Part shown: piece after piece, positions 1-64,000 of the stretch | Position numbering within the stretch: position 1 is the first letter of the stretch | Layout: every line of letters begins with the position of its first letter | NCBI GenBank assembly: GCA_023898465.1 | Contig: CP060223.1 | Location: 128,001 to 192,000 of the forward strand | Direction of reading: 5' to 3' | Length of the DNA: 64,000 nt | DNA from: Candidatus Nomurabacteria bacterium | GTDB taxonomy: Bacteria > Patescibacteriota > Patescibacteriia > HK-STAS-PATE-3 | Position numbers and translations under genes: made by a program | Notes under the pieces: model-generated | The model's input: the letters and a program-made list of their open reading frames with translations, nothing else | Databases searched by the model: none | What the model was told of the DNA's origin: nothing

Positions 1-446
1 AGTTTTTTGTTCTTTGCATTTCAGAGTAACAGGAGGTTGGGGATGCATATATGTGGGGTACGTCCGGCAGCTCAAGTTGTGAGAGAGGCTCCTGGAGCAC
101 GAGTGCCTGTTGGTCGGAGCGTTTACTACTATTCTCAGCTGAAAGTAGCGGCGCTTTCCTTGGATCCAGGTGCTATGGTCAAGGTTGGTGATGTGATCGA
201 ATTCGAGGCGAGCAGGAGACGAAGGTTGTGTATTGTGGTTGGAGAAATGGAGGTCAACGGAAGACGTGTCGAGGAAGTTTCAGGCCCTTGCGAGGTCGGT
301 GTCCAGGTCGGAAGGTGGATTCGCTGGGGTCAGCATCCGATTTACCGTATCGATGCTCCCTCCGCATGAAGCGCGTACGAGCCGTCAGCATTTTGTTGGC
401 GGCTTTTTCATTGACTAAGCTTAGGGAAAACTGCTAGCGTGCACAT

Positions 447-2192
447 ATGGAAATTTTCTTTCGTGCCCTCAAACAATACAAAAAGATTGCTATTAGCGCG
501 CTTGTGCTTGCAGCTATTAATCAGGTTTTTTCCTTACTTGATCCCCAGATATTCAGAATCCTAGTTGATCGCTATGCCAGTCGACCAGAGGAATATAGTT
601 CACCTGACTTTTTCCGAGGAGCTTTCCTGTGGGCGCTCGGCATTATCGGCGTTGCGTTTATTTCTCTAGTCGCGAGAAGCTTCCAGGATTATTACGTCAA
701 TGTTATTAGTCAGAGAGTAAGTACCAATCTTTACGCACAGAGTGTAGGATATGCCTTTGCATTGCCTTTTGCCGTGTTTGAGGACCAGCGTTCCGGTGAG
801 CTGCTTCAAAAGATGCAGAAGGCAAAGACCGACATTGAAAAGGTGATTCGTAGTTTTGTAAATGTGGTTTTCTTGTCAGTCATCGGAATGCTCTTTGTAC
901 TTGTCTATGCCTTTTTTGTGCATTGGCTGGTTGGTTTGGTCTATACGCTCATTATTCCGACGATTGCTTTCTCTGTGTTAACGCTTAGTCGTCGTATTAA
1001 GAAGGCGCAGTCAGCTATTGTGACAGAGACCGCCGCATTATCTGGGTCCACCACGGAAACATTGCGCAATGTTGAGTTAGTAAAGAGCTTGGGATTGGAA
1101 GAGCAAGAAGTGAGTCGATTGAATCAAGTGAATGATCGCATTCTTGATTTGGAGCTTAAAAAAGTGCGCCTCGTCCGAGCGCTGAGTTTTGTGCAAGGCA
1201 CTTTATTGAATGCTTTACGATCCGGACTCATCCTGCTTATGCTTTGGCTTATCTACCAAGGCAACATTTCCATTGGCGAATTTCTAAGTTTATTTATTTA
1301 TTCCTTCTTTGTATTTCAACCGTTGACTGAGCTTGGCACTGTTATAACTGATTTCCAAGAAGCTCGGGCCAGCAGTGAAAAGCTGCAGGAGATTCTAGCC
1401 ATGCCCGAGGCGCCTAAGCCCGAGCAGCCGGTTTCACTGAATGCGCTGCAGTCAATTATTTTTGACAATGTAGTATTTCAATATCAATCTAATAGCGTGA
1501 GTTCAGTCGAGCATATTCACGCGGAGGTTCACTCGGGTGAAACCATTGCTTTTGTCGGTCCGTCTGGCTCGGGTAAGACGACGCTCATGAAATTAGTCTT
1601 GGGTTTATACCAACCAAGCCAAGGACAACTTCGTTATAATGATATACCCGGATCGGCTATTCAGATTGATGAGCTGCGGAAGAAAATTGGTTTTGTCGGG
1701 CAGGAGACGCAACTTTTTGCCGGGACCATCCGTGAGAATTTGCAGTTTGTCCAGCCCGAGGCTGATGAGGTTACGTGTTTGGAGGCGCTTAAAAAAGCCG
1801 CGGCCATGAATATTATTGAGCGAGGCAAGCAAGGGCTAGACACAAAGATCGGCGAAGGTGGTTTGAAACTTTCCGGTGGCGAGCGTCAACGTCTAGCCAT
1901 TGCACGGGCACTGTTGCGTAATCCAGAGCTCCTCATTTTTGATGAAGCTACCAGCAGCCTTGATTCCCTGACTGAAAAAGAAATCACCCAGACTATCCAG
2001 GAGCTCGGAAAAGAAAATAATCAGCGCATGACTTTATTGATTGCGCATCGACTCTCAACAGTTGCTCACGCTGATCGCATTTATGTTTTAGAGAAGGGGA
2101 AGATTGTTGAGCAGGGTAAGCATGAGGAATTGGTCCAAGCTGGCGGATTGTATGCAGCGTTGTGGCGTCAGCAAAGCGGCGCGACTGAATAA
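447..2192 (+). CDS. ABC transporter, fused permease/ATP-binding protein (MsbA-like type I exporter)
   Basis: 581 aa. The N-terminal half has six hydrophobic TM segments. The C-terminal half has Walker A GPSGSGKTT, ABC signature LSGGERQRLAIARALL, Walker B LLIFDEAT and an H-loop (AHRLST). ATG start at 447. Confidence 0.9.
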   Translation: MEIFFRALKQYKKIAISALVLAAINQVFSLLDPQIFRILVDRYASRPEEYSSPDFFRGAFLWALGIIGVAFISLVARSFQDYYVNVISQRVSTNLYAQSVGYAFALPFAVFEDQRSGELLQKMQKAKTDIEKVIRSFVNVVFLSVIGMLFVLVYAFFVHWLVGLVYTLIIPTIAFSVLTLSRRIKKAQSAIVTETAALSGSTTETLRNVELVKSLGLEEQEVSRLNQVNDRILDLELKKVRLVRALSFVQGTLLNALRSGLILLMLWLIYQGNISIGEFLSLFIYSFFVFQPLTELGTVITDFQEARASSEKLQEILAMPEAPKPEQPVSLNALQSIIFDNVVFQYQSNSVSSVEHIHAEVHSGETIAFVGPSGSGKTTLMKLVLGLYQPSQGQLRYNDIPGSAIQIDELRKKIGFVGQETQLFAGTIRENLQFVQPEADEVTCLEALKKAAAMNIIERGKQGLDTKIGEGGLKLSGGERQRLAIARALLRNPELLIFDEATSSLDSLTEKEITQTIQELGKENNQRMTLLIAHRLSTVAHADRIYVLEKGKIVEQGKHEELVQAGGLYAALWRQQSGATE

Positions 2193-2314
2193 GCTTGCCT
2201 CACTATAGGTATCTTGCTAGGCTCTAGATACCGTTCTTTCGTATTGAGTGATGATCAGCTCAGATTCTGGCTTTCTTCCCCGAGCCGTTCAGAGTCAGCT
2301 TATCATTACTCATA

Positions 2315-2387
2315 CCGCGCAGTCTCAACTTGCACCTCCTCATGCGGCTCCCGCCCATGTCGCAAGAACCAGACTGCGCGGTTTTTT
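2315..2387 (+). repeat. GC-rich long hairpin element A (CCGCGCAGTCT ... AGACTGCGCGG + T6)
   Basis: Perfect 11 nt inverted repeat flanking a roughly 45 nt partly self-complementary interior, followed by TTTTTT. Confidence 0.5.
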
Positions 2388-2627
2388 CATACACCAAAGA
2401 AGAAGAGGCGGCTGAATCTAGGAGATCCAGCCGCCGAGAGAAGCTCGCACAGATCTGCGCGAGCGCCATTGTTCCCCGTACGTAGGGGAGTTAGGCGCTA
2501 TTGCAGAACCGACGAGCCAGTTTCGGGATCTTCATCGTGCGTCTCCTTGTGGATTGCATCGAGTCTTGTCCCTCGCTTTTGTTCAGAGAACGCAAGCGGT
2601 AGTGCCTAAGGTACACTGCATAAAAGT

Positions 2628-2670
2628 AGGTGTCAAGTGTGGGTGTGTTTCTTGACTACACCTCTTTTTT
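2628..2670 (+). terminator. Rho-independent terminator-like hairpin
   Basis: AGGTGTCAAG-(13 nt loop)-CTTGACTACACCT followed by CTTTTTT. It lies in the GC-rich spacer downstream of the ABC transporter. Confidence 0.45.
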
Positions 2671-2702
2671 CAACTAGAGTAGCACAGCACATTAATCAAC
2701 GT

Positions 2703-2771
2703 GGGACTGCGTCATGGTGGAACGGGTGTTGAGTCCACTGCCGCCAGCTCAGCGCCTTGTTACGCAGTCCC
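2703..2771 (+). repeat. GC-rich long hairpin element (GGGACTGCGT ... ACGCAGTCCC)
   Basis: 10 nt perfect inverted repeat enclosing about 49 nt. It shares the GACTGCG/CGCAGTC core with elements A and B, in the opposite arm order. Confidence 0.5.
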
Positions 2772-2783
2772 ACCCCTTTCCCG

Positions 2784-2850
2784 CCGCGCAGCTTGTTGTG
2801 AGTCTACCTACCGACACGCTCCTTAGACTCATGACACTGCGCGGCTTTTT
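2784..2850 (+). repeat. GC-rich long hairpin element B (CCGCGCAG ... CTGCGCGG + T5)
   Basis: 8 nt perfect inverted repeat with the same arm sequence as element A, flanking about 45 nt that includes the inner palindrome GAGTCTA/TAGACTC, followed by CTTTTT. Confidence 0.5.
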
Positions 2851-2907
2851 CTTTTCCACTTGAATTATTGCGTCGGAGTGCTATACCAAAAGAGTTAGGA
2901 AAACATT

Positions 2908-3975
2908 ATGCGCCAAGTACTACTTCTCCTCACTTTGATTTTATTATGTACAGGAGGATTGTATCTAGCGAATACTGCGCAAGCCCAGGAAAAGCCCGAG
3001 CTGTTGTTTTTTTACGGCCAAGGTTGTCCGCACTGCGCTGTAGTTGAGCAATATATTGAGGATGAAAATCTTGACGAGCGTTTTCGTATTATAGCGAAAG
3101 AGGTGTATGGAGACCCGGAAAATGCTCGCGACCTTACCCAGCAGTTTCAAGTTTTTCACGTGCCAGAGTCAAAGCAAGGAGTTCCCTTTATGGTGCTTGG
3201 GGCTAAATATTATGTTGGGGACGTGTATATTATTGAGGCAATAGAAAACTATGCGGATTCGGAAATTATTCATACCGAAGCGCCGAATGTTGCTGAAGAG
3301 CAAGGAGACGATCAGCTTCATTTTTTTCCGGTAGTTGGCGCCGCCTTGGTTGATGCTATCAATCCATGCGCTTTTGCTGTTCTGATTATTCTTATGGCTA
3401 CAGTGATTGCCTCGCAAGACAGGCGACGAGCCTTGCTGGCTGGCTTAAGTTTTTCTTTCGCTATATTCCTTTCATATTTGGCAATGGGCTTTGGTCTGTA
3501 TTCAGCAATTGCCGCAGCCAGTGCGACGACTTGGGTCACAAAGCTGGCCGCCGGGATGGCAATCTTGCTCGGGTTATTCAATCTCAAAGATGCGCTTTGG
3601 TATGGAAAAGGTGTGTTGATGGAAGTGCCAATGTCATGGCGACCTCGGATGAAAAAATTAATTCGCTCAGTCACGCATCCGCTGAGCGCCTTTGGAGCAG
3701 GCATTTTGGTAAGCTTATTTCTCTTACCCTGCACCTCTGGTCCCTACATTGTTATTATTGGTATGTTGAGCTCTACGGAATCAATAAACGCGGCAGTCCT
3801 TTGGTTGATACTCTACAATGTTATTTTTATCTTACCGATGTTGGGATTAACCTTAGCAGTATATTTCGGATTACAACCGAGTCGGCTTGAAGAAATACGG
3901 CAAAGTCGCCTGCGCCTACTTCATGCCATTGCCGGAATCATTTTACTAAGCTTAGGTTTGTATTTGTTGTTGTAG
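2908..3975 (+). CDS. thiol:disulfide interchange membrane protein (DsbD/CcdA-like) with N-terminal thioredoxin-like domain
   Basis: 355 aa. A signal/TM segment is followed by the CxxC motif GQGCPHCAV (thioredoxin-like). A multi-TM domain follows with the CcdA/DsbD-type conserved cysteines (INPCAF ... LPCTSGP). Confidence 0.7.
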   Translation: MRQVLLLLTLILLCTGGLYLANTAQAQEKPELLFFYGQGCPHCAVVEQYIEDENLDERFRIIAKEVYGDPENARDLTQQFQVFHVPESKQGVPFMVLGAKYYVGDVYIIEAIENYADSEIIHTEAPNVAEEQGDDQLHFFPVVGAALVDAINPCAFAVLIILMATVIASQDRRRALLAGLSFSFAIFLSYLAMGFGLYSAIAAASATTWVTKLAAGMAILLGLFNLKDALWYGKGVLMEVPMSWRPRMKKLIRSVTHPLSAFGAGILVSLFLLPCTSGPYIVIIGMLSSTESINAAVLWLILYNVIFILPMLGLTLAVYFGLQPSRLEEIRQSRLRLLHAIAGIILLSLGLYLLL

Positions 3976-4023
3976 ATAAACCAAAACCGACCTGAGCGGC
4001 CGGCTTTAGTTTTGACGCGAGAC

Positions 4024-4212
4024 TTAGTAGAGCCCAGCCAAATGGAGCAGGAGGATGAAGACTCCGATAGAGATCAGAAAGAGTCCGAGCCCCGTGGCTG
4101 ATCCCCAACTGTACCAGGAGCCCCAGGCGCGCCAGGGGAGTTGCGGGTAAGCCTCTCGGTAGCGCTTCCAGTCCTCGAGTTGCTCTTCTTGTTTTTTATC
4201 CATAGTTGCCAA
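4024..4212 (-). CDS. small hypothetical membrane protein (62 aa)
   Basis: Minus-strand ORF in an otherwise empty 420 nt gap. It has a charged N-terminus (MDKKQEEQLEDWKRYRE), a Trp-rich segment and a C-terminal TM helix (LGLFLISIGVFILLLHLAGLY). There is no homology evidence. Confidence 0.3.
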   Translation of the reverse strand: MATMDKKQEEQLEDWKRYREAYPQLPWRAWGSWYSWGSATGLGLFLISIGVFILLLHLAGLY

Positions 4213-4393
4213 TGTTTGCTTGATAAGTCGACCTTTGGCAACCCATCTGTGCGGAATGATGTGCCCGTCTGTATGTTCAGGGTTGGAGAACGCGGGCGTG
4301 GTGTCAGTTCGCGCATTCGGAGTATAGCGGATGGCAATATTCTGTCAAAAAAGGATAGTAGCGCAGAAGGGGAAATAAGGCTATGCTTCAATC

Positions 4394-5086
4394 ATGAGCT
4401 ACTATGCTGAGCAAAAAAAGGCTTTTGAAAGGGTAGAAAATGCTGTAAAAAAAGGAAAGGCAGAAGGATCGGTAGTTGACCCGGTACAAGACTATGTTCA
4501 GGATAAGCGCTTATCGCTTACGAGCTTGAGTTTTTTGCCTCCGGCAGTGCAGCAAAAAATCTATCATACACTCATTATTCCGCTTCAGGTGGTAGACTCG
4601 CAGCAGGCGTATTTTGAAGCACGTAGTCTCCATGTCACGGTGCAAAATATTCGGACAGTCGCTGATCCGCCTCTGTATACTTCAGCTGACATAGAAAAAG
4701 CACGCGAGATATTTCATAACATAGTTCCTAAATACCCATTGCTAAAATGTCGACTTGAAGGTTTAAATATCTTTCCTGCAAGCGTTGCGATCCGTGCATT
4801 CGTGAGCGAGGAGTTTCGGGATCTGGTGCTTGAGCTGCGCGAAGCTCTACGACGTAATGGTGTGCCAGATAATAAAGTGTATGCTTCTGGAAATGTTATT
4901 TTTGGTAATGTTACTTTTGTTCGTTTTACGACTACTCCTAACAAGGATTTTTTTGCCAAAGTCGAGGAGTTAAAAGAGTGTTCATTTGGCGAAGTGCATT
5001 TAGAAAAAGTTTCCCTCATGGAGGTCAATGCGCTGTGTCATCCGAGCAGTATGCGGGTCATTGATACTTATTCTTTCCAGAAATAA
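4394..5086 (+). CDS. hypothetical protein, possibly 2H phosphoesterase (LigT/ThpR)-like
   Basis: 230 aa ORF with ATG start. It contains one H-x-T-x motif (SLHVTVQN). A possible degenerate second motif is NVTF, with Asn in place of His. The family assignment is tentative. Confidence 0.45.
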   Translation: MSYYAEQKKAFERVENAVKKGKAEGSVVDPVQDYVQDKRLSLTSLSFLPPAVQQKIYHTLIIPLQVVDSQQAYFEARSLHVTVQNIRTVADPPLYTSADIEKAREIFHNIVPKYPLLKCRLEGLNIFPASVAIRAFVSEEFRDLVLELREALRRNGVPDNKVYASGNVIFGNVTFVRFTTTPNKDFFAKVEELKECSFGEVHLEKVSLMEVNALCHPSSMRVIDTYSFQK

Positions 5087-5090
5087 ATAC

Positions 5091-5624
5091 ATGCTATATA
5101 TCACATACTTTGTTCATGGCACCACAACTGACAATGAGCATGATCTTTGTATGGGTTGGGCGCCGGGTCAACTGTCTGAATTAGGGAAGCGGCAAGCAAA
5201 AGATCTTGGAGAGCAGGTTGACGCGTCACAGTTTGCAGTCATGTTTTGTTCTGATTTGCAACGGGCAGTTGATTCAGCTGAGCTAGGTTTTGGAGGGATG
5301 TTGAAGATAATTCAAGATCAGCGTTTGCGTGAATGCAACTATGGTGACTTAACACAGAGGTCTGAGGATCTTGTGGACTACGCCAAGCATATTGCAGAAC
5401 CATTTCCAAATGGTGAGAGCTTACATGACGTTGAGCAGCGGATGCGGGAATTTTTAGAAATGCTTAACACTGGCTATGCAGATAAACATGTGGCCCTTAT
5501 GGCCCACAAGGCACCTCAACTTGCGCTCGAAGTGCTCCTGAATGGAAAAACGTGGGAGCAAGCGATTACGGAAGACTGGCGTAAAAAGAAAGCTTGGCAA
5601 CCGGGGTGGAGCTATTTGTTTTAG
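5091..5624 (+). CDS. histidine phosphatase family protein (phosphoglycerate mutase-like)
   Basis: N-terminus MLYITYFVHGTTTDNE matches the RHG-type catalytic motif of the PGAM/histidine phosphatase superfamily. The start was moved from the 5028 ORF start to the ATG at 5091 because 5028..5086 overlaps the upstream gene. Length about 177 aa. Confidence 0.65.
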   Translation: MLYITYFVHGTTTDNEHDLCMGWAPGQLSELGKRQAKDLGEQVDASQFAVMFCSDLQRAVDSAELGFGGMLKIIQDQRLRECNYGDLTQRSEDLVDYAKHIAEPFPNGESLHDVEQRMREFLEMLNTGYADKHVALMAHKAPQLALEVLLNGKTWEQAITEDWRKKKAWQPGWSYLF

Positions 5625-5672
5625 TTGCTATTTTTTTCATAGAGCGCATAATAACATAAGGAGGAAAATTAT

Positions 5673-6026
5673 ATGGAAAAAATATTTGGGGTCGACCCGA
5701 AAAGTAAGTTCACAGCAGAAGATGTTCGAGACGCTATTGTGGAGTGTTTCTATCAAGCCCATAAAGAGGTGGCTGAGAAGCAATTCCAATTTGCAGGCGA
5801 GGATTTTGGTGAAGAAGCATTGAAGAAGATGACCTCTAATTTCACTGAAGGCATAGTACGCCGCGCGTTTACAGAAACAAGTGGTGACTTTTCCCAGCCT
5901 ACTAAGGCATCTCTACAGAAGGCCATAGATTATATGAAGGAGTTTGCTATGGAATTTCGCACTAAGGAAATTATTGACGCGAATTATCAACAGATTAAAA
6001 GCTTGATAGACGGGTTGTCGGAGTAG
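5673..6026 (+). CDS. hypothetical small acidic protein (117 aa)
   Basis: A strong Shine-Dalgarno AGGAGGA lies 7 nt upstream of the ATG. The frame is clean, and it is the only long ORF in this interval. No recognisable motif. Confidence 0.6.
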   Translation: MEKIFGVDPKSKFTAEDVRDAIVECFYQAHKEVAEKQFQFAGEDFGEEALKKMTSNFTEGIVRRAFTETSGDFSQPTKASLQKAIDYMKEFAMEFRTKEIIDANYQQIKSLIDGLSE

Positions 6027-6091
6027 CCTTGGGAGCTTGCGAAAAAAGGAAAAACAAGTATACTTCGCATACGTAGTGTTCTGATTTTGCT

Positions 6092-7075
6092 ATGCCATAT
6101 TTTTTCCGTGGACCATTTCTCATAATGATTGCGGCTATGCTGTGGGCCTTAGACGGTTTACTGCGCTCACAGCTTACTGCGTCAATTCCCTCCACCGCCA
6201 TTGTTTTTTATGAGCACCTGGTAGGCTTTGTCCTTCTTCTCCCTTTTTTCTGGAGAGCTCTACCTAAAGTAAAAACATTGCATCGAGCTGATTGGTTTCG
6301 ACTCATTTTACTTACCATAGTGAGTAGTGTGCTTGGCACTATTCTTTTTACCGAGGCATTTGCCCGGAGCGCTGTTTCTTATGACTTCATCACTCCAACC
6401 TTACTGCAAAAACTCCAACCAGTTTTTGTGGTGCTACTCTCAGCTATTCTCTTACGCGAGCGAGTGACATGGCGTTTCATTGGTTTAGCCATACTCGCTT
6501 TAGTAGGTAGCTATATGGTTACTTTTGGATCCGAATCTGTTTCGCTAAGCTGGAGCGGTAAAGAGATAGTGTTTCTCTTATCTATCGGCGCTGCCTTAGC
6601 CTGGGGATCGGGTACTATTTTGAGCAAGAAGATTTTAGAGAAGCTTTCATTTAGCGAGGCGACTTCCTTGCGTTTCTTATTAGCCATTCCTATTAGTGCT
6701 ATCGCGATGCTAACACTTAATCATGGCTATAGTCCGGTGGAAATTTCCGGGGCTTCTTGGCTCCGCTTCGTCGCTATTGGTTTGACTACTGGAGCAGCGG
6801 CGATTCTTATCTACTACCGTGGCTTGCGAATTACACCAGCGAAAGTCTCCACTTTTGCTGAGTTGATGTTTCCCGTCACAAGTATTCTCATAGCCGTGAC
6901 AGCGCTTAATCCCTTTGGCGCGCCGCAGCCCATTAGCTTTGGCCAGGGCCTAGGTATTCTTATCCTCATCGTTTCCATTTTACTTATTGGAACGAGTGAG
7001 CTACCCGCGCCTAAAGTAAAAGAGAGTGAAGCATATGAAGGAGCTACCCAGTCCGAGCCAGTATCTACAACATAA
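6092..7075 (+). CDS. EamA/DMT family transporter
   Basis: 327 aa with about 10 predicted TM helices arranged as two EamA-like halves. The C-terminal tail is hydrophilic. Confidence 0.75.
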   Translation: MPYFFRGPFLIMIAAMLWALDGLLRSQLTASIPSTAIVFYEHLVGFVLLLPFFWRALPKVKTLHRADWFRLILLTIVSSVLGTILFTEAFARSAVSYDFITPTLLQKLQPVFVVLLSAILLRERVTWRFIGLAILALVGSYMVTFGSESVSLSWSGKEIVFLLSIGAALAWGSGTILSKKILEKLSFSEATSLRFLLAIPISAIAMLTLNHGYSPVEISGASWLRFVAIGLTTGAAAILIYYRGLRITPAKVSTFAELMFPVTSILIAVTALNPFGAPQPISFGQGLGILILIVSILLIGTSELPAPKVKESEAYEGATQSEPVSTT

Positions 7076-8078
7076 ACTTGAAACCTGCGGTCAGTATACA
7101 TTGACCGAGTCTGATCACGCTCTTCTCAAAGAAAAAGGCATGGAGGAGTTTTTGTACGCAAAACTTACTTCCAAGAAATTTCGGAAGTGGAGAATAACTC
7201 AAAAAGCAGAAGACCGCATCCGTAATGCACTTTCTGTCACGGTGCCAAAGAATAAGCCACTACAGTTACGTTTTCCCTTTGGGGCATATAAACTTTGGCG
7301 CTTGCCATCAAGTCCAGAAGTGGACTGGGCTGAGTTTTTTACCTTGGCGTATTTCTCAGAGTTCCTCGCACCAATTTTAGCCGCATATCAACCGGGGGTG
7401 GAGTTGTATTTTTCTTCAGATGAGGTAATTGTCGAACCTATGAACAATGTATCTCGAGAAGAAACAGATGCATACCAAGAATCATTCAGGCGTTTGTTGG
7501 CAGAATTTAAAAAGTATTGGCCAAATAATTTCATTGTTGATATTCGACCTGTGCGCAATCTCTATAACAATGCAGAAGAAATTTTCAATGAAGCTCAGCA
7601 AATGATTCCGATAATTGAAGAAAGATATGCGGCCATGTCAAAAGAGGAAGTCGCTTCTGCTGAAAAAACCTCAGCCATGAATATTCGCTGGGATGGAGTT
7701 CAGGATTGGCAGAAGCTTACTGAGGATGAAAAGAAGGAAAAAATTCACTACGGCACAATATTACACGATGCCTATTGCGCGATTAGCAAACGACAACAAT
7801 TCATGCGTAGTGACGATACGATTTTACTTTTTGTAAATAGACAAGTTTCTGATGGTATTCCACTAGGTAGCACTAAGAATTCAATTGCGAAGTTTTGGCC
7901 GGGCTACGGAGTGTTGGAACAAAAAGAAGCAGGCTATATAGAGAGAGTGCTGACCCCGCAACAACTTACTTCATTGCAGCATGAGAAAGCTCAAATTGAA
8001 GCAATCGATTGGCTGCCAATGAAAAACTTTCACGAGATCCAAGTGTATCCTGAGCTGAATTTTACGCTTACTAAATAG
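7035..8078 (+). CDS. hypothetical protein, paralog A of tandem pair (unknown function)
   Basis: About 347 aa. The N-terminus SPSQYLQHKLETCG...GMEEFLYAKLTSKKFRKWRI and the C-terminus IEAIDWLPMKNFHEIQVYPELNF are shared with the downstream paralog. The ORF track starts at GTG 7026. The ATG at 7035 is preferred because it has a purine-rich upstream and aligns with the paralog N-terminus. Confidence 0.7.
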   Translation: MKELPSPSQYLQHKLETCGQYTLTESDHALLKEKGMEEFLYAKLTSKKFRKWRITQKAEDRIRNALSVTVPKNKPLQLRFPFGAYKLWRLPSSPEVDWAEFFTLAYFSEFLAPILAAYQPGVELYFSSDEVIVEPMNNVSREETDAYQESFRRLLAEFKKYWPNNFIVDIRPVRNLYNNAEEIFNEAQQMIPIIEERYAAMSKEEVASAEKTSAMNIRWDGVQDWQKLTEDEKKEKIHYGTILHDAYCAISKRQQFMRSDDTILLFVNRQVSDGIPLGSTKNSIAKFWPGYGVLEQKEAGYIERVLTPQQLTSLQHEKAQIEAIDWLPMKNFHEIQVYPELNFTLTK

Positions 8079-8140
8079 TTCTAGACAGGATCCATCAGAA
8101 CACTTAGTATGCACTAGGAGAACTTTCTTATTGCAGTCGT

Positions 8141-9181
8141 ATGTCACATTTTAGTCCGAGTCAGTATTTACAACATAGACTCGAAAGTTGTGGTCACTAC
8201 GAGTTGACCGCGTCAGACCATGTTCTACTCAAAGAAAAAGGCATGGAAGAGTTCTTGTACGCCAAGCTTACTTCCAAGAAATTTCGGAAGTGGAGAATTC
8301 AAGAAAGTTACCAAAAAGAGATTCGTGAACAGATTCGCTATTGTGTAGAAAAAAATATTCCAATAGAGCCAACTTGGTTTTTTGGTGGATATAAATTATG
8401 GAGCTTACCCGGCTCGCCTGAACCAAACTGGGCTGAGTTTTTTACTATCGCATATTTTCTACAATTTATTTCTCCAATCGCGGCGGCTTATTCTCCCGGT
8501 GTGACTTTCAAATTTTGGGTTGCTCATGCTTCAATTATGCTGCAGCAAAGCAATATACCCATTAAAGAGTGTATAAAATATAGAGAGGAATTTAATCGAT
8601 TGCTTTCCTTTTTTAGAAAGTACCTTCCCTCAAATATTGTTGTAGAGCTTCATGACTATTCTGAACTTTATCCAGATCAAAACGAATACGAGCAAGAATT
8701 AGAGCAATGTATCCTAAATACAGAAAGAAAATATCACGAAGAATGGACTGAGGATAGAAAAAGAATTAAGAGAACAACTTCAGAATTAAATATACAGTGG
8801 TCTGGAGCAGAGGATTGGACCAAGTTGGGTGAAAGTGAAAGAGAAGAAAAGATTTTTCGTGGACCATTGGTTCATGATGGGTATTGTGCTTTATCAAGAG
8901 TGAACGAAGCATTACGCGGGTCAGGTAAACTTGACTTGAGTGCTACGCCTTTGCCTTCAGGATCAATTCCAGTTGGCACAAGTGCAAGTTCCGTGACTAA
9001 ATTCTGGACCGGAGTTGGTGTGCTTGAAAAACATGATAGTCGCTATGTGGAGCGAATTTTATCCCCTCAGCAATGGAATGCTGTTCAGGGTCTATCTGTT
9101 CAAATTGAAGCAATCGATTGGCTGCCAATGAAAAACTTTCACGAGATCCAAGTGTATCCTGAGCTGAATTTTTCTCGCTAG
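8141..9181 (+). CDS. hypothetical protein, paralog B of tandem pair (unknown function)
   Basis: 346 aa. It is homologous along its whole length to 7035..8078, at roughly 45% aa identity by eye. Two tracts (about 32 nt and about 69 nt) are 100% nucleotide-identical to the paralog. Confidence 0.7.
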   Translation: MSHFSPSQYLQHRLESCGHYELTASDHVLLKEKGMEEFLYAKLTSKKFRKWRIQESYQKEIREQIRYCVEKNIPIEPTWFFGGYKLWSLPGSPEPNWAEFFTIAYFLQFISPIAAAYSPGVTFKFWVAHASIMLQQSNIPIKECIKYREEFNRLLSFFRKYLPSNIVVELHDYSELYPDQNEYEQELEQCILNTERKYHEEWTEDRKRIKRTTSELNIQWSGAEDWTKLGESEREEKIFRGPLVHDGYCALSRVNEALRGSGKLDLSATPLPSGSIPVGTSASSVTKFWTGVGVLEKHDSRYVERILSPQQWNAVQGLSVQIEAIDWLPMKNFHEIQVYPELNFSR

Positions 9182-9237
9182 ATAAGACTGGACAATTTTA
9201 TCCTCTCTACGTACTATGCAAGTAGTCCGTCTTCAGA

Positions 9238-9966
9238 ATGGCTGTACACAATATTAAGGGGCATAGCATGTTTTCTCGTAATATCTTGATCGCCCTTTCT
9301 CAACCTGAGGATGGGGACATGCGGGCGCAAGCGTCCGATGGAAACGGCCTAGAACGCCGTAGGATTTTTTTGGAGTCCGAGGGCTTTAGGTCTGATCAGG
9401 CTGTCTACGCTGGACTTGATCATGGCACGAATGTGATTGCAGTCCGCGGGACAGACGCTGGTCAAACTGTTCCAGACGTGGACGGTTTAGTAACGAACGA
9501 AGCAGGTCTAGTCCTGGGTCTGACCGTAGCTGATTGTTTGCCAGTTTATTTGTATGACCCAAGGACCGAGGCGATTGGACTCCTCCATGCCGGGTGGCGC
9601 GGCTTGGAGCAAGGTGTGCTGAGGCAGGGGATTGAACGAATGCAGCAAAGCTTCCGAGTGCACCCAGAGGATGTATTCGCAGCAATTGGTCCGAGTATCC
9701 GATCCTGCCACTATCAAGTAGGCGAGGAAGTGGCGAGACGATTTCGGGCACGCTATTCACTAGCTTTGGAACAGCGGGGACTCGAAACAAGACTGGATCT
9801 TACCAGGGTTGCTCGTATGCAGCTCGGTGAGGTAGGAGTCATTGCGCGTCACATCGAGGTTCATCCTCATTGCACCTACTGTCGGCCGGGTTTGTACTTT
9901 TCTCGTCGGAGGCAGGGCACAGGCTTTGGTCTGATGCTTGCTACAATCGCACGCTTACCAAGTTAG
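9238..9966 (+). CDS. pgeF: peptidoglycan editing factor PgeF / YfiH (Cu-oxidase_4, DUF152) family protein
   Basis: Motifs HGTNV...TNEAGLVLGLTVADCLPVYLYD...GLLHAGWRG are characteristic of YfiH/PgeF. The true start may be the internal Met at 9268 (MFSRNI...). Confidence 0.85.
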   Translation: MAVHNIKGHSMFSRNILIALSQPEDGDMRAQASDGNGLERRRIFLESEGFRSDQAVYAGLDHGTNVIAVRGTDAGQTVPDVDGLVTNEAGLVLGLTVADCLPVYLYDPRTEAIGLLHAGWRGLEQGVLRQGIERMQQSFRVHPEDVFAAIGPSIRSCHYQVGEEVARRFRARYSLALEQRGLETRLDLTRVARMQLGEVGVIARHIEVHPHCTYCRPGLYFSRRRQGTGFGLMLATIARLPS

Positions 9967-9980
9967 TCCACCTCAGGTAA

Positions 9981-10005
9981 AAGCAATCCTTCGGGATTGC
10001 TTTTC
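9981..10005 (+). terminator. Rho-independent terminator after pgeF
   Basis: Hairpin AGCAATCC-TTCG-GGATTGCT followed by TTTT. Confidence 0.6.
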
Positions 10006-10188
10006 GCTAATCCTAGCAGAATTTTTTTGGCGTCTTTTCCATTTTGCTCTTTTATTTTTGCACTCTCTTGACAAAGTTTCGTACCGTAGAGGGGCTGTGG
10101 ATGATTTTACCCCTATAAACATTGGCGGAAATTAACTTTTCGGTTATACTATCTCAAGAACTTTCGATAATTAATTTAAGGAGATGCT

Positions 10189-10470
10189 ATGGCAAAAATG
10201 ACCAAATCTCAACTCCTCACCATGTTGGCTGAAAAGAGCAACATGTCAAAGAAGGATGTTGGCGAGTTTCTCGACATGCTGGCCCAGATGGCCTATGACG
10301 AGACCAAGCGAAATGGCGAGTTTACCCTCCCAGGTCTTGGTAAGCTGGTGAAGAAGCACCGTGCTGCTCGTTCCGGTCGTAACCCTGCTACTGGCGAAAC
10401 GATCCAGATCCCGGCCAAGACCGTGGTGAAGTTCCGTGTTGCCAAGGCAGCCAAAGAAGCAATTCTGTAA
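10189..10470 (+). CDS. hup: DNA-binding protein HU
   Basis: 93 aa. Typical HU/IHF fold signature (GEFTLPGLGKL...RNPATGETIQIPAKTVVKFRVAKAAKE). AGGAG ribosome-binding site upstream. Confidence 0.9.
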   Translation: MAKMTKSQLLTMLAEKSNMSKKDVGEFLDMLAQMAYDETKRNGEFTLPGLGKLVKKHRAARSGRNPATGETIQIPAKTVVKFRVAKAAKEAIL

Positions 10471-10494
10471 TTTCAACAAGATAGTTTCTGATCA

Positions 10495-10520
10495 AGATCC
10501 CCGCGAGGGGATTTTGGTTA
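10495..10520 (+). terminator. Rho-independent terminator after hup
   Basis: GATCCCC-GCGA-GGGGATT followed by TTGGTT. Confidence 0.6.
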
Positions 10521-10532
10521 TGTAGAATAAAC

Positions 10533-10561
10533 TTGATACAAAGGAATTTTTGTGGTATACT
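10533..10561 (+). promoter_or_regulatory. sigma70-like promoter (TTGATA-17-TATACT) upstream of 10660 gene
   Basis: -35 TTGATA (10533..10538), 17 nt spacer, -10 TATACT (10556..10561). It lies about 100 nt upstream of the start codon. Confidence 0.5.
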
Positions 10562-10659
10562 TTATGTGAAATAAAAATATGCGGGGGATTTGCAGCTAAC
10601 AATCAAAACTTCCGAACTCACCAAATGGTGGGGTTTTCGTTCTGTGATAGTAATTTTTT

Positions 10660-12894
10660 ATGCCAAATAAATCATTAAAAAAATCTATGCCAAGTACAAA
10701 AGGATCACGCACGGAGGAGGTTGGAGTAAAGACTCGCACTCGAGTTGATACCGCATTTGGTTTGTTGTTGATAGGTGGAGCACTTAGCGTTGGTATGTTT
10801 GCCTTTTTCTTCTTTAGCCAGGGATTCTCAAAGGAAGCTACTTCATTTGGCAATAAGGTGAACGAGCAACATCGCGCATCAAGCCTTTGGCCACATGTGA
10901 GAACGGCGATTCACTTCAATCATCGGCCTGTAAATAGCACAACAGAGGCAAATTTCTTAGCCACGCACTTTGACTATTATGTTGGTCAAGTCGGTACTTA
11001 TGCAAATTATTTACGTCAGGTTAATCCAAACATCAATCTGGCCTTTATGCGCAGCGTACGAGCTATTAACAGCGTGCCGGAATTAGAAACTTGGCTGGCA
11101 GATCATCCTGAATATGATGAGGAAGAATTTTTCTTGCACTACACCCAAGATACCTTGGTTGGACCTAGTGGAAATCAGATTCTCGTAAAGGGTTGGCGAG
11201 AGGAGTGCTCACCAAATTGTGAGCCAGCCGCAACGGCAACTACACGTGAAGAGAGTCGAGTGCCAGATTCTGGTGAGTTTGCCCGGGGTTGGTATGTGCC
11301 AAATCCAAACTATGAAGGTCTGCCTGTTTTTCAAGCTGACATGCTTGCTTTGCGACAAAGTTGGTACGGAATTGATGGCACTTTCTTTGATTGGTGTGCT
11401 GGAGCATCTGTACAAAGCGAGAATCACCTGAGTCGCACTGCTGAGTATGCCGACATAGATGATTCAGATAATTTTCGCCATCCTTTTGTAGGTGATTCAA
11501 TCGCTATCATGGATAAGGTTTTGGATCGCTATAACGAGGAATATGCCGATCAGTATGGATCAATTGATTGGATTCCTTGTAACACGGTAGCTGGATATTG
11601 GACCTATGATCACGGCAACATTGAAAACAATGACTACCGAGACGCTTTACTTGCCAGCGAGTCAAACAGCGAGTTTTTCTGGGAAGTGTGGATGCAATAT
11701 AATGATACTTATCCACTTACCTCAGGGCCAAGTCGAGATGTGCATTTGAAGTATCTCAAAGATACCATTGCGCTATCAAACCAGAAACAAACTGGACTCG
11801 AATTGGTTGCCCTGGGTGATCAGGCTAGCGATCGAACAAACACCTTCTTACTCGGCTTAGCGTATCTCGTCCAAACACCTGATCGCTCGGTAGTGTCATA
11901 TCGACTTGATGTGCCAGCTCATAATTCAGATGAGCATCTACAAAATTGGGCCTGGTTACCACAGTTAGCTTACGACATTGGCCAACCTGCTCAGAACCCA
12001 GCTGGTATTCGAGATGTCTTTGGCAATCAAAACACCAGTGAATTCTATGAATGGGCGACCGGAGCTGATCCGGGAAATTCAGGACATACCTATTCGATTT
12101 ATGCTCGACAATACGAGAATGCATTGGTGCTTACCAAAATGCGTCAGGCTCGTGAGGATGCTTGGGGAGATGCAACCGCGACCACGCATGAGCTTGATCA
12201 GCCATATCGAGTCTTACGGGCAGATGGAAGTGTAGGAGATGAAGTGAGTCAAGTTACTTTGCGTGATAACGAAGCAGTTATCCTCATTCGTACAGAAGCT
12301 CCATTAATCCAAAATGTGCAGACCGACCGTGTCTGGAGCACCCGAGCTTTAATTAGCGCTAAGGTGCAGGACGCACAATCAGTTGTTGTGCAGTACGGTA
12401 AGACCACCCAGTATGGCAATGAACTGGTTTTGAAGCGCTCACGGGTTGATGGTACTTACTCCGTCAATATTAATCGCCTCACTCAAGGCACGCTCTATCA
12501 CTATCGAATAAAGGCAACGGGTCAAAACGGCGCGACAGTGTATTCAAACGATTACAACTTCCGCACGCTGCAGAATTCCTTATCTTTGAAAGATGTTATT
12601 CATGTTTTACGAGATGATGGGACCATCGATGTCACCGTGGAATCGCCAAATGCGGATTTAGTCCAGCTGACGTATAACTCAAAGAAAACACCAAACGTTA
12701 CTGTTACCCTTGAGGAAGCGAGTGAGGGCGTCTTCACCACAACACTTTCTGGATTATTGCCTAATGAGCAATATACCTACAAGGTGCTCACACAACAGGG
12801 AAAAACAAAAGCGTATGCCTCGGGCAGTTTTACCCCTCGGAAGATAGATGAAGATATGTTCCCCAGCATCACACGCACGACAGTAGAAGAATAA
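10660..12894 (+). CDS. secreted/anchored hypothetical protein with C-terminal fibronectin type III-like repeats
   Basis: 744 aa. The N-terminal hydrophobic segment is LLLIGGALSVGMFAFFFF. The central domain is unassigned and could be glycosidase-like (speculative). The C-terminus has beta-sandwich Fn3-like repeats (GTLYHYRIKATGQNGATVYSNDYNFRT; NEQYTYKVLTQQGKT). Confidence 0.75.
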   Translation: MPNKSLKKSMPSTKGSRTEEVGVKTRTRVDTAFGLLLIGGALSVGMFAFFFFSQGFSKEATSFGNKVNEQHRASSLWPHVRTAIHFNHRPVNSTTEANFLATHFDYYVGQVGTYANYLRQVNPNINLAFMRSVRAINSVPELETWLADHPEYDEEEFFLHYTQDTLVGPSGNQILVKGWREECSPNCEPAATATTREESRVPDSGEFARGWYVPNPNYEGLPVFQADMLALRQSWYGIDGTFFDWCAGASVQSENHLSRTAEYADIDDSDNFRHPFVGDSIAIMDKVLDRYNEEYADQYGSIDWIPCNTVAGYWTYDHGNIENNDYRDALLASESNSEFFWEVWMQYNDTYPLTSGPSRDVHLKYLKDTIALSNQKQTGLELVALGDQASDRTNTFLLGLAYLVQTPDRSVVSYRLDVPAHNSDEHLQNWAWLPQLAYDIGQPAQNPAGIRDVFGNQNTSEFYEWATGADPGNSGHTYSIYARQYENALVLTKMRQAREDAWGDATATTHELDQPYRVLRADGSVGDEVSQVTLRDNEAVILIRTEAPLIQNVQTDRVWSTRALISAKVQDAQSVVVQYGKTTQYGNELVLKRSRVDGTYSVNINRLTQGTLYHYRIKATGQNGATVYSNDYNFRTLQNSLSLKDVIHVLRDDGTIDVTVESPNADLVQLTYNSKKTPNVTVTLEEASEGVFTTTLSGLLPNEQYTYKVLTQQGKTKAYASGSFTPRKIDEDMFPSITRTTVEE

Positions 12895-12905
12895 GCTAAT
12901 CAAAA

Positions 12906-12935
12906 AAACGCCTCGGTCATCCGGGGCGTTTTTCG
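12906..12935. terminator. bidirectional Rho-independent terminator between convergent genes
   Basis: AAAAAAACGCCTCGG-TCAT-CCGGGGCGTTTTT, with an A-run on one side and a T-run on the other. Confidence 0.6.
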
Positions 12936-12937
12936 TA

Positions 12938-13465
12938 TCAAACTTTGGGAAGAATGCGTAGAGCGAGTAATACTAAACCTAGACTCAGACTTACAAAAAG
13001 CAATTGATCAATGAACCCACCAGTACGAATCCGCAGCATTTTTGGTGGACGCACCCGTAACTTCCATGGATAAAAAAGTGGAATGCCTGATGGCGTAACT
13101 CCATCAAGAAGTAGGTGGCTTGCATATCCTATGGCAACCGCAATGATGATAGCAATGGGTGGCTGCCAGAGGCTTGTCAGCGCGATAACTATGCCGAGGG
13201 CGAGAAGTGAATGCAGTAGGCCACGATGACCAAAAAGCGCATGGAGGAGCATTCCAAGAGGTCGCAAAAGTGGCAGACGTGGTCCTCGTCGACCAAGCTG
13301 AATACTGCTTTGTTGGAGCATTGAATTCGAGGCATCGAGATCAGGCAGGAGTGCGGCCACCCCTCCTATCAGCGTAATGAGAGCGACCTCCTGGCCAGGA
13401 AGGCTTGCAGCAAAAGTCCAGGCCGCTGCATTCGCGCCAGCTAAGAAGTGCGTTTTACCGGTCAT
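12938..13465 (-). CDS. membrane-bound metal-dependent hydrolase-like protein (DUF457/YdjM-like)
   Basis: 175 aa polytopic membrane protein. The N-terminus MTGKTHFLAGANAAAW and LPDLDA resemble the LexA-regulated YdjM family. Confidence 0.55.
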   Translation of the reverse strand: MTGKTHFLAGANAAAWTFAASLPGQEVALITLIGGVAALLPDLDASNSMLQQSSIQLGRRGPRLPLLRPLGMLLHALFGHRGLLHSLLALGIVIALTSLWQPPIAIIIAVAIGYASHLLLDGVTPSGIPLFYPWKLRVRPPKMLRIRTGGFIDQLLFVSLSLGLVLLALRILPKV

Positions 13466-13467
13466 AC

Positions 13468-14412
13468 TTATTCGTGAGAAAGATTGTTGAGGTAACTCAC
13501 GGCTGAGAGGGCGGCGGCAACTCCTTGACCAACTGCCACGCCGATTTGCTTGTACGGAGTATTTGTTACATCACCAGCAGCAAAAATGCCAGGCACGCTT
13601 GTTTTCGCAGCCATGTCGGTGATAATCTCTCCGGCCTTATTTTTCTCAATATCCTGGATAAAGTCAGCATTAGGAATAGTGCCGATGTGAATAAAGACGC
13701 CATCAGCCTCAACGGTTTTTTCCTCACCACTTGCACTGTCTGTATAGCGTACACTTTTTACCTGAGCGTCACCTTCAATTGCCTGAGTAAGTGCGTTATA
13801 GCGAATATCTACATTTTGACATTTACTAAGCTTATCAATGAGGACTTGCTCACCTTTAAAGTGGTCGTTCTTATTAATAACAGTAACCTGACTGGCTAGT
13901 TCGCTCATCATCAGTCCTGACTCAAGGGCTGAGTTGCCGCCGCCAATAGTTACGACGCGCTTACCTTTAAACAGTGGGCCATCGCAGGTGGTGCAATAGG
14001 TTACCCCTTTGCCGCGCAGTTCAGTTTCACCTGCCACACCGAGATGCCGTGGATGAGCTCCTGTGGCAATAATAATTGCTTTGACTTGCCACTGAGCTGG
14101 GCCCTGTAGAGTGTCTGCTTCAACTAGGAATCCTTTATCCTGTTTTTGGATGGATTTCACTGTCACGCCTTCTTGTACAGGAATATTGTTATGCTGCAGC
14201 TGTTTACGAAATTGTTCAGTCAGAGTGAATCCGTCTGTCGAAGGGAATCCGGTATAGTTTTCAATCTCGCCACTAGTAAAAACCTCACCGCCAATATCCA
14301 AACTGACATGAGTGAATTTTAGAGAACGTCGAGCAGCATAGACTGCCGCGGTCACGCCGGCGGCTGATCCGCCAATAATCAAAAGGTCGCTTTGGGTTGG
14401 GGTTGAGCTCAT
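13468..14412 (-). CDS. trxB: thioredoxin-disulfide reductase
   Basis: FAD-binding motif DLLIIGGSAAGVTAAVYAARR. Redox-active CTTCDG (CxxC). NAD(P)-binding motif VVTIGGGNSALE. Length 314 aa. Confidence 0.9.
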   Translation of the reverse strand: MSSTPTQSDLLIIGGSAAGVTAAVYAARRSLKFTHVSLDIGGEVFTSGEIENYTGFPSTDGFTLTEQFRKQLQHNNIPVQEGVTVKSIQKQDKGFLVEADTLQGPAQWQVKAIIIATGAHPRHLGVAGETELRGKGVTYCTTCDGPLFKGKRVVTIGGGNSALESGLMMSELASQVTVINKNDHFKGEQVLIDKLSKCQNVDIRYNALTQAIEGDAQVKSVRYTDSASGEEKTVEADGVFIHIGTIPNADFIQDIEKNKAGEIITDMAAKTSVPGIFAAGDVTNTPYKQIGVAVGQGVAAALSAVSYLNNLSHE

Positions 14413-14558
14413 ACAGGGTAAAACTAAGGAATGAAGCAGTAGGAGTATAGCAGATACTTCCCACCTAATCGAGCGAAAGCAGCACTTTCACTAGTAAAGT
14501 AAGGCTTTTTCTGCTATACTACTTATATCAATCATTGATTTTAAAGGTAAGGAACGAT

Positions 14559-14918
14559 ATGGACAGCGCAACTCTTGAACAAATCAAAGCCAAATTATTG
14601 CAACAAAAGGAGCAGCTACAATCTGAGTTACAGCGAGAATCTTCGCCAACTCCGGATGAGGTAGATGGTCGCACCGCATCTTTCCCTGACTATGGCGATC
14701 ATGATGATGAAAACGCCTCTGAGGTAGCAGATTATGCGACCAATATGCAGGTGGAGGAAAACCGGGAGGAATTGCTTGCTTCGATAGAAAAAAGCTTGAC
14801 CGAAATTGAGCAGGGTAGCTATGGGAAGTGTCAGAGCTGCGGCAAAGAAATTGCAGCTGAACGGCTCTTAGCAAATCCAACCGCGCAAACGTGTCTGAGC
14901 TGCGCCAATCAAGCTTAA
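14559..14918 (+). CDS. DksA/TraR family C4-type zinc finger protein
   Basis: C-terminal CQSCGKEI...AQTCLSCA four-cysteine motif typical of DksA/TraR. Start moved to the ATG at 14559, which has an AAGGTAAGGA ribosome-binding site. Confidence 0.7.
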   Translation: MDSATLEQIKAKLLQQKEQLQSELQRESSPTPDEVDGRTASFPDYGDHDDENASEVADYATNMQVEENREELLASIEKSLTEIEQGSYGKCQSCGKEIAAERLLANPTAQTCLSCANQA

Positions 14919-15376
14919 GTCTCTTTAGCAGCACACATCGGTTTAGCATAGTACTAGGCCTTTGCCTTTTGGTGCTTGATCGTTTTTTTAAAGCCCTAGT
15001 GCTGCATGGGTTTACTTGGCCAAACCCTGATGCTTGGTTAAGTATTGGATATTATCCAAATCCAAATTTTTTTGCAGATACTAATTTAGCTTACCCGCTC
15101 ATCATTGGTATTACCACAGTTGTTCTCTTGTTCGTCATTGGACTATTTGTGTATGGCATACGCTATCGTTATCCAGGGATTGTGGCAGCTGGTGTGTGGA
15201 TTATTCTGGGAGGAATGAGCAATTTTTGGGATCGACTCAAGTATCAGCACGTGCTTGATTATGTTGGTGTCGCACATTGGCCGGTATTTAACATTGCCGA
15301 TATCCTTATTTTTATCGGCGTGATTTGGTATGGTGTGATTATCCTACGTAGTTGGAAAAGTCAGGGGATGCGTTGA
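14891..15376 (+). CDS. lspA: lipoprotein signal peptidase II
   Basis: 161 aa with four TM segments and the conserved NxWD and FNxAD motifs (SNFWDRL; VFNIADILIF). Apparent GTG start. Overlaps the upstream gene by 28 nt. Confidence 0.85.
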   Translation: MSELRQSSLSLFSSTHRFSIVLGLCLLVLDRFFKALVLHGFTWPNPDAWLSIGYYPNPNFFADTNLAYPLIIGITTVVLLFVIGLFVYGIRYRYPGIVAAGVWIILGGMSNFWDRLKYQHVLDYVGVAHWPVFNIADILIFIGVIWYGVIILRSWKSQGMR

Positions 15377-15442
15377 CATCCTCGCCAAGTTAAGGTTAAT
15401 GTATAGACAGACAAGACGGTGGCGCAAAAAGGCCATCGTATT

Positions 15443-16957
15443 ATGTTTCAGAGGATTCGTAGCGCCGCGGTCTATGGTTTAGACGCAGAGTTGGTTGAGG
15501 TAGAAGCGTATATTGCGGCAGGGTTGCCGAAATTTTTAGTTGTGGGCTTGCCTGATGCCGCGGTGCAGGAAGCTCGTGAGCGAGTCCGATCAGCAATACT
15601 GAGCTCGGGTTTTGATTTTCCCAATCATCATGTGATTGTGAATTTGGCGCCGGCTGATATGCGTAAGGCAGGACCGGCCTATGATTTACCGATTGCTCTG
15701 GCTATTCTCTTAGCCTCAGGTCAGATTCCAGCACCTGAGGGTGAGTTGTGCTTTATAGGTGAGCTTGCGCTGGATGGTAGTCTCCGCTCAGTACGAGGCG
15801 CTTTACCGATTGCTGAACATATATCTCGCTCAGGTATTCGTGAATTGTTTTTACCAGCTTGTAATGCCCGAGAGGCATCAATCATCTCCGGTTTTGCTAT
15901 CCGGCCGGTTACAACACTTCAAGACATTGTCGCACATATTCGTGGACAAAAAGAGCTTCCGGTACTACGCGAGCATCTCGACTTTGCTCAGATTCGGAGT
16001 GAAGAAAGTTTCCCAGTTGACTTTAGTGAAATACGCGGTCAGCAATTTGGTAAACGAGCCCTAGAGGTCGCGGCAGCCGGCGGCCACAATGTGCTCTTCA
16101 CCGGTCCACCAGGGTCTGGAAAAACTATGTTGGCCCGCGCTTTACCGAGCATCCTCCCGCCCTTAGAATTTACCGAAGCACTGGAAGTAACCAAGCTCTA
16201 TAGCGTTGCCGGATTACTCGACGAAAAAGAGCCGCTCAAAATTACCCGGCCATTTCGCCAACCGCATCATACGGCTTCCTCAGCAGCAATTGTAGGTGGA
16301 GGGAGGATTCCTAAGCCCGGTGAGATTTCCTTAGCGCATCGGGGAGTGTTATTTCTTGACGAGTTGCCTGAATTTCCTCGACCCGTTTTAGAAACTTTGC
16401 GACAGCCCCTAGAAGAAGGTCGAGTTACTATTGCACGTGTTTCAGCGACCTTACAATATCCAGCTGCACATATCTTCTTAGCAGCTCGTAATCCTTGTCC
16501 CTGCGGTTTTGCCGGTGATCCTGAGCGTGCGTGTACTTGTCATCCTAGTGCTCGTGTACGATATGCCAAGAGAATTTCCGGCCCATTACTCGATAGGATA
16601 GATTTGCACGTGACTATTCCCCGCTTACCAGTTGAGGAGCTTCTCCACACTGAAAAAGGTGAGTCATCGTCAATTATTCGTTCGAGGGTAATAAATGCCC
16701 GGAAACGGCAGCTTCATCGGGCTGCGCGCACGCAGGTACAAACAAACAGTGAGCTTCGAAACCGACAGCTAGAAAAGCTCGTGCAGGTAGATGCAGATGC
16801 TCGCGCTTTACTTGAAACGGCGGTACAGCGTTTCCAACTATCAGCTCGGGCTTATTACCGCCTCTTAAAAGTAGCACTCACCATTGCAGATTTAGCCAGC
16901 AGTGATGAAATAAAAAGTGAACACGTAGCAGAAGCGGTGCAATATAGAGGAAATTAA
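15443..16957 (+). CDS. comM: YifB/ComM family Mg-chelatase-like AAA+ ATPase
   Basis: N-terminal Lon-protease-like ChlI domain (MFQRIRSAAVYGLDAELVEVEAYIAAGLPKFLVVGLPDAAVQEARERV). Walker A GPPGSGKTMLA. Walker B/arginine finger VLFLDELPEF. ATG at 15443 matches the family N-terminus. Confidence 0.9.
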   Translation: MFQRIRSAAVYGLDAELVEVEAYIAAGLPKFLVVGLPDAAVQEARERVRSAILSSGFDFPNHHVIVNLAPADMRKAGPAYDLPIALAILLASGQIPAPEGELCFIGELALDGSLRSVRGALPIAEHISRSGIRELFLPACNAREASIISGFAIRPVTTLQDIVAHIRGQKELPVLREHLDFAQIRSEESFPVDFSEIRGQQFGKRALEVAAAGGHNVLFTGPPGSGKTMLARALPSILPPLEFTEALEVTKLYSVAGLLDEKEPLKITRPFRQPHHTASSAAIVGGGRIPKPGEISLAHRGVLFLDELPEFPRPVLETLRQPLEEGRVTIARVSATLQYPAAHIFLAARNPCPCGFAGDPERACTCHPSARVRYAKRISGPLLDRIDLHVTIPRLPVEELLHTEKGESSSIIRSRVINARKRQLHRAARTQVQTNSELRNRQLEKLVQVDADARALLETAVQRFQLSARAYYRLLKVALTIADLASSDEIKSEHVAEAVQYRGN

Positions 16958-17058
16958 ATGAGAAATAAGAATTTACAAATGCGAAACAAGCACTAATGAC
17001 ACAATCACTAAATTCAAAACTCCTATTTGTTTAGGAATTCGATTTTCTTATTTAGAGC

Positions 17059-18402
17059 TTAGAAGTAGTTGAACGGATTGGTGCGTCGGCCGTTTACCCA
17101 GACTTCGAAGTGCAGGTGGTCGCCAGTACACCAGCCAGTACAACCGGAAATGCCGATAGTTTCGCCCTTGCTCACTGTTTGGCCTACGCTGACATAGGAC
17201 TTGCTTAGGTGAGCATAGAGGGTTTGCAGACCATTACCGTGGTCGATGATGATGTTATTGCCGTAGCCAGTTCCCCAGTTTGTGCGGACAACTCGTCCTC
17301 CATCTGATGCATAAATAGGTGAGGTGCGAGTATGAATATCAATACCGGTGTGACGTGCGCTATAACCCTGGTTAATTTTGTGACTGACCGTAGGCCAGAA
17401 CATTCCAGCACCAACGTTGGTGGCGGAGGCTGGTCGAGGACCACTGCTGACGCTGCTGGCAACTTGAGTGGAACTAACAGTTGTTTTAGGCGCTGGAGGA
17501 GGTTCAATTTTACCGCCCGGAATGATGAGTTGCTGCCCAACTTCAATAGCACTTGCATCAGCCAATTGGTTAAACTCTAGGATATCATCAGCGTTTGCTT
17601 CGTACTTCTTTGCGAGCGATGCAATGGTATCGCCGCTTTGTACTGAGTGGACAACACCGCTGACCGGAGGGATTTTTAATGTTTGACCAGGCTTAATGAC
17701 TGAGGAGTCGTTAAGGTTATTTGCCCAGAGGAGCGTGTTGGTGCTGACAGAAAATTGTGAGGCAATGATACTGATAGTATCGCCACCCTCAACGACATAT
17801 TCACGGACCTGGTCGCGGGGCACTCCTAATTCGCTGGTGCTTGGGATATTTGCCTTGGCTAGCGCTTCACCACTTCCTTCATTTCGGGCGATAGCTAAGA
17901 GCTGACGCTGCTGTTCAGATTCCTCGGTATTTCGATGATAGCGGTCAATTGCTCCGTCGCGGGTGATTGAGCTCAGTGCAGAATTCGGCGCCACCACCGC
18001 GTACTCGACATATTCTTCGTCAGTTTCTTGATTATGCAGAATAGTATTTACTAAAGTGCCACTGGCAAAGTCTTCAATAGCGGCTTCTCGAGCTAATACA
18101 TTATTAGTAAGTACTCCGAAGATTACGACAATAACGACCACGTGAAGCAAATAGCGCGTGGTGATTGGATACCACCATGAGGACTTACTTCCGGCAAGAG
18201 ATTTCTCAAGCCGTTGGGTTACACGTAAATATTGTCGATAGATTGGAACTGCCAATACCATAAAGGTGGCATTCCAAAACCACGCCAGAGGTTTAAAAAT
18301 TCCGTAGATAACAATAAGCACGACCAACTTCCAAAGATAGCGGACGAGATGGTAGACGCCAAAAGCTAATTTGAGTACCTGCGATTTGAGCTGTAAACTC
18401 AC
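17059..18402 (-). CDS. membrane-anchored LysM-domain M23 family metallopeptidase
   Basis: N-terminal TM segments. Two LysM repeats (YVVEGGDTISIIASQF...; HSVQSGDTIASLAKKY...). The C-terminal M23 domain has HTGIDI and the GDHLHFEV zinc-binding motifs. Confidence 0.85.
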   Translation of the reverse strand: MSLQLKSQVLKLAFGVYHLVRYLWKLVVLIVIYGIFKPLAWFWNATFMVLAVPIYRQYLRVTQRLEKSLAGSKSSWWYPITTRYLLHVVVIVVIFGVLTNNVLAREAAIEDFASGTLVNTILHNQETDEEYVEYAVVAPNSALSSITRDGAIDRYHRNTEESEQQRQLLAIARNEGSGEALAKANIPSTSELGVPRDQVREYVVEGGDTISIIASQFSVSTNTLLWANNLNDSSVIKPGQTLKIPPVSGVVHSVQSGDTIASLAKKYEANADDILEFNQLADASAIEVGQQLIIPGGKIEPPPAPKTTVSSTQVASSVSSGPRPASATNVGAGMFWPTVSHKINQGYSARHTGIDIHTRTSPIYASDGGRVVRTNWGTGYGNNIIIDHGNGLQTLYAHLSKSYVSVGQTVSKGETIGISGCTGWCTGDHLHFEVWVNGRRTNPFNYF

Positions 18403-18613
18403 GCGGGGCCTATGTGCCGATCCAGTGTCGACTTGCTTGCAACCGTTTTTTTTCTGCGCAAGGATTAAGGGAACAGCTTACGGGAAAACGCAAAGAACTA
18501 TACCAGTCTAGGCAATAACTGTCAATCGTATATCGTATGACCTTTTTCCTAAGTTTAGCAGCCGTACTATATAGTTGCGAAAACAGGGGATTTTCAGGTA
18601 GACTGAGCCTAGT

Positions 18614-21600
18614 ATGAGTATGAAAAACGTTGTACCGGAAGGGGAATACAACCCAGCAAGTATTGAAGCAAAATGGCAGGAGCACTGGAACAAAAAACCA
18701 GATCAGGCTAAGGATTTTGCGCATGATCCAAAGCGCTATCTTCTCATTGAATTTCCTTACCCCTCAGGTGATGGACTGCATGTGGGGCATGTGCGAAGCT
18801 ATGCCGCTCTCGATGTGTTGGCGCGTTATTCTCGCTTAAAGGGTTTTAATGTGCTTTACCCCATCGGCTGGGATGCTTTTGGTTTACCCACCGAGAATTA
18901 TGCGATTAAGACTGGCGTACACCCACGTGTTGCGACTGATAAGAATATTGCCACCTTTCGCCGCCAGCTTAAGGCGCTAGGCCTTTCATTTGATTGGTCT
19001 CGAGAAGTGGATACAACAGATCCAAAATACTATCGATGGACACAGTGGATTTTTTTGCAGTTCTATAAGGCAGGCTTAGCCTATCAGGCAGAGATTCCTA
19101 TTAACTGGTGTCCAAAAGATAAAATCGGTTTGGCCAATGAAGAAGTGGTTGATGGCAAATGCGAACGCTGCGGCACTGAAGTAACGCGTAAAATGCAAAA
19201 GCAGTGGATGTTAAAAATCACCGCCTATGCAGATCGCTTACTACGTGATCTCGATACAGTTGAGTACGTTGAAAAAATTAAAACACAGCAGAAAAACTGG
19301 ATAGGTAAGAGCGAGGGTGCTGAAATATCTTTTCAAATAGCTAGTAAGGAGTCGCAAAAACCTCGCTTCGTACTTCTCCATGGTTTTCAGGGCTCAGCTA
19401 AAGGTAACTTTTTCCCATGGCTAAAAGATGAGTTGGTCGCAAAGGGCTATGAGGTGGAAGTACCTGAATTACCAAACAGCGCTCATCCGACTGAAGAGGA
19501 ACAGGTAAGTTATGTACTTGAACATTGTCGCTTTGATGAAAACACCATCGTGTTTGGTCATTCGCTTGGTACAGTCGTGGCCATGAAGGTTATAGAAAAG
19601 CTTCCCACAAAAGTAGCTGGCTTGGTTATGGCCGGTGGATTTACCCAGGCTGATTTTTCTGATCACGATCGACCATTCCGCGATACCTTTACATGGAATT
19701 TTGATTTCCAGGCGATTCGAGATAAAGCAGGTTTTATAAAAGTGCTACATGACGTGCATGATGATGCCGTGCCCGAGGGAGCTGGAGAGGCTTTAGCAAA
19801 AGCGCTCGAAGTGCCGTGCTACAAGGTGACCGCAAATGAAGAGCATTTCTGCGCAAAGCAAGAGCCTTATCTATTAGCGCATCTCATGCCAAACACACTT
19901 TTGGTTGGTACGCAAAATCAGGCAAAGGTGGAAATGCTTCGACGAGCATTGGCCCCTTACCCAAATATTCACCTCATCAGTTTAAGTGATATTGGTAAGG
20001 TCGATGATCAGGCTTTAGTAGAGGGCGATGACTTTCGTGCTAATGCAAAAATGAAAGCAGATTTTTATCACCGAGCCACAGGTTTACCAACCATATCGAC
20101 GGATCATATTCTTTGGATAGAGAAATGGCCTGAGGATAATGGCTTCATTACGCATATTCGCAAATTAGCAAATCCGAAATCTGGACGAGCAACAGATGAA
20201 GAACTAGCAGAATGGATAAAAAAATTTATCGATAAAAATGGTGAGTCGCGTACAGCCTTTCATTATGCTATTGGTTATGCCGATGAGAAGGGAGTGCAGG
20301 GCTTTGTGAGTATTCAGCGCGAATACATGTTGAAGGCTAATCCGGCTAAAGCACGATGGGAAGGCTATGCGGTCGGTGCATTTTTGCGTGACCCCGTGAC
20401 TGATGCGTATCGAGAAGAGATGCCCGCAGAGATCGCTTTTGATCGCTTCTTCGCCACAGTGCGCAATGAAATTGTGCCGCAGGTTTTCGATATGAGCACC
20501 TTGACGGTCTTTACCACACGACCCGATACCATCTTCGGTGTCACGTATATGGTTGTAGCCCCTGAACATGAACTCCTTGCCAAGTATCAATCACACATTA
20601 CAAATTGGGATGAAGTTCAAAAGTATGTGCGAGAGGCCGCCAAGAAATCCGATATGGAGCGGACCGAGTTGGCCAAAGAAAAAAGTGGCGTTGAGCTCAA
20701 AGGTATTCAGGCAGTAAATCCGGCAAATGGTGAAGTAATCCCGATTTGGGTAGCTGACTATGTGCTGAGTTCTTATGGCACCGGAGCGATAATGGCTGTG
20801 CCGGCGCATGATCAGCGAGACAATGAGTTTGCAAAAAAGTACTCCCTGCAAATAAGAGAAGTAGTAAGAGGTTTTAATCGTGTAGGAGAGAAAAAAGATA
20901 TTGTATATTCTGGCGAGGGGGTCCTAGTAAATTCTCAGGACTTTGATGGAGAAAAAAGCGAAGACGCAAAAAAGAACATTGTAAGGTGGTTAGAAGAAAA
21001 AGGACTCGGTCATTCAGCAGTCAATTTTAAACTTCGCGACTGGGTATTTTCACGTCAGCACTACTGGGGCGAGCCGATTCCGATTATTCATTGTCCTAAG
21101 TGCGGAGCTGTTCCAGTGCCGGAGAAAGACCTACCAGTGGAATTGCCTCATGTAGAAAAATACCAACCCACTAATACTGGGGCTTCACCATTAGCTGCGA
21201 TCGAGGATTGGGTGCAGGTGAAATGTCCGAAGTGTAAGGGCGAAGCGAGTCGAGAAACCGACACCATGCCGAATTGGGCCGGGAGCTCGTGGTATTTCCT
21301 GCGCTATTCGGATCCGCACAATAGTAAAGCCTTTGCTGATAAGAAAAAGCTAGAGTATTGGCTGCCGGTGGATATTTACAATGGTGGCAATGAGCACACC
21401 ACCCTCCATTTACTCTACTCGCGTTTCTGGCATAAGTTTTTATTTGATCAGGGCTTGGTACCAACTCCAGAACCATACCAGCATCGTCATTCGCATGGGA
21501 TTGTGTTAGCTGAGGATAATCGCAAGATGTCAAAGAGTTGGGGGAACGTGGTCAATCCGGATGATTATGTGCAGGAGTACGGTGCAGATAGCGTGCGCAT

Positions 21601-22198
21601 GTACGAGTTATTTATGGGACCATTTGAGGATATGATTCCGTGGTCAACCAAGGGTATCGTGGGTGTGCATCGCTTCTTAAATCGTGTGTGGGAACTTTAT
21701 CGTAAAGTTACAGAAGAGACGGCCCAAGTAACAGAAGAGAGGGACATTCACAAAGCTGTGAAAAAGGTTGGGGAAGACCTCGAGGCTTTTCGTTTCAACA
21801 CCGCGGTGAGCACTTTGATGGAATATTTTAATCACTTCCGTGATGAAGTGCAGCAGGGTAGGCTCGATAAAGAAGCAGCAGAAAAGTTTCTCGTGATCCT
21901 TTTCCCATTTGCGCCGCACCTTGCCTCAGAGCTCTGGGAGCAGTTAGGAAAGAAGAGCGATATTCGCGAACAATCATGGCCAAACTTTGATCCAAACGCT
22001 TTACAAGCGGAGACCGTCACGATCGGTGTGCAGATTAATGGCAAAGTGCGCGCCTCCATAAGCCTTTCACCAGAAGCAAGCGAAGCAGAAGCGCTGGAGC
22101 TAGCCTTAGCCGAAGAAAATATTCAACGCTATCTTCAAAAGGGACAGCCCAAGAAGGTTATTTATCGTGCAGGAAAAATTCTCAATCTGATCGCCTGA
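18614..22198 (+). CDS. leuS: leucine--tRNA ligase with large inserted hydrolase/Ham1-like module
   Basis: HIGH motif (HVGHVRSY) and KMSKS motif present. The Zn-binding CxxC..CxxC insertion, the CP1 editing-domain core (FTTRPDT...AVPAHDQRD) and an anticodon-binding C-terminus are all recognisable. At 1194 aa it is about 330 aa longer than typical bacterial LeuRS because of an insertion between EISFQ and TVFTTRPDT. Confidence 0.9.
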   Translation: MSMKNVVPEGEYNPASIEAKWQEHWNKKPDQAKDFAHDPKRYLLIEFPYPSGDGLHVGHVRSYAALDVLARYSRLKGFNVLYPIGWDAFGLPTENYAIKTGVHPRVATDKNIATFRRQLKALGLSFDWSREVDTTDPKYYRWTQWIFLQFYKAGLAYQAEIPINWCPKDKIGLANEEVVDGKCERCGTEVTRKMQKQWMLKITAYADRLLRDLDTVEYVEKIKTQQKNWIGKSEGAEISFQIASKESQKPRFVLLHGFQGSAKGNFFPWLKDELVAKGYEVEVPELPNSAHPTEEEQVSYVLEHCRFDENTIVFGHSLGTVVAMKVIEKLPTKVAGLVMAGGFTQADFSDHDRPFRDTFTWNFDFQAIRDKAGFIKVLHDVHDDAVPEGAGEALAKALEVPCYKVTANEEHFCAKQEPYLLAHLMPNTLLVGTQNQAKVEMLRRALAPYPNIHLISLSDIGKVDDQALVEGDDFRANAKMKADFYHRATGLPTISTDHILWIEKWPEDNGFITHIRKLANPKSGRATDEELAEWIKKFIDKNGESRTAFHYAIGYADEKGVQGFVSIQREYMLKANPAKARWEGYAVGAFLRDPVTDAYREEMPAEIAFDRFFATVRNEIVPQVFDMSTLTVFTTRPDTIFGVTYMVVAPEHELLAKYQSHITNWDEVQKYVREAAKKSDMERTELAKEKSGVELKGIQAVNPANGEVIPIWVADYVLSSYGTGAIMAVPAHDQRDNEFAKKYSLQIREVVRGFNRVGEKKDIVYSGEGVLVNSQDFDGEKSEDAKKNIVRWLEEKGLGHSAVNFKLRDWVFSRQHYWGEPIPIIHCPKCGAVPVPEKDLPVELPHVEKYQPTNTGASPLAAIEDWVQVKCPKCKGEASRETDTMPNWAGSSWYFLRYSDPHNSKAFADKKKLEYWLPVDIYNGGNEHTTLHLLYSRFWHKFLFDQGLVPTPEPYQHRHSHGIVLAEDNRKMSKSWGNVVNPDDYVQEYGADSVRMYELFMGPFEDMIPWSTKGIVGVHRFLNRVWELYRKVTEETAQVTEERDIHKAVKKVGEDLEAFRFNTAVSTLMEYFNHFRDEVQQGRLDKEAAEKFLVILFPFAPHLASELWEQLGKKSDIREQSWPNFDPNALQAETVTIGVQINGKVRASISLSPEASEAEALELALAEENIQRYLQKGQPKKVIYRAGKILNLIA

Positions 22199-23385
22199 TG
22201 TCACATCATTTTCCACATACGCAAAGTTTAGAGTATTCGCTTCGACGAGAAGTGACCGAAATTTATCTCAGCGTGACAATCAAGCACTTTGGCTTGGCGC
22301 TTTTGTCAGTCTTCGAGGTCATTTATCTTTTCGAGTGGTTTGGATCTTCTCTAGCTTTATTGCTCTTATTCTACGGCATGAATTATGTGCTGCACGCGCT
22401 TTTTACTCCTTTTGCTGCCATGCTCGTAAATCGGATTGGCGTGAAAAAGAGTATCCTCCTGGCCAATCCATTTATTATACTGTTTTTCGTTTCATTACTT
22501 TTTCTACCTAGCTGGCCCTGGTTAATTATTCCTGCATTACTCAGTATCGCGATTTATCACGCGATTTTTTGGTTGGCCTTTCACATTGATTTTTCGCGAT
22601 TTGCCAATCCAGAGCACCGAGGTCGGCAGACGAGCATGCTCCTTGCTATACCAATGATTGCGCACGCCATTGGGCCTTTGCTCGGGGGCTTTCTTATTAC
22701 AGAGTTCGGCTTCTCAGTGCTTTTTCTCGTTGTCATTATTTGTTTAGGAGTTTCCGTTCTTCCGCTTTTCTTTTCTCGAGAGGTACATGAGCCATTTCAC
22801 TTACACTGGCGACAGACTTTTCACTACGCTTTTTCTTTTCGTCATTGGCGCCGGAATCTTGTTTTTATAGGCGATGGCATTAGCGGAAAGATTAGCGTTG
22901 TTGTGTGGCCGGTTTTTCTTTTTCTCGCCATTACAAATTTTGTTGACTTAGGTGTTATTAATTCCGTAGCCTTTTTACTCACGCTATTGATGGGTTTATA
23001 TATTGGACATTTGACTGATTCGCCACGTCGCCGAGTGGTTTTGACTCTTGGGGCAATTTTTACTTCCTTTGGCTGGCTTGCCCGAATTTTACTCAAAACA
23101 CCTTGGCAACTTTTTGCCTTTGACGCATATGGTCGGGTTTCTCGCCGGATCATTGATGTACCCTATAATGCACTTTTTTATAAAAGCGCCTATGAACATG
23201 GCGAAAATAAAGCAGCTTTTATTGCTTCCTACGAAATAGTAACAAATCTTTTCGGTGGATTTTTCCTTATTCTCCTCGCGGCATTAGCAAATATGGTGGA
23301 TCCCTTTATTGCCGCTTTTGTTACCGCTGGTATTTTTACGGCCTTTTTCCCAATTATGCCTGACAGTAATAAGAAGGAAAAATAA
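22198..23385 (+). CDS. MFS-like multi-pass membrane transporter
   Basis: 395 aa with about 12 TM helices. The ATG overlaps the leuS stop (ATGA). Confidence 0.6.
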   Translation: MSHHFPHTQSLEYSLRREVTEIYLSVTIKHFGLALLSVFEVIYLFEWFGSSLALLLLFYGMNYVLHALFTPFAAMLVNRIGVKKSILLANPFIILFFVSLLFLPSWPWLIIPALLSIAIYHAIFWLAFHIDFSRFANPEHRGRQTSMLLAIPMIAHAIGPLLGGFLITEFGFSVLFLVVIICLGVSVLPLFFSREVHEPFHLHWRQTFHYAFSFRHWRRNLVFIGDGISGKISVVVWPVFLFLAITNFVDLGVINSVAFLLTLLMGLYIGHLTDSPRRRVVLTLGAIFTSFGWLARILLKTPWQLFAFDAYGRVSRRIIDVPYNALFYKSAYEHGENKAAFIASYEIVTNLFGGFFLILLAALANMVDPFIAAFVTAGIFTAFFPIMPDSNKKEK

Positions 23386-23999
23386 TGCGACGCTTGCTAA
23401 TCCATGACCCAGAAGCATTATCTACTGCTGTTCGTGCGCTCAAAAACGGACAACTTATTATCTATCCTACTGACACTGCCTATGCTATTGGCGCAGATGC
23501 GACAAATGCGGCGGCTGTCCGGGCAGTCCAACAAGTGAAACAGCGTAGCGAGGCAAAACCACTTCCATTAATTGCTGCTGATAGTGCCCAAGTTGCTCAG
23601 GTGGCTATTTTACACCCTGATGAAGAGCTGCTGGCGAAGAAACATTGGCCCGGTCCGCTCAGCCTCTTACTTGACCGGAAAGGTGGATTACCAGAAGAAG
23701 TCACGTTAGGCCTGCCAAAAGTAGCCATTCGAGTACCACATATGCCGTTTGCTCGTGAGTTAGCCTTGCGACTCGGTCATCCAGTTGTGGCAACTTCAGC
23801 AAATATGGCTGGCATGGGCCCAAAGTATGATCCTGATGAGGTGCTGCATGAGCTAGTAAATAATAACCACAGCCCGGTCGTACTGATAGACGGAGGAGTA
23901 TTAGCAGAAGTACCGCCCTCAACCATTGCGGAGTGCCATAACGGAGAAGTGAAGATACATCGTCAGGGGCCAATTGTGATCCCGGGCGCCACAATATGA
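23385..23999 (+). CDS. tsaC: L-threonylcarbamoyladenylate synthase (YrdC/Sua5 family)
   Basis: YrdC-domain motifs IYPTDTAYAIGADATNAAAV ... KPLPLIAA ... VATSANMAG. Length 204 aa. Confidence 0.85.
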   Translation: MRRLLIHDPEALSTAVRALKNGQLIIYPTDTAYAIGADATNAAAVRAVQQVKQRSEAKPLPLIAADSAQVAQVAILHPDEELLAKKHWPGPLSLLLDRKGGLPEEVTLGLPKVAIRVPHMPFARELALRLGHPVVATSANMAGMGPKYDPDEVLHELVNNNHSPVVLIDGGVLAEVPPSTIAECHNGEVKIHRQGPIVIPGATI

Positions 24000-24823
24000 G
24001 CGTGTATTCGCCAACTCAGTTGCAAGCCCTTTGCCGTCAATTTGGCATACGGCCTCAGCGACGTCGCGGGCAAAACTTTGTTATTGATCAACATTTGATT
24101 GATCGTATGCTGCAAGCGGCTGAAATAGACTCCGAGCATCCGATATTAGAAATTGGGCCGGGTTTTGGCGTTTTAACAGAAGCATTAGTGCAAAAAGCGT
24201 CTCAGGTAATAGCAATTGAACTAGAAAAAAAGCTAGCTGAACATTTGCAAAAGCGTTTTTCTTCCCAAAAAAATTTGACCATAGTGCAGAATGATTTTCG
24301 TTTTACTGATCTTGCTGCGCTGGGTCTCCAAGAGGCGGCATATGATGTAGTGGCTAATTTGCCGTATCAAATAACCTCCTTAGTTATTCGGCGTTTATGT
24401 AGCACGCATCCTCGTCCACGTCGTATCACCCTGCTCGTGCAAAAAGAAGTAGCTGAAAGGATTATTGCGCCATCAGGAGAGGCAAGCACGTTAAGTATTG
24501 CGGTGGCTTTTTATGCTCAGGCAAAGCTGGTCAGAACCGTTTCTCCGGCAGCTTTTTGGCCGCGGCCTCAGGTGAAATCAGCTATTCTGCGTCTTGATTT
24601 GCATAGTACCATTCCAAATGTTGACGAAAAACGCTTTTTCTCCATTGTGCGTTCGGCCTTTCAAGGTAAGCGCAAAAAATTGCGCAATTCACTTGCTTCA
24701 GTACTCGGAGTTGAACCAATAAAAGTCGAGGAAATATTGAGAAAACAGGGTATAAATCCAGAAGTACGAGCTCAAGATCTCTCACTTGAGAACTGGTTGA
24801 CAATCGCACAAGAAAAGCTTTGA
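23996..24823 (+). CDS. rsmA: 16S rRNA (adenine1518/1519-N6)-dimethyltransferase
   Basis: KsgA N-terminus RRRGQNFVID...ILEIGPGFGVLTEAL (SAM-binding motif) and NLPYQITS motif. Overlaps tsaC by 4 nt. Confidence 0.9.
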   Translation: MSVYSPTQLQALCRQFGIRPQRRRGQNFVIDQHLIDRMLQAAEIDSEHPILEIGPGFGVLTEALVQKASQVIAIELEKKLAEHLQKRFSSQKNLTIVQNDFRFTDLAALGLQEAAYDVVANLPYQITSLVIRRLCSTHPRPRRITLLVQKEVAERIIAPSGEASTLSIAVAFYAQAKLVRTVSPAAFWPRPQVKSAILRLDLHSTIPNVDEKRFFSIVRSAFQGKRKKLRNSLASVLGVEPIKVEEILRKQGINPEVRAQDLSLENWLTIAQEKL

Positions 24824-24848
24824 CGTAGCGGGACGAAAGTGCTATAAT
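24820..24848 (+). promoter_or_regulatory. near-consensus sigma70-like promoter (TTGACG-17-TATAAT) for the giant-protein operon
   Basis: -35 TTGACG at 24820..24825, 17 nt spacer, -10 TATAAT at 24843..24848. It sits immediately after the rsmA stop and about 40 nt upstream of the first ORF of the operon. Confidence 0.6.
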
Positions 24849-24886
24849 GATGGGGATTTCAAAAGGATTTTTTTCACTACACGATT

Positions 24887-25759
24887 TTGGCTTTTCAGGG
24901 GGAACAACCAGGGGAGAATGACAATACAAAGCTTTTCAATAATGCCCCAGAGCAAGGTAATCAGGTTCCGCCTGAGCAAAGTGGCTCGCGGGGCTTTTTT
25001 ATTGCGTTAATTTCCTTTGGCGCAGTTGGGCTTTTGCTCGGAATTGTGAGCTTGGCAAAGAATATTCAGTCACCTTTTGTACCAAATGCCAACCTCATTG
25101 CGGTGCAGCAGGACACCAATCAAGAAAACATCTCTGATTTGCAGCAAAGAGACACGGATGGAGATGGGTTAAGTGATTACGAAGAACTTTATCAATACAA
25201 CACTAGCCCGTATTTAGCTGATTCTGACTCGGATACCATTGATGATAAGAAAGAAATCGAGAGTGGAAACGATCCGAATTGTCCAAGTGGCCAGGATTGT
25301 ACCGGATTAGGCGTAAATACAAACACGAGTACAGTTGACGATGCATTGGGGCTTACTAATAGCTCCACCAATACATCCGCGACAAATACCAGTACGAGCA
25401 CGAGTGCGGTTGATATGGCACAGTTGCGTGAAGTGTTAAAGGCCTCGGGTGCTCCTGCCTACGTCGTGGATTCAACCGATGATGCTACTTTGCTTGAGCT
25501 TTACAACGAATTAGTAGCTGAGCAGGGTGGTGACTCGCTTGATACCAACTCGACAGATACAAATGCGAGTAACACGTCGACTGTTGATGACGCTACCACC
25601 TTACAACTTCTGCAAAGCTTATCAGCCAGCGAGATACGCGCACTTCTCATTCAAAGTGGCGTTGATCAATCATTAATCGATCAAGTAGACGATTCTGAGC
25701 TGCAGCAAATATTCCTTGATGCAGTGCAATCCGAGTTTTCCTCTGACTCCTCATCATGA
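24887..25759 (+). CDS. secreted acidic low-complexity protein with thrombospondin-type-3-like Ca-binding motifs
   Basis: 290 aa. The ORF begins at a TTG, with no in-frame ATG before the TM segment FFIALISFGAVGLLLGIV. Asp-rich DTDGDGLSDYEE / DSDSDTIDDKKE motifs. Thr/Ser/Asn-rich linker. Confidence 0.55.
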   Translation: MAFQGEQPGENDNTKLFNNAPEQGNQVPPEQSGSRGFFIALISFGAVGLLLGIVSLAKNIQSPFVPNANLIAVQQDTNQENISDLQQRDTDGDGLSDYEELYQYNTSPYLADSDSDTIDDKKEIESGNDPNCPSGQDCTGLGVNTNTSTVDDALGLTNSSTNTSATNTSTSTSAVDMAQLREVLKASGAPAYVVDSTDDATLLELYNELVAEQGGDSLDTNSTDTNASNTSTVDDATTLQLLQSLSASEIRALLIQSGVDQSLIDQVDDSELQQIFLDAVQSEFSSDSSS

Positions 25760-28700
25760 TTCTGCCTTCTGAGCAATCAAAGAAGAAAAAGAGCGTGCGA
25801 GCAATCGCTAGTTTTCTGTTGCCAATGGTTTTACTGGTGACAGTGTTGGGAGTTGCCTTACCACGAGAAAGCAAAGCTCAAATTGGCGCAGTTGGCAGTT
25901 TGGCGGGATTTATTTGGAAGGAAGTAAAAGATTCAGCCCGTTATATTGCCACGCAGGCAAAAGCTGCTTTTGAAAAAGCTCAGGATACCAGTTACGCCAT
26001 TGCGTTTAAGAATAGCTTACGAGTTTTCTTAGGTAAGGTGGCAGAAGATACCGCCGTGTGGGTTTCCAGTGCCGGGACGGGCCAAAAGCCGCTCTTCATC
26101 ACTGATCCGCATTATTGGCGAAATTTGACCGATGCGGCTGGCGGCGACTTTTTGGATTCTATTTCCAAAGATGTTTTTGGAGTAAGTCTGTGTGAGCCGC
26201 TCGATGTGCAAAAGAAGGTTCAACTAGAAATTGCCACCCGCAATCTTATCAATCCTTTAAACGTGTGTGAGAACAGTTGTAACACGACATACAACAATAC
26301 AGCCGAGCAGCTAGGGAACATGAAATCGTATCTTGATCTTCAAGAACGTAAATCACAAGCAAGTCCGAATGCGCTTACCTATTGTCCTGATGAAGAGTTT
26401 CTGCTTGGCATTAGCACTCCAGACAATCCGAATGATCCCTCAACCTATGGCACACAGATGTCAGAGCTTGAGTGTTTTCAACTCATCTCAAACAACTACA
26501 ATCGTCGAAGGCAGCAGGCGACTTCAGAATTGACCTCATGTTTGCAAGATTGTAATCGCGGATCTCGTAAGTCATCCTGTACCGCAACCGCAGTATGGGG
26601 AAACATTCGAGACATTCAGGATTTCTCAGTAGAATTTCAAACTTACTTTAAGCCTGAGCAAAATGATATTGGTCAGATTCTTACCCTTTTCGGCTTGACT
26701 CAGCAAGCAGAAGAAGAGGCGAAGATTGCCGAAGAGACAATTCAGAATAGTAAGTTAGGCGCGGTAACTTCAACGCTTCGTACAGACATCCTTACCCCGG
26801 CCAGCTTGGTAGAAGAAAAAGCAGCCCAGCCTATTCGAGAGTCTTCAACAATTGATACTACGCAAACCGGATCCTTACTCGCTGATGTGGGTAATATTTT
26901 TGCGAACACCTTAACGCAGCGTTTAATGGAGAGATTCTTCCGCAGTAAGTGTGGATTAAATCCAAGCGCATGCGAGGGCCCAGGCCAAACAGACTCCAAA
27001 CTCGGCTCCTTACTCTTTAGCACACGGACTCCAAGCGGTCTGGCAGCTGCGCGACTCCAGTTCGCCAGCTTAGCTCGAATCGATTACACAACAGGAGATC
27101 CAGGTCGTTCACAAATAGCAGTATCAAATCAATTAGAAGCGCAAGGTATAATTAATTCCGGTTTCCGACAGGCTATTGATGAGCACATGACAGTGCGAGA
27201 AGCGTTGAACGCCGGCTTGCTAAATGCCAGCGCAACCTTTGGCTACGACGAAACAGACAATGAAGCGGAAAATGGAATTCCATACCGCTCCATCCTTTAT
27301 CTGCGTAAATATCGAGTCGTCCCTGTTGGCTGGGAGTTGGCCGCTGTGTATATCGGTTCAGATGCAGATAGACAGTCACATGGCTTAGGCGAACTCGTCG
27401 ACCTCTATGATTGGTGTGGACAGGACGCTGCACATGGTTTACCAAATCCAGATGATCCAGAGACACCATTGCCTTCACCATTCTGCGGATTGGTTGACCC
27501 GAGTTGGGTATTAAAAGCTCCTGACACGTACTGTCGACGTCAGGGCGCTGGTGATGAAATTATCCAACGTCGCTATGTGTGTGACACTGATACCAATGGC
27601 GATGGTCGAATTAATTGTAGCCTGAGCGATTTGGGTGGAGGGGATATTGGCTCCTGGATTATTTCACGAAATCAAGATACCTGCGTTGATGAGCCTAGCT
27701 GTGTGGCCGAAGATAGTGATGGGAATTGTCTCGCCTATGGATATTGCTATGAAGAAAAGCCGATTTGGCGTTTCGGCGGTGAAACCTGTAACGGGTACTA
27801 TGCTTCTTGTCGATCTTATACAAATTCAAGTGGCATTCAACTCGCTTACTTAAAAGATACCCTTGATGAGGGCGATTGTAATCCAGAGAATGCCGGTTGT
27901 CGCGCGTACTGCAGCGATGGCGAATACAATGCCGTAAATCAGACCTGGAGTTGTCGCTCTGATTCAGGTGATACTATATACTTTGATCGGGACGCGAGCT
28001 CATGTCCAGATGGTGCGGTTGGATGTACTGAATTAATTCGCACCGAAGCTGGATCAAACGTTTTAGCAAACGCTGGATTTGAATACTATACAGGTACCAG
28101 CGATGACGGCACTCGAGATACTTTTGGCTTCTGCAGTAATAATGGCGCTGCCTGTCAAACCAATGGAGACTGTGGACTCGGGGCAAGTTGTGAAGGTTGG
28201 AAAACTGATAACGGTGCCGTCCAACTACAAGCAGTCAGCGATGATGTGAGTGGCGTTGGTTCACCAGACACCATTGCAGTGCAAATGAGCGCCGGGGTTG
28301 GCAAGCTCATTCACGAAGCTGATGCCTATCAAGATTTGAGCGGCATGCAGATGACTTTCTCATACTACGCAAAAGCGCTTGGAGCAAGTTGTAGCGGCAC
28401 CTTTGGCGTACAAAGCGCTGATGCAATTTATGTGCCAGCCGCTGATGAAGAGGGTAGCGCTGAGTACACCGATCTCTGGCAGCAATATGCTGGAGTCTTC
28501 ACCTTCCCAGAATCAGCTTATACTAAGAGTAAGGTGCAGGCGTACATAAATAATCCGGGCTGCGGTATTTTGGTTGACTCAGCTAAATTAGAATTTAGTG
28601 CTGCGCAAACAGTGTACTCGGATTATCAGACGGTGAATGAAATTTCCATGCAAGTTCCACAGACCACTCTGCTGTCCAACGGAGACTTCAGCTTAGATGA

Positions 28701-31700
28701 TGGAACTGACTTCTTTAGCTACCCAGCCCCAGTTGATGGAGATAACTCTACCGCAGATGACAATATTCCAGACGGCTGGACACCACGAGCAGTAGGAAGT
28801 ATCGCAATTGATCGCACGCAAGGCCACTTTGATGATGAATCACTTCGGATTGACGCTAGTGGAGTGCGTAGCTATGCGGGCCAGCTTGTTCCAGTTGAAC
28901 AAGGTAAAACCTATGAAGTGAGCGGTTGGGTAAAGAGTCAATTGACTCCAAGTGGTGGTGATACTCCATTTGGCGCACTCATGACCGAATGTGTGTACAG
29001 TGCCAGCCATCCAAATGCTTACGAAACATTTAATCCTTCGGCTGATGAGCCAAGCGAGTGTCTCTTGTCTAACTTCGAAACCTACATTCGTCCTTCAGTT
29101 GAAGACGGTAACAATTATTATGTAACAACTGGGACGAGCGACTGGACTTATCTCCGCTATACCGTGACCGCAAATAATCCTGATATCGGCTTTATGCGAG
29201 TTGCTTGTACAAATGTGTCTCAGGATACAGGAGGCATTCAAGCTGATGGTTCTGGTACGGTTTGGTGTGATGATGTGAAGGTGGTGGAAACTCCACTAAG
29301 TTGTGACCGCGAAGAAGTTGGTTGTCAAAAATATCGACCAGTTGGGGCTGGTGATGCCGTAAATGGCGTAGTGCGTTCCAGCGACATTTGTCCGCTTGAT
29401 CAGGTTGGTTGCCGCCAATTCCGTGAAATGCCGATTGAACATGTGCCTCAGCGTGATGGCATTGATCCAGTCTACATTATTGAAAGTTCGGGAAACCAAT
29501 GTACAGCTGCCAGTGTGGGTTGTGAGGAATACACTAACCTTGACCTGGGTGAGTCAGGCGGAGAAGCCTTAGCGTACTTCTCACAAATTAAACAGTGTGT
29601 GAAGCCGACAGATCCAAACGCAGGTAACTTCTATACTTGGGAAGGTAGCGAACAAGCTGGTTATAACCTTCGTGCATACAAACTTCTCACGAGTAATGTT
29701 GATCAAGGTCCATGTACAAATCTTTCGGTCGGTACAACTACCAGCGATCCAATCTGTGAAGACGATAGCAATCCAATCGCTGAGTGTAGTGTGGATGACC
29801 TAGGCGTGAACCCTGATTGTACTGAATACTTTAACGATTCCGGCGAAGTCTTTTATCGCTTGAAGAGTCGAACAGTCACCGTCTCCAATGATTGTCACCC
29901 ATTCCGTAATTCAATTGACGCAGCTGCAGGTGAGGATAGTGTGTATCACGTGATTCCGAGCGAAGCAGTCACTTGTTCCGCCGCTGCAGCTGGTTGTCGT
30001 CAGTACAAGGGAACAACTGCAGATAGTAGCCGTACCGTCTACAATGAGAATTTTGAAAACGGCTCGGTGAACGGTTGGAGTGGGGGCGTGACCTATTCAA
30101 ATGAGTCAGTTAACTTAGGCGGTCACTCCATGCGCACGAGCGACGACACTCTTTTCTCAATCGATCTCTCAAACACCATTACTAACGGCCGAACCTACAG
30201 TATTCAGTTCTCCTATAAGGCTCGGCAGACCGGTGACCTAGCCTTTCAAATTCGCGATGAGCTAGGCGAGAGCTTTGGCAGCACGGTAGCTATTCGGCCG
30301 GGTGAAGAATGGGCGCAGTATGAGCTCGGACCAGTCTTTGTGAATTCAACCGGCGACCCGACCGAGTTTATCTTAGAATTTACCACTCCTTCAAGCCTAC
30401 CAGGCGGGTGGATCGATAATATTAAATTACGCGAATCAGTTGACAGTATTTATCGTATCAAGGGTACGACCTCGTCCTGTGATCCAGCAAATGCCGGATG
30501 TCGCCTCTATGTTGATAGCGCAAATAGCCCGGTGGCAGTTACCTCATTTAGTCATCTCTGCTCTGATCGGGCAGTCGGCTGTGAGGCAATGACAGTGACG
30601 CAAAATTCAGATTATCCTTTTGTGCAGGATGTACAAGATAATCCTGATAAGTTTATTCAAGGTGATCTGACTCTCGCGTATGTAAACTCCTCAAGCGCTT
30701 ATTGTCGGGCAGAGTACCAGGGCTGTACTGAGTATGGCGTTGCTTCCTATGATCAAAATAATGAAGTACTTGCATGGTCAAGCACGAATTTGATTAATGA
30801 TCCAGACACTTATCCGGTAGCACTTTGTCATCCGAGTCAGAATCGCTGTGAAGAGTACACCGAGAGTATTAGTGGCAGTAAGGCCTATTTCCGCGATCCA
30901 GGCAATCAAACCTGTGAATATCGTGAATCAGCTGCCTATGCTGGATTATTAGTAGACGGTTGGTTTATCACGGGCACAAATGAGCCATGTCCATCACAGT
31001 CGTTGACTTGCTTCGGCGGCACTCTGGCTGGTGAACCGTGTATGACGTCGGATCAGCAGCAAGCTTGTCTAAACAATAATGGCTACTGTATCGCCTATCC
31101 ATTAGACGGAGAAGTGAAAGAGGTAAATCTTATCTGTGGTTCAACCTGTTCAACTGGTGGATCAGTTGGTCAGGCTTGTGTGAATAATGGTCAATGCTCG
31201 AATGTGTGTGTAGGCGGCACGAATGCTGGTGCATCTTGTCTACGCAATGATGATTGTGGTGGAGGTGGTACCTGTGAGATAGGGCAGTGCGGTGATGGTG
31301 GTGTGCGGCCTTTCTGTGATGGTCGTCAAACCGGATCAACTCGACAAGATCAGGAAAATTGTTTGGCTGATGATGGGCTCTGTACGGCCATTCCTCAGGT
31401 AGGTCAGCCAGGGCGAACCTGTCAGGGTGGTCCAAACGACGGCCTGTCTTGTGCCAATGATGCATACTGTTCCAGTGTTTGTGCTGGTGGTACAAATGCT
31501 GATAACGCTTGCTTTAACGATAGCGATTGTCCAGGGAGTACCTGTGGCGTGGAAGCGAGTTGTGCAAATTACTGGGTTGGCACCTGCGAGCCGGCCGCTG
31601 CGGGATGTACGGAATTCCGTGACCCTCTTGATCCGCCGCAACAAGGAGCCTATCCAAATGGTTGTCAGGTGAATTGTACGCTGGCCACTGACCGTAATGA

Positions 31701-31896
31701 TAATCTCATTGAGGTAGATGCTGAGTGTCGACCTGGCTCAACAGCAGCGTCACAACCTGGCTGTCAGCCTTACTACATCTTGCGGCAAAGTATTACTTCG
31801 CAAGTTTCCGAATGTAATTCAACTATTGATTTCACTACCGGGTGTCAGCCATTCTATGACACCGCTAATCCAAATGCTAATTTTATAGGGGGTTAA
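25756..31896 (+). CDS. giant secreted Cys-rich surface protein (2046 aa)
   Basis: N-terminal signal/TM segment (IASFLLPMVLLVTVLGVAL). Long uninterrupted ORF with a 4 nt overlap with the upstream gene. Many Cys-containing modules. The C-terminus has tandem CxxxxC/GG-rich modules. Confidence 0.8.
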   Translation: MILPSEQSKKKKSVRAIASFLLPMVLLVTVLGVALPRESKAQIGAVGSLAGFIWKEVKDSARYIATQAKAAFEKAQDTSYAIAFKNSLRVFLGKVAEDTAVWVSSAGTGQKPLFITDPHYWRNLTDAAGGDFLDSISKDVFGVSLCEPLDVQKKVQLEIATRNLINPLNVCENSCNTTYNNTAEQLGNMKSYLDLQERKSQASPNALTYCPDEEFLLGISTPDNPNDPSTYGTQMSELECFQLISNNYNRRRQQATSELTSCLQDCNRGSRKSSCTATAVWGNIRDIQDFSVEFQTYFKPEQNDIGQILTLFGLTQQAEEEAKIAEETIQNSKLGAVTSTLRTDILTPASLVEEKAAQPIRESSTIDTTQTGSLLADVGNIFANTLTQRLMERFFRSKCGLNPSACEGPGQTDSKLGSLLFSTRTPSGLAAARLQFASLARIDYTTGDPGRSQIAVSNQLEAQGIINSGFRQAIDEHMTVREALNAGLLNASATFGYDETDNEAENGIPYRSILYLRKYRVVPVGWELAAVYIGSDADRQSHGLGELVDLYDWCGQDAAHGLPNPDDPETPLPSPFCGLVDPSWVLKAPDTYCRRQGAGDEIIQRRYVCDTDTNGDGRINCSLSDLGGGDIGSWIISRNQDTCVDEPSCVAEDSDGNCLAYGYCYEEKPIWRFGGETCNGYYASCRSYTNSSGIQLAYLKDTLDEGDCNPENAGCRAYCSDGEYNAVNQTWSCRSDSGDTIYFDRDASSCPDGAVGCTELIRTEAGSNVLANAGFEYYTGTSDDGTRDTFGFCSNNGAACQTNGDCGLGASCEGWKTDNGAVQLQAVSDDVSGVGSPDTIAVQMSAGVGKLIHEADAYQDLSGMQMTFSYYAKALGASCSGTFGVQSADAIYVPAADEEGSAEYTDLWQQYAGVFTFPESAYTKSKVQAYINNPGCGILVDSAKLEFSAAQTVYSDYQTVNEISMQVPQTTLLSNGDFSLDDGTDFFSYPAPVDGDNSTADDNIPDGWTPRAVGSIAIDRTQGHFDDESLRIDASGVRSYAGQLVPVEQGKTYEVSGWVKSQLTPSGGDTPFGALMTECVYSASHPNAYETFNPSADEPSECLLSNFETYIRPSVEDGNNYYVTTGTSDWTYLRYTVTANNPDIGFMRVACTNVSQDTGGIQADGSGTVWCDDVKVVETPLSCDREEVGCQKYRPVGAGDAVNGVVRSSDICPLDQVGCRQFREMPIEHVPQRDGIDPVYIIESSGNQCTAASVGCEEYTNLDLGESGGEALAYFSQIKQCVKPTDPNAGNFYTWEGSEQAGYNLRAYKLLTSNVDQGPCTNLSVGTTTSDPICEDDSNPIAECSVDDLGVNPDCTEYFNDSGEVFYRLKSRTVTVSNDCHPFRNSIDAAAGEDSVYHVIPSEAVTCSAAAAGCRQYKGTTADSSRTVYNENFENGSVNGWSGGVTYSNESVNLGGHSMRTSDDTLFSIDLSNTITNGRTYSIQFSYKARQTGDLAFQIRDELGESFGSTVAIRPGEEWAQYELGPVFVNSTGDPTEFILEFTTPSSLPGGWIDNIKLRESVDSIYRIKGTTSSCDPANAGCRLYVDSANSPVAVTSFSHLCSDRAVGCEAMTVTQNSDYPFVQDVQDNPDKFIQGDLTLAYVNSSSAYCRAEYQGCTEYGVASYDQNNEVLAWSSTNLINDPDTYPVALCHPSQNRCEEYTESISGSKAYFRDPGNQTCEYRESAAYAGLLVDGWFITGTNEPCPSQSLTCFGGTLAGEPCMTSDQQQACLNNNGYCIAYPLDGEVKEVNLICGSTCSTGGSVGQACVNNGQCSNVCVGGTNAGASCLRNDDCGGGGTCEIGQCGDGGVRPFCDGRQTGSTRQDQENCLADDGLCTAIPQVGQPGRTCQGGPNDGLSCANDAYCSSVCAGGTNADNACFNDSDCPGSTCGVEASCANYWVGTCEPAAAGCTEFRDPLDPPQQGAYPNGCQVNCTLATDRNDNLIEVDAECRPGSTAASQPGCQPYYILRQSITSQVSECNSTIDFTTGCQPFYDTANPNANFIGG
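31130..31550 (+). repeat. tandem Cys/Gly-rich modules within the C-terminus of the 2046 aa protein
   Basis: Two similar modules: CGSTCSTGGSVGQACVNNGQCSNVCVGGTNAGASCLRNDDCGGGGTC and CQGGPNDGLSCANDAYCSSVCAGGTNADNACFNDSDCPGSTCG. Confidence 0.5.
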
Positions 31897-31897
31897 T

Positions 31898-34800
31898 ATG
31901 CATAATGCGCAGAAAGGAATTTTTACTCGATTCTCGATAAGCTTGGTTGCGGTTGCTACCCTCGCATTATTTGGAATTATAGGGTGGAGTGCGCCTACGC
32001 ATGCGTACACTGTCACCGATTATAATATTGGAATGAGAAATGCTTTCGTTACATACGATGGCACTAACCTTTGGTTTGCTAGTAGTGACGACGATGTGGT
32101 GAAGCGCGTGAATCCAGCTAATGGACAAGTTACTTCCACCTATCCAGTTGCTGAATACTTCACACCGAGTGGTATACATTGGGATGGACAATATGTTTGG
32201 GTAAAAAATAAAGTTGACACCTCCGAATATCAGCTCATGCGAATTGATGGGTCAAGTAATATTTATTTACCAGGCCCTCTCGGCGGTTTTTTCCCAATTG
32301 CTGAAAATTATCCAGATCCTTTTGCTCGATATCAAAGCGATAGATTCTTTGCGCGAAATGGCACAAACACATATCACGATAGTATTTATCGAGTTGACGC
32401 AAGCGGAAACATCCTTGTTGAGGATTCACTTTATAGTGGGGGAAATAGCGAATACCGTCATGATGGGCTTCATGTTATTGACGGTTCCACGGTACTTGAT
32501 TTCTATACCCGCTTTATACCGGGAACCACTACCTCCCCAGTAGATTTCGGTTTTGTGAAACGCAATAGGACAACCCTTGATGAAGTTGGGTCCAGATGTG
32601 TTTTTCATTCACCTAGCTCGATGCAGCTCCGGGCTGGGGTAAGTATTTGGGATGGTACATACGCCTGGTTTTTCGTTAACGATACAAACTTAGGAAAATT
32701 TGTAAAAAAGTTTGATCCAAATAACTGTACGCCGGTATTTTCAACTACAGGCGTAGGTTCTTATGGTTATATTGATGCGACCTACGATGGTGGGCAAAAC
32801 ATTTATGCCATGAAGGAGGCAAATCGCATTATCATCGAGCGTTGGGATAAAGACACCAATACGTATTCAGAGATTGTAAATAGAGATTGTAGCGTTTGCC
32901 GCCCGCTAAAGATTCAGAAGGTGGGAGATAGTTTGTGGGTTACTTATCAAGATGAAGATGGCGGTAAAGTAACCAAGTTCGATTTTTCTGAAGATGCAAG
33001 CCTGACTATTACCTCAGGTCCAAATGCTTCTCCGGTCAATTCTCGCGACGCTACCGTTACTTGGGCAACAAATCTTAATGCCGATTCCCGGGTTGATTTT
33101 GGCACCACAACCGCATACGGGAGTTACCGTACAGACTTTACCGACACAACGAGTCACAGTATTTTTATTAACGGCTTACAACCAAACACGGTATACCATT
33201 ATAAGGTAACTTCTTGTAATGATTACATTTGTGTTTCATCAAGTGATAGGCAATTCACCACAACTGCCTTGCAAGCTCCGGTGGTAACTATTACCGACCC
33301 GACTGATGGGCAAGAAATTCCCACCTCGACATATACCATGATCGGTAATGCGCACGATAACGACGGACTCATTACCAATGCCGCCTATCGAGTATGTTTG
33401 AATAACTGTACTAGTGAGTCATATTCAACCATTGCGAATCCAAACCAAGCTAACTATAACATTAGCAAGTCAATAAGCTTTTCTGGCTATGGTACTTTCC
33501 ATATTCAGGTGCGGGCTCGTGATAATGACAACCTCGAATCAGTAGCTTCAATACATGTACATCGAGGTGCGACACCTGTGGTGAATATTACCAGCCACAC
33601 CAATGGTCAATTGGTTGATACTACTACTATTGATATTTCCGGTAGCGCAACTGACGCCGATGATGCTATTACAACCCCGATGCGGGTTAGTGTGAACGGG
33701 GGAGCTTTCCAAAATATCCCCATTACTTCGAGCCAGAACGTAAGCTGGGGACCTAAAACCATCACTCTTGACTTGGGTGGTAATACCATTCGAGTTGAGG
33801 CTACAGATGCAAGTGGAAATGTTGGCTTCAAGCAAATTGTGGTAAATCGTGGCACGCCGCCAACTGTTGATATTACTTCCCATAATGATGGTGATGAAGT
33901 ACATAGTAGCTCAGTGGCACTATCCGGTACGGCATCTGATAGCGACGGCACAGTGAATCAGGTGCAGGTTCGCGTCAATGGCGGTGCGTGGAGTAATGCC
34001 TCTGGCACGAGTAGTTGGTCAAAATCAATTACCGTGAGTGCTGGGTCAAACTTGGTTGAGGTGCGGGCTCGTGATAATGACAGTCTCTATGGCTATGATC
34101 AGGTAACGCTAATCTATACGATCCCTGATTATACCTTTGAGTTAATCTCCGATAGCCCGCTCACGAAACAACGAGGAGAAAACGCAGAATATACCTTCCG
34201 ATTAAGCGGTATAAATGGATGGAGCACGGCGGTGAATTTAACCGTTGATCAGCGAGATGGCGTTCCAGTGGGTAATTTCACCTGGAGTCGAACAAGTGTG
34301 ACTCCTGATGCAGATGGTGAAGAAGTTACTTTGACCGTTACCACCTCAAACTTAAATCCATCAAGCAGTCCCTTTAATATGCGCGCTAAGGCTGATAAAC
34401 AAGGTGGCGGTAATATTAAGTACGCAAACTTTGATCTGATTTTGACTGATGGACCTGACTTTACCCTGAGCTCTCCAGACACCAGCGAAACTATTCAACC
34501 AGGACAACAAGCACATTATGTCTTGAATTTGGTTGAATCAGTGCCGAGTTATACTTTCCCGGTTGCCTTAACGACTGATTCAATTACCAAGCCGACCGGC
34601 GGCGATCCAGCTGACCTCACTATAAATTACGCCCCTGCTTCAACAACACCAACACCGCATGGCGCTGGGACGTCAGCAGTAACCATTTCAACCGCCAGCG
34701 ATATTCAGGTTGGCACATGGGTGGTAAAAGTGAAGGCAAGTGGAAGCGACCCGCTCTCCCGCATTAAATATCTTGACCTCACGATTATCATTGGTGACGC

Positions 34801-36469
34801 GCCTGACTTCGAGATTACTGCAACACCTTTGACGCAAATAGGTGAGTTCGGTGGCACAGTAACCTACACCTTAAACTTGCGTGAAACTATTCCTGAATAC
34901 ACCTGGCCAGTCGCGGTAACCTTAGATCAGGTATGGGGAAATGATGAAGGCGATCAAAGTAGCAAAATTACCACGACAAGCTTGCCACAAAATGTGACTC
35001 CCGGTGATTCTGCCGGACCTGGTACAAATCAAAATGTAGTAATTAACATTGCAGCAGACGCGCCGGCGGATACCTACACCTTAACCTTTAAAGGTGCTGG
35101 GACAGATCCACTAAATAAGACACATTTTGTGACTGTCGAGCTTGTGTTGCAAGATGTCGACTTTGACATTTATCACACTCAAGGCAGTACCTACCTTCAA
35201 ATTCAAAAAGGCACTTACCGTATATGGGACATAAAAGTAAAATCAATTAACGGTTTTACTGAGCCAGTGCGGACGACCTTAGAGGATGAATGGCCAAATG
35301 ATCCAGAAGCCTGGGATCATATTGCTGCTGAGTTTGTGAACAGCGGCACAAAAGAAATTATTGTCATACCTCCAGCTGACGGTGAAGTAGACGCTTCAGT
35401 TATCATTCGACCTGGTGGAAATACCCCGTGTGGCTTTTATCACATTACTGCGCGCGGTCGGGACGATCAAGTAGTTGGCCCACCTGATACCGCACATAGT
35501 GTCTTGGTAAAATTTGAAGTTGTTGGTTGTGAAGAAGAGGATACTGAGCCGCCAGTCATTGATCCAGCGCAGATTTCTTGCAGCCCGGATGTTGATAGAA
35601 TTACGGTCAACTGGACAACTGACGAGCCGGCCAATGGTACGCTCTTCTATGGCACAAATAATCCGCCAACTGGATCGAAAGCAGAAAATAATGGTCTGGT
35701 TACCAGCCACAGCGTTACGGCAACAGGCTTAAATCAAAATACGACCTACTATTATCAGGTGCAGTCGTGTGATGAGGCAGGCAACTGCAGTGAAAAGATC
35801 CCAGTTCCACCGGGCACATGTCAAACAACAGAATTTATTGACAATGAAGCGCCAGTTGTCAGCTGGGTCGAGCCAAGTGATGGTCAGACCGTCAGCGGTA
35901 CTATTGCTATGAAAGTGAGCGCGACGGATAATATTGGTATTCAGGATGTTCGCTTCCTGGTAGATGGCGCACTCATCAGCACAGATACAAACCCGCCAGG
36001 CTGCGATCCATATTATTGCTATACTACCTGGGATACCACCTTATACTCAGATGGTAATCATTCATTAACCGCAACCGCTCGCGACACTGCAGGTAATCCA
36101 AGCTCTCGAACCATTGTCGTTACAGTTATTAACGACACGACAGGGCCAATGTGTAGCAACTTAAGCTATGAGGTGGGCGCTACATGGGCAAATATTAGCT
36201 GGAGCACGAGCGAAAATTCTGATTCTCGCGTATACTATTGTCGAGAGGGCTATCCTGGAGAACCAGAAACCTGTGGCAATTGCGGCAGTGATGGATATTG
36301 CGCAAATGATCAGCGCGGACCTGACTGCTATTATTGTCAGGCTCAGATTCGTAACGAAAGCGTCATAAGTCACTTAGTTACCTTGAGCGACCTTAACCCT
36401 GGATCCCCGTATCATTTCATGGCTGAGTCATGTGATGATGCTGGAAATTGCGGCCAATGCGGCGGCTAG
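31898..36469 (+). CDS. giant secreted protein with Ig-like/Fn3-like tandem domains (1523 aa)
   Basis: Signal peptide (ISLVAVATLALFGIIGWSAPTHA). GGGGG ribosome-binding site 7 nt upstream. Repeated beta-sandwich modules and Fn3-like segments (NTVYHYKVTSCND; NTTYYYQVQSCDEAGN). The C-terminus is Cys-rich. Confidence 0.8.
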   Translation: MHNAQKGIFTRFSISLVAVATLALFGIIGWSAPTHAYTVTDYNIGMRNAFVTYDGTNLWFASSDDDVVKRVNPANGQVTSTYPVAEYFTPSGIHWDGQYVWVKNKVDTSEYQLMRIDGSSNIYLPGPLGGFFPIAENYPDPFARYQSDRFFARNGTNTYHDSIYRVDASGNILVEDSLYSGGNSEYRHDGLHVIDGSTVLDFYTRFIPGTTTSPVDFGFVKRNRTTLDEVGSRCVFHSPSSMQLRAGVSIWDGTYAWFFVNDTNLGKFVKKFDPNNCTPVFSTTGVGSYGYIDATYDGGQNIYAMKEANRIIIERWDKDTNTYSEIVNRDCSVCRPLKIQKVGDSLWVTYQDEDGGKVTKFDFSEDASLTITSGPNASPVNSRDATVTWATNLNADSRVDFGTTTAYGSYRTDFTDTTSHSIFINGLQPNTVYHYKVTSCNDYICVSSSDRQFTTTALQAPVVTITDPTDGQEIPTSTYTMIGNAHDNDGLITNAAYRVCLNNCTSESYSTIANPNQANYNISKSISFSGYGTFHIQVRARDNDNLESVASIHVHRGATPVVNITSHTNGQLVDTTTIDISGSATDADDAITTPMRVSVNGGAFQNIPITSSQNVSWGPKTITLDLGGNTIRVEATDASGNVGFKQIVVNRGTPPTVDITSHNDGDEVHSSSVALSGTASDSDGTVNQVQVRVNGGAWSNASGTSSWSKSITVSAGSNLVEVRARDNDSLYGYDQVTLIYTIPDYTFELISDSPLTKQRGENAEYTFRLSGINGWSTAVNLTVDQRDGVPVGNFTWSRTSVTPDADGEEVTLTVTTSNLNPSSSPFNMRAKADKQGGGNIKYANFDLILTDGPDFTLSSPDTSETIQPGQQAHYVLNLVESVPSYTFPVALTTDSITKPTGGDPADLTINYAPASTTPTPHGAGTSAVTISTASDIQVGTWVVKVKASGSDPLSRIKYLDLTIIIGDAPDFEITATPLTQIGEFGGTVTYTLNLRETIPEYTWPVAVTLDQVWGNDEGDQSSKITTTSLPQNVTPGDSAGPGTNQNVVINIAADAPADTYTLTFKGAGTDPLNKTHFVTVELVLQDVDFDIYHTQGSTYLQIQKGTYRIWDIKVKSINGFTEPVRTTLEDEWPNDPEAWDHIAAEFVNSGTKEIIVIPPADGEVDASVIIRPGGNTPCGFYHITARGRDDQVVGPPDTAHSVLVKFEVVGCEEEDTEPPVIDPAQISCSPDVDRITVNWTTDEPANGTLFYGTNNPPTGSKAENNGLVTSHSVTATGLNQNTTYYYQVQSCDEAGNCSEKIPVPPGTCQTTEFIDNEAPVVSWVEPSDGQTVSGTIAMKVSATDNIGIQDVRFLVDGALISTDTNPPGCDPYYCYTTWDTTLYSDGNHSLTATARDTAGNPSSRTIVVTVINDTTGPMCSNLSYEVGATWANISWSTSENSDSRVYYCREGYPGEPETCGNCGSDGYCANDQRGPDCYYCQAQIRNESVISHLVTLSDLNPGSPYHFMAESCDDAGNCGQCGG
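33270..34120 (+). repeat. three tandem ~95 aa Ig-like domain repeats (coding)
   Basis: Repeats begin PVVTITDPTDGQEI / TPVVNITSHTNGQLV / TPPTVDITSHNDGDEV. Each ends with an ...VRARDNDxL motif. Confidence 0.55.
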
Positions 36470-36476
36470 ATATATC

Positions 36477-39400
36477 ATGAACTTTATGCGGTATTCCTTC
36501 CTCCAAGTCGATGCAAAAAAACTGATGCGGATCAGCTTGTTTCTGCTATTGCTTGGAGTTAGCGTATTAAGCAGCAGCAATGGAGCTGGGGCAGCTGGTA
36601 GCGTGGTCATCTCCAATGTCCGTATTAATGATTTAACAACGGGGTATGCTGACATTGGATGGAATACTAACCTCCCTTCAGATTCCATTATTGAGTGGGG
36701 TGTGATTGGCGGAGGCTTGCCAAATCAAGTTGCTGCTAGTGATTTAGTAACGACACATCAACTTCGTTTAGAGCCTTTAGCAGCTGATACGGTCTACGAA
36801 TATCGGGTTGGTTCAAAGCTGGACAGTGAGGCAGAATCTGACCGAGCCTGGTTTCCGGACTCAGGAACAATTACCTTTTCCACACCATCAGGCGGTGGCG
36901 GTGGTAGTGACGAGGGTCCGCGCCTCACCAACATTCAAGTAAATGCAAACTGCTGCAGCGGCACCTTTACTTTCTCAACAAATGAGCCTTCGGCGTATAA
37001 AATTACCATTACCGATGGTCCAAACGCCGTAGGAAATTCAAGTACTTCTGCTCCAGGAAACTTCTTAAACGATTGGTCAGTAGCCTATCCAGCGGACTTT
37101 GTGAATAATATTCCTTTACTGGCCTCAAGTAGCTACGAATATAGAATTGAGTTGACTGATCCAGAGGGCAACTATCGTAGCTACGGACCCTTACCATTCA
37201 GGACTGGGTTGAATCAGTTTGATTATGTGTTTACACCTGGAGTTTGTGCGGAAGATAATACACCTCTTGGTCAATGTAATGAAGATGGCTTCTACTGTGG
37301 ACCAGGCGGCTTGGTTATCAACTGTGAAGTTTGTGGATTCCAATGTCAGGTGGGGGAGACGTGCCGTAATGGTGGAGCCTGTACGACTGATCCGGGCTTA
37401 GGGAATGATTCGTATCAGTGTAATCCTCCATCGTGCTATGGTCGGGCCTGTGTGAATAGCGGCAGCGCTTGTAGTACTGATGCGGATTGTCCTGGCAGCT
37501 CTTGTCAGGAGGGTGTTTTCTTGAGTCCAGCTGGGCCAGGGTGTTACGCATCCTGGAATCAATGTAATGCTAACACTGTAGTGCAGGTTGATCGTGATCG
37601 CGTGTGTAATAAGTGGATGACTTGCCGAACCCAAACGCAGGTAACTAATCCTACAACACAGACAACAGAGAACCTTTGCTATGACTTAGCAGCTTGTGCA
37701 GCCATCGGGCCAAATGGTGAGTGCGCGAAGCCACTCTTTGGTAAATATTGTGTAGGCGATGCATTGCGCTTCTGCTCTACTGGTAATGATTGTGAGTCAG
37801 GACTTTGTAAGCCTGCCTCGGGCACTTATTGTGCTGTTCCACGTCGCCCCAGTCCGACTGAGCCCTATGAATATGTGCCCTGTGATGTGAATGAAGGCGG
37901 TACAAATAATCCAACTTGTTTACCTTTTGACTCTAATGGAAAGTGCACTGAATTTCAGCCGGAAAATGTTACTTATGTAAGTCCAATAGATGTGCAAAAG
38001 ATTAAGTATTTGAGCGGATCAGTCAAAGCAGGTCTTCGCTGGAATACTGGGGTTTCTTTTACTTATGATGGACAGTTTCCTTGGTATTTCATGCCACAAG
38101 ACGGCTCGGTTGTGTCGCTAGGTAACGAGGCATTTGAAAATCAAGAATCAACAACTATTACTAGTAGCAACGGGACTCAGCAAACTGTTATTGATTATAC
38201 AACAAGCCCTTGGTCAGCTTACGGACGTCGCGGCAGTGATAATAGTGAAGCGACTATTACAGTTGTTCCAGAGGATGGAACTGGGCAAAGCAATCCAAAT
38301 CATATATTAAAGATAGACCCCACTGACGCGGGTAGCTATTGTCGCGGTGGAGTAAATGACGGAAACGCATGTTCGGGTGATGTTGACTGCGGCGGTGTTG
38401 CTGATTCTTGTGTTGAGGAGTTTTCCGGAGCGCAAGCCCCATCAAGCCCCTTTTCAACTCTTAATGGTGCAAAATATATTATTTCATTTAAGATACGCTC
38501 CTCTGTCCCTGAGGGTCAAACTATTCAAGCGAGAATTATGTCTCCTAATGGTAGTGTAAGTGAGCTGTGGAGAGGGGAGGTAACGACAAGCTGGCAAGGA
38601 ATAGTTGCTAATCCTGTCCCAGTAAAGGGAGGTAGTGGCTGGTTGCAGTTTGTGCGTTTGTCCGATAATAGTGATCCGTTCTACATTGATGATGTGTCTT
38701 TAAATGTAGCTCTCGGGGTTTCAAAGACTAACAATGCTGAACAACTTAATTATGTTCCCCGATCTTGTCGTTTATATCCAAGCGAAGACTCACTACTATG
38801 TCAGTATCGCGATGACTCCGGAGTCCGATACAAGGGGTGGTATGGCTATTGTCTAGAAAAAGATCCTAAATTTGCTGATCGATGCATTTCTTGGTGGCCA
38901 GTGGATATTATTGGCGGAGAAACCGATGTATATGGGACCTTTGGGTCAGAAATTCAGGCAGGTTATTCCGATCGGAGTCCACTCTATTATTGCGTAGAGG
39001 CTGAAGGGGTTACCGGTGGTGACGAGCTAGATCATGACGGAGATGAAAATGATGTTCCAGTTTCGGAAGTATCCGATGGCTGGAGATTATTACGATCGAC
39101 CATGCAGGGCTATGAAAGTGAGAATGGAAAGTGTAATACTATGCGTTTGTGGTATGGAATTGCTTCGAAAGGATTGCTTGGGGGTTGTGATGATAAAGAC
39201 TTTTTCGGTGACACTGATGGAGATTGTGAATGGAGCGGATGTGATGGAAAAGCTGATTACTCGGTATTTCATTTTGACGATAGTAATAATGACCCTGCTC
39301 ATTTTCAGTGGGATCCAGCTGATGAATATTATAAGAATGAAATTATACAAATATGTATAGATGAAAAAGCTACGACACACAGTGATTGGCATATTGGTAG

Positions 39401-41123
39401 GTTTTGTTTAAATGACGATAATAACTGGAAAGCCCGAAGGGAGCCCGGAGGAGGTAATTTCTTTGAGATCGAAGTAGTTTTTAATACTACTACCGGTAGG
39501 TTAGACGCTTTTAAACTATGGGGTAATGATAAAAGTGGAGATTACGGTGGTTTTGAGGCAAATGTTTCAGTCCAACTGCGTGAAACCTGTAATAAAATTG
39601 TGAAGGTGGTAGATGAAAATGGTCAAAATAAAGCTTGGGCAAGCCGATTATCAATTGGAAGTGGCTATACTATTCGCGACATTAATTATGTACTTACGCA
39701 GGATTTGGCACCTTATGGTGGTGCAGTAACAAGCGCTGGTGATCCATCCACCTGGACTGAAAAATTATACGTTGAACAACCGAGGACAAATGAAAATTTC
39801 ACCTTCCCATATCAATCTCGAGCAGGTTCACCGTTTGCTTGCAAAGGTGATTGTTCAAGTAGGGTTTGTATAGGTGGGGGCTCAACTGAGGGCGCAATCT
39901 GTCATACTGCTGACGATTGTCGAGATAATTCAGGAAACCAGGGCGTTTGTGCTGGTGTAGGAGTGTGTTCTATTTCTCAGAAAGCCTGTCAAGGTAATTT
40001 TAGTGAATCGGGTACTTGCTTAGCGCCTGATGGAACAACGTTAACTGCAGATAAATGTTGTTCCCTAGATAATGCAAGTGATATTTGTATAGGGGGTGCA
40101 GCCAGTATTCGAACTAGTCAGGTATACAATACTGACGATGAATACCAGTGTGAAAAATCCGGCGCTTGGTGTGGCTGTAATAGTCCGACAGATTGTAGTA
40201 ATGTCAATGGTGATACTCTTTGCGAGAGCTATCAAGACGGTGATACATGTAAGGCGATCGCACCCGCAAGTATTTTTAAACGCGCTTTTGCAATTAATAA
40301 CTTGCAGCGTATCTTTTCCGAAAGCTATGGATTCTGGACCTGGAGTCAAAAACAAGGAAAATATATAGCTCAAGAAGGGGCAGAGGATTGGTCGCCACCA
40401 ACTAAGCAATGCCTTGTTTGTAATACTTCACCACAAAAGGCCTGCGACCAGCTTGGAACAACATCTCAATGTGGAGGTGCAACTTGTAATCTTATTAGTG
40501 TTCGAGGAACATATAATACGACTGTTCCCGCGGCAGATTACTGTGGAGTGCGCCCACGGACGTATAATTTTTCGGTAAATGATCAGCAGTCAGCGGATGT
40601 TTCCGATGGATCCTGGGTAAACTTTAAATTTAATTCGACAGCTGATAGTGAGCAGTTGCCGTTAGACTCCCTCTTAATTGATTGGAGCGATGGTCAGCAG
40701 CAATCAGTTTACTTCCCTTATGCGCCAAAATCTGATGCAGGAAATCCACATAACTTGAGTCATCGCTATTTTTGCAGCCCGACGACTCTTGAGAATCTCC
40801 CTACGTGTAACAGTGATCCAAAATTACGAACTTATCCTTGTGCTGGTCCGACTGGAGGGGAGAAACAATATTGTGTATATCAACCTCGCGTGGTTGTTAA
40901 AGATAATTGGGGTTGGTGTAATGGCGTGCCAGCTGATTTTCAAGAAGGCTCAGCATGCCCTTGTGCCGACGGGCAATTCTGTCATCCTCAATATAATATA
41001 TGTGTAGATAATGATTATCTTAACCTCTCATGTGAATCAAGTGATATAAACTTCCCACCGAGCTGGCAAGATTACGCGCCAAACAAAACTATTGAGGTGC
41101 ACGTGCAGCCAATTGGAACTTAG
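36477..41123 (+). CDS. giant secreted Cys-rich surface protein (~1550 aa) with N-terminal Fn3-like domain
   Basis: The ORF runs from 36432 and overlaps the upstream gene. Candidate starts are ATG 36477 and ATG 36525. The latter gives the classic signal peptide MRISLFLLLLGVSVLSSSNGAGAAG. An Fn3-like N-terminal domain (DTVYEYRVGSK) is followed by many Cys-rich modules (CVNSGSACSTDADCPGSSC ...). Confidence 0.8.
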   Translation: MNFMRYSFLQVDAKKLMRISLFLLLLGVSVLSSSNGAGAAGSVVISNVRINDLTTGYADIGWNTNLPSDSIIEWGVIGGGLPNQVAASDLVTTHQLRLEPLAADTVYEYRVGSKLDSEAESDRAWFPDSGTITFSTPSGGGGGSDEGPRLTNIQVNANCCSGTFTFSTNEPSAYKITITDGPNAVGNSSTSAPGNFLNDWSVAYPADFVNNIPLLASSSYEYRIELTDPEGNYRSYGPLPFRTGLNQFDYVFTPGVCAEDNTPLGQCNEDGFYCGPGGLVINCEVCGFQCQVGETCRNGGACTTDPGLGNDSYQCNPPSCYGRACVNSGSACSTDADCPGSSCQEGVFLSPAGPGCYASWNQCNANTVVQVDRDRVCNKWMTCRTQTQVTNPTTQTTENLCYDLAACAAIGPNGECAKPLFGKYCVGDALRFCSTGNDCESGLCKPASGTYCAVPRRPSPTEPYEYVPCDVNEGGTNNPTCLPFDSNGKCTEFQPENVTYVSPIDVQKIKYLSGSVKAGLRWNTGVSFTYDGQFPWYFMPQDGSVVSLGNEAFENQESTTITSSNGTQQTVIDYTTSPWSAYGRRGSDNSEATITVVPEDGTGQSNPNHILKIDPTDAGSYCRGGVNDGNACSGDVDCGGVADSCVEEFSGAQAPSSPFSTLNGAKYIISFKIRSSVPEGQTIQARIMSPNGSVSELWRGEVTTSWQGIVANPVPVKGGSGWLQFVRLSDNSDPFYIDDVSLNVALGVSKTNNAEQLNYVPRSCRLYPSEDSLLCQYRDDSGVRYKGWYGYCLEKDPKFADRCISWWPVDIIGGETDVYGTFGSEIQAGYSDRSPLYYCVEAEGVTGGDELDHDGDENDVPVSEVSDGWRLLRSTMQGYESENGKCNTMRLWYGIASKGLLGGCDDKDFFGDTDGDCEWSGCDGKADYSVFHFDDSNNDPAHFQWDPADEYYKNEIIQICIDEKATTHSDWHIGRFCLNDDNNWKARREPGGGNFFEIEVVFNTTTGRLDAFKLWGNDKSGDYGGFEANVSVQLRETCNKIVKVVDENGQNKAWASRLSIGSGYTIRDINYVLTQDLAPYGGAVTSAGDPSTWTEKLYVEQPRTNENFTFPYQSRAGSPFACKGDCSSRVCIGGGSTEGAICHTADDCRDNSGNQGVCAGVGVCSISQKACQGNFSESGTCLAPDGTTLTADKCCSLDNASDICIGGAASIRTSQVYNTDDEYQCEKSGAWCGCNSPTDCSNVNGDTLCESYQDGDTCKAIAPASIFKRAFAINNLQRIFSESYGFWTWSQKQGKYIAQEGAEDWSPPTKQCLVCNTSPQKACDQLGTTSQCGGATCNLISVRGTYNTTVPAADYCGVRPRTYNFSVNDQQSADVSDGSWVNFKFNSTADSEQLPLDSLLIDWSDGQQQSVYFPYAPKSDAGNPHNLSHRYFCSPTTLENLPTCNSDPKLRTYPCAGPTGGEKQYCVYQPRVVVKDNWGWCNGVPADFQEGSACPCADGQFCHPQYNICVDNDYLNLSCESSDINFPPSWQDYAPNKTIEVHVQPIGT

Positions 41124-41126
41124 CAC

Positions 41127-44100
41127 ATGAAATTCTTTTTGAGACTTACAGGTCGGATGCGAGAAAAAAGGGGACTAGGTCCGACTGTGCTTGTGAGTGT
41201 CTTTATTGTTGCCGCACTGGTACTTTTCTTTCCTGAGAGTCGCGCCTATGCCGCAAGCACGGGAGATAAGGTAGCACTCTTCTTTATTGAGAATTTCATG
41301 TACCCGGTGGTGCAGTTTTTGGCGAACGTATTGATTGTGGTAATAAATATCCTCGTCGCCGTTGCGCAGTACAATGGATTTATCAATGCTCCGGCAGTAG
41401 AAAAAGGTTGGGTGATTGTACGCGATCTCTCCAACATGTTTTTCATTGTCTTTTTGCTTATTATTGCGTTTGGTACCATATTTAAAATCGAAGCGTATCG
41501 TTACAATCGCATTCTTGGTAAGCTAGTTATTTTTGCTTTCTTGATTAACTTTTCAAAGTTTGTTGCTGGATTTTGGATAGACATCGGACAGGTGATCATG
41601 TTGACCTTTGTGAACGGGTTTAAGGACGCAGCAGCTGGTAATTTAGCCTCCGGTCTGGGATTAGACAAAACGCTAGAACTTTCAAACAGTCCACTTCAGA
41701 ACATTGACATCACGAGCAAAGCGCTTTATGGCGCTATTATTCTTGCCTTAATCCTCCTAGGGATTGCCGTTGTAGTGACGCTCATTATTACGGTGTTGTT
41801 GCTTTATCGTATTGTGATGTTATGGATATTGATTGTTTTTTCGCCTTTGGCTTTCCTTACCCGTATTTTTCCAAATACGACCAAATACTCTGATCAGTGG
41901 TGGGGTGAGTTTAATAAGAACATCATTGTTGGACCGGTGCTCGCCTTTTTTCTCTGGCTTTCATTAACTGTTATTGCAACAAGCAATGGAAATCTTGCCA
42001 CAGACTTTCAGTCAGTAAGTACGCAAGAGACTACCGGATTATTAGGCACGGCAAATGAGGCTGGTGAAGGCACTGGTCAGACGATTTCCGCCGCCATCAC
42101 TACGATAGGTGAGTCTGATCGTCTACTTTCCTACATGATTACCATTGGTCTCTTGTTAGGCTCTTTGCAAGCTGCACAACAACTCGGTGCTGCTGGGGGT
42201 CGCTGGGCCGGTTCAATGTCAGAGAAACTGAAGACCGGTGGTTTAAGTGCGGCCGGTGTTCTGAGCGGAGTAGCTGCGGCTCGACTTGCCTTACGAGGAG
42301 GAAAGGCTGGTGCAGAGCGTGTCGGGAGTACCGCATGGCGAACTGCGGTTACGAAATCAAAGGTAGGCAATCGACAGATACTGGCACCTTTAACCAGGAA
42401 ATACTGGGAAGGGTATGCACAGCGTGGGGCTGAGCAGCAGCAAGTCCTTGATCGTCGCATGATGGCCCGTGGGCGCACCATGGCTGATATTGTCCGTGAA
42501 ACCAAGCTCTATGGTGGTGGCGGTGACTTAGCCGTGGGCACCTACATTGAAGACACTGAACGCGCCTTGATTAACGAGGGCTATAATGAAAAACAAAAAA
42601 GTTTAGGAAAAAATCCTAGCTCGGAAAAGGTTGTTCAAGAAATGTGGAGCGCCAAAGCACAAAAAGGTGAACAAGGTATTACTTCAAAAAACAGTGGAGC
42701 GCTTCTGGGTGCTAGAAATGGAAATTGGGACGATCTTAACCAAATGATGTTTTTTAATAAGGAGCTTAAATCAAACATTGAAAAATACGGGCCTGACCCT
42801 GATCAAATCCCTGCAGACGTAAAAAGTAAGCTACTTGAAGAATGGGGCTTTAGTACTGATAGTGCCATTGATGAATGGGAAGATGTGGTGAATGAAAGTT
42901 CGAAACACATGCGTGTCATTATGATGAATTATCTAGGCCTGTCACGTAAGTATGATCCAGAATATCTAGCGGCTCAGGAAGCACAAAAGAGAGGGAAGAA
43001 CATCCATATCATGCGTCGTGAAGGCGAGGCTGGTGACGCAGGTGCTGCAAAAGAATATAAAGAAATTATGCAAAAATCCCAGCAACAAGCTATGAACGAA
43101 GCTAAAAACGCTGGAATTGATGATCGCAATCGACTCATAGCCTTACAGTGGGCCGGTGATGAAGCACTTAGTGTGGGTCAGCACGTTGAACAGCGACATG
43201 GACTCTTTAATGAAGAAGAGGGGTATAGCTATATTGGCACCCTAGAAAAAATGGCAGATGATTCTTACGGTCTGCTGAACAAAACAGAATCATCCAAAGT
43301 TATGGAGCGCATGTCGCCTCATGCCATTACTCCGCGCTATTTTGATACGGAAACAGGTGAGATAGACTATAATACTGACGCATCTGAATGGAGCGAGATT
43401 GGGAAACGGATGTTTAAATTCTTTGGTAAGTTTACCAACCGTGAAATTGGACGAATGTCGGGCCGTGTCGGTGAACAAATTATTGGACTTGATGGTGTTG
43501 TAGGAAAGAAAAATGTAATCTTTGATGCAAAAGGTCAATTTTACGAAGGCGAAGGAACAGATGAAGAAAAGAAAGCGCGTCGAGCTGAATCACAACGTCG
43601 GTGGGAGGCTATGTATAGTCAAGACTCACTTTCCGCGAAGAAATTATATATGAAGGTGTTTACCGGAAGTGCTGACGGATTTAAGGATTGGGATAAAGGT
43701 GGACAAACAATAAAAGGATGGACTCCTCCAGCACCGACAGAGGCGGAAAAAGCAGCTGTAAAAAAAGCTGAGGCTGAGGAAAATACAGAGACGGCTAATA
43801 AGGCAACAGGTGAAGAAAAAACATCTACGTCCGATACCGCGCAAAAAGATGAAACTAAATCGCCCGGAGGAGTGGTTTTGACTCCAGGTGCTCAGTTTAA
43901 GGCAGAACAAGAGGGGGAGGTAAAAACATCAGATAGAAGTAGTCAAACTCCTTCAGTAGAGCCTAGTGCTGATGAAAAAGCGCCTTATAATCGAGAACAT
44001 ATGCAAGCCTCTGATAGTTATGGCAGATTGGCGAATTCTTTGACCGCCTATCATGATGAATTGCCAAAATCGGCTGATGAGTTACGTACAACTATTAGCG

Positions 44101-44345
44101 AGCTTGGTCGTAACGTAACAGATGCGGTTGATCGTTTGAATAATATTCAGAGCAATGTAAAAGCTCCAGACTTAAAAAATGAAATAGGCGGTCTGGTAGA
44201 TAAATTGAAGACCCATCAGGAAAACGGAGAATCAATTCGCTTTAATCGAACCCCGGCTGATGAGCAGCGAGAATTCTTTAAGCGCAGTACAGAATTACTT
44301 GGTGAGGTGGGTAAGGTAATAAAAAAGTCAGTTAAAGAAAAGTAG
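41127..44345 (+). CDS. polytopic membrane protein, VirB6/TrbL-like (putative), with ~750 aa charged C-terminal extension
   Basis: 1072 aa. The N-terminal ~330 aa contain about 6 TM helices, a topology typical of VirB6/TrbL. The remainder is Lys/Glu-rich, coiled-coil-like and soluble. The family assignment rests on topology and context only. Confidence 0.6.
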   Translation: MKFFLRLTGRMREKRGLGPTVLVSVFIVAALVLFFPESRAYAASTGDKVALFFIENFMYPVVQFLANVLIVVINILVAVAQYNGFINAPAVEKGWVIVRDLSNMFFIVFLLIIAFGTIFKIEAYRYNRILGKLVIFAFLINFSKFVAGFWIDIGQVIMLTFVNGFKDAAAGNLASGLGLDKTLELSNSPLQNIDITSKALYGAIILALILLGIAVVVTLIITVLLLYRIVMLWILIVFSPLAFLTRIFPNTTKYSDQWWGEFNKNIIVGPVLAFFLWLSLTVIATSNGNLATDFQSVSTQETTGLLGTANEAGEGTGQTISAAITTIGESDRLLSYMITIGLLLGSLQAAQQLGAAGGRWAGSMSEKLKTGGLSAAGVLSGVAAARLALRGGKAGAERVGSTAWRTAVTKSKVGNRQILAPLTRKYWEGYAQRGAEQQQVLDRRMMARGRTMADIVRETKLYGGGGDLAVGTYIEDTERALINEGYNEKQKSLGKNPSSEKVVQEMWSAKAQKGEQGITSKNSGALLGARNGNWDDLNQMMFFNKELKSNIEKYGPDPDQIPADVKSKLLEEWGFSTDSAIDEWEDVVNESSKHMRVIMMNYLGLSRKYDPEYLAAQEAQKRGKNIHIMRREGEAGDAGAAKEYKEIMQKSQQQAMNEAKNAGIDDRNRLIALQWAGDEALSVGQHVEQRHGLFNEEEGYSYIGTLEKMADDSYGLLNKTESSKVMERMSPHAITPRYFDTETGEIDYNTDASEWSEIGKRMFKFFGKFTNREIGRMSGRVGEQIIGLDGVVGKKNVIFDAKGQFYEGEGTDEEKKARRAESQRRWEAMYSQDSLSAKKLYMKVFTGSADGFKDWDKGGQTIKGWTPPAPTEAEKAAVKKAEAEENTETANKATGEEKTSTSDTAQKDETKSPGGVVLTPGAQFKAEQEGEVKTSDRSSQTPSVEPSADEKAPYNREHMQASDSYGRLANSLTAYHDELPKSADELRTTISELGRNVTDAVDRLNNIQSNVKAPDLKNEIGGLVDKLKTHQENGESIRFNRTPADEQREFFKRSTELLGEVGKVIKKSVKEK

Positions 44346-44351
44346 TTTTTT

Positions 44352-45755
44352 ATGGTTACCTTTGAAGATTTTTACGAATATCACGACGTAGAGCGTCTAT
44401 CAGTCGAGGAAGTACAAAAGGCTGAGGTGTTAGCGGCTATTCGTGACGCATTAACACATGCCTGGTATCAAACCCAGCCTGGTAAGGCTCATTCGGTCCT
44501 TAGTTTTATCGACCAAAAATTTTCTACAATACCAAAGAGTACACTTCCTGAAGAGATAAAAACGCTCCTTTTTCAAATACAATGTATTGTCGAATTTTCT
44601 TCTCTCCCTTCCACCAGTCCGGAAGAAGTTCAAGAATACATGCAAAAGAAATCTCGGGTACCTCTTTTCATTGAAGAGCTTGAATTACAGGACATCATGC
44701 CGAGACTCATCCAGGTGCATTTAGGCTTCCCTGATTTGTTCTTACGTTGGTTTGGATCGGCAGTACAAGGCTTGCGAGCAGGTGAGCAAGAGATCGGCAA
44801 TTCTCGCATCCAATTGTTTAATGGTAAGGTGAGTAGTCCAACAATAGGCTCGTGGACGCAGGACTATGAACGATTTGCCGAAAATCATCCGGCTGATGGT
44901 GACGTAGTTATTGCTGAGTACATGACCAAGAGTCCGAATATTCGTTCCTTGGAAGATTCGGATAAAGCAGCCATTCGTAAGCTCTTTACTTGGTTTAACC
45001 TTTTATCAATCGATCAAAGTCCAATTTTGAGGGTGTCAGAGGCCAGTCGCCCGCGAGTAAGTCCTTCTAGTGTGTCAAAAATACCAGATACTCTTACACA
45101 AGAGCCAGATAATGATGTACTTGCACCAGTTGCCCCACAAAAGAGTATGGGTAAAATAAAACCTGTTCAAAGTGCAGCACAAGAGAAGCCGGAGCGAGAC
45201 GTGAGTCCACAAGAGTTATTACTCACTAATCTGCATAATTCAAGCAACCTAGTTGAGCGCTTTGAACGTTTAGAAAAAGATTTGCCCCCGGCTGGACCAA
45301 AGAGCATTATGCAACTTACTGCATTGGCGGAAAAAGCCTTAGCAGGGCAGGAGAAGTCAGGTCGTGTAATCGCTGGAATATTTCAAATAGTGCGAGCAAG
45401 GGGATTACAAGCCTTACTGAGCGACGCTTCATTTGTGAACCTTATGCGTAAGACAATGGCGCCGGAATTAGAGCAGCGTCTGCGCCTTACGCATGACCAG
45501 GCCGTGCAGGTAAGCGATTCACCGGCCAATCGCATGGTGATCTTAAAAGAGTTTTTTAAGGCTCTCTTTAATACTGCCACCGGATCTGAGGCTGATGCGG
45601 CACGCTTAATGGTGCATGTGGCAAGTATTGTGCCAGAAACAATGGCTGGTCCAGAAGCAGGTTTTGCCTATTTTGATATGAGCGACCAGCATTTCCACTG
45701 GTCTTTGACTGAAGTGCGCTCAGCCGATGGTGTGCTTCGTAACAGAATTCCGTAG
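44352..45755 (+). CDS. hypothetical cytoplasmic protein (467 aa)
   Basis: Clean ORF 7 nt after the upstream gene. No TM segment and no recognisable motif. It is the last gene of operon 1. Confidence 0.65.
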   Translation: MVTFEDFYEYHDVERLSVEEVQKAEVLAAIRDALTHAWYQTQPGKAHSVLSFIDQKFSTIPKSTLPEEIKTLLFQIQCIVEFSSLPSTSPEEVQEYMQKKSRVPLFIEELELQDIMPRLIQVHLGFPDLFLRWFGSAVQGLRAGEQEIGNSRIQLFNGKVSSPTIGSWTQDYERFAENHPADGDVVIAEYMTKSPNIRSLEDSDKAAIRKLFTWFNLLSIDQSPILRVSEASRPRVSPSSVSKIPDTLTQEPDNDVLAPVAPQKSMGKIKPVQSAAQEKPERDVSPQELLLTNLHNSSNLVERFERLEKDLPPAGPKSIMQLTALAEKALAGQEKSGRVIAGIFQIVRARGLQALLSDASFVNLMRKTMAPELEQRLRLTHDQAVQVSDSPANRMVILKEFFKALFNTATGSEADAARLMVHVASIVPETMAGPEAGFAYFDMSDQHFHWSLTEVRSADGVLRNRIP

Positions 45756-45772
45756 CCACAAAGCCCTCTTCC

Positions 45773-46102
45773 ATGCGGTTGACTTTTGCATTTCCGAGAA
45801 ACATGAATACATGGAGCCTTATGCGGCGTTTAGGGTATAGTCCAGATCGCCGGACAGGCTTCCCAGCCCAGCGTTCCGCAGCTCAGGAATCTAGCTATCA
45901 ACGACGATTGGGTCGATTGGTATACCCCCGATTTCATGTGTACGTAAACCAGGACAGCTCCGATCTTCTTGTGCTCAATATTCACGTAGATATGAAGAAA
46001 ACAAGCTATGAGGGTAGTCACGCTCATTCAGGTGAGTATGATGGACCTTTATTAGAAGAGGAAGCAGCTCGAATTCAGCAATATATCAGCGCAAGCCGCT
46101 AG
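45773..46102 (+). CDS. hypothetical protein (109 aa)
   Basis: ATG ORF lying in the gap between the two operons. No recognisable motif. Its GC content is slightly higher than that of neighbouring genes. Confidence 0.3.
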   Translation: MRLTFAFPRNMNTWSLMRRLGYSPDRRTGFPAQRSAAQESSYQRRLGRLVYPRFHVYVNQDSSDLLVLNIHVDMKKTSYEGSHAHSGEYDGPLLEEEAARIQQYISASR

Positions 46103-46158
46103 TTTTTGAAGCTAAAGACAGCTTGAGATAAATAGGCGATGTTTTTTATTTCTATTAC

Positions 46159-46187
46159 TTGGAATTTTCATAGCATTGTGGTATATT
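46159..46187 (+). promoter_or_regulatory. sigma70-like promoter (TTGGAA-17-TATATT) for the T4SS-like operon
   Basis: -35 TTGGAA at 46159..46164, 17 nt spacer, -10 TATATT at 46182..46187. It is about 80 nt upstream of the 46269 start, in an AT-rich 165 nt intergenic region. Confidence 0.45.
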
Positions 46188-46268
46188 ATCCCTAGTTATT
46201 CTCATACCAAAAACCTGTTTTTACGAGGAATTTGGATCAACTAAGGGGCGAACCGCAAAAAAGAAAAG

Positions 46269-47606
46269 ATGATAGATCTCGCAACGATTAATGCCAGTAC
46301 GATTGCTCAGCCGAAAACGCTGGAAGCAGTACGTGCAGAAGTCGATGATGTTGTCTCGCTAGGTGATGTATCGCGGGCAGGGGTTTTGTTATCGTATTTA
46401 CAGCGACAACTTCCCCAATCTCCAAATGATCCAATACGTAACAATTATCAAGAAATACTTCAATCGCTTGAACGGCTTGTTGGAGAGGCAAATCCCGCGG
46501 ATGATGCGCTCATTTCAGAAGAACGTACTCGTGTAGCAGTAAGAGATTCTTCGGGCAAGGTACAGCTCTTTAGTCATGGTCGCTTCCAGAGTCCAGAAGA
46601 GCAAAAACAGCAATTGCGCGAGCGTCCTTCCACTCCTCCGAGCTTCCGGAAGAGCATTGGAAATGTACAAAATAGTACTGAATCGCGAGCCGCGCAAAAG
46701 TCAGTCCCTGTTTCCTTTGATGTTCCGGAGGATGAAGAAGAGATTCGAGAGCATACCAATCGACTTTCCGGACTGCGTTTAAATGATCAGCATAATTATG
46801 AGGCAATGGTGGAGAGTATTATCTCCCATCATCATTTAGAGTTCCCAGATGAGCAGCTAGCGAAACGTTTCAGCACTATTGCAATCTCACGTTTGAAGGG
46901 TATTCGTGATGACAAAGAGGCAAAAGAAATCTTTACTCGTTCGCCAAAGGTCGGTGGCATGGGATTGGCGCCGGAATTAGCCGATGCGGTGCTGCAGTCT
47001 TTGGAGTCAGGCGCTGAAGTGCTTGATGAAAGCTTGCCTGAGGTGCATCCTCAACAGAAAGCGCACGTTCCGACGCCTACACCTCCAGCACCTTCGCGAG
47101 TGCTGCCACATCTAGCAAATCAGCCTACCAAGGTGATGGCGCATCAGGCTATCCCTACGCCGCCTCGTACGCAAACACCAGCAGCAACATCATCTGAGTC
47201 ACGCAAAGTACTTCCTAAGCGTCAAACAGTGCAGGCGAGCGGTCGTCCAACTTTAGACGATATTAAATCTCCTTCGCGTCGACTGGTTGGTCCGGTTGAG
47301 GAGTTGCAGCACCTAAGTCTAGAGGATTTTCGTAATTGGGGATCTACTCCAGCGGATAGTGTACGAAAAGTGTATGAGAAAATTGCCGTGCTTGGACAAG
47401 AATCATTTGGCAAACGCATTGAGGGTGTACAAGCCTGGCGTCAGAGTCCGGTGCATCAACTTTACTTATCCATTAGTCGTGAGAGTTTAGAAAAGGGGAC
47501 GGATGTGAGTAAAGTGATTAGTGAGCGGACGCAGCAAAATAAAGCCTCCTTGAGTGAGGCAGAGTTTCATGCGGTAGTTGATTTAAATACTAAGCTTCGT
47601 TTCTAA
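46269..47606 (+). CDS. hypothetical Pro-rich protein (445 aa), first gene of T4SS-like operon
   Basis: No TM segments. Central Pro/Thr-rich low-complexity region (PTPTPPAPSRVLP...PTPPRTQTPAATS). Its stop overlaps the next start (TAATG). Confidence 0.6.
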   Translation: MIDLATINASTIAQPKTLEAVRAEVDDVVSLGDVSRAGVLLSYLQRQLPQSPNDPIRNNYQEILQSLERLVGEANPADDALISEERTRVAVRDSSGKVQLFSHGRFQSPEEQKQQLRERPSTPPSFRKSIGNVQNSTESRAAQKSVPVSFDVPEDEEEIREHTNRLSGLRLNDQHNYEAMVESIISHHHLEFPDEQLAKRFSTIAISRLKGIRDDKEAKEIFTRSPKVGGMGLAPELADAVLQSLESGAEVLDESLPEVHPQQKAHVPTPTPPAPSRVLPHLANQPTKVMAHQAIPTPPRTQTPAATSSESRKVLPKRQTVQASGRPTLDDIKSPSRRLVGPVEELQHLSLEDFRNWGSTPADSVRKVYEKIAVLGQESFGKRIEGVQAWRQSPVHQLYLSISRESLEKGTDVSKVISERTQQNKASLSEAEFHAVVDLNTKLRF

Positions 47607-48118
47607 TGCAGTTTGTTGTACCTCAATTCATCGACGTAGAGGATAAAGTCATCGGGCCAATATCAGTGCGGCAGTTTATTCTGCTACTCGTTGGCGCTGG
47701 CATGATTTTCTTAGAGTACGAATTAATTTACCAGTTAAATAACAACATTTGGGTCTTTCTCTTTAGCGCAATTATTACTGGTTTGTTGGACATCGTTTTT
47801 GCCTTTGTGAAGGTGAACGGACGACCTTTTCATTTTTTTCTCCTCAACTTCTTAGTGACCATGCGTGATCCACGTTTACGTATCTGGAGTAAAGAAGTGA
47901 GCCTAAAGGATTTAAAGCGTGAACAGGCAAATGCAAATCCAGTTCAGACGGTAGTGGAGCCAACCAAAAAGTCGCTCACACCCTCAAAGTTGGCAATGCT
48001 TTCTTTGGTTGTTGATACTGGAGGAGCCTTTAAAGCTCCACAGAAGATTCGCGAGGGAAGTGTGAGCGTGAAGCGCGATGAGGCCCCCTCGTTAAGTGAT
48101 GATGAGTTTCGCAGTTAA
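47606..48118 (+). CDS. small membrane protein, VirB3/PrgI-like (putative)
   Basis: 170 aa. N-terminal TM hairpin (FILLLVGAGMIFLEY ... IWVFLFSAIITGLLDIVFAFV). It sits immediately upstream of the VirB4 ORFs, as VirB3-like proteins do in other T4SS operons. Confidence 0.5.
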   Translation: MQFVVPQFIDVEDKVIGPISVRQFILLLVGAGMIFLEYELIYQLNNNIWVFLFSAIITGLLDIVFAFVKVNGRPFHFFLLNFLVTMRDPRLRIWSKEVSLKDLKREQANANPVQTVVEPTKKSLTPSKLAMLSLVVDTGGAFKAPQKIREGSVSVKRDEAPSLSDDEFRS

Positions 48119-48127
48119 TATATTGTT

Positions 48128-48829
48128 ATGGCAGCAAAAAAAATTCAGGACAACAAAAAGAAGCGATCAGTAACGCCAACCCAGCGTTATATCGATATTC
48201 TTGAAGTGAAGGATGATATTGTCGTTCTAAAAGATGGCACGATTCGAGCTGTCCTTTTAGTATCCTCAATTAACTTTGCCCTGAAGTCAGAAGAAGAACA
48301 GAATGCGGTGATCGCCAGCTATACCCAGTTCTTAAACTCTTTAGACTTCTCTATTCAAATCGTTATCCAGTCTCGCCGTTTAAATATTGATGACTACCTC
48401 GAGCGATTAAAGCAGAGTGAGCGAGCGCAACGTAACGAGCTCCTCCGCATGCAGACAAGAGAGTATCGAGAGTATATTGCCGAGCTGATAGATATTGCCG
48501 ACTTAATGGCGAAGCGTTTCTACGTTGTTGTGCCATTTATGCCGCACTCTGATAAACCAAAACGTTTCTTCTCGCGCATACTTGAGGCAGTATCGCCATC
48601 GACAGTTATTCACCTTAAACAGCAGCAGTTTCTCACTTATCGCAGCGAACTTATGAAGCGGGTTGATTATGTTATTGATGGCTTGAGCGCAGCTGGCTTA
48701 AAGGCGGTTATGCTTGATACGCAGAGTTTAATTGAATTGTATTACAATACCTACAATCCAGAATCAGTTGGCCAGCAAAAGTTTGCTGATCTCTCAAAGG
48801 TAAATGTAGAAGGAGGCGGCAATGCCTGA
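48128..48829 (+). CDS. VirB4/TraC-like ATPase, N-terminal domain encoded as separate ORF
   Basis: 233 aa. The pattern IDILEVKDDIVVLKDGTIRAVLLVSSINFALKSEEEQNAVIASYTQFLNSLDFSIQIVIQS matches, by recollection, the conserved N-terminal region of Gram-positive-type VirB4 (TraE/PrgJ). It ends in ATGCCTGA, overlapping the downstream start by 8 nt. Confidence 0.65.
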   Translation: MAAKKIQDNKKKRSVTPTQRYIDILEVKDDIVVLKDGTIRAVLLVSSINFALKSEEEQNAVIASYTQFLNSLDFSIQIVIQSRRLNIDDYLERLKQSERAQRNELLRMQTREYREYIAELIDIADLMAKRFYVVVPFMPHSDKPKRFFSRILEAVSPSTVIHLKQQQFLTYRSELMKRVDYVIDGLSAAGLKAVMLDTQSLIELYYNTYNPESVGQQKFADLSKVNVEGGGNA

Positions 48830-50801
48830 TATTGATTTTTCCAAAGCAGCTGGCCAGACGCCTTCACCCTCGCCTTTACCAAAGTCAGAGCGGCAACGTC
48901 AGCAAGATGAGCGACTAGAGGCCGAGCAGGAGCGCGAACTACTTGAGGCTGAGCGGGTCTATCGAGCTGGAGTAGTTACTGTTCGCGATTTAATTGCTCC
49001 GGCGGCCATGAAAGTAGAGGCAGACTTCCTGCGATTGGGAAGTCAGTATGTCCGTACTCTCTTTGTTGTTTCATACCCGCGCTATATTACTGTTGGCTGG
49101 TTTGCGCCGATTATTAATTTCAATATCCCGCTAGATATCAGCATGTTCTTCTATCCGATTGAGTCAGCGGTTATTTTGAAGCAGTTGCGAAATAAGGTGG
49201 GTGTACTTGAAGCACAAATTATTTCCGATGCTGAGAAGGGCGCCCCGCGTGATCCAGTACGAGAGACAGCGCTTCGTGATATTGAAAAATTGCGAGATGA
49301 CTTAACGCAAGGTACAGAAAAGTTTTTTCAATTTGCGCTTTACGTAACCATTTACTCTTCGCGTAAAGACCACCTTGATTTACTGACAGAAAAGATCGAA
49401 TCAATTTTAGGAGGTCGATTAATTTACTCTAAGCGTGCCTTCTTCCAGGCTGAGCAAGGTTTCCACTCGACGCTTCCCCTAGGGAGTGATCAACTGCAGG
49501 TGACCTATAACATGAGTTCATCGCCGATTGCGTCGTCTTTCCCCTTCATTTCCTCTGATCTCACCTCAGATAATGGTATTCTCTACGGCATTAATCGCCA
49601 CAACAACAGCTTGATTCTCTTTGATCGTTTCAGCTTGCAGAACGCAAACTTTGTTGTCTTCGCCACGGCTGGAGCTGGTAAGAGCTACGCCATCAAGCTA
49701 GAGATTTTGCGTAGCTTAATGTTGGGCGCCGATGTCATCGTGGTAGATCCAGAAATGGAATATCGTCACTTATCTGATGCCGTTGGAGGGACCTACATTA
49801 ATATATCCCTGAATTCGGATTCAAAGATTAACCCCTTTGACCTACCGCGCCCGTCTCGCGAAGATGAAAAACCGGCTGATATTATTCGTTCCGCCGTTAT
49901 TACCTTAAAGTCTCTCATTCGTCTGATGTTGGGCGAGTTAAATCACGAAGAAGATTCTTTGATTGACCGGGCATTATTAGAGACGTACGCGAAGAAGGAT
50001 ATTACCCCAGATTCAGATTTGCAGAATATAGACCCGCCACTTATGAAGGATTTTGAAGAGGTCTTAGGCGATATGGTGGGAACAGAAGATCTCGTGCAGC
50101 GTTTGAAAAAATACACTGAAGGTACTTTTGCCGGCCTCTTTAACAGCGCTACAAATATTGAATTAAATAATCAGCTCGTAGTGTTCTCGGTACGTGATCT
50201 CGAGGATGAATTACGACCAATCGGAATTTCCACAATTGTCTCTTATATTTGGAATATTGTACGTTCTCAACTGAAGCGTCGCATCCTCGTGATTGATGAG
50301 GCGTGGTGGCTCATGCAACATGAGGACTCAGCTAAGTTTATTTATGCTTTAGTGAAGCGATGTCGTAAATATTATCTTGGAGTAACGACTATTACGCAGG
50401 ATGTGAATGACTTCTTGCGATCACCCTATGGCCAAGCGATTGTAAACAACTCCGCTTTACAGTTACTTATGAAGCAATCGCCAGCCGGTATTGATATCGT
50501 GCAGAAGACTTTCTTGCTCACTCAAGGTGAAAAGTATCTCTTACTTGAGTGTAATGTAGGTGAGGGTATTTTCTTCGCTGGAGCAAAACACGCGGCTATT
50601 AAAGTTGTAGCGAGTTATACCGAGGACCAAATTATTACCTCTGATCCACGCCAGCTCCTAGAGATCGAACAAGCTAAGGAAGAATTCGATGAAGCTTATG
50701 CGGCCGGTCAAACTGATTTGCCGCAAGATCAATTCGGCACAGCAAAAAATGAGCCACTCGAAGCAAAGCGTTCGCTAAGTGATACGGAGGGCTTAGGTTA
50801 G
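48822..50801 (+). CDS. VirB4/TrbE/CagE-like type IV secretion ATPase (C-terminal ATPase portion)
   Basis: 659 aa. Walker A FATAGAGKSY, Walker B ILVIDEAWWLM, and the conserved GVTTITQD motif. No TM segment, consistent with a VirB4 ATPase domain. Confidence 0.85.
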   Translation: MPDIDFSKAAGQTPSPSPLPKSERQRQQDERLEAEQERELLEAERVYRAGVVTVRDLIAPAAMKVEADFLRLGSQYVRTLFVVSYPRYITVGWFAPIINFNIPLDISMFFYPIESAVILKQLRNKVGVLEAQIISDAEKGAPRDPVRETALRDIEKLRDDLTQGTEKFFQFALYVTIYSSRKDHLDLLTEKIESILGGRLIYSKRAFFQAEQGFHSTLPLGSDQLQVTYNMSSSPIASSFPFISSDLTSDNGILYGINRHNNSLILFDRFSLQNANFVVFATAGAGKSYAIKLEILRSLMLGADVIVVDPEMEYRHLSDAVGGTYINISLNSDSKINPFDLPRPSREDEKPADIIRSAVITLKSLIRLMLGELNHEEDSLIDRALLETYAKKDITPDSDLQNIDPPLMKDFEEVLGDMVGTEDLVQRLKKYTEGTFAGLFNSATNIELNNQLVVFSVRDLEDELRPIGISTIVSYIWNIVRSQLKRRILVIDEAWWLMQHEDSAKFIYALVKRCRKYYLGVTTITQDVNDFLRSPYGQAIVNNSALQLLMKQSPAGIDIVQKTFLLTQGEKYLLLECNVGEGIFFAGAKHAAIKVVASYTEDQIITSDPRQLLEIEQAKEEFDEAYAAGQTDLPQDQFGTAKNEPLEAKRSLSDTEGLG

Positions 50802-50817
50802 CATTAACCTCAAATTT

Positions 50818-51396
50818 ATGCGTAGAATTTTTATCATCATCATCGCGCTTGTACTCTTGATTACCATTGCTGCCCTCATTCTCATCTGGATTGGTGGGGG
50901 AGACGCTTTTAATACCAACGAAAACACCAACACCACAACAAATACTAGCTTGCCGCTTGCAAATACAAATACCACAGTAAACAATAACGTGAATTCGAGT
51001 GTAGATGTTTCCCCTCAGAGCACCTTAATCGGTCAAGGGCGAAGTTTTGCCGAGCGATATGCCAGCTGGTCTCGAGCCGACTTTGATGAGTATATTAGTA
51101 GTCTCAGCGCCTGGATTACTCCTTCCTTCGCAACCGTGCTACAAACAGATAATGAAGCTCTTGATGCGGCAAAAACCGTTCAGTCGGTATCAAGTCGTGT
51201 ATTAACTAGCTCCTATAAGTCCTGGGAAGAGGATAGCTCAGCAAGTATTTCATTTGTGATGGATCGCACAGAACGACGCGACAATGAGCCAGATGCTCAC
51301 TATTATGAAACCTTGGTACTTGACTATACTTTCCTAAATGGAGAGTGGATGGTAAATGGAGCAAGTTGGCAGCCATCACGAGTCCAGCCTGAATAA
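50818..51396 (+). CDS. membrane-anchored hypothetical protein with Asn/Thr-rich linker
   Basis: N-terminal TM segment (IFIIIIALVLLITIAALILIWIG). An NTNENTNTTTNTS low-complexity linker is followed by a ~120 aa globular domain. Confidence 0.55.
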   Translation: MRRIFIIIIALVLLITIAALILIWIGGGDAFNTNENTNTTTNTSLPLANTNTTVNNNVNSSVDVSPQSTLIGQGRSFAERYASWSRADFDEYISSLSAWITPSFATVLQTDNEALDAAKTVQSVSSRVLTSSYKSWEEDSSASISFVMDRTERRDNEPDAHYYETLVLDYTFLNGEWMVNGASWQPSRVQPE

Positions 51397-51418
51397 TCAG
51401 AATCTTTGCAGTATTTTC

Positions 51419-52552
51419 ATGAGCTTTCGCTATAAAAAATTCGTTGTAGGAATGCTCACCGTTTTTCTCGGGTTTGGGGCGAGCTTTGTAGTCTCACCAG
51501 CTTCGGCACAGACAAGTTTACCCACCTGCTCATCAAGCGAGGTTTTAAATCAAATCGCTGATCACATGCAGCTCAATGTAGCGCTTCCAGGGATTACTAA
51601 CACAGTACAGTGCCTTTCGGAAACAGGTGACCAAGTAAAAACTATCCACGTTTTACAAGCAGAGTCAGGTCAGGAGCTTTCTACGTTTGTGAGAGGCTTC
51701 TATGTGTACTTTGTCTGGATTGTTGGTATTTTAGCAGTCGTGATGACTATGTACGCTGGCATTCAATGGTTAACTGCTGCTGGCAATACTTCACGGATTG
51801 AGAATGCTAAATCTACGATGAATGGTGCGCTTATCGGACTTGTATTGACGCTTACTTCATATGTTATTTTACAGGCAATTAATCCTGATTTAGTGACATT
51901 ACGAGTGCCTTTTGTTGAGCCGGTTGAAACAAGTGTTATTTCTGGGACATTTTGTCCACCAGCCCAGCAGACACAAGCTGAAAATTCAGGTCTGGTGTGC
52001 GGCGAACAACTCAAGTACTCGGATGCAAATGGTGCTGAGCACTTTTGTTTAAGTAGCGCCTGTCGAGCTGCTGATGGGGGAACTGATTGTCTGCCTTGCA
52101 CAGGGGACGGTGTTCCGTACGTGTTTTGTAAGGATCGTGGATACACCTGCGGTTACTACGACTCATTTATTTCAGTGGGGGCTACCATTACTAACTTAGT
52201 GCCAGATAAAGAACTAAAGTCGTTGAAGTTATATCGTACTAACCCAAATGCGCTTGAGGATGATAATGAATTACCATGGAAGCTTGTCAAAGAGTTTAAT
52301 GCAGATCAATTAACCGAAGGCGCGGTGCTGGAATTTACGAGCGATGATTCAGTCCCCCTTATCCAGTTTAAGTTTTCTGCGACATTCCGTGAAAGTTTTT
52401 GGAGTAATCGAGATTGTGACGCAGTAAATCCCGATGGATCAGTAAAACAACTATGGTTTGAATTACCCTATGCGCCTGGGTCAGTTGTTCACCAAGATTT
52501 TACTTTTGATATTCAAGGCATTTACAATAACAGCGAAGGCTGTATTGGTTAA
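51419..52552 (+). CDS. secreted protein with VirB2/TrbC-like pilin hairpin and Cys-rich C-terminal domain (putative T4SS pilin-like)
   Basis: Start moved to the ATG at 51419 (MSFRYKKFVVGMLTVFLGFGASFVVSPASA signal peptide). The conserved segment FYVYFVWIVGILAVVMTMYAGIQWLTAAGNTSRIENAKSTMNGALIGLVLTLTSYVILQAINP forms two TM helices with a loop, a VirB2-like topology. It is about 90% identical to the corresponding segment of 54446..55636. Confidence 0.6.
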   Translation: MSFRYKKFVVGMLTVFLGFGASFVVSPASAQTSLPTCSSSEVLNQIADHMQLNVALPGITNTVQCLSETGDQVKTIHVLQAESGQELSTFVRGFYVYFVWIVGILAVVMTMYAGIQWLTAAGNTSRIENAKSTMNGALIGLVLTLTSYVILQAINPDLVTLRVPFVEPVETSVISGTFCPPAQQTQAENSGLVCGEQLKYSDANGAEHFCLSSACRAADGGTDCLPCTGDGVPYVFCKDRGYTCGYYDSFISVGATITNLVPDKELKSLKLYRTNPNALEDDNELPWKLVKEFNADQLTEGAVLEFTSDDSVPLIQFKFSATFRESFWSNRDCDAVNPDGSVKQLWFELPYAPGSVVHQDFTFDIQGIYNNSEGCIG

Positions 52553-52563
52553 TCACTATTCAT

Positions 52564-53814
52564 ATGGAATTACCCTCACTTTCACGAAATCGAGTACTAG
52601 CTATTTTTGGCTTCTTGGTCGTACTCTTCATTCTTGGCTTCTTGCTTTTCTGGGCTTTTTTCCGCACCGATACCGCCGTAAATGGTAATACCAACACTAC
52701 CTCAAATGGTCGTTTACCAAACACCAATGATGGAGTGAATCGATCAACTACAAATACAAATAGCGTGAGTGTTTTACCGATCACTAATACACAGATAGAG
52801 GTGCCAAGCGCCACTGCCGATGGCGGGAAAACCATTGCGCAATCTTTAGTTGACACCCCTTCGGCAAATATTGCCTTAGCCGGAAATGGTGTTGATCTGA
52901 TTTATTACGAGGAGCTGAGTGGGAAATTCTATCAGCTTGATAGAAATGGCGTGGAGCGAAAAGTATTGAACGACACTACTTTTAAAGGAGTCTCGGATGT
53001 AGCCTGGTCACCAAACCGACAACGTGCCGTGCTTACTTTCAAAGACGGTGCAAATATTGTGTATGATTTTTCCAAGCAGCAGCAGATATCACTACCAACC
53101 GAGCTGCAAGAATTTTCCTTTTCACCTGATTCCGCGCAAATTGCCGCAAAGTTTATTGGTCCGACAAAGGATGATAATTGGCTGGCCGTCGTAGATGTAA
53201 ATGGGGGAAACGTGCAGGTTGTTGAGCCTTTGCGGGATAAGGAAAATCAAGTGCAGGTAAACTGGTCTCCAAACTCGCAAATTGTCGCCACCTATCAGCA
53301 GTCAATTGATAGTGAACGTCAAGAAATTGTTCCTCTAGGTATCCAAGGCGAGAATTTTAAATCCTTCGAAGTTGAGGGGAGGGGTTTTGAAGGAAAGTGG
53401 GACCAAAGTGGAAATAGGCTTCTTTATAGCGTTTACAGTTCATCATCCTCAATGAATCCAGAGTTGTATATTGTGCAGGCGAGGGGCGATGCAATTGGTG
53501 AAAGTAATACACGACTAAATCTGCAAACCTGGCCAGATAAGTGTGCCTTTACCTCGAGTGCTACTAAGGTATATTGTGCGGTTCCGCAGGGTCTAGAAAG
53601 TGGTAGTGGTCTCTATCCAGAGCTAGCAAATAGCGTGCCATATCAATTTTATGAGATTAATCTCAGCACGGGTGTACAGCAGCTGATCGCGACGCCTACT
53701 AATACAACAGGTGAAACAAGGTACTCGGTGGGTAATGTATATTTGTCAGGCGCTGAGGATCAAATCTATTTCACTGATCAGGATGGTAAGATTCGTACAA
53801 TTAAGTTGCGATGA
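52564..53814 (+). CDS. membrane-anchored beta-propeller (TolB/PD40-like) protein
   Basis: TM anchor, then an Asn/Thr-rich linker, then repeated WSPN motifs (VAWSPNRQRAVLTF; VNWSPNSQIVATY) typical of PD40/TolB-like beta-propeller blades. Confidence 0.6.
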   Translation: MELPSLSRNRVLAIFGFLVVLFILGFLLFWAFFRTDTAVNGNTNTTSNGRLPNTNDGVNRSTTNTNSVSVLPITNTQIEVPSATADGGKTIAQSLVDTPSANIALAGNGVDLIYYEELSGKFYQLDRNGVERKVLNDTTFKGVSDVAWSPNRQRAVLTFKDGANIVYDFSKQQQISLPTELQEFSFSPDSAQIAAKFIGPTKDDNWLAVVDVNGGNVQVVEPLRDKENQVQVNWSPNSQIVATYQQSIDSERQEIVPLGIQGENFKSFEVEGRGFEGKWDQSGNRLLYSVYSSSSSMNPELYIVQARGDAIGESNTRLNLQTWPDKCAFTSSATKVYCAVPQGLESGSGLYPELANSVPYQFYEINLSTGVQQLIATPTNTTGETRYSVGNVYLSGAEDQIYFTDQDGKIRTIKLR

Positions 53815-54449
53815 TGGAGAATAAGAAGCATAATTGGCTCTTACCTTTATTAGTAGCGCTTGCTGCCATAGTCCTGATTGGGTTTACCTGGTGGACTATT
53901 AGCATCCCAACTACGCCGAATCTTTCCACGCGTTTCCCAACTGTACATTTAACTGATCCGGTTCGCGGCGGACAAGATGCGCAGGTGACTATTGTTGAGT
54001 ATAGCGACTTCCAATGTGAATTTTGTCAGACTTGGCATACGGTTGCTCAGCAGATACTAGATAAATATGGCGACAAGGTAAGATTGGTATGGAAAGACTT
54101 TCCCTTAACCGATCTACACCCAGAGGCAAAAGCAGCCGCAGAAGCAGCGCGTTGTGCTCAGCAGCAATTTGCTTTTTGGGAATACCACGATCAACTTTTT
54201 GCACGTCAGAGCGAGTTAGGCACAGCGCTTTATACTGATATTGCCCAAGACCTTGGCCTAGATGCACAAGCCTTTACTCGTTGCCGAGGTTCAGGTGATG
54301 CAGACACTTTCATTACGCAGAGTCAGCAGGAAGGCGTGACCCTTGGGGTAAGTGGCACGCCAACCATCTACGTTGGTCAATACATTTTCAAAGAAGCGCC
54401 AAGTTTTTCTACGGTTGATTCACTTGTTTCTTCATTACTGTCTGAATGA
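53811..54449 (+). CDS. DsbA-family thiol:disulfide oxidoreductase
   Basis: TM anchor and a CxxC active site (FQCEFCQTWH) in a thioredoxin fold. Overlaps the upstream gene by 4 nt. Confidence 0.8.
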   Translation: MMENKKHNWLLPLLVALAAIVLIGFTWWTISIPTTPNLSTRFPTVHLTDPVRGGQDAQVTIVEYSDFQCEFCQTWHTVAQQILDKYGDKVRLVWKDFPLTDLHPEAKAAAEAARCAQQQFAFWEYHDQLFARQSELGTALYTDIAQDLGLDAQAFTRCRGSGDADTFITQSQQEGVTLGVSGTPTIYVGQYIFKEAPSFSTVDSLVSSLLSE

Positions 54450-55636
54450 AGCGAAGGGATCTTTTCTTTATCTTACTCGTGGGAATTGTTGGGGGAGCTT
54501 TTTTCTCTTTGCAGACGCCGACAGCCCAGGCTTCAGAATGTTGTTGTGTAGAAATTGAAGTAGTGGGAGGAGCACCGATACAGGACTGTAAGGTGTTGGA
54601 TGAATGTGCCTTACCTTATTTACCAACAGATCTTGACCCACTCCAATGTGCAGGTGTAAACACAGATATTGAGTCAAGCACTACAAGTGATCCGATTTAT
54701 TTTACGCCTAACGCACCTATCCCAGGAGTTTTTGAAGGACCACAAGAAGTAGACGGCACACTACTGAGTCGCTACATTCGCTCTTTCTATATTTATTTTG
54801 TTTGGATTGTTGGTATCTTAGCAGTAGTGATGACAATGTACGCTGGCATCCAATGGTTAACCGCGGCCGGTAATACTTCGCAAATAGAGAATGCTAAATC
54901 CACCATGAACGGAGCCCTGGTTGGTTTAGTGTTAACGCTGACCTCGTATATTATTTTACAGGCGATTAATCCAGCACTTGTGACGCTTCAAGACCTCTCT
55001 ATCTTTTCAGTTCCAAGTCAGTTGATAGGAGAAAAAGGAGAATCAAGTGCGCGGGGTGATACCGCCGCAGGTTTACCAGAATCAATACAGGATTTAAGTG
55101 GAGTGAGTAATGTCACCAAGTGGGACGACCTGATTCGAACGATAAGTAATGAGAATAACGTCAATCCATATTATGTGAAAGCAATCATGATGATTGAGTC
55201 GCGCGGAAATGCAAACGCGATTTCACCCGTTGGCGCATGCGGATTGATGCAGGTAATGCCGGCAAATGCGAATGGCGTATGCCTGGTCGGTGAAGCACGA
55301 GCAGAGGAGAATATTCGAGCTGGTGTAAATCTCATTGCTCGACTCATTCGAAATACCTGTCCGAGCTCAGCTAGTCTAAAAAGTGGTAAAACTGTGGAGT
55401 GTAATCCACAACAGACAAATTGCTATAACGGCAGCTGGCATTATGTGATTGCGGCATATAATGGAGGAGTGGGGGCTAATTGCTCCTCACAGACTTGTGC
55501 GCCGGCTGGACCAGGCTTAAAAGGTCAGACGTGGTGGGAATGCACAGATAATGGTGGCTTTGCGGAAACTAGAAATTATGTAAAATCGGTAGAAAAGATG
55601 TATACTATTGTGCAAGGTTGGGGGGGTCTGAACTAA
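54446..55636 (+). CDS. fusion protein: VirB2-like pilin hairpin + lytic transglycosylase (SLT/VirB1-like) domain
   Basis: Signal peptide. The conserved hairpin FYIYFVWIVGILAVVMTMYAGIQWLTAAGNTSQIENAKSTMNGALVGLVLTLTSYIILQAINP is shared with the paralog at 51419..52552. The C-terminal SLT motif is VKAIMMIESRGNANAISPVGACGLMQVMP. Confidence 0.8.
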   Translation: MKRRDLFFILLVGIVGGAFFSLQTPTAQASECCCVEIEVVGGAPIQDCKVLDECALPYLPTDLDPLQCAGVNTDIESSTTSDPIYFTPNAPIPGVFEGPQEVDGTLLSRYIRSFYIYFVWIVGILAVVMTMYAGIQWLTAAGNTSQIENAKSTMNGALVGLVLTLTSYIILQAINPALVTLQDLSIFSVPSQLIGEKGESSARGDTAAGLPESIQDLSGVSNVTKWDDLIRTISNENNVNPYYVKAIMMIESRGNANAISPVGACGLMQVMPANANGVCLVGEARAEENIRAGVNLIARLIRNTCPSSASLKSGKTVECNPQQTNCYNGSWHYVIAAYNGGVGANCSSQTCAPAGPGLKGQTWWECTDNGGFAETRNYVKSVEKMYTIVQGWGGLN

Positions 55637-55646
55637 GAATTTTTGC

Positions 55647-56990
55647 ATGCGTAACAGCACCCTATTTGTTTGCTCAAAATGTGATGCGCAGTATAGTAGC
55701 TGGCAGGGCCGATGTGCCGAGTGTCAGGCTTGGGGTACTCTAGAGCCAGCCAATGCCAGCGCTAGCGATCAAATGGTTAGCGCAACAAAGCCGGCTGCAG
55801 CTACACCCTTGCATGAATTACGCGGCTCAAATGTTGAGCGATTTAGTACGGGCATAGCAGAATGTGATCGCGTATTAGGTGGCGGGATAGTTCCCGGAGC
55901 AATGTTATTACTGGCTGGCGCGCCGGGTATTGGAAAATCAACTTTAGTGTTGCAACTTGCTTCCCATATTGCGAAGGGCGGCAAAGTGCTCTATGTCTCG
56001 GGTGAGGAATCCGGGGAGCAAGTAAAATTACGTCTTGATCGGCTTGGTTTATCAGCGGAAAATATTGACTTCATCAGTAGCACCGTAATTGAGCCATGCT
56101 TGGCAGCAGCTGATAAACTGAAGCCTCGCCTCATTATTTTTGATTCAGTGCAGACACTCGCTTCGTCCAGTATTCCCTCCGAGGCTGGCACTGTTGGACA
56201 AGTGCGCACGGTTACGAACCTGGCGATGCACTATGCAAAAAATCATACCGTGGCCACTTTACTCATTGGTCACGTGACAAAAGAGGGGGTAACCGCTGGT
56301 CCAAAAACACTGGAGCACTTAGTAGATACTGTACTTTCCTTAGAAGGCGATAATAAGCATCAGTTTCGCTTATTGCGTAGCAGTAAAAATCGCTTTGGCA
56401 CAACCAATGAAGTTGGAGTATTCACGCTCGAGGAAAAAGGATTACGCGAAGTTGCTAATCCATCCGAGCGCTTCTTAGAAGAACGACAGCAGGGTAGTGG
56501 ATCAGTTGTCACAGCAACGATGGAGGGCACTCGAGCTTGGTTAGCAGAGATTCAGGCTCTAGTAAATCCCTCTGTCTTTGGCATGCCGCGACGCTCAGCA
56601 ACTGGAGTTGATGGACAACGTTTGCAGCTTATTCTAGCAGTTTTAACGAGACGAGCAGGTCTGCAATTGGGGACTCAAGATGTATTTGTGAATGTGGTTG
56701 GAGGTATTAGCGTGCGTGAGCCAGCCGCCGATCTCGCTATCGCACTCGCAGTAGCTTCTGCTTTTCGAAATGTTTCGTTTGATTCACACACGGCCATGCT
56801 GGGAGAGATAGGCTTAGGCGGTGAGGTGCGAAGTGTGGGACAAATCGAGCAGCGTGTAAGAGAGCTTGAGCGTATGGATTTTAAGAGAGTGCTGGTGAGT
56901 GCAAAGACCAAGATGAAAAAAAGTGGGATTGAAATTATCCCGGTTGCCACAGTAAAGGACGCCATTACTGCTCTTTTACCAAAAGCTTAG
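55647..56990 (+). CDS. radA: DNA repair protein RadA/Sms
   Basis: N-terminal C4 zinc finger (CSKCDAQYSSWQGRCAEC). RecA-like Walker A GAPGIGKSTL. KNRFG motif. C-terminal Lon-like domain. Confidence 0.9.
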   Translation: MRNSTLFVCSKCDAQYSSWQGRCAECQAWGTLEPANASASDQMVSATKPAAATPLHELRGSNVERFSTGIAECDRVLGGGIVPGAMLLLAGAPGIGKSTLVLQLASHIAKGGKVLYVSGEESGEQVKLRLDRLGLSAENIDFISSTVIEPCLAAADKLKPRLIIFDSVQTLASSSIPSEAGTVGQVRTVTNLAMHYAKNHTVATLLIGHVTKEGVTAGPKTLEHLVDTVLSLEGDNKHQFRLLRSSKNRFGTTNEVGVFTLEEKGLREVANPSERFLEERQQGSGSVVTATMEGTRAWLAEIQALVNPSVFGMPRRSATGVDGQRLQLILAVLTRRAGLQLGTQDVFVNVVGGISVREPAADLAIALAVASAFRNVSFDSHTAMLGEIGLGGEVRSVGQIEQRVRELERMDFKRVLVSAKTKMKKSGIEIIPVATVKDAITALLPKA

Positions 56991-57586
56991 GCTTCTTTTT
57001 TCCAGTCGCCCTCACTGAAACGATTCACGCCCTTATCATGCCAGTCATGTGGGTTCGCTTTTTGGATTGCGTCCCAGATTTTCTTAGCTGATGCAGTGGA
57101 GAGCTTTTCGCGCAACATCGATTGGCGTTTTGGTCCAAAAGTTTCGTTTATCTTATTACCCTTGCTTGATTGTTCGCTTATTTCAAATTCTTGGTCAAGG
57201 ATATCAGCATCCTTCACAATCTTTGCTTCGATAGATTCCTTTGCCTGATACTCACGAAATAGCTCTACATATTCACTTCCTAGCGAAGTGTCATGGAAAA
57301 TGTCCTGGGCTGCTTTTTCTTCATTTCGGCTAGTATAGAGGCGTGATACATAGTGCACATCACCCGTTCGAGTTTCCGGTAAATCATGCACGAGGGCCAT
57401 TTTAGCAATCTTGCCCGCATCGCCCTGGTTTTCGTGTCTGGCAAGAGTAAGGGCAATCCAGATAACCCGGATAGTATGTTCGCTGTCATTGGCAAAATCA
57501 GCGTTCAGAAACTGTCGCCAAGTACGTGGAATAAAGCGAAAAGTGCCTACTTCATACAGGAATTGAATATCGCGCTCGAGGCTCAT
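56987..57586 (-). CDS. HD-domain phosphohydrolase (YfbR-like 5'-deoxynucleotidase family)
   Basis: H...HDLPETRTGD metal-binding motifs. Length 199 aa. Convergent with radA, overlapping it by 4 nt. Confidence 0.65.
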   Translation of the reverse strand: MSLERDIQFLYEVGTFRFIPRTWRQFLNADFANDSEHTIRVIWIALTLARHENQGDAGKIAKMALVHDLPETRTGDVHYVSRLYTSRNEEKAAQDIFHDTSLGSEYVELFREYQAKESIEAKIVKDADILDQEFEISEQSSKGNKINETFGPKRQSMLREKLSTASAKKIWDAIQKANPHDWHDKGVNRFSEGDWKKEA

Positions 57587-57625
57587 AGGGGTAGTGTAAT
57601 AAGGGAAGGGGAAAAAGTAAATGCG

Positions 57626-59683
57626 TTACTCCCAGTGCACTGCATCATGCCGAATTGTTTCAAGTAACCCTGGCCACTTCTCCAGGTTGACGTCTTGTTG
57701 CAATAGCTCTTTCGCAATATCGCGAGTATGAGCAATAAGCTCAATATCTTGGAGTGACGCCATGCGAAAATCAGGTAAACCGGATTGTCGGCCTCCGCGT
57801 AATTCACCGGGCCCGCGGCGCTTCAGGTCTTCTTCAGCTACGGCAAAACCGCTCCTGGTTGCCGCGAATTTTTTCAGACGACCACTTGTTTCTGATTGAC
57901 TTAAGAGGAAGCAATACGATTGGGCGTCACCTCGGCCGACTCGTCCACGAAATTGATGCAGTTGCGCTAGACCAAAACGTTCAGCATTTTCAATCACCAT
58001 CACGCTTGCATTTGGCACATCTATGCCTACCTCGATGACTGCAGTTGCTACTAGGATGTCATAGTGATGATCAGCAAAGTCACGCATAATCTTTTCTTTT
58101 TCCTTGCTCCCAAGTTTGCCGTGCAGGAGTGCTACACGGAGTTTAGGGAAGACATGCTTTTGTAATTCTTCCGCCATATGCGTGGCAGCTTTGACGCCCA
58201 GCAAGTCGGATTCATCTATGAGCGCGGTAATGACAAAAGCTTGTCGACCTTGCGCAATTTGTTGTGCAATAAAGCCGTACATTTCCTTTCGCTTTGCCTC
58301 GGGAATGAGATGCGTTCTTATAGGCTTACGATTTTTTGGCATTTCGGTGATCGTGCTGATATCCAAATCGCTATAGAGAGTAAGCGCTAGGGTGCGGGGG
58401 ATCGGCGTTGCGGTCATGGAGAGAAAGTGTGGCTCTGTACTTAATGCTGTGCCAGTTTTTTCTTTAAGGAGTTTACGCTGAGCCACCCCGAAGCGATGCT
58501 GCTCGTCAATGATGATAAGTCCGAGACTTTGGAATTGAACATCTTCAACTAACAGGGCGTGAGTGCCAATCACCAACTGGATGCTTCCCTGGCCAATTTC
58601 TTTTTTGAGCTGCGATTTTTTAATAGCATCATTTCTATTTGCCTTTGCTTGGGATCCAGTTAAAAGAGCGATAGTTATTGACGTGTCCTGCAGGGTTTTT
58701 TGTATACTTTGGAAATGCTGCTCAGCCAGTACTTCAGTTGGTGCCATGATGGCAACTTGATGTTTGCTCCACATAGTGTTAAGAGCAGCCAAGATGGCTA
58801 CTAGGGTTTTTCCTGATCCGACATCACCCTGCAGTAAGCGATTCATTGGGTGGGCCTCGTTCATGCTCTGAATAATTTCCCAGGCTGCATTACGCTGTCC
58901 ATTGGTTAAGGTGAAGGGGAGCGTCGCTACAAAGTCTTTTGTTGCTTTTTCATGAAACTCAATCTTGGGTGCTGCAGCATGATGCAGTTGTGCGCGGTGC
59001 ATTTGATTATGTAACTGGAAACGCAGCAACTCATCAAAGGCAAGTCGAGCTCGCGCGGCCCTTAGTGCAGCATAGGTTTTTGGGAAGTGAATATCCCGTA
59101 CGGCAGTCTCGAGCTTTGGTAGCTTTTCGCTTTGACGGATTTTTGTTGGTAGAGGATCTTTAATCTCTTCCACGCAGGGTAGTGCCTGTTGCACCAAGTA
59201 GCGGAGGTACTTTGGCGTCAAACCATCAGTAACTGGATAGATAGGCACAATGCGTCCGGTATGCGTTTGTTCATCCTTCACTGGCTCGAAACTTGGATTG
59301 GTCATTTGCAGGCTGCCATCCTTTGCCAGGCTTGGTGTGCCGCTGACAATTATTTCCTCGTTATTCTCTAAACTCTTGGCGATATAGGCTTGATTAAACC
59401 AGACAAGCTTCAGATAACCACTCTCATCTTTCACAGCCGCTTCAGTAATACTCATCCGGCGACGGAAGCTACGACGGGCTCCAAGCAGCTCAACATGCAC
59501 ACGCACACTCGCTGCTATCCCAGCCTGCAAGCGAGAAATAGGGATGACTTGCGAAAAATCCTCATAGCGAAAAGGGTAATGCTGCAGCAGTTGGCGTACG
59601 TTTTGGATACCGAGACGTTGAAGCGCTTGAGCGATTTTTGGTCCTACTCCACGCAGTTGGGTAAGCGGTGTTTTGAGGTCCAT
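57626..59683 (-). CDS. recG: ATP-dependent DNA helicase RecG
   Basis: 685 aa. N-terminal wedge/OB region. Helicase motif I GDVGSGKT, motif II IIDEQHRFG, and QxxGRxGR motif (HQFRGRVGRG). Confidence 0.9.
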   Translation of the reverse strand: MDLKTPLTQLRGVGPKIAQALQRLGIQNVRQLLQHYPFRYEDFSQVIPISRLQAGIAASVRVHVELLGARRSFRRRMSITEAAVKDESGYLKLVWFNQAYIAKSLENNEEIIVSGTPSLAKDGSLQMTNPSFEPVKDEQTHTGRIVPIYPVTDGLTPKYLRYLVQQALPCVEEIKDPLPTKIRQSEKLPKLETAVRDIHFPKTYAALRAARARLAFDELLRFQLHNQMHRAQLHHAAAPKIEFHEKATKDFVATLPFTLTNGQRNAAWEIIQSMNEAHPMNRLLQGDVGSGKTLVAILAALNTMWSKHQVAIMAPTEVLAEQHFQSIQKTLQDTSITIALLTGSQAKANRNDAIKKSQLKKEIGQGSIQLVIGTHALLVEDVQFQSLGLIIIDEQHRFGVAQRKLLKEKTGTALSTEPHFLSMTATPIPRTLALTLYSDLDISTITEMPKNRKPIRTHLIPEAKRKEMYGFIAQQIAQGRQAFVITALIDESDLLGVKAATHMAEELQKHVFPKLRVALLHGKLGSKEKEKIMRDFADHHYDILVATAVIEVGIDVPNASVMVIENAERFGLAQLHQFRGRVGRGDAQSYCFLLSQSETSGRLKKFAATRSGFAVAEEDLKRRGPGELRGGRQSGLPDFRMASLQDIELIAHTRDIAKELLQQDVNLEKWPGLLETIRHDAVHWE

Positions 59684-59734
59684 GACCCTAAGTGTAGCAG
59701 GGCTGGTCGGAAAAGCGAATGGAGAAAATAGCCG

Positions 59735-60604
59735 CTATTGTGCTAGATTTTTGTAGGAAATTGTCCTCTGCGGAAAAGGAATTTCAATACTTGCTTTGTC
59801 AAATTCCGACTTGACCCGCTTACGATATTCCCGCATGACATCCCATTGTCGGAGAGGTTTGGTATCACCTAATACTTTTAAGATAATTGCCGAGTCGGCA
59901 AACTGCTCAACCCCCAAGACTTTTGGCGCTTCAATAAGATCATTTTTCCAAGTCCCATCATTCATCATGTCTTGTCCAATTTGATTGAGGACTTGAATAG
60001 CGTAATCAAGATTTGTTTCATAGGCCACTCCAATATCAAGATTGAGGCGTGACCAGTACTTGGACATATTTGAAGAGGTTTTAATTTCTCCATTAGGGAT
60101 ATAATGTTGCACGCCGTCTAAATCACGTAACACGGTTCGCCGTAAATTAATGTCTTCTACCAAGCCGCCTATGCCGGCAATTTTCACTACGTCGCCTTTG
60201 CGATAGTGATTTTCGATGATGATAAACAGACCGGAGATAAGATCGCGGATAAGGTATTGACCACCAAAGCCAAATGCTAAACCAGCGACGCCGGCCGTGG
60301 CAATGAGTGGTCCAATGTTAATGCCTATCTCCGAAAGTATCATGAGTATGGCAGTGAGCCATAATACTACTCGAAGGCTGGAGATGGCGATGCTATTAAG
60401 CGTATCTTCTCGCTTACCCAGCGCGGCTTCTCGTACACCTTCTTGCGCTTCCTCATGCTGGATGCGGCGTACAATGTGATGCATACCTCGTTTAATGAGT
60501 CGTTCAATGACCACCTGCGCAATGCTCACGCCAACTAAGACAATGAGTATTTGAATACCGTGTCCGCTTAGCCAATCAAATATGGGTGTATACCATTGTT
60601 CCAT
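59735..60604 (-). CDS. mechanosensitive ion channel (MscS family)
   Basis: 289 aa. N-terminal TM helices. Conserved MscS pore/beta-domain region (ISGLFIIIENHYRKGDVVKIAGIGGLVEDINLRRTVLRDLDGVQHYIPNGEI). Confidence 0.8.
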   Translation of the reverse strand: MEQWYTPIFDWLSGHGIQILIVLVGVSIAQVVIERLIKRGMHHIVRRIQHEEAQEGVREAALGKREDTLNSIAISSLRVVLWLTAILMILSEIGINIGPLIATAGVAGLAFGFGGQYLIRDLISGLFIIIENHYRKGDVVKIAGIGGLVEDINLRRTVLRDLDGVQHYIPNGEIKTSSNMSKYWSRLNLDIGVAYETNLDYAIQVLNQIGQDMMNDGTWKNDLIEAPKVLGVEQFADSAIILKVLGDTKPLRQWDVMREYRKRVKSEFDKASIEIPFPQRTISYKNLAQ

Positions 60605-60666
60605 AGTTTTTTTGGTAAATAAAAAATAGCTCGCCTTTCATTAGTAACAAGGATGAGCGGATATGT

Positions 60667-61647
60667 CTACCCTCGATAGACGAGGTAGCTGATATAGAGG
60701 ACGTAGAGCAATAGGAAAGTGGTACCCTCCCAGCGCGTGAGCTGGTTTTTCTTCCCCACAAACATAGCCAAGAAAAGCAGAATAGTTACGCCAGCAGCAA
60801 AGATAGCATCAAAGGTAATTGTGCCACTAAAGGGAATTTGTAAGATAACTGCCGTTAGGCCCAGTACCCAGAAGACATTGAAAATGTTTGATCCGACAAT
60901 GTTGCCGATAGCAATATCATTATGTCCACGTGCAGCTGCCACAACTGAGGTAGCAAGCTCGGGAAGGGAAGTGCCAACGGCCACAACGGTGAGTCCAATA
61001 ATCGCTTCTGATAGACCGGCCAATCTCGCTAGAGTGACTGCATTATCAACAAGTAGCTGCCCACCAAAGTAGAGGCCAATAAGACCGCCTAGAATGAGTA
61101 AGGCCGAGGTTCCTGAGGGGTAGGTTTTTACATCCTCGCCTTGATCACCCTCGACACGGCTGACGGAAAAAGCATAAAACATAAAAATGAAGAATACCGC
61201 CATGAGGGTGAAACCGTCAGTTCGAGTGATTGCGTTTATCGCGCTTCCATCAAAGAAAATATCGTTTCCCATGATAACAATAAGCACTGCGGCAAGAATG
61301 GCAAAAGGGATTTCTCGCCAGACAGTTTGCCGCTTTACTTCCATTGGCCGAATAAAGGAACTGATGCCAAGAATAAGAAGAATATTGGCAATATTACTCC
61401 CGAGAATATTTCCTACCGCAATGTCAGCTGTTCCTTTAGCCGCAGAAACAATGTTTACAATAAGCTCTGGCGAGGAGGTGCCAAAAGCCACAATGGTAAG
61501 TCCAATAACTAGTGTGGAAACGCCCCAACGCTTCGCAAGTGAGGCAGCGCCTCGTACAAGTGATTCAGCGCCTACGATGAGTAGCGCGAGGCCCAACAGT
61601 AAGAGAAAAATGGCAGTAATCATGTCGTCAATAAAAGGGAAAAACAA
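60667..61647 (-). CDS. Ca2+:cation antiporter (CaCA/YrbG family)
   Basis: Two alpha-repeat signature motifs, GTSSPEL and GTSLPEL, within about 10 TM helices. Length 326 aa. Confidence 0.85.
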   Translation of the reverse strand: MFFPFIDDMITAIFLLLLGLALLIVGAESLVRGAASLAKRWGVSTLVIGLTIVAFGTSSPELIVNIVSAAKGTADIAVGNILGSNIANILLILGISSFIRPMEVKRQTVWREIPFAILAAVLIVIMGNDIFFDGSAINAITRTDGFTLMAVFFIFMFYAFSVSRVEGDQGEDVKTYPSGTSALLILGGLIGLYFGGQLLVDNAVTLARLAGLSEAIIGLTVVAVGTSLPELATSVVAAARGHNDIAIGNIVGSNIFNVFWVLGLTAVILQIPFSGTITFDAIFAAGVTILLFLAMFVGKKNQLTRWEGTTFLLLYVLYISYLVYRG

Positions 61648-61680
61648 TAAAAGTATAGCAAAAAAGAATAAAAAAAGACA

Positions 61681-61953
61681 TTAGCGAAAAGGATATCGGA
61701 CAGTGCTATAAGTGGCTTGTAACTGTGTTCGGAGATCTTGACGACCTTTTCCTCCTTTCAAATAACGATCTCTTCGTAGTGCATCAATACTTGAAATATA
61801 GATTTCTACGTAAATTAGTTTTAATGGTCTACGATACTTTGTTGATAGTACAAATCCGTTTTGATGTTTTTTAATACGATTATTAAGGTTATTCGTTGAG
61901 CCAATATAGAGCTTCTTGTCATATAAGCTTAAAAGAATATAAACGTAATACAT
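61681..61953 (-). CDS. GIY-YIG nuclease family protein (UPF0213/YhbQ-like)
   Basis: 90 aa. N-terminus YYVYILLSLYDKKLYIGSTNNLNNRIKKH contains the GIY...YIG motif. Confidence 0.8.
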   Translation of the reverse strand: MYYVYILLSLYDKKLYIGSTNNLNNRIKKHQNGFVLSTKYRRPLKLIYVEIYISSIDALRRDRYLKGGKGRQDLRTQLQATYSTVRYPFR

Positions 61954-62043
61954 AACAGAAGTGACGACATTTCGCCACGAATGTATGTATATAATGATAG
62001 TGATTGGTGTCGCGCTAAGCGCGACTTCGCACCACGCTTAGCG

Positions 62044-62120
62044 TGGTGCGCCCGGCAGGGATCGAACCTACGACCTCAGGCTCCGCAAGCCTGCGCTCTA
62101 TCCAACTGAGCTACGGGCGC
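62044..62120 (-). tRNA. tRNA-Arg (anticodon reads GCG)
   Basis: Reverse complement: GCGCCCGTAGCTCAGTTGGATAGAGCGCAGGCTTGCGGAGCCTGAGGTCGTAGGTTCGATCCCTGCCGGGCGCACCA. It folds as a cloverleaf: 7 bp acceptor stem, D-loop with A20, anticodon stem CAGGC/GCCTG with loop TTGCGGA, T-arm GTAGG-TTCGATC-CCTGC, and an encoded CCA. It is close to E. coli tRNA-Arg(ACG) apart from G34. Confidence 0.85.
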
Positions 62121-62297
62121 ATATATAATGCGTTAGATTTTAATATTGTCATCGAGATGGCCGAGGGGCCAACTGCCCGCTCGCCATCGCTTGCGCTTAG
62201 GCGCATGCGGGCGAGAGCTACGGGCGCGTATTCACGCGTAGAGATGACTATATTGAGTCGTTGCGGTAACGACCCTCGGGACTTTAGCGTATCTGCA

Positions 62298-62783
62298 CTA
62301 GAGTTTCAAGAGGCGACTAAGTGCCTCCGAAGTAGTCTCATCTTCTCGTTCTAAATCTTCCTCTAAATGCTCGAGAAGTACCTTACGGACCTCAATAGGA
62401 TTTTCGTCCTCCAAAGGGATAACGAGCATAGGTCGGAAGGTGCTTTTAAAAGGCACGTAGAGCTTTTTTACCTCTGGTGGACGATAAGCAATCCAGAAGT
62501 TTTTTAACGCTTCATATTCAAAAAAGTCGTTTCCAATATGCAGACCATCCTCGGTAATATCGATGGTGACATCTTGTGGCCTACGTCGATTTTGCAGTAC
62601 AAGTATGACCGCAATGATAATGAGGATGATGGCGAAGAGGAAATTAAATGTCAGCATGGCAAACAAGAATGACAGCGCGCCAATCACGCCAACAATCATA
62701 TACCATCGTCGGCTACGGTTATGTTGGACGTAGTCAGGGAAGTGCCAAGTGGCTAGGACTTCACCGTATTCACTGTCGGCCAT
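62298..62783 (-). CDS. hypothetical membrane protein (162 aa)
   Basis: The ORF 62298..62882 overlaps tRNA-Ser at its 5' end. The start was moved to the internal ATG at 62781..62783 (MADSEYGEV...). One TM hairpin (YMIVGVIGALSFLFAMLTFNFLFAIILIIIAVILVL) and an acidic C-terminus. Confidence 0.5.
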   Translation of the reverse strand: MADSEYGEVLATWHFPDYVQHNRSRRWYMIVGVIGALSFLFAMLTFNFLFAIILIIIAVILVLQNRRRPQDVTIDITEDGLHIGNDFFEYEALKNFWIAYRPPEVKKLYVPFKSTFRPMLVIPLEDENPIEVRKVLLEHLEEDLEREDETTSEALSRLLKL

Positions 62784-62838
62784 AGGTGTGTTGATTAATA
62801 TTGATGCGTAATGCTGTGCGATTCGTCCTGCGCTAGGG

Positions 62839-62925
62839 CGGAAGGGGTGGGATTCGAACCCACGGAACCCTTTCAGGCCCAACGGTTTTCAAGACCGTCC
62901 CTTTCGACCACTCAGGCACCCTTCC
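62839..62925 (-). tRNA. tRNA-Ser (anticodon TGA)
   Basis: Reverse complement: GGAAGGGTGCCTGAGTGGTCGAAAGGGACGGTCTTGAAAACCGTTGGGCCTGAAAGGGTTCCGTGGGTTCGAATCCCACCCCTTCCG. Anticodon stem ACGGT/ACCGT with loop CTTGAAA. Long type-II variable arm. T-arm GTGGG-TTCGAAT-CCCAC. CCA is not encoded (CCC follows). Confidence 0.85.
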
Positions 62926-63090
62926 ACCTCAGTGCAGGATCTCAATCGCGACCATTCCACAGGTTCAATTCCGTGCGTCAGGTCTTAAAAAATGCACGGC
63001 ATGAGCACTGGAATTGTACGTAAAACACCAGTTTTTTTCAAGGGGCGAGAGTGATATACTTACTATATTCACGCATTAATATCAAGAGCT

Positions 63091-63624
63091 ATGGAATCAC
63101 ACCTTGGGACGAATATGATTACGTGGTGGGTAATTTTTCCCATCCTCATTTTAGCGGCGGTCGGTATTATTTGGATGATTGCAAAAATGAAGCTCAGTCC
63201 GATGAAGCGAGCAGGGATGATTGTTGGCGGTATTTTTACCTTTATTGGTTTTTCCGTTGTGGTGCTGGGTGTGTATTATCAATTGAGTATGCATTTCTCA
63301 GGAACTTTTCAGATTTATGCGTATTCAAACTTCGCTCCAAATAATGATCCTTTTAACGAGGTGGTTGGCAGCGACGGTCGTCTACTTACCATGCAAGGCG
63401 TTAAGCAGGAAGATGGAAAAGTATTTTTTGTAAAACATCCCGATCCTGATTATCCGACGGGACTATTTGTATTCACGCCAGGTAAAATGATAGTTGCTGA
63501 GGAAAAAGATAATCAAATTACCATCCCTGAAGACGTTCCAGGATCATTATCAAATGTCACTAAAACTTCACTTTGGTGGGCGCTGACCAAGGATATTTAT
63601 CTACTTGAGTCTAAGGCAAGCTAG
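63091..63624 (+). CDS. hypothetical membrane protein
   Basis: 177 aa with two N-terminal TM helices and a soluble C-terminal domain. The alternative start ATG at 63115 (MITWWVIF...) is plausible. Confidence 0.5.
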   Translation: MESHLGTNMITWWVIFPILILAAVGIIWMIAKMKLSPMKRAGMIVGGIFTFIGFSVVVLGVYYQLSMHFSGTFQIYAYSNFAPNNDPFNEVVGSDGRLLTMQGVKQEDGKVFFVKHPDPDYPTGLFVFTPGKMIVAEEKDNQITIPEDVPGSLSNVTKTSLWWALTKDIYLLESKAS

Positions 63625-63641
63625 AGCCTATGCAATTAGTA

Positions 63642-63839
63642 TCAACTCTTTGACGGCCTTGGAGCAAAATATCGCCAGCCGAAAAAGATTAGGACTATAG
63701 CCACTAATATCAAACTCAAATACAGCAGTAAGTTTTTTGTGCTTGATTCGGCCTCTTCTGTATCATAGTGAAATGCTTCACGTACAGTAATTTCAATTGC
63801 GTCGTTAGGAACGCGAAAAGTTTGAATTACTTCTTCCAT
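63642..63839 (-). CDS. small hypothetical protein (65 aa) with C-terminal TM helix
   Basis: The only ORF in the terminal segment. Supported by the TM helix LLLYLSLILVAIVLIFFGW. Weak. Confidence 0.25.
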   Translation of the reverse strand: MEEVIQTFRVPNDAIEITVREAFHYDTEEAESSTKNLLLYLSLILVAIVLIFFGWRYFAPRPSKS

Positions 63840-64000
63840 TTTCGATATATCCGAGTTTGTCGCTACATTGATGGTAATTTTATTCTTTAACTCATTTATC
63901 CCAGAACCCGTGATTCCGTCAACAGTATAAATTATGTTATAAATTTGTTGATACCAACTATTGATTTGATTAAAGCTATATTTTACCGTATCAATTACAT

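Follow-up and report, generated by a model that had tools for sequence, protein, structure and literature searches.

Most ultra-small Patescibacteria (CPR) encode T4SSs of one particular kind on the chromosome. These are thought to act in contact with a host and not in moving plasmids; their role has been called "completely unknown" (PMC11665869). The gene string at 46159..55636 of the 64 kb stretch analysed here (the window, from a Patescibacteria MAG with a genome of 1.08 Mb) raises the question of whether it encodes such a system and what that system would do. An earlier note on this DNA had read it as a non-conjugative type IV machine, perhaps a previously undescribed one. The present analysis establishes that the cluster is a genuine type IV secretion locus of the chromosomal Patescibacteria kind, and one more instance of a system that was described only recently. 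A phylum-wide survey (Quinonero-Coronel et al. 2025, Microb Genom; PMC12102498) found TrsD as a gene of its own together with PrgI, VirB6, and VirB2-like pilins, noted that a relaxase was missing, and recorded radA and recG as neighbors in ABY1. The Saccharibacterium Southlakia epibionticum cannot do without its T4SS and pilins, while comEC is dispensable (Wang et al. 2023, Cell; PMC10633639), and the field has been reviewed (PMC12857230). The reading that we favor, and hold to be reasonably probable, is that of a chromosomal, vertically inherited, MPF-FATA-derived Patescibacteria T4SS in an ABY1-type arrangement, serving exchange with a host cell upon contact and not conjugation. Genes given below with their coordinates lie on the plus strand unless otherwise stated. 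The gene content listed in the earlier note was recovered throughout, with weak matches behind the β-propeller and the VirB6-like protein.

The cytoplasmic-membrane platform

The gene at 48822..50801 encodes the C-terminal two thirds of a VirB4 ATPase of the CD1110 / MPF-FATA type. Its product aligns with positions 156–729 of the CD1110-family VirB4 model (NCBIfam conju_CD1110) at 352.6 bits (curated cut-off 325), matches Pfam P-loop_TraG (E 2.6e-30), and retains intact Walker A (GAGKS, aa 284), Walker B (RILVIDEAW, aa 487), and TQD (aa 525) motifs. The N-terminal VirB4 domain is a gene of its own at 48128..48829, the TrsD-like product of which matches the N-terminal ~130 residues of NCBIfam VirB4 models (positions 94–233 of VirB4_plasma, E 3e-12; positions 11–136 of CD1110) as well as the TrsD model (E 4.5e-7), and has a precomputed Pfam match to the TraC-like family PF26593. 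The two genes that had been assigned to VirB4 thus represent a split protein, a TrsD-like N-terminal part and an ATPase, and the TrsD-like gene is separate from VirB4 in all relatives.

The best VirB4 models are those of CD1110 and Mycoplasma (VirB4_plasma), and the best plasmid matches are proteins of Bacillota and Actinomycetota with 28–35% identity. These model and plasmid matches, rather than a tree, suggest that VirB4 groups with MPF-FATA (Firmicutes, Actinobacteria, Tenericutes, Archaea), a placement that follows PMC12102498 and agrees with the monoderm-type T4SS proposed earlier. VirB4 identity is 68–88% across at least 593 species-level genomes. Among the matches listed, at 72–100% identity, the sources are of Patescibacteria type where they are named, as are most GTDB titles, a few of which look misassigned; to judge from identity, the protein would fall in a monophyletic Patescibacteria clade. 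For 99.3% of VirB4s across the phylum, the nearest relative comes from the same class, which indicates vertical descent (PMC12102498). The earlier note had looked to the Saccharibacteria, but the closest named VirB4 relatives are Kerfeld-, Falkow-, Magasanik-, Uhr-, and Komeilibacteria, and the radA/recG context is that of the ABY1 class (PMC12102498); the source of the window is not a Saccharibacterium, and its relatives are ABY1-type lineages.

Upstream of the TrsD-like gene, the VirB3-like small membrane protein of the earlier note (47606..48118) proved to belong to the PrgI family, the VirB3 analog: it has two TM helices, matches Pfam PrgI (E 1.5e-8, 35.5 bits, cut-off 27), and is kept in 39/39 related loci. 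Directly after VirB4, at 50818..51396, lies a VirB8-like protein, although VirB8 had been thought missing. It is bitopic: an Asn/Thr-rich linker joins a TM helix at the N-terminus to a VirB8-type NTF2-like domain at the C-terminus; this identity is visible from the fold, whereas sequence profiles miss it. Linkers of this composition (about 50% N/T/S) follow the N-terminal TM anchors of both this protein and the product of 52564..53814, as the earlier note had observed. The VirB6-like protein that it placed upstream (41127..44345) has six TM helices in its first ~285 aa, followed by a ~790-aa hydrophilic tail by hydropathy; the match to Pfam TrbL (E 4.2e-5, 23.8 bits) falls just under the gathering score of 25.9, and a search of PDB sequences gave no match. 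In 52 of the 87 loci searched, a homolog of its TM domain is encoded no more than 10 kb from VirB4, and the protein is probably an extended VirB6. The cytoplasmic-membrane platform encoded here therefore comprises PrgI/VirB3, a two-gene VirB4, a bitopic protein of VirB8 fold, and what is probably an extended VirB6. A VirB4-family ATPase whose nucleotide-binding motifs are intact, encoded alongside VirB3, VirB6, and VirB8 partners, is what marks the T4SS superfamily.

A conserved, predicted cytoplasmic protein of 445 aa (46269..47606) stands just upstream of PrgI in 39/39 related loci. Its alignment with relatives contains conserved blocks, and searches of Pfam, NCBIfam, and PDB returned no match. 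The core set of this protein, PrgI, TrsD, VirB4, and the VirB8-like protein recurs in 38–39 of the 39 related loci.

Hairpin proteins and other exported parts

Two VirB2-like proteins, as claimed earlier, are encoded downstream, and both score above the gathering threshold of Pfam T4SS_pilin. Protein A (51419..52552, E 3e-10, in an ORF open from 51356) has a signal/anchor and a hairpin, followed by a C-terminal ectodomain of ~210 aa that is rich in Cys; the protein contains 12 Cys. In the second (54446..55636, E 1.3e-8), the hairpin is fused to an SLT lytic transglycosylase of VirB1-type function (E 3.4e-15). Both have the signal sequence and the two-helix hydrophobic hairpin, matching pilin profiles, of VirB2/TrbC-type pilins; at 377 and 396 aa, with C-terminal domains of ~200 aa, neither has the small size of mature pilins (about 70–120 aa), and their polymerization, as ~400-aa proteins with an internal hairpin, into a pilus is putative. 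The two hairpins are 82% identical in amino acid sequence, while the remainders of the proteins are unrelated. At the DNA level, the paralogs differ at many third codon positions, apparently synonymously, and the combination points to purifying selection on the hairpin.

The structure model of the fusion protein (pLDDT 85) places the hairpin helices at 106–139 and 144–174 and the SLT domain at 214–392, and Foldseek matches it to LtgA, Slt70, MltF, MltC, and MltE. The fold, the catalytic Glu in ES, and the GLMQ and AYNGG motifs are those of a family 1 lytic transglycosylase (AYNxG in that family), and residues E251-S252, G266, Q269, and Y338-N339 are invariant among 82 sequences, so that the enzyme appears, from these features, catalytically intact and active. 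The fusion had been singled out as unusual; it represents instead a widespread family, and of 82 representatives taken at 50% identity, 76 carry both domains.

Between the hairpin genes lie two further genes for membrane-anchored proteins. The first (52564..53814) carries the Asn/Thr-rich linker described above and a probable β-propeller domain. For this fold class there are sub-threshold Pfam matches (best E 7.2e-6, with scores far under the cut-offs), and the affinity to TolB given in the earlier description is putative; orthologs show faint Tricorn/THOC3 matches, a PDB sequence search gave none, and the family occurs in 23/39 related loci. The second (53811..54449) is, as previously read, a DsbA-like thiol-disulfide oxidoreductase (Pfam Thioredoxin_4 E 2.1e-29, DSBA E 2e-17; CEFC motif at aa 69). 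Among the products of the locus, those predicted to be exported are Cys-rich, and the cytoplasmic ones are not. The exported parts are thus two proteins with a conserved hairpin and different outer heads (SLT and Cys-rich), a membrane-anchored probable β-propeller, and DsbA.

Directly upstream of the VirB6-like gene, a giant N-terminally anchored surface protein of about 1550 aa is encoded at 36432..41123. It has 81 Cys and a hydrophobic segment at its N-terminus, its only Pfam match is a weak fn3-like one, and about 18 other loci encode a homolog upstream of VirB4; it is probably associated with the T4SS, as a candidate adhesin or surface component. Genes for two lineage-specific, predicted cytoplasmic proteins of 467 and 109 aa (44352..46102) follow the VirB6-like gene, and the proteins occur in only 3/39 related loci; neither has a TM segment or a match in Pfam or NCBIfam. 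The sole sizeable intergenic gap of the gene string (46103..46268, 166 nt) contains a promoter-like site, TTGGAA-17-TATATT with an upstream TG (46159..46187). This is weak evidence of a promoter, as such sites are no more frequent in the region than expected from shuffled sequence.

These parts can be read in another way, as a pilus or adhesion organelle only, in which the VirB4 platform would display adhesive and wall-degrading heads for host attachment or wall breach, with no substrate passing through a channel. The near-identical hairpin beneath two different large ectodomains is what such a display would look like, 45 of the best 150 representatives share the hairpin alone and carry other heads, giant Cys-rich surface proteins occur in the same gene string, and the pilin arrays of Southlakia are essential (PMC10633639). 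Conserved VirB6-like and VirB8-like channel components (the latter in 38/39 related loci) would be needless for display alone, yet diderm pilus biogenesis also needs such components; we regard this reading as distinctly unlikely. That the locus is a decaying remnant without function, as the division of VirB4 into two genes and the lack of several expected parts might imply, is scarcely credible: the split is the normal state throughout the clade and is found in a Bacillota relative as well, VirB4, SLT, and DsbA all keep their catalytic motifs, VirB4 is strongly conserved over hundreds of species, and the T4SS genes are closely spaced and overlap in the way that is typical of operons.

Chromosomal neighborhood and candidate function

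The locus sits among housekeeping genes, with those for LeuRS, TsaC, and KsgA upstream and those for RadA and RecG downstream. Coupling protein (T4CP), relaxase, and VirB11 were absent, as the earlier note had stated, from all ORFs of at least 161 aa and several shorter ones in the 64 kb window when scanned with Pfam, and so was integrase; VirB9 and VirB10 domains were likewise absent from the scanned ORFs. No bracketing direct or att-like repeats and no tRNA gene mark the borders of the locus, the nearest tRNAs being at 62 kb of the window, and GC content is flat (0.43–0.49) throughout. In sum, the window contains none of the parts that define a conjugative T4SS or ICE, namely a relaxase with a T4CP (VirD4 or TcpA) and oriT, or an integrase, att repeats, a tRNA site, and atypical composition. 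What it does contain corresponds to the Patescibacteria clade: TrsD as a gene of its own, a virB4 with PrgI and VirB2-like pilins in its vicinity, and no relaxase in 64 kb.

An ordinary conjugative element could have its relaxase, coupling protein, and oriT beyond the window. The VirB4 class is otherwise conjugative, relaxases are found in 103 Patescibacteria genomes, and most genomes of the phylum have VirD4-like matches, which lie far from virB4 (PMC12102498), so that the absence of a coupling protein is a statement about 64 kb of a 1.08 Mb genome. Such an element is nonetheless very improbable given that mobile-element hallmarks are missing from these 64 kb, the unshifted composition, and the phylum-wide signal of vertical descent in VirB4; moreover, relatives with 75–88% VirB4 identity keep the same gene order, and the chromosomal neighbors are the same even where VirB4 has diverged to 75% identity.

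Because relaxase, coupling protein, and mobile-element hallmarks are absent from the window, we favor a function other than conjugation, as does the literature on Patescibacteria T4SSs. In the mechanism that we propose, VirB4/TrsD would energize assembly, the hairpin-tethered SLT would open peptidoglycan locally, and the hairpin proteins, with heads whose oxidative folding would be the work of the DsbA encoded in the operon, would build a short pilus or wall-spanning conduit. The machine may then mediate contact-dependent exchange with the host cell, either by exporting effectors or other proteins or by importing host material.

The close association with radA and recG might instead indicate a role in DNA handling. 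The radA (sms) gene (55647..56990; Pfam zinc ribbon, AAA_25/KaiC, Lon_C/ChlI), a conserved neighbor and not a known T4SS part, begins 10 nt past the last T4SS gene, and a convergent recG helicase gene (57626..59683, minus strand; RecG_wedge, DEAD, Helicase_C) is conserved in 29/39 related loci. A ComM-like ATPase is also encoded in the window. Helicobacter ComB, minus its outer-membrane parts, consists of B2, B3, B4, B6, and B8, without B11, D4, or relaxase. The component set found here equals that set, and a ComB-like machine might import host or environmental DNA or nucleotides across the wall and hand them to recombination functions; T4SS-mediated uptake has been proposed as a possibility (PMC11665869), and comF, recG, and radA are linked in ABY1 (PMC12102498). 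However, competence in Southlakia needs T4P and ComEC, and comEC deletion abolishes transformation while leaving viability unaffected, whereas the T4SS is essential (PMC10633639, PMC12857230). In addition, radA lies downstream in 13–18 of the 39 related loci, so the linkage is not universal, and the proximity of housekeeping genes such as radA and recG may reflect a conserved chromosomal neighborhood only. We consider DNA import unlikely, although worth keeping in mind. The Helicobacter pylori system is diderm, with B7, B9, and B10, and no sequence affinity to the present locus was seen beyond that of the superfamily; the likeness lies in gene content, including the lack of VirD4, VirB11, and relaxase, and in the adjoining recombination genes.

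Comparison with known systems

Contact-dependent exchange remaining the preferred reading, the locus can be set beside its closest counterparts. Gram-positive MPF-FATA systems (pGO1/pIP501 trsC-trsD-trsE..., pCF10 PrgI/PrgJ/PrgL/PrgH, C. difficile CTn2 CD1110) share the curated VirB4 model that fits best, a PrgI family VirB3 analog, a dedicated peptidoglycan hydrolase, and the lack of outer-membrane core proteins. In pGO1/pIP501 the TrsD-like gene precedes VirB4, as it does here, and the VirB8-fold bitopic protein resembles PrgL, TraM, and TcpC. Unlike those systems, with which its VirB4 shares only 28–35% identity, the present locus is chromosomal and vertically inherited, has VirB2-like hairpin proteins, and lacks relaxase, T4CP, oriT, and a PrgB-type surface adhesin. 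A mini-cluster on the megaplasmid of Pontibacillus sp. ALD_SL1 (NZ_CP062975) likewise combines a pilin-like protein whose hairpin is 33% identical, a separate TrsD-like gene (E 2e-27), and a 621-aa VirB4 (35% identical), with a large peptidoglycan hydrolase adjoining VirB4 and no relaxase annotated nearby. Its pilin, in contrast, is short (151 aa) and unfused to an enzyme, the hydrolase is of type M23, β-propeller and DsbA are absent, and the host is a free-living member of the Bacillota. NCBIfam matches to Mbov_0395 and VirB4_plasma also relate the locus to Mycoplasma ICE proteins (Mbov_0395, pilin-like; Mbov_0397, VirB4).

The greatest likeness is to the Patescibacteria-clade T4SS, as in Southlakia epibionticum ML1 (SEML1_0006-0019; PMC10633639, PMC12102498): an MPF-FATA-related VirB4 with a separate TrsD gene, adjoined by PrgI/VirB3, VirB6-like, and VirB2-like pilin genes, in the chromosome and with no relaxase or coupling protein nearby. 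The radA and recG linkage, with KsgA nearby, is that of the ABY1 T4SS. Where Southlakia has an array of six divergent pilins, two long (~380–400 aa) hairpin proteins with large heads are found here, with 82% identity between their hairpins, compared with at most 54% within arrays (PMC12102498). As its lytic enzyme the locus has a hairpin-fused SLT, as opposed to the separate peptidase and lysozyme genes reported for Southlakia, and the VirB8-fold protein has no detected counterpart there; the β-propeller, DsbA, and 445-aa protein go unmentioned in PMC10633639 and PMC12102498. To the description of this system our analysis thus adds that a VirB8-like protein is near-universal in the clade, that a 445-aa protein always precedes PrgI in the related loci, and that the hairpin+SLT fusion is a widespread family.

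The VirB4 platform and its conserved neighbors

The cluster is built around a compact set of membrane-platform genes. Immediately downstream of an uncharacterized ORF described below, 47606..48118 encodes a PrgI-family protein, the analogue of VirB3, with two TM helices, as fits the VirB3-like small membrane protein proposed here in an earlier note. The same note assigned the next two genes to VirB4, and this assignment holds: the product of 48128..48829 is TrsD-like, aligning both with the TrsD model and with the N-terminal stretch (~130 residues) of VirB4 models, and the product of 48822..50801 exceeds the curated cut-off of the CD1110-family VirB4 model, of which it covers positions 156–729; its Walker A and B and TQD motifs are intact. 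A frameshifted VirB4 was considered and rejected, as VirB4 is encoded by two genes throughout the clade. The proposed VirB6-like protein encoded upstream (41127) is a weaker assignment; it has six predicted TM helices and a hydrophilic tail of ~790 aa, but its TrbL match falls slightly under threshold, and comparison with PDB sequences gave nothing significant. A VirB6-like TM domain is found within 10 kb in 52 of the 87 loci searched.

The claim that the window contains no recognizable VirB8 was overturned by structural comparison. Directly after VirB4, 50818..51396 encodes a 192-aa protein whose N-terminal TM helix is joined by an Asn/Thr-rich linker to a C-terminal domain, and Foldseek searches with its AlphaFold2 model (pLDDT 85) returned CagV, PrgL, TcpC, and TraE as top matches. 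Sequence profiles are blind to this protein, with PrgL reached only at E = 1, which explains why it had been missed. A profile search collected 83 family members. Among 39 VirB4-anchored loci from relatives' genomes, those with enough flanking DNA, profile HMMs located the VirB8-like protein in 38, directly following VirB4 in 37, compared with only 10/39 by single-sequence tblastn, which undercounts divergent genes. A VirB8-fold protein beside VirB4 is nearly universal in the clade.

Equally constant is the ORF upstream of PrgI (46269..47606, + strand), which encodes a 445-aa, predicted cytoplasmic protein. It lies directly upstream of PrgI in 39/39 related loci and is linked to VirB4 as tightly as PrgI and the TrsD-like gene, each of which is also present in all 39. 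The protein has no match in Pfam (a lenient family scan included), NCBIfam, or PDB sequences, shows no detectable paralogy to the uncharacterized 467-aa protein of the window, and is not mentioned in the T4SS literature compared. It is invariably tied to the core genes and, like the VirB8-fold protein, is a small addition to a known system.

Hairpin proteins and other exported components

Both VirB2-like pilin-hairpin proteins anticipated by the earlier note, encoded at 51419..52552 and 54446..55636, exceed the gathering score of the T4SS_pilin model. Their hairpins (51698..51897 and 54785..54984) form a 200-nt direct repeat, the sole notable repeat in the window, with 81% DNA and 82% protein identity; they differ at many third-codon positions, apparently synonymously, while the remainders of the two proteins are unrelated. 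Together these features argue that the hairpin is under strong constraint and that the heads are modular. The two hairpins are far closer than the members of published pilin arrays, which reach at most 54% identity (PMC12102498).

The second of these proteins also carries an SLT domain, the ES, GLMQ, and AYNGG motifs of which are invariant in 82 family members. Searched in full with HMMER and the fusion protein, 1.84 billion cluster representatives gave 21,647 matches, and among the best 150 of these, 90 span the hairpin and SLT domain in a single alignment and 45 cover the hairpin only. Pfam detects SLT in all 82 family representatives and T4SS_pilin in 76, and in the model of the fusion (pLDDT 85) a hairpin of two helices precedes an SLT domain resembling LtgA, Slt70, MltF, MltC, and MltE. 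The fusion is real, and its enzyme is probably active; what does not stand is the view that it is unusual, as most of the family shares this architecture. Adjoining the locus as one ORF, it was found by tblastn in at least 5/39 loci. A further cell-wall hydrolase, with LysM and Peptidase_M23 domains, is encoded at 17059..18402 (− strand), ~28 kb upstream of the T4SS core; such domains occur in some VirB1-like proteins (PMC12102498).

The DsbA noted at 53811 was confirmed: the product of 53811..54449 is DsbA-like and contains the motif CEFC. Its obvious job is suggested by the cysteine content of the predicted exported proteins of the locus; the hairpin proteins have 12 and 14 Cys and the giant proteins 26–93, compared with 0–2 in the predicted cytoplasmic proteins. 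The giants, three N-terminally anchored, Cys-rich proteins of 2046, 1523, and 1563 aa (93, 26, and 81 Cys) with CBM_4_9, Big_7, and fn3-like domains, are encoded at 25756..41123 (+ strand), within the same run of genes, after KsgA and ahead of the VirB6-like gene. Only the 1563-aa protein has homologues near VirB4 elsewhere, upstream in ~18 loci. For the candidate propeller at 52564, sub-threshold matches hint at a beta-propeller but do not establish the TolB-like type given to it, and no significant match was found among PDB sequences.

Chromosomal setting and relatives

From 18614 to 56990 the window is a single long run of close-packed plus-strand genes, in which gaps from 24887 onward are at most 22 nt with the sole exception of 166 nt at 46103..46268. 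The start previously given to the cluster, 46159, lies within this gap at a promoter-like match. Shuffled sequence yields promoter-like and terminator-like sites at least as often, and operon boundaries are therefore placed by gene spacing only. The flanks are housekeeping in character: upstream lie genes for LeuRS, an MFS transporter, TsaC, and KsgA, while those downstream encode RadA, an HD hydrolase, and RecG. The LeuRS (18614..22198, + strand, 1194 aa) has an alpha/beta-hydrolase domain (Abhydrolase_1/6 and Ser_hydrolase matches) inserted at residues ~250–450, where it separates the editing domain from the first half of the catalytic domain; such an insertion is unusual for LeuRS. The window also encodes a ComM-like Mg-chelatase-family ATPase (15419..16957, + strand), along with RadA (55647..56990, + strand) and RecG (57626..59683, − strand); all three have known recombination or transformation roles in other bacteria.

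Pfam scans of all ORFs of at least 161 aa, plus several shorter ones, across the 64 kb detected no coupling protein, relaxase, VirB11, VirB9, VirB10, or integrase, upholding the earlier note on the first five within the window. GC content is flat, tRNAs occur at 62 kb only, and no direct repeats in the window bracket the T4SS cluster. Against this background we considered, and rejected as very improbable, a conjugative element (ICE) whose missing parts lie elsewhere.

The VirB4 of the window has an identical counterpart on a 1.08 Mb contig of a MAG labelled Candidatus Nomurabacteria. VirB4 relatives, present in at least 593 genomes in a VirB4-anchored scan that took a single genome for each GTDB species, are at 72–88% identity Patescibacteria MAGs where the source is named. 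Many of those named are Kerfeld-, Falkow-, Magasanik-, Uhr-, Komeili-, or Buchananbacteria, and the association with Saccharibacteria made previously is therefore not borne out. Among the matches listed, many GTDB contigs with a Patescibacteria-type VirB4 (such as L010, L017, and L018) are titled "uncultured Gammaproteobacteria bacterium," one is titled Methylomirabilis, and one Planctomycetota; such titles look placeholder or wrong. Examined gene by gene, five relatives keep the order 445-aa protein, PrgI, TrsD, VirB4, ~200-aa TM protein, pilin, propeller, (DsbA), pilin+SLT, RadA, and then convergent RecG. Across the 39 loci, the hairpin protein and the beta-propeller are each present in at least 23, RadA lies downstream in 13–18, and RecG is found in 29. 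With conservation this deep and catalytic motifs intact, a decayed remnant was also considered and rejected, as extremely improbable.

A Patescibacteria-type T4SS and its relation to known systems

What the analysis establishes are the components and their predicted topology, catalytic motifs that are intact, a chromosomal setting, and deep conservation. In the model we favor, TrsD/VirB4, docked by PrgI, would energize the building of a membrane channel that includes the VirB8-like and VirB6-like proteins, while the hairpin-tethered SLT would open the wall locally. The hairpin proteins and the anchored propeller may form a short filament or wall-spanning conduit, with DsbA aiding hairpin-protein folding, and the task of the machine would be exchange with a host cell that depends on contact, rather than conjugation. 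We are highly confident that the locus is a Patescibacteria-type T4SS, and consider it reasonably probable that this identity and a non-conjugative, host-contact role hold jointly. A display or adhesion pilus that transfers no substrate could use the same hairpin proteins, but we regard it as quite unlikely. It is more speculative, with a small chance of being correct, that the hairpin, as a modular anchor, forms a filament with swappable heads by polymerizing at the VirB4 platform, that the SLT is aimed at host rather than own peptidoglycan as the wall-breaching "drill" of an epibiont, and that the 445-aa protein replaces the missing coupling protein.

Patescibacteria constitute a large share of bacterial diversity, and theirs is the first T4SS shown to be essential to the growth of its owner. 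In Southlakia epibionticum the T4SS and pilins are essential, and the system is without recognizable coupling or relaxase proteins (Wang et al. 2023, PMC10633639). Quinonero-Coronel et al. (2025, PMC12102498) found VirB4 in 2,417 of 3,035 Patescibacteria genomes, as one clade nested in MPF-FATA, with TrsD as its commonest partner, PrgI, VirB6, and VirB2-like pilins, and almost no relaxases; in class ABY1 the T4SS is linked to comF, recG, and radA. The gene set and the radA/recG linkage would also suit a ComB-like uptake machine, a reading that is weakened by the comEC result in Southlakia and that we consider unlikely. A FEMS review counts the Patescibacteria T4SSs among the superfamily newcomers (PMC12857230), and their role has been called "completely unknown," with effector delivery and uptake both mentioned (PMC11665869). 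The T4SS-like reading of the cluster was right in kind, although wrong on VirB8 and on the organism, and the system is not the previously undescribed one it had been suggested to be. Rather than a new system class, the window provides an example, clean and complete, of the system in an ABY1-type lineage that is uncultivated. The list of parts gains in sharpness through a VirB8-like protein that is near-universal, a 445-aa protein that is always linked, and a large hairpin+SLT family, concrete targets for structural and genetic study that are useful leads and leave the overall picture unchanged.

The best curated VirB4 model is that of Clostridioides CD1110, and the best plasmid matches, at 28–35% identity, are from Bacillota and Actinomycetota, in agreement with the published MPF-FATA-nested picture. 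The closest plasmid match among those examined in detail is a mini T4SS cluster on a Pontibacillus sp. ALD_SL1 megaplasmid (NZ_CP062975, 351801..361354; L007), which is typed as non-mobilizable and has no relaxase annotated near the cluster. Its VirB4 (621 aa) is 35% identical to that of the window, and the cluster, which adjoins flagellar genes, likewise combines a separate TrsD-like gene with a pilin-like protein, short in this case, and a peptidoglycan hydrolase, here a large M23 protein. Among monoderms, then, VirB2-like hairpins also occur outside Patescibacteria, which suggests that these hairpins and the split VirB4 predate or extend beyond the Patescibacteria.

Follow-up and report, generated by a model that had tools for sequence, protein, structure and literature searches.

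[quoted passage not shown] Genes for a VirB6-like protein, PrgI/VirB3 and a split VirB4 are followed by a first hairpin gene (A), a beta-propeller gene, a DsbA gene and a second hairpin gene (B), in this order (Table 1). The split VirB4 matches NCBIfam VirB4/TrsD models, every one under its curated cut-off, as well as Pfam P-loop_TraG (2.6e-30), and its orthologues carry a precomputed TraC-like match. The 192-aa protein encoded between VirB4 and A had no match in Pfam or PDB. The DsbA gene overlaps its neighbour by 4 nt at its start and again at its stop, and these start/stop codon overlaps suggest co-translation.

Table 1. Features of the T4SS cluster, with positions in the window
Feature	Position	Strand	Remarks
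Extended TrbL/VirB6-like protein, 1072 aa	41127..44345	+	Pfam TrbL E 4.2e-5, just under gathering score
PrgI (VirB3-like)	47606..48118	+	Pfam PrgI 35.5 bits, threshold 27
Split VirB4	48128..50801	+	TraC-like/TrsD N-domain (48128-48829) and P-loop ATPase (48822-50801)
192-aa protein	50818..51396	+	One N-terminal TM helix; kept between VirB4 and A in related loci
Gene A, 377 aa	51419..52552	+	Signal peptide, small N-terminal domain, PF18895 hairpin, disulfide-rich beta-sandwich C-terminal domain
A, predicted Sec signal peptide, aa 1-30	51419..51508	+	...SPASA/QT (slash, cleavage site); read from sequence
A, hairpin core, aa 94-161	51698..51901	+	TM1, AAGN-x-I-x-NAK loop, TM2, INP
A, C-terminal ectodomain, aa 174-377	51938..52549	+	10 Cys, beta-rich, orphan fold
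Beta-propeller protein, 416 aa	52564..53814	+	N-terminal TM helix; weak beta-propeller Pfam matches
DsbA-like thioredoxin-fold oxidoreductase, 212 aa	53811..54449	+	Pfam Thioredoxin_4 2e-29, DSBA 2e-17
Gene B, 396 aa	54446..55636	+	Signal peptide, Cys-rich N-domain, PF18895 hairpin, ~45-aa linker, SLT lytic transglycosylase
B, predicted signal peptide, aa 1-29	54446..54532	+	...TAQA/SECCC (slash, cleavage site); read from sequence
B, hairpin core, aa 114-181	54785..54988	+	Counterpart of the gene A core
B, SLT domain, aa 226-396	55121..55633	+	Catalytic E251 at 55196-55198

The product of gene A is identical to NCBI protein H6760_00730, and that of gene B agrees at 100% with an NCBI entry for a 'transglycosylase SLT domain-containing protein' of Candidatus Nomurabacteria. 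BLASTP comparison of the full proteins revealed a single significant segment (A 80-162 / B 100-182; 68/83 identical, 82%; E 3e-42) and no further similarity outside it. This segment holds a shared two-helix hairpin of 68-70 aa, whose ungapped core, counted from FY(V/I)YF, is identical at 63 of 68 residues (93%), bearing out the original prediction of two ORFs with a near-identical hairpin core. The copies proved less alike at the nucleotide level than predicted, with 79% rather than ~85% identity over 210 nt (51698-51907 versus 54785-54994); it drops from 89% over the initial 75 nt to ~72% thereafter, and to 29-36% just beyond the core. Codon differences within the core comprise 30 synonymous and 7 non-synonymous changes, which indicates purifying selection in the window. 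A six-frame phmmer search found no third hairpin copy in the 64 kb.

AF2 models agree with the predicted helix-loop-helix topology, with a short loop connecting two long helices in both proteins (A, 86-119 and 124-154, overall pLDDT 74; B, 106-139 and 144-174 at pLDDT 85-91, overall pLDDT 80). Each protein has three hydrophobic segments, namely the signal peptide and the two TM helices. The predicted signal peptides both start with K/R-rich sequence; in A this is followed by a hydrophobic 19-mer at 8-26 (KD 2.11) and an A-x-A site, and in B by a hydrophobic core.

Both hairpins pass the gathering threshold of PF18895 (T4SS_pilin), with 40.6 bits for A and 35.2 bits for B. Together with the T4SS neighbours, this sustains the pilin part of the predicted VirB2/TrbC-type assignment, and the core did not match a non-pilin family. 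The VirB2/TrbC part fared worse: hhalign of the hairpin profile against TrbC/VirB2 gave a probability of 1.7%, and a profile search of PDB sequences returned no VirB2 or TraA match. The profile comparison thus failed to show direct homology to TrbC/VirB2; the case for it rests on weak Pfam TrbC matches and on the dual PF18895/PF04956 matches published for Saccharibacteria pilins (PMC10633639). Matches to NCBIfam NF045849 were weak for both hairpins (20.9 and 22.5 bits, E 2e-4 and 7e-5; model cut-off 40 bits). No PF18895 member is known to form a pilus.

The domains flanking the two hairpins are unrelated. Protein A contains 12 Cys, 10 of them C-terminal to the hairpin, as the predicted Cys-rich domain called for. 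Protein B carries six Cys N-terminal to the hairpin and eight within the SLT domain, which scores 56.1 bits against Pfam SLT. The SLT motifs are all present in B (IES at E251-S252, GLMQ and AAYNGG), and E251, S252, G266, Q269, Y338, N339 and G340 are invariant among 25 homologues. In alignment, E251 falls on the region of the catalytic Glu in LtgA (QES), and the fold matches LtgA, Slt70, MltF, MltC and MltE with a Foldseek probability of 1.0. Judged from these motifs and this fold, B has a family-1 lytic transglycosylase domain that we count as a probably active enzyme. B matched no NCBIfam VirB1 model, and the general lytic transglycosylase models of NCBIfam that it did match all scored below their cut-offs.

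The same gene order was found again in nine other Patescibacteria contigs. Seven loci (L001-L005, L008 and L009), a set that takes in one Kerfeldbacteria genome, have the order PrgI, TraC-like, VirB4, a TM protein of ~190-240 aa, A, beta-propeller, (DsbA), B and RadA. The beta-propeller gene lies between A and B in L001-L005 and L008-L010, and the DsbA gene is present in L001-L005 and L010 and missing from L008 and L009. Hairpin genes number exactly two in each of nine loci, lie within ~10 kb and encode proteins of 340-500 aa with large ectodomains. No short, stand-alone pilin accompanies them, either in these loci or in the window. The enzyme domain at the B position is interchangeable between lineages: the slot filled by SLT in B holds M15/VanY in L004 and NlpC/P60 in L010, and about 9 of 94 close hairpin relatives carry an SLT, M15, M15_4, Amidase_2, C39_2 or 3D domain.

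In a neighbour-joining tree of 18 cores, the hairpins group by genome and not by gene type, with bootstrap values of 0.83-1.0 in six of seven independent lineages. Within a genome, core residues 9-48 show 92% identity (minimum 82%), as against 54-56% between same-type orthologues, and the two hairpins of one locus are 72-93% identical to each other. Furthermore, L1, L3, L4, L5 and L10 have a fraction of identical codons at identical residues above the between-genome background (0.36), and identical nucleotide runs reach 52, 49 and 26 nt. By-genome clustering and codon-level conversion tracts in several genomes together establish concerted evolution. No codon-level conversion signal was found in L2, L8 and L9, where the protein match must stem from old conversion plus selection or from co-adaptation alone. 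Homogenisation is confined to the central hairpin part, between genes whose ectodomains are unrelated to each other and orthologously conserved. That paired hairpins resemble each other more than their counterparts elsewhere, across nine related gene clusters, suggests that both fit the same machine.

Comparable behaviour is said to occur in the Trw T4SS of Bartonella, where work ascribed to Nystedt and colleagues (2008; reference 82 of PMC12102498) reportedly describes amplified trwL (VirB2) paralogues under concerted evolution; there, as here, paralogous T4SS pilin genes of one cluster are homogenised within a genome. The trwL case, however, reportedly involves whole small pilin genes in tandem amplification with diversifying surface-exposed parts, whereas here only the central hairpin is affected. 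Major and minor type IV pilins have a conserved N-terminal helix in common and variable heads. They offer an analogy only, that of a common membrane/polymerisation module with differing extracellular domains, as protein family and machine are unrelated. The pilin-like Mollicutes ICE proteins Mbov_0395 and MMCAP2_0565 (NF045849) are likewise small two-helix proteins, which belong to a monoderm conjugation system and are encoded beside VirB4, but these are ~80 aa long and devoid of ectodomains.

Muralytic domains of the lytic transglycosylase type are also encoded within the T4SS clusters of Agrobacterium (VirB1), pCF10 (PrgK), pIP501 (TraG) and pCW3 (TcpG), and in classical MPF_T plasmids virB1 lies directly upstream of virB2 and virB3. 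They are either soluble or fixed in the membrane by one N-terminal TM helix. B, in contrast, is anchored by a pilin-family hairpin, and unlike VirB1-type enzymes its SLT domain bears its eight Cys in a segment conserved across B homologues. The Gram-positive enzymes among them (PrgK, TraG and TcpG) are membrane-tethered, often with several catalytic domains (PMC12102498).

VirB2-like pilins in Patescibacteria are already known; we found no description in the literature consulted of a hydrolase-hairpin fusion or of hairpin homogenisation. In Southlakia epibionticum, the PF18895 pilins SEML1_0014-0019 lie in a T4SS cluster (Wang et al. 2023, PMC10633639; Quinonero-Coronel et al. 2025, PMC12102498), in which these pilins and separate peptidoglycan hydrolases are essential (PMC10633639 text, Table S2; PMC12102498). 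A and B share with them the family, the plan of signal peptide plus two-helix hairpin, and the setting in a monoderm-type cluster holding PrgI, VirB4 and VirB6. Published Patescibacteria pilins, however, are small (genes of 381-435 nt, ~127-145 aa) and form divergent arrays of 2-11 with a mean identity of 25% and a maximum of 54% (PMC12102498), unlike the paired, long and closely matched hairpin proteins described here. The S. epibionticum hydrolases SEML1_0006 and 0007 are separate genes (PMC10633639), whereas in B hydrolase and hairpin form one protein.

On balance, we consider it somewhat probable that the hairpin serves both proteins as a common module for docking to, or assembly into, the T4SS, with B a tethered VirB1-like wall cutter and A bearing an adhesin-like ectodomain. 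A and B would be exported by Sec, and the PF18895 hairpin would insert in the membrane with its AAGN...NAK loop in the cytoplasm, so that both flanking domains would lie outside the cell. The loop contains K and E in B and R, K and E in A; with so little net positive charge, the positive-inside rule lends this topology weak support. The neighbouring DsbA may oxidise the many Cys of the external domains.

A rather unlikely alternative is that the hydrolase is aimed at the host and that the hairpin either polymerises as a true pilin or acts as an export handle. VirB4 would then extract A and B from the membrane into the tip or length of a T4SS filament, the A head would bind the host bacterium, and B would cut the host wall for conduit passage or nutrient release. 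The Patescibacteria studied so far are obligate epibionts with an essential T4SS whose role has been described as completely unknown, and matched hairpins recall the common helix of co-polymerising type IV pilins. Exchange among SLT, M15 and NlpC/P60 at the B slot is what adaptation to differing host walls would produce, but it could equally follow the organism's own wall chemistry. Known conjugative pili (F, T) have a small axial rise per subunit, so ectodomains of ~60-200 residues at both termini could not fit on every subunit, and A and B would be minor or tip subunits at most. No candidate for a major pilin turned up nearby, in the window or the related loci, and no PF18895 protein is known to leave the membrane.

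We regard as less probable still that the hairpin is a generic membrane anchor and that A and B are housekeeping envelope proteins (for wall remodelling or surface functions) that lie next to the T4SS by accident in a compact genome and are functionally unconnected with secretion. Gene order in small Patescibacteria genomes can persist historically, the unrelated radA and recG are always adjacent too, and the missing VirB1-specific match would suit such a role. The PF18895 family, however, is defined by T4SS association, its S. epibionticum genes lie inside an essential T4SS cluster, and the hairpin is weakly similar to the pilin-like conjugal transfer protein of Mollicutes ICE. The block of A, propeller, (DsbA) and B remains linked to VirB4 across very divergent lineages, with its start/stop overlaps, and an anchor would have no need for paralogue centres at 92% while orthologues drift to ~55%. 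Recent duplication or an assembly chimera, which a sharply bounded identity block between unrelated flanks would fit in principle, is for practical purposes refuted: identical A and B proteins occur in an independent Logan assembly and the NCBI MAG, so the pair is not an assembly artefact; 30 of the 63 codons for identical residues differ, a synonymous divergence too large for a recent copy; and the two-gene arrangement with orthologous flanking domains recurs in the nine other contigs.

Returning to the docking-module reading, the hairpin would be a common module recognised by, docked to or assembled into the VirB4/VirB3/VirB6 machinery, in a role likened to that of VirB2 pilins elsewhere. 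The hairpins would be matched because the same partner or lattice must be fitted, and episodes of gene conversion, with strong purifying selection after them, may maintain the match in each genome. The beta-sandwich of A may serve as an adhesin or structural head. Tethered to its hairpin by the flexible linker, the lytic transglycosylase of B would supply VirB1-type local peptidoglycan opening at the site of apparatus assembly, a part that an M15/VanY or NlpC/P60 peptidase may take in sister lineages; the fusion, as originally predicted, would thereby localise wall cutting to the conduit.

BLASTP comparison of protein A (signal peptide, hairpin and Cys-rich C-terminal ectodomain) with protein B (signal peptide, Cys-rich N-terminal domain, hairpin and lytic transglycosylase (SLT) domain) revealed a single significant segment (68/83 identical residues, E = 3e-42), the remainder of the two sequences being unalignable. 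The ungapped core, counted from FY(V/I)YF, is identical at 63 of 68 residues, so the shared segment of the original prediction stood, but its nucleotide identity, put at roughly 85%, measured 79% over the 210-nt core (51698-51907 versus 54785-54994). This identity reaches 89% over the first 75 nt, is about 72% thereafter and drops to about 30% just beyond the core edges. Codon differences between the two cores comprise 30 synonymous and 7 non-synonymous changes, indicating that the core is under strong purifying selection and is no fresh copy. The NCBI MAG and an independent Logan assembly both contain the same two proteins, and the window holds no third hairpin copy. An alternative start for gene A at 51356 was rejected: orthologues and the NCBI annotation open with the signal peptide, and the longer form would run into the gene upstream.

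Domain analysis assigned both hairpins to PF18895, a family of pilins from type IV secretion systems (T4SS), with 40.6 bits for A and 35.2 bits for B against a curated gathering threshold of 26.6 bits; the same profile matched 18/18 core fragments and 94/94 close relatives. Each protein follows the PF18895 plan: a signal peptide, then a pair of hydrophobic helices with a short polar loop between them. Hydropathy peaks fall at residues 8-26, 93-111 and 136-154 of A and at 6-24, 113-131 and 156-174 of B, and in the AF2 models (pLDDT up to 91) a four-residue turn connects two long helices, 86-119/124-154 in A and 106-139/144-174 in B. The signal peptide claimed ahead of each hairpin was recovered in both cases as a Sec signal, with cleavage sites read by eye at ASA-Q after residue 30 in A and AQA-S after residue 29 in B. 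We infer that the loop is cytoplasmic and both flanking domains are extracytoplasmic, an arrangement in keeping with the 12 cysteines of A, the 14 of B and the DsbA gene lying between A and B. The cluster setting expected of PF18895 (VirB4, VirB3/PrgI and VirB6) is present in the window and kept in related loci. Scores above the family threshold, modeled hairpins and T4SS neighbors together bear out the original pilin-like reading, and, within the reach of sequence analysis, the overall interpretation finds support.

The SLT domain (PF01464) spans residues 229-345 of B (56.1 bits, E = 3.4e-15; gathering threshold 21.3 bits). Residues E251, S252, G266, Q269, Y338, N339 and G340, which make up the E-S, GLMQ and AYNGG motifs, are invariant across 25 homologues, and the catalytic Glu on which the predicted enzyme hinged is thus in place as E251. 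The active site IESRG...GACGLMQVMP aligns with QESRF...GAQGLMQVMP of Neisseria LtgA, and the AF2 model of the domain (pLDDT 90-98) matched LtgA, Slt70, MltF, MltC and MltE in Foldseek with probability 1.00 and E values down to 3e-5. By alignment and structural model, the enzyme domain of B is a family-1 lytic transglycosylase. An NCBIfam scan gave no match of B to a VirB1-specific model; the models it did match describe general lytic transglycosylases (flagellar, Slt, MltC, EmtA and MltF), all far below their cut-offs.

A and B belong to a run of four co-directional genes (51419-55636) that abut or overlap, with successive 4-nt overlaps among the propeller, DsbA-like and B genes. Upstream of A, the same strand carries, in order, the VirB6-like gene, two genes whose products have no assigned family, PrgI (VirB3-like), a split VirB4 and a single-TM protein gene. 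The cluster, carried by a Candidatus Nomurabacteria MAG (Patescibacteria/CPR), is of the monoderm type (MPF_FATA-like), as Quinonero-Coronel et al. (2025; PMC12102498) described for Patescibacteria.

Features of the T4SS cluster carrying genes A and B and of its flanks
Feature	Coordinates	Strand	Length	Remarks
Three giant surface-type proteins	25756-41123	+		Upstream of the VirB6-like gene
TrbL/VirB6-like protein, extended	ends 44345	+	1072 aa	
Split VirB4	48128-50801	+		233-aa TraC-like/TrsD N-terminal protein and 659-aa P-loop ATPase; stop and start codons overlap
TM protein	50818-51396	+	192 aa	Single N-terminal TM helix plus ~120-aa soluble domain; between VirB4 and A
Gene A	51419-52552	+	377 aa	
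Beta-propeller protein	52564-53814	+	416 aa	N-terminal TM helix
DsbA-like oxidoreductase	53811-54449	+		
Gene B	54446-55636	+	396 aa	
radA (+) and recG (-)	55647-59683			Downstream of B, with an HD hydrolase gene on the recG strand

Neither the 192-aa TM protein nor the beta-propeller protein gave an informative PDB sequence match, and the former had no Pfam match. The size and position of the 192-aa protein would suit a VirB8-like component; in the 2025 survey (PMC12102498), this family was rarely detected in Patescibacteria. An ORF at 45773-46102 (109 aa) was considered as a candidate short pilin and rejected, as it is not hydrophobic. Promoter and terminator counts between 44 and 58 kb were no higher than in shuffled controls. 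The three giant ORFs (2046, 1523 and 1563 aa) show CBM_4_9, Big_7, FN3-like and purple-acid-phosphatase-N matches and are candidates for T4SS-linked surface proteins or adhesins. Elsewhere in the window, the editing domain of a 1194-aa leucyl-tRNA synthetase (18614-22198, + strand) appears to be separated from the enzyme's first catalytic-core segment by an alpha/beta-hydrolase domain, matched by Pfam Abhydrolase_1/6 and Ser_hydrolase at roughly residues 250-450.

Nine further Patescibacteria contigs (L001-L006 and L008-L010) were examined. The complete order of PrgI, TraC-like protein, VirB4, a ~190-240 aa TM protein, sometimes one extra gene, A, beta-propeller, B and radA was found in L001-L004, L008 and L009, among them one Kerfeldbacteria genome. 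As far as they extend, the shorter contigs L005 and L010 agree, and in L006 the two hairpin genes alone were checked. VirB4 is split in the same way in every related locus covering the region (L001-L004, L008 and L009), and the DsbA gene, found in L001-L005 and L010, is missing from L008 and L009. Over a span of about 10 kb, all nine loci carry two hairpin genes and no third copy. In the B slot, a constant Cys-rich N-terminal domain and hairpin are combined with a catalytic domain that varies: most loci have SLT, L004 has VanY/M15 and L010 has NlpC/P60. The B-type orthologue of L002 (P0007; 10001-11956, 651 aa) bears ~250 additional residues C-terminal to SLT, rich in D-x-D/Cys repeats and followed by a beta-rich region. 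After the T4SS block, radA (+) occurs in every related locus reaching that far (among L001-L004, L008 and L009) and recG (-) in L001, L002, L004, L008 and L009, the Kerfeldbacteria genome included; this linkage can be read as functional or as merely ancestral gene order. The record behind L002/L007 (CAZWTD010000015.1) carries a full Patescibacteria-type T4SS block under the public title 'uncultured Gammaproteobacteria bacterium', probably a binning or labeling error.

Beyond these loci, the pilin-SLT architecture was recovered in about 30 protein clusters, assigned to Patescibacteria wherever named, with A-type proteins alongside. A scan of GTDB genomes with the core returned two loci, one duplicating L002, and a hairpin profile search of a 1.84-billion-protein library returned 65,594 representative clusters at E <= 1e-3. 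Among 94 close single-hairpin relatives, about nine carry wall-degrading domains (SLT, M15, M15_4, Amidase_2, C39_2 or 3D), which makes hairpin-borne wall degradation a recurrent, though minority, theme. Many of the top profile matches (P0068-P0092, P0111 and P0112) contain 2-11 hairpin copies per polypeptide, such as P0089 (1147 aa, 11 stretches) and P0078 (820 aa, 8 stretches), and these could represent either tandem 'polypilins' or gene calls that were merged.

Phylogenetic reconstruction (NJ) of the 68-aa cores of A and B from nine genomes grouped the sequences by genome and not by gene type. Within-genome pairing received bootstrap values of 0.98 for the window pair, 0.85 in L001, 1.0 in L004, 0.88 in L008, 0.83 in L009, 1.0 in L010 and 0.35 in L002; only the close relatives L003 and L005 split into A-A and B-B pairs, inside one clade. 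The pattern centers on core residues 9-48, which cover most of TM1, the loop and the first part of TM2; over this stretch, A and B of one genome share 92% identity (minimum 82%) versus 54-56% for same-type orthologues between genomes. The outer end of TM2 retains type-specific residues, with within-genome identity of 66%.

A matching signal was evident at the codon level. The fraction of identical residues encoded by the same codon was 0.47-0.67 in the window, L001, L003, L004, L005 and L010, against a between-genome background of 0.36 +/- 0.08. Identical nucleotide runs extend to 52 (L001), 49 (L003) and 26 (L004), and in L001 and L004 the excess is significantly confined to the first 45 codons when these are compared with the last 23 (Fisher, p = 3e-5 and 4e-4). 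These identical-codon tracts are gene-conversion tracts. The codon signal of the window pair is modest (28/58 identical codons versus 20 expected, P about 0.02-0.03), and L002, L008 and L009 lack a synonymous excess although their proteins still match, which points to older conversion followed by purifying selection, or to co-adaptation. In the window, the TM2 end of B bears the A-type 'SY..LQAINP' in place of the usual B-type 'SF..LR(T/L)INP', suggesting a longer A-to-B conversion in this lineage. Concerted evolution of pilin paralogues was reportedly described by Nystedt in 2008 for the Trw system of Bartonella (cited in PMC12102498).

The relation of these hairpins to TrbC/VirB2 was considered separately. 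Neither A nor B matched PF04956 (TrbC/VirB2) at E <= 0.1; weak matches appeared in 4/18 cores (best E = 0.0046) and 3/94 relatives (best E = 2e-4). Alignment of the core profile by hhalign with seven annotated plasmid VirB2/TrbC proteins was in register and non-significant (probability 1.7%). A PDB sequence search with the same profile found neither VirB2 nor TraA, its sole match being an irrelevant chain at E = 0.6, and therefore provides no sequence link to the solved pilins. The hairpins also weakly match a Mollicutes ICE pilin-like protein, and two Saccharibacteria pilins are published with dual PF18895 and PF04956 matches (Table S2, PMC10633639). The putative homology between PF18895 and TrbC/VirB2 draws its support from these dual matches and the Mollicutes similarity, our own profile tests having yielded weak or non-significant matches.

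We lean, with modest confidence, toward a model in which the hairpin is a shared T4SS docking module, recognized in both A and B by the membrane complex of the system. B would act as a VirB1 equivalent, its linker of roughly 45 residues tethering the enzyme at the assembly site, and the gene context suggests that it would contribute to T4SS assembly through local peptidoglycan lysis. A would supply an adhesin-like or structural ectodomain, and DsbA would fold the Cys-rich ectodomains. Homogenization would persist through the need of both hairpins to suit one common partner or lattice.

A rival explanation, possible but clearly less likely, is that the A and B hairpins are extracted from the membrane and co-assembled into a filament or tip, directing the hydrolase at a host wall. 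The geometry of F and T pili leaves no room for ectodomains of this size on each subunit, and the surroundings yielded no major pilin, though a minor-subunit or tip role would still fit both points. More speculative still, the PF18895 hairpin could be a portable handle, by which the T4SS pulls hairpin proteins out of the membrane and into one filament or tip complex that displays their fused cargo (lytic transglycosylase, M15, NlpC/P60 and amidase domains, or adhesin-like heads); in these epibionts, an enzyme-armed drill of this kind would breach the wall of a host bacterium, and gene conversion would keep the co-assembling hairpins matched. That A and B are T4SS-independent housekeeping proteins is improbable, as it sits poorly with their membership of PF18895, with a linkage that is conserved and with hairpins that stay matched. 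A recent duplication or an assembly chimera is ruled out, with near certainty, by the divergence at synonymous sites, the independent assemblies and a gene order that is conserved.

Several components of this locus are known: the pilin family, the enzyme family and the type of secretion cluster. VirB2-like pilins of PF18895 occur in Patescibacteria T4SS clusters and are essential in Southlakia epibionticum (PMC10633639; PMC12857230). The published pilins differ from A and B in their small size (encoded by 381-435 nt), their occurrence in arrays and their sequence divergence (mean 25%, maximum 54% identity; PMC12102498). In S. epibionticum, peptidoglycan hydrolases are separate genes (SEML1_0006 and SEML1_0007; PMC10633639), whereas here the hydrolase is fused to the hairpin. 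Within the literature searched, including the available portion of PMC12102498, we found no description of a pilin-hydrolase fusion, of an interchangeable catalytic domain or of hairpin homogenization through concerted evolution.

Reviews term the role of the essential Patescibacteria T4SS completely unknown (PMC11665869), and whether a monoderm T4SS can build a pilus has been raised as a question (PMC12857230). Under the docking-module model, active maintenance of likeness in the central 40 residues of both hairpins would mark the surface through which they contact the machine or one another. The exchange of catalytic domains on a kept scaffold and the homogenized segment both make the system experimentally tractable and are concrete targets for experiment. 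In classical MPF_T plasmids, virB1, virB2 and virB3 adjoin, so the fusion unites two functions that are neighbors elsewhere. According to the 2025 survey (PMC12102498), most genomes with VirB2-like pilins are without VirB1, Paceibacteria being the exception for VirB1-VirB4 linkage. The present locus may fill this VirB1 gap: at least one widespread lineage has its wall-cutting function and the pilin module joined in a single protein.
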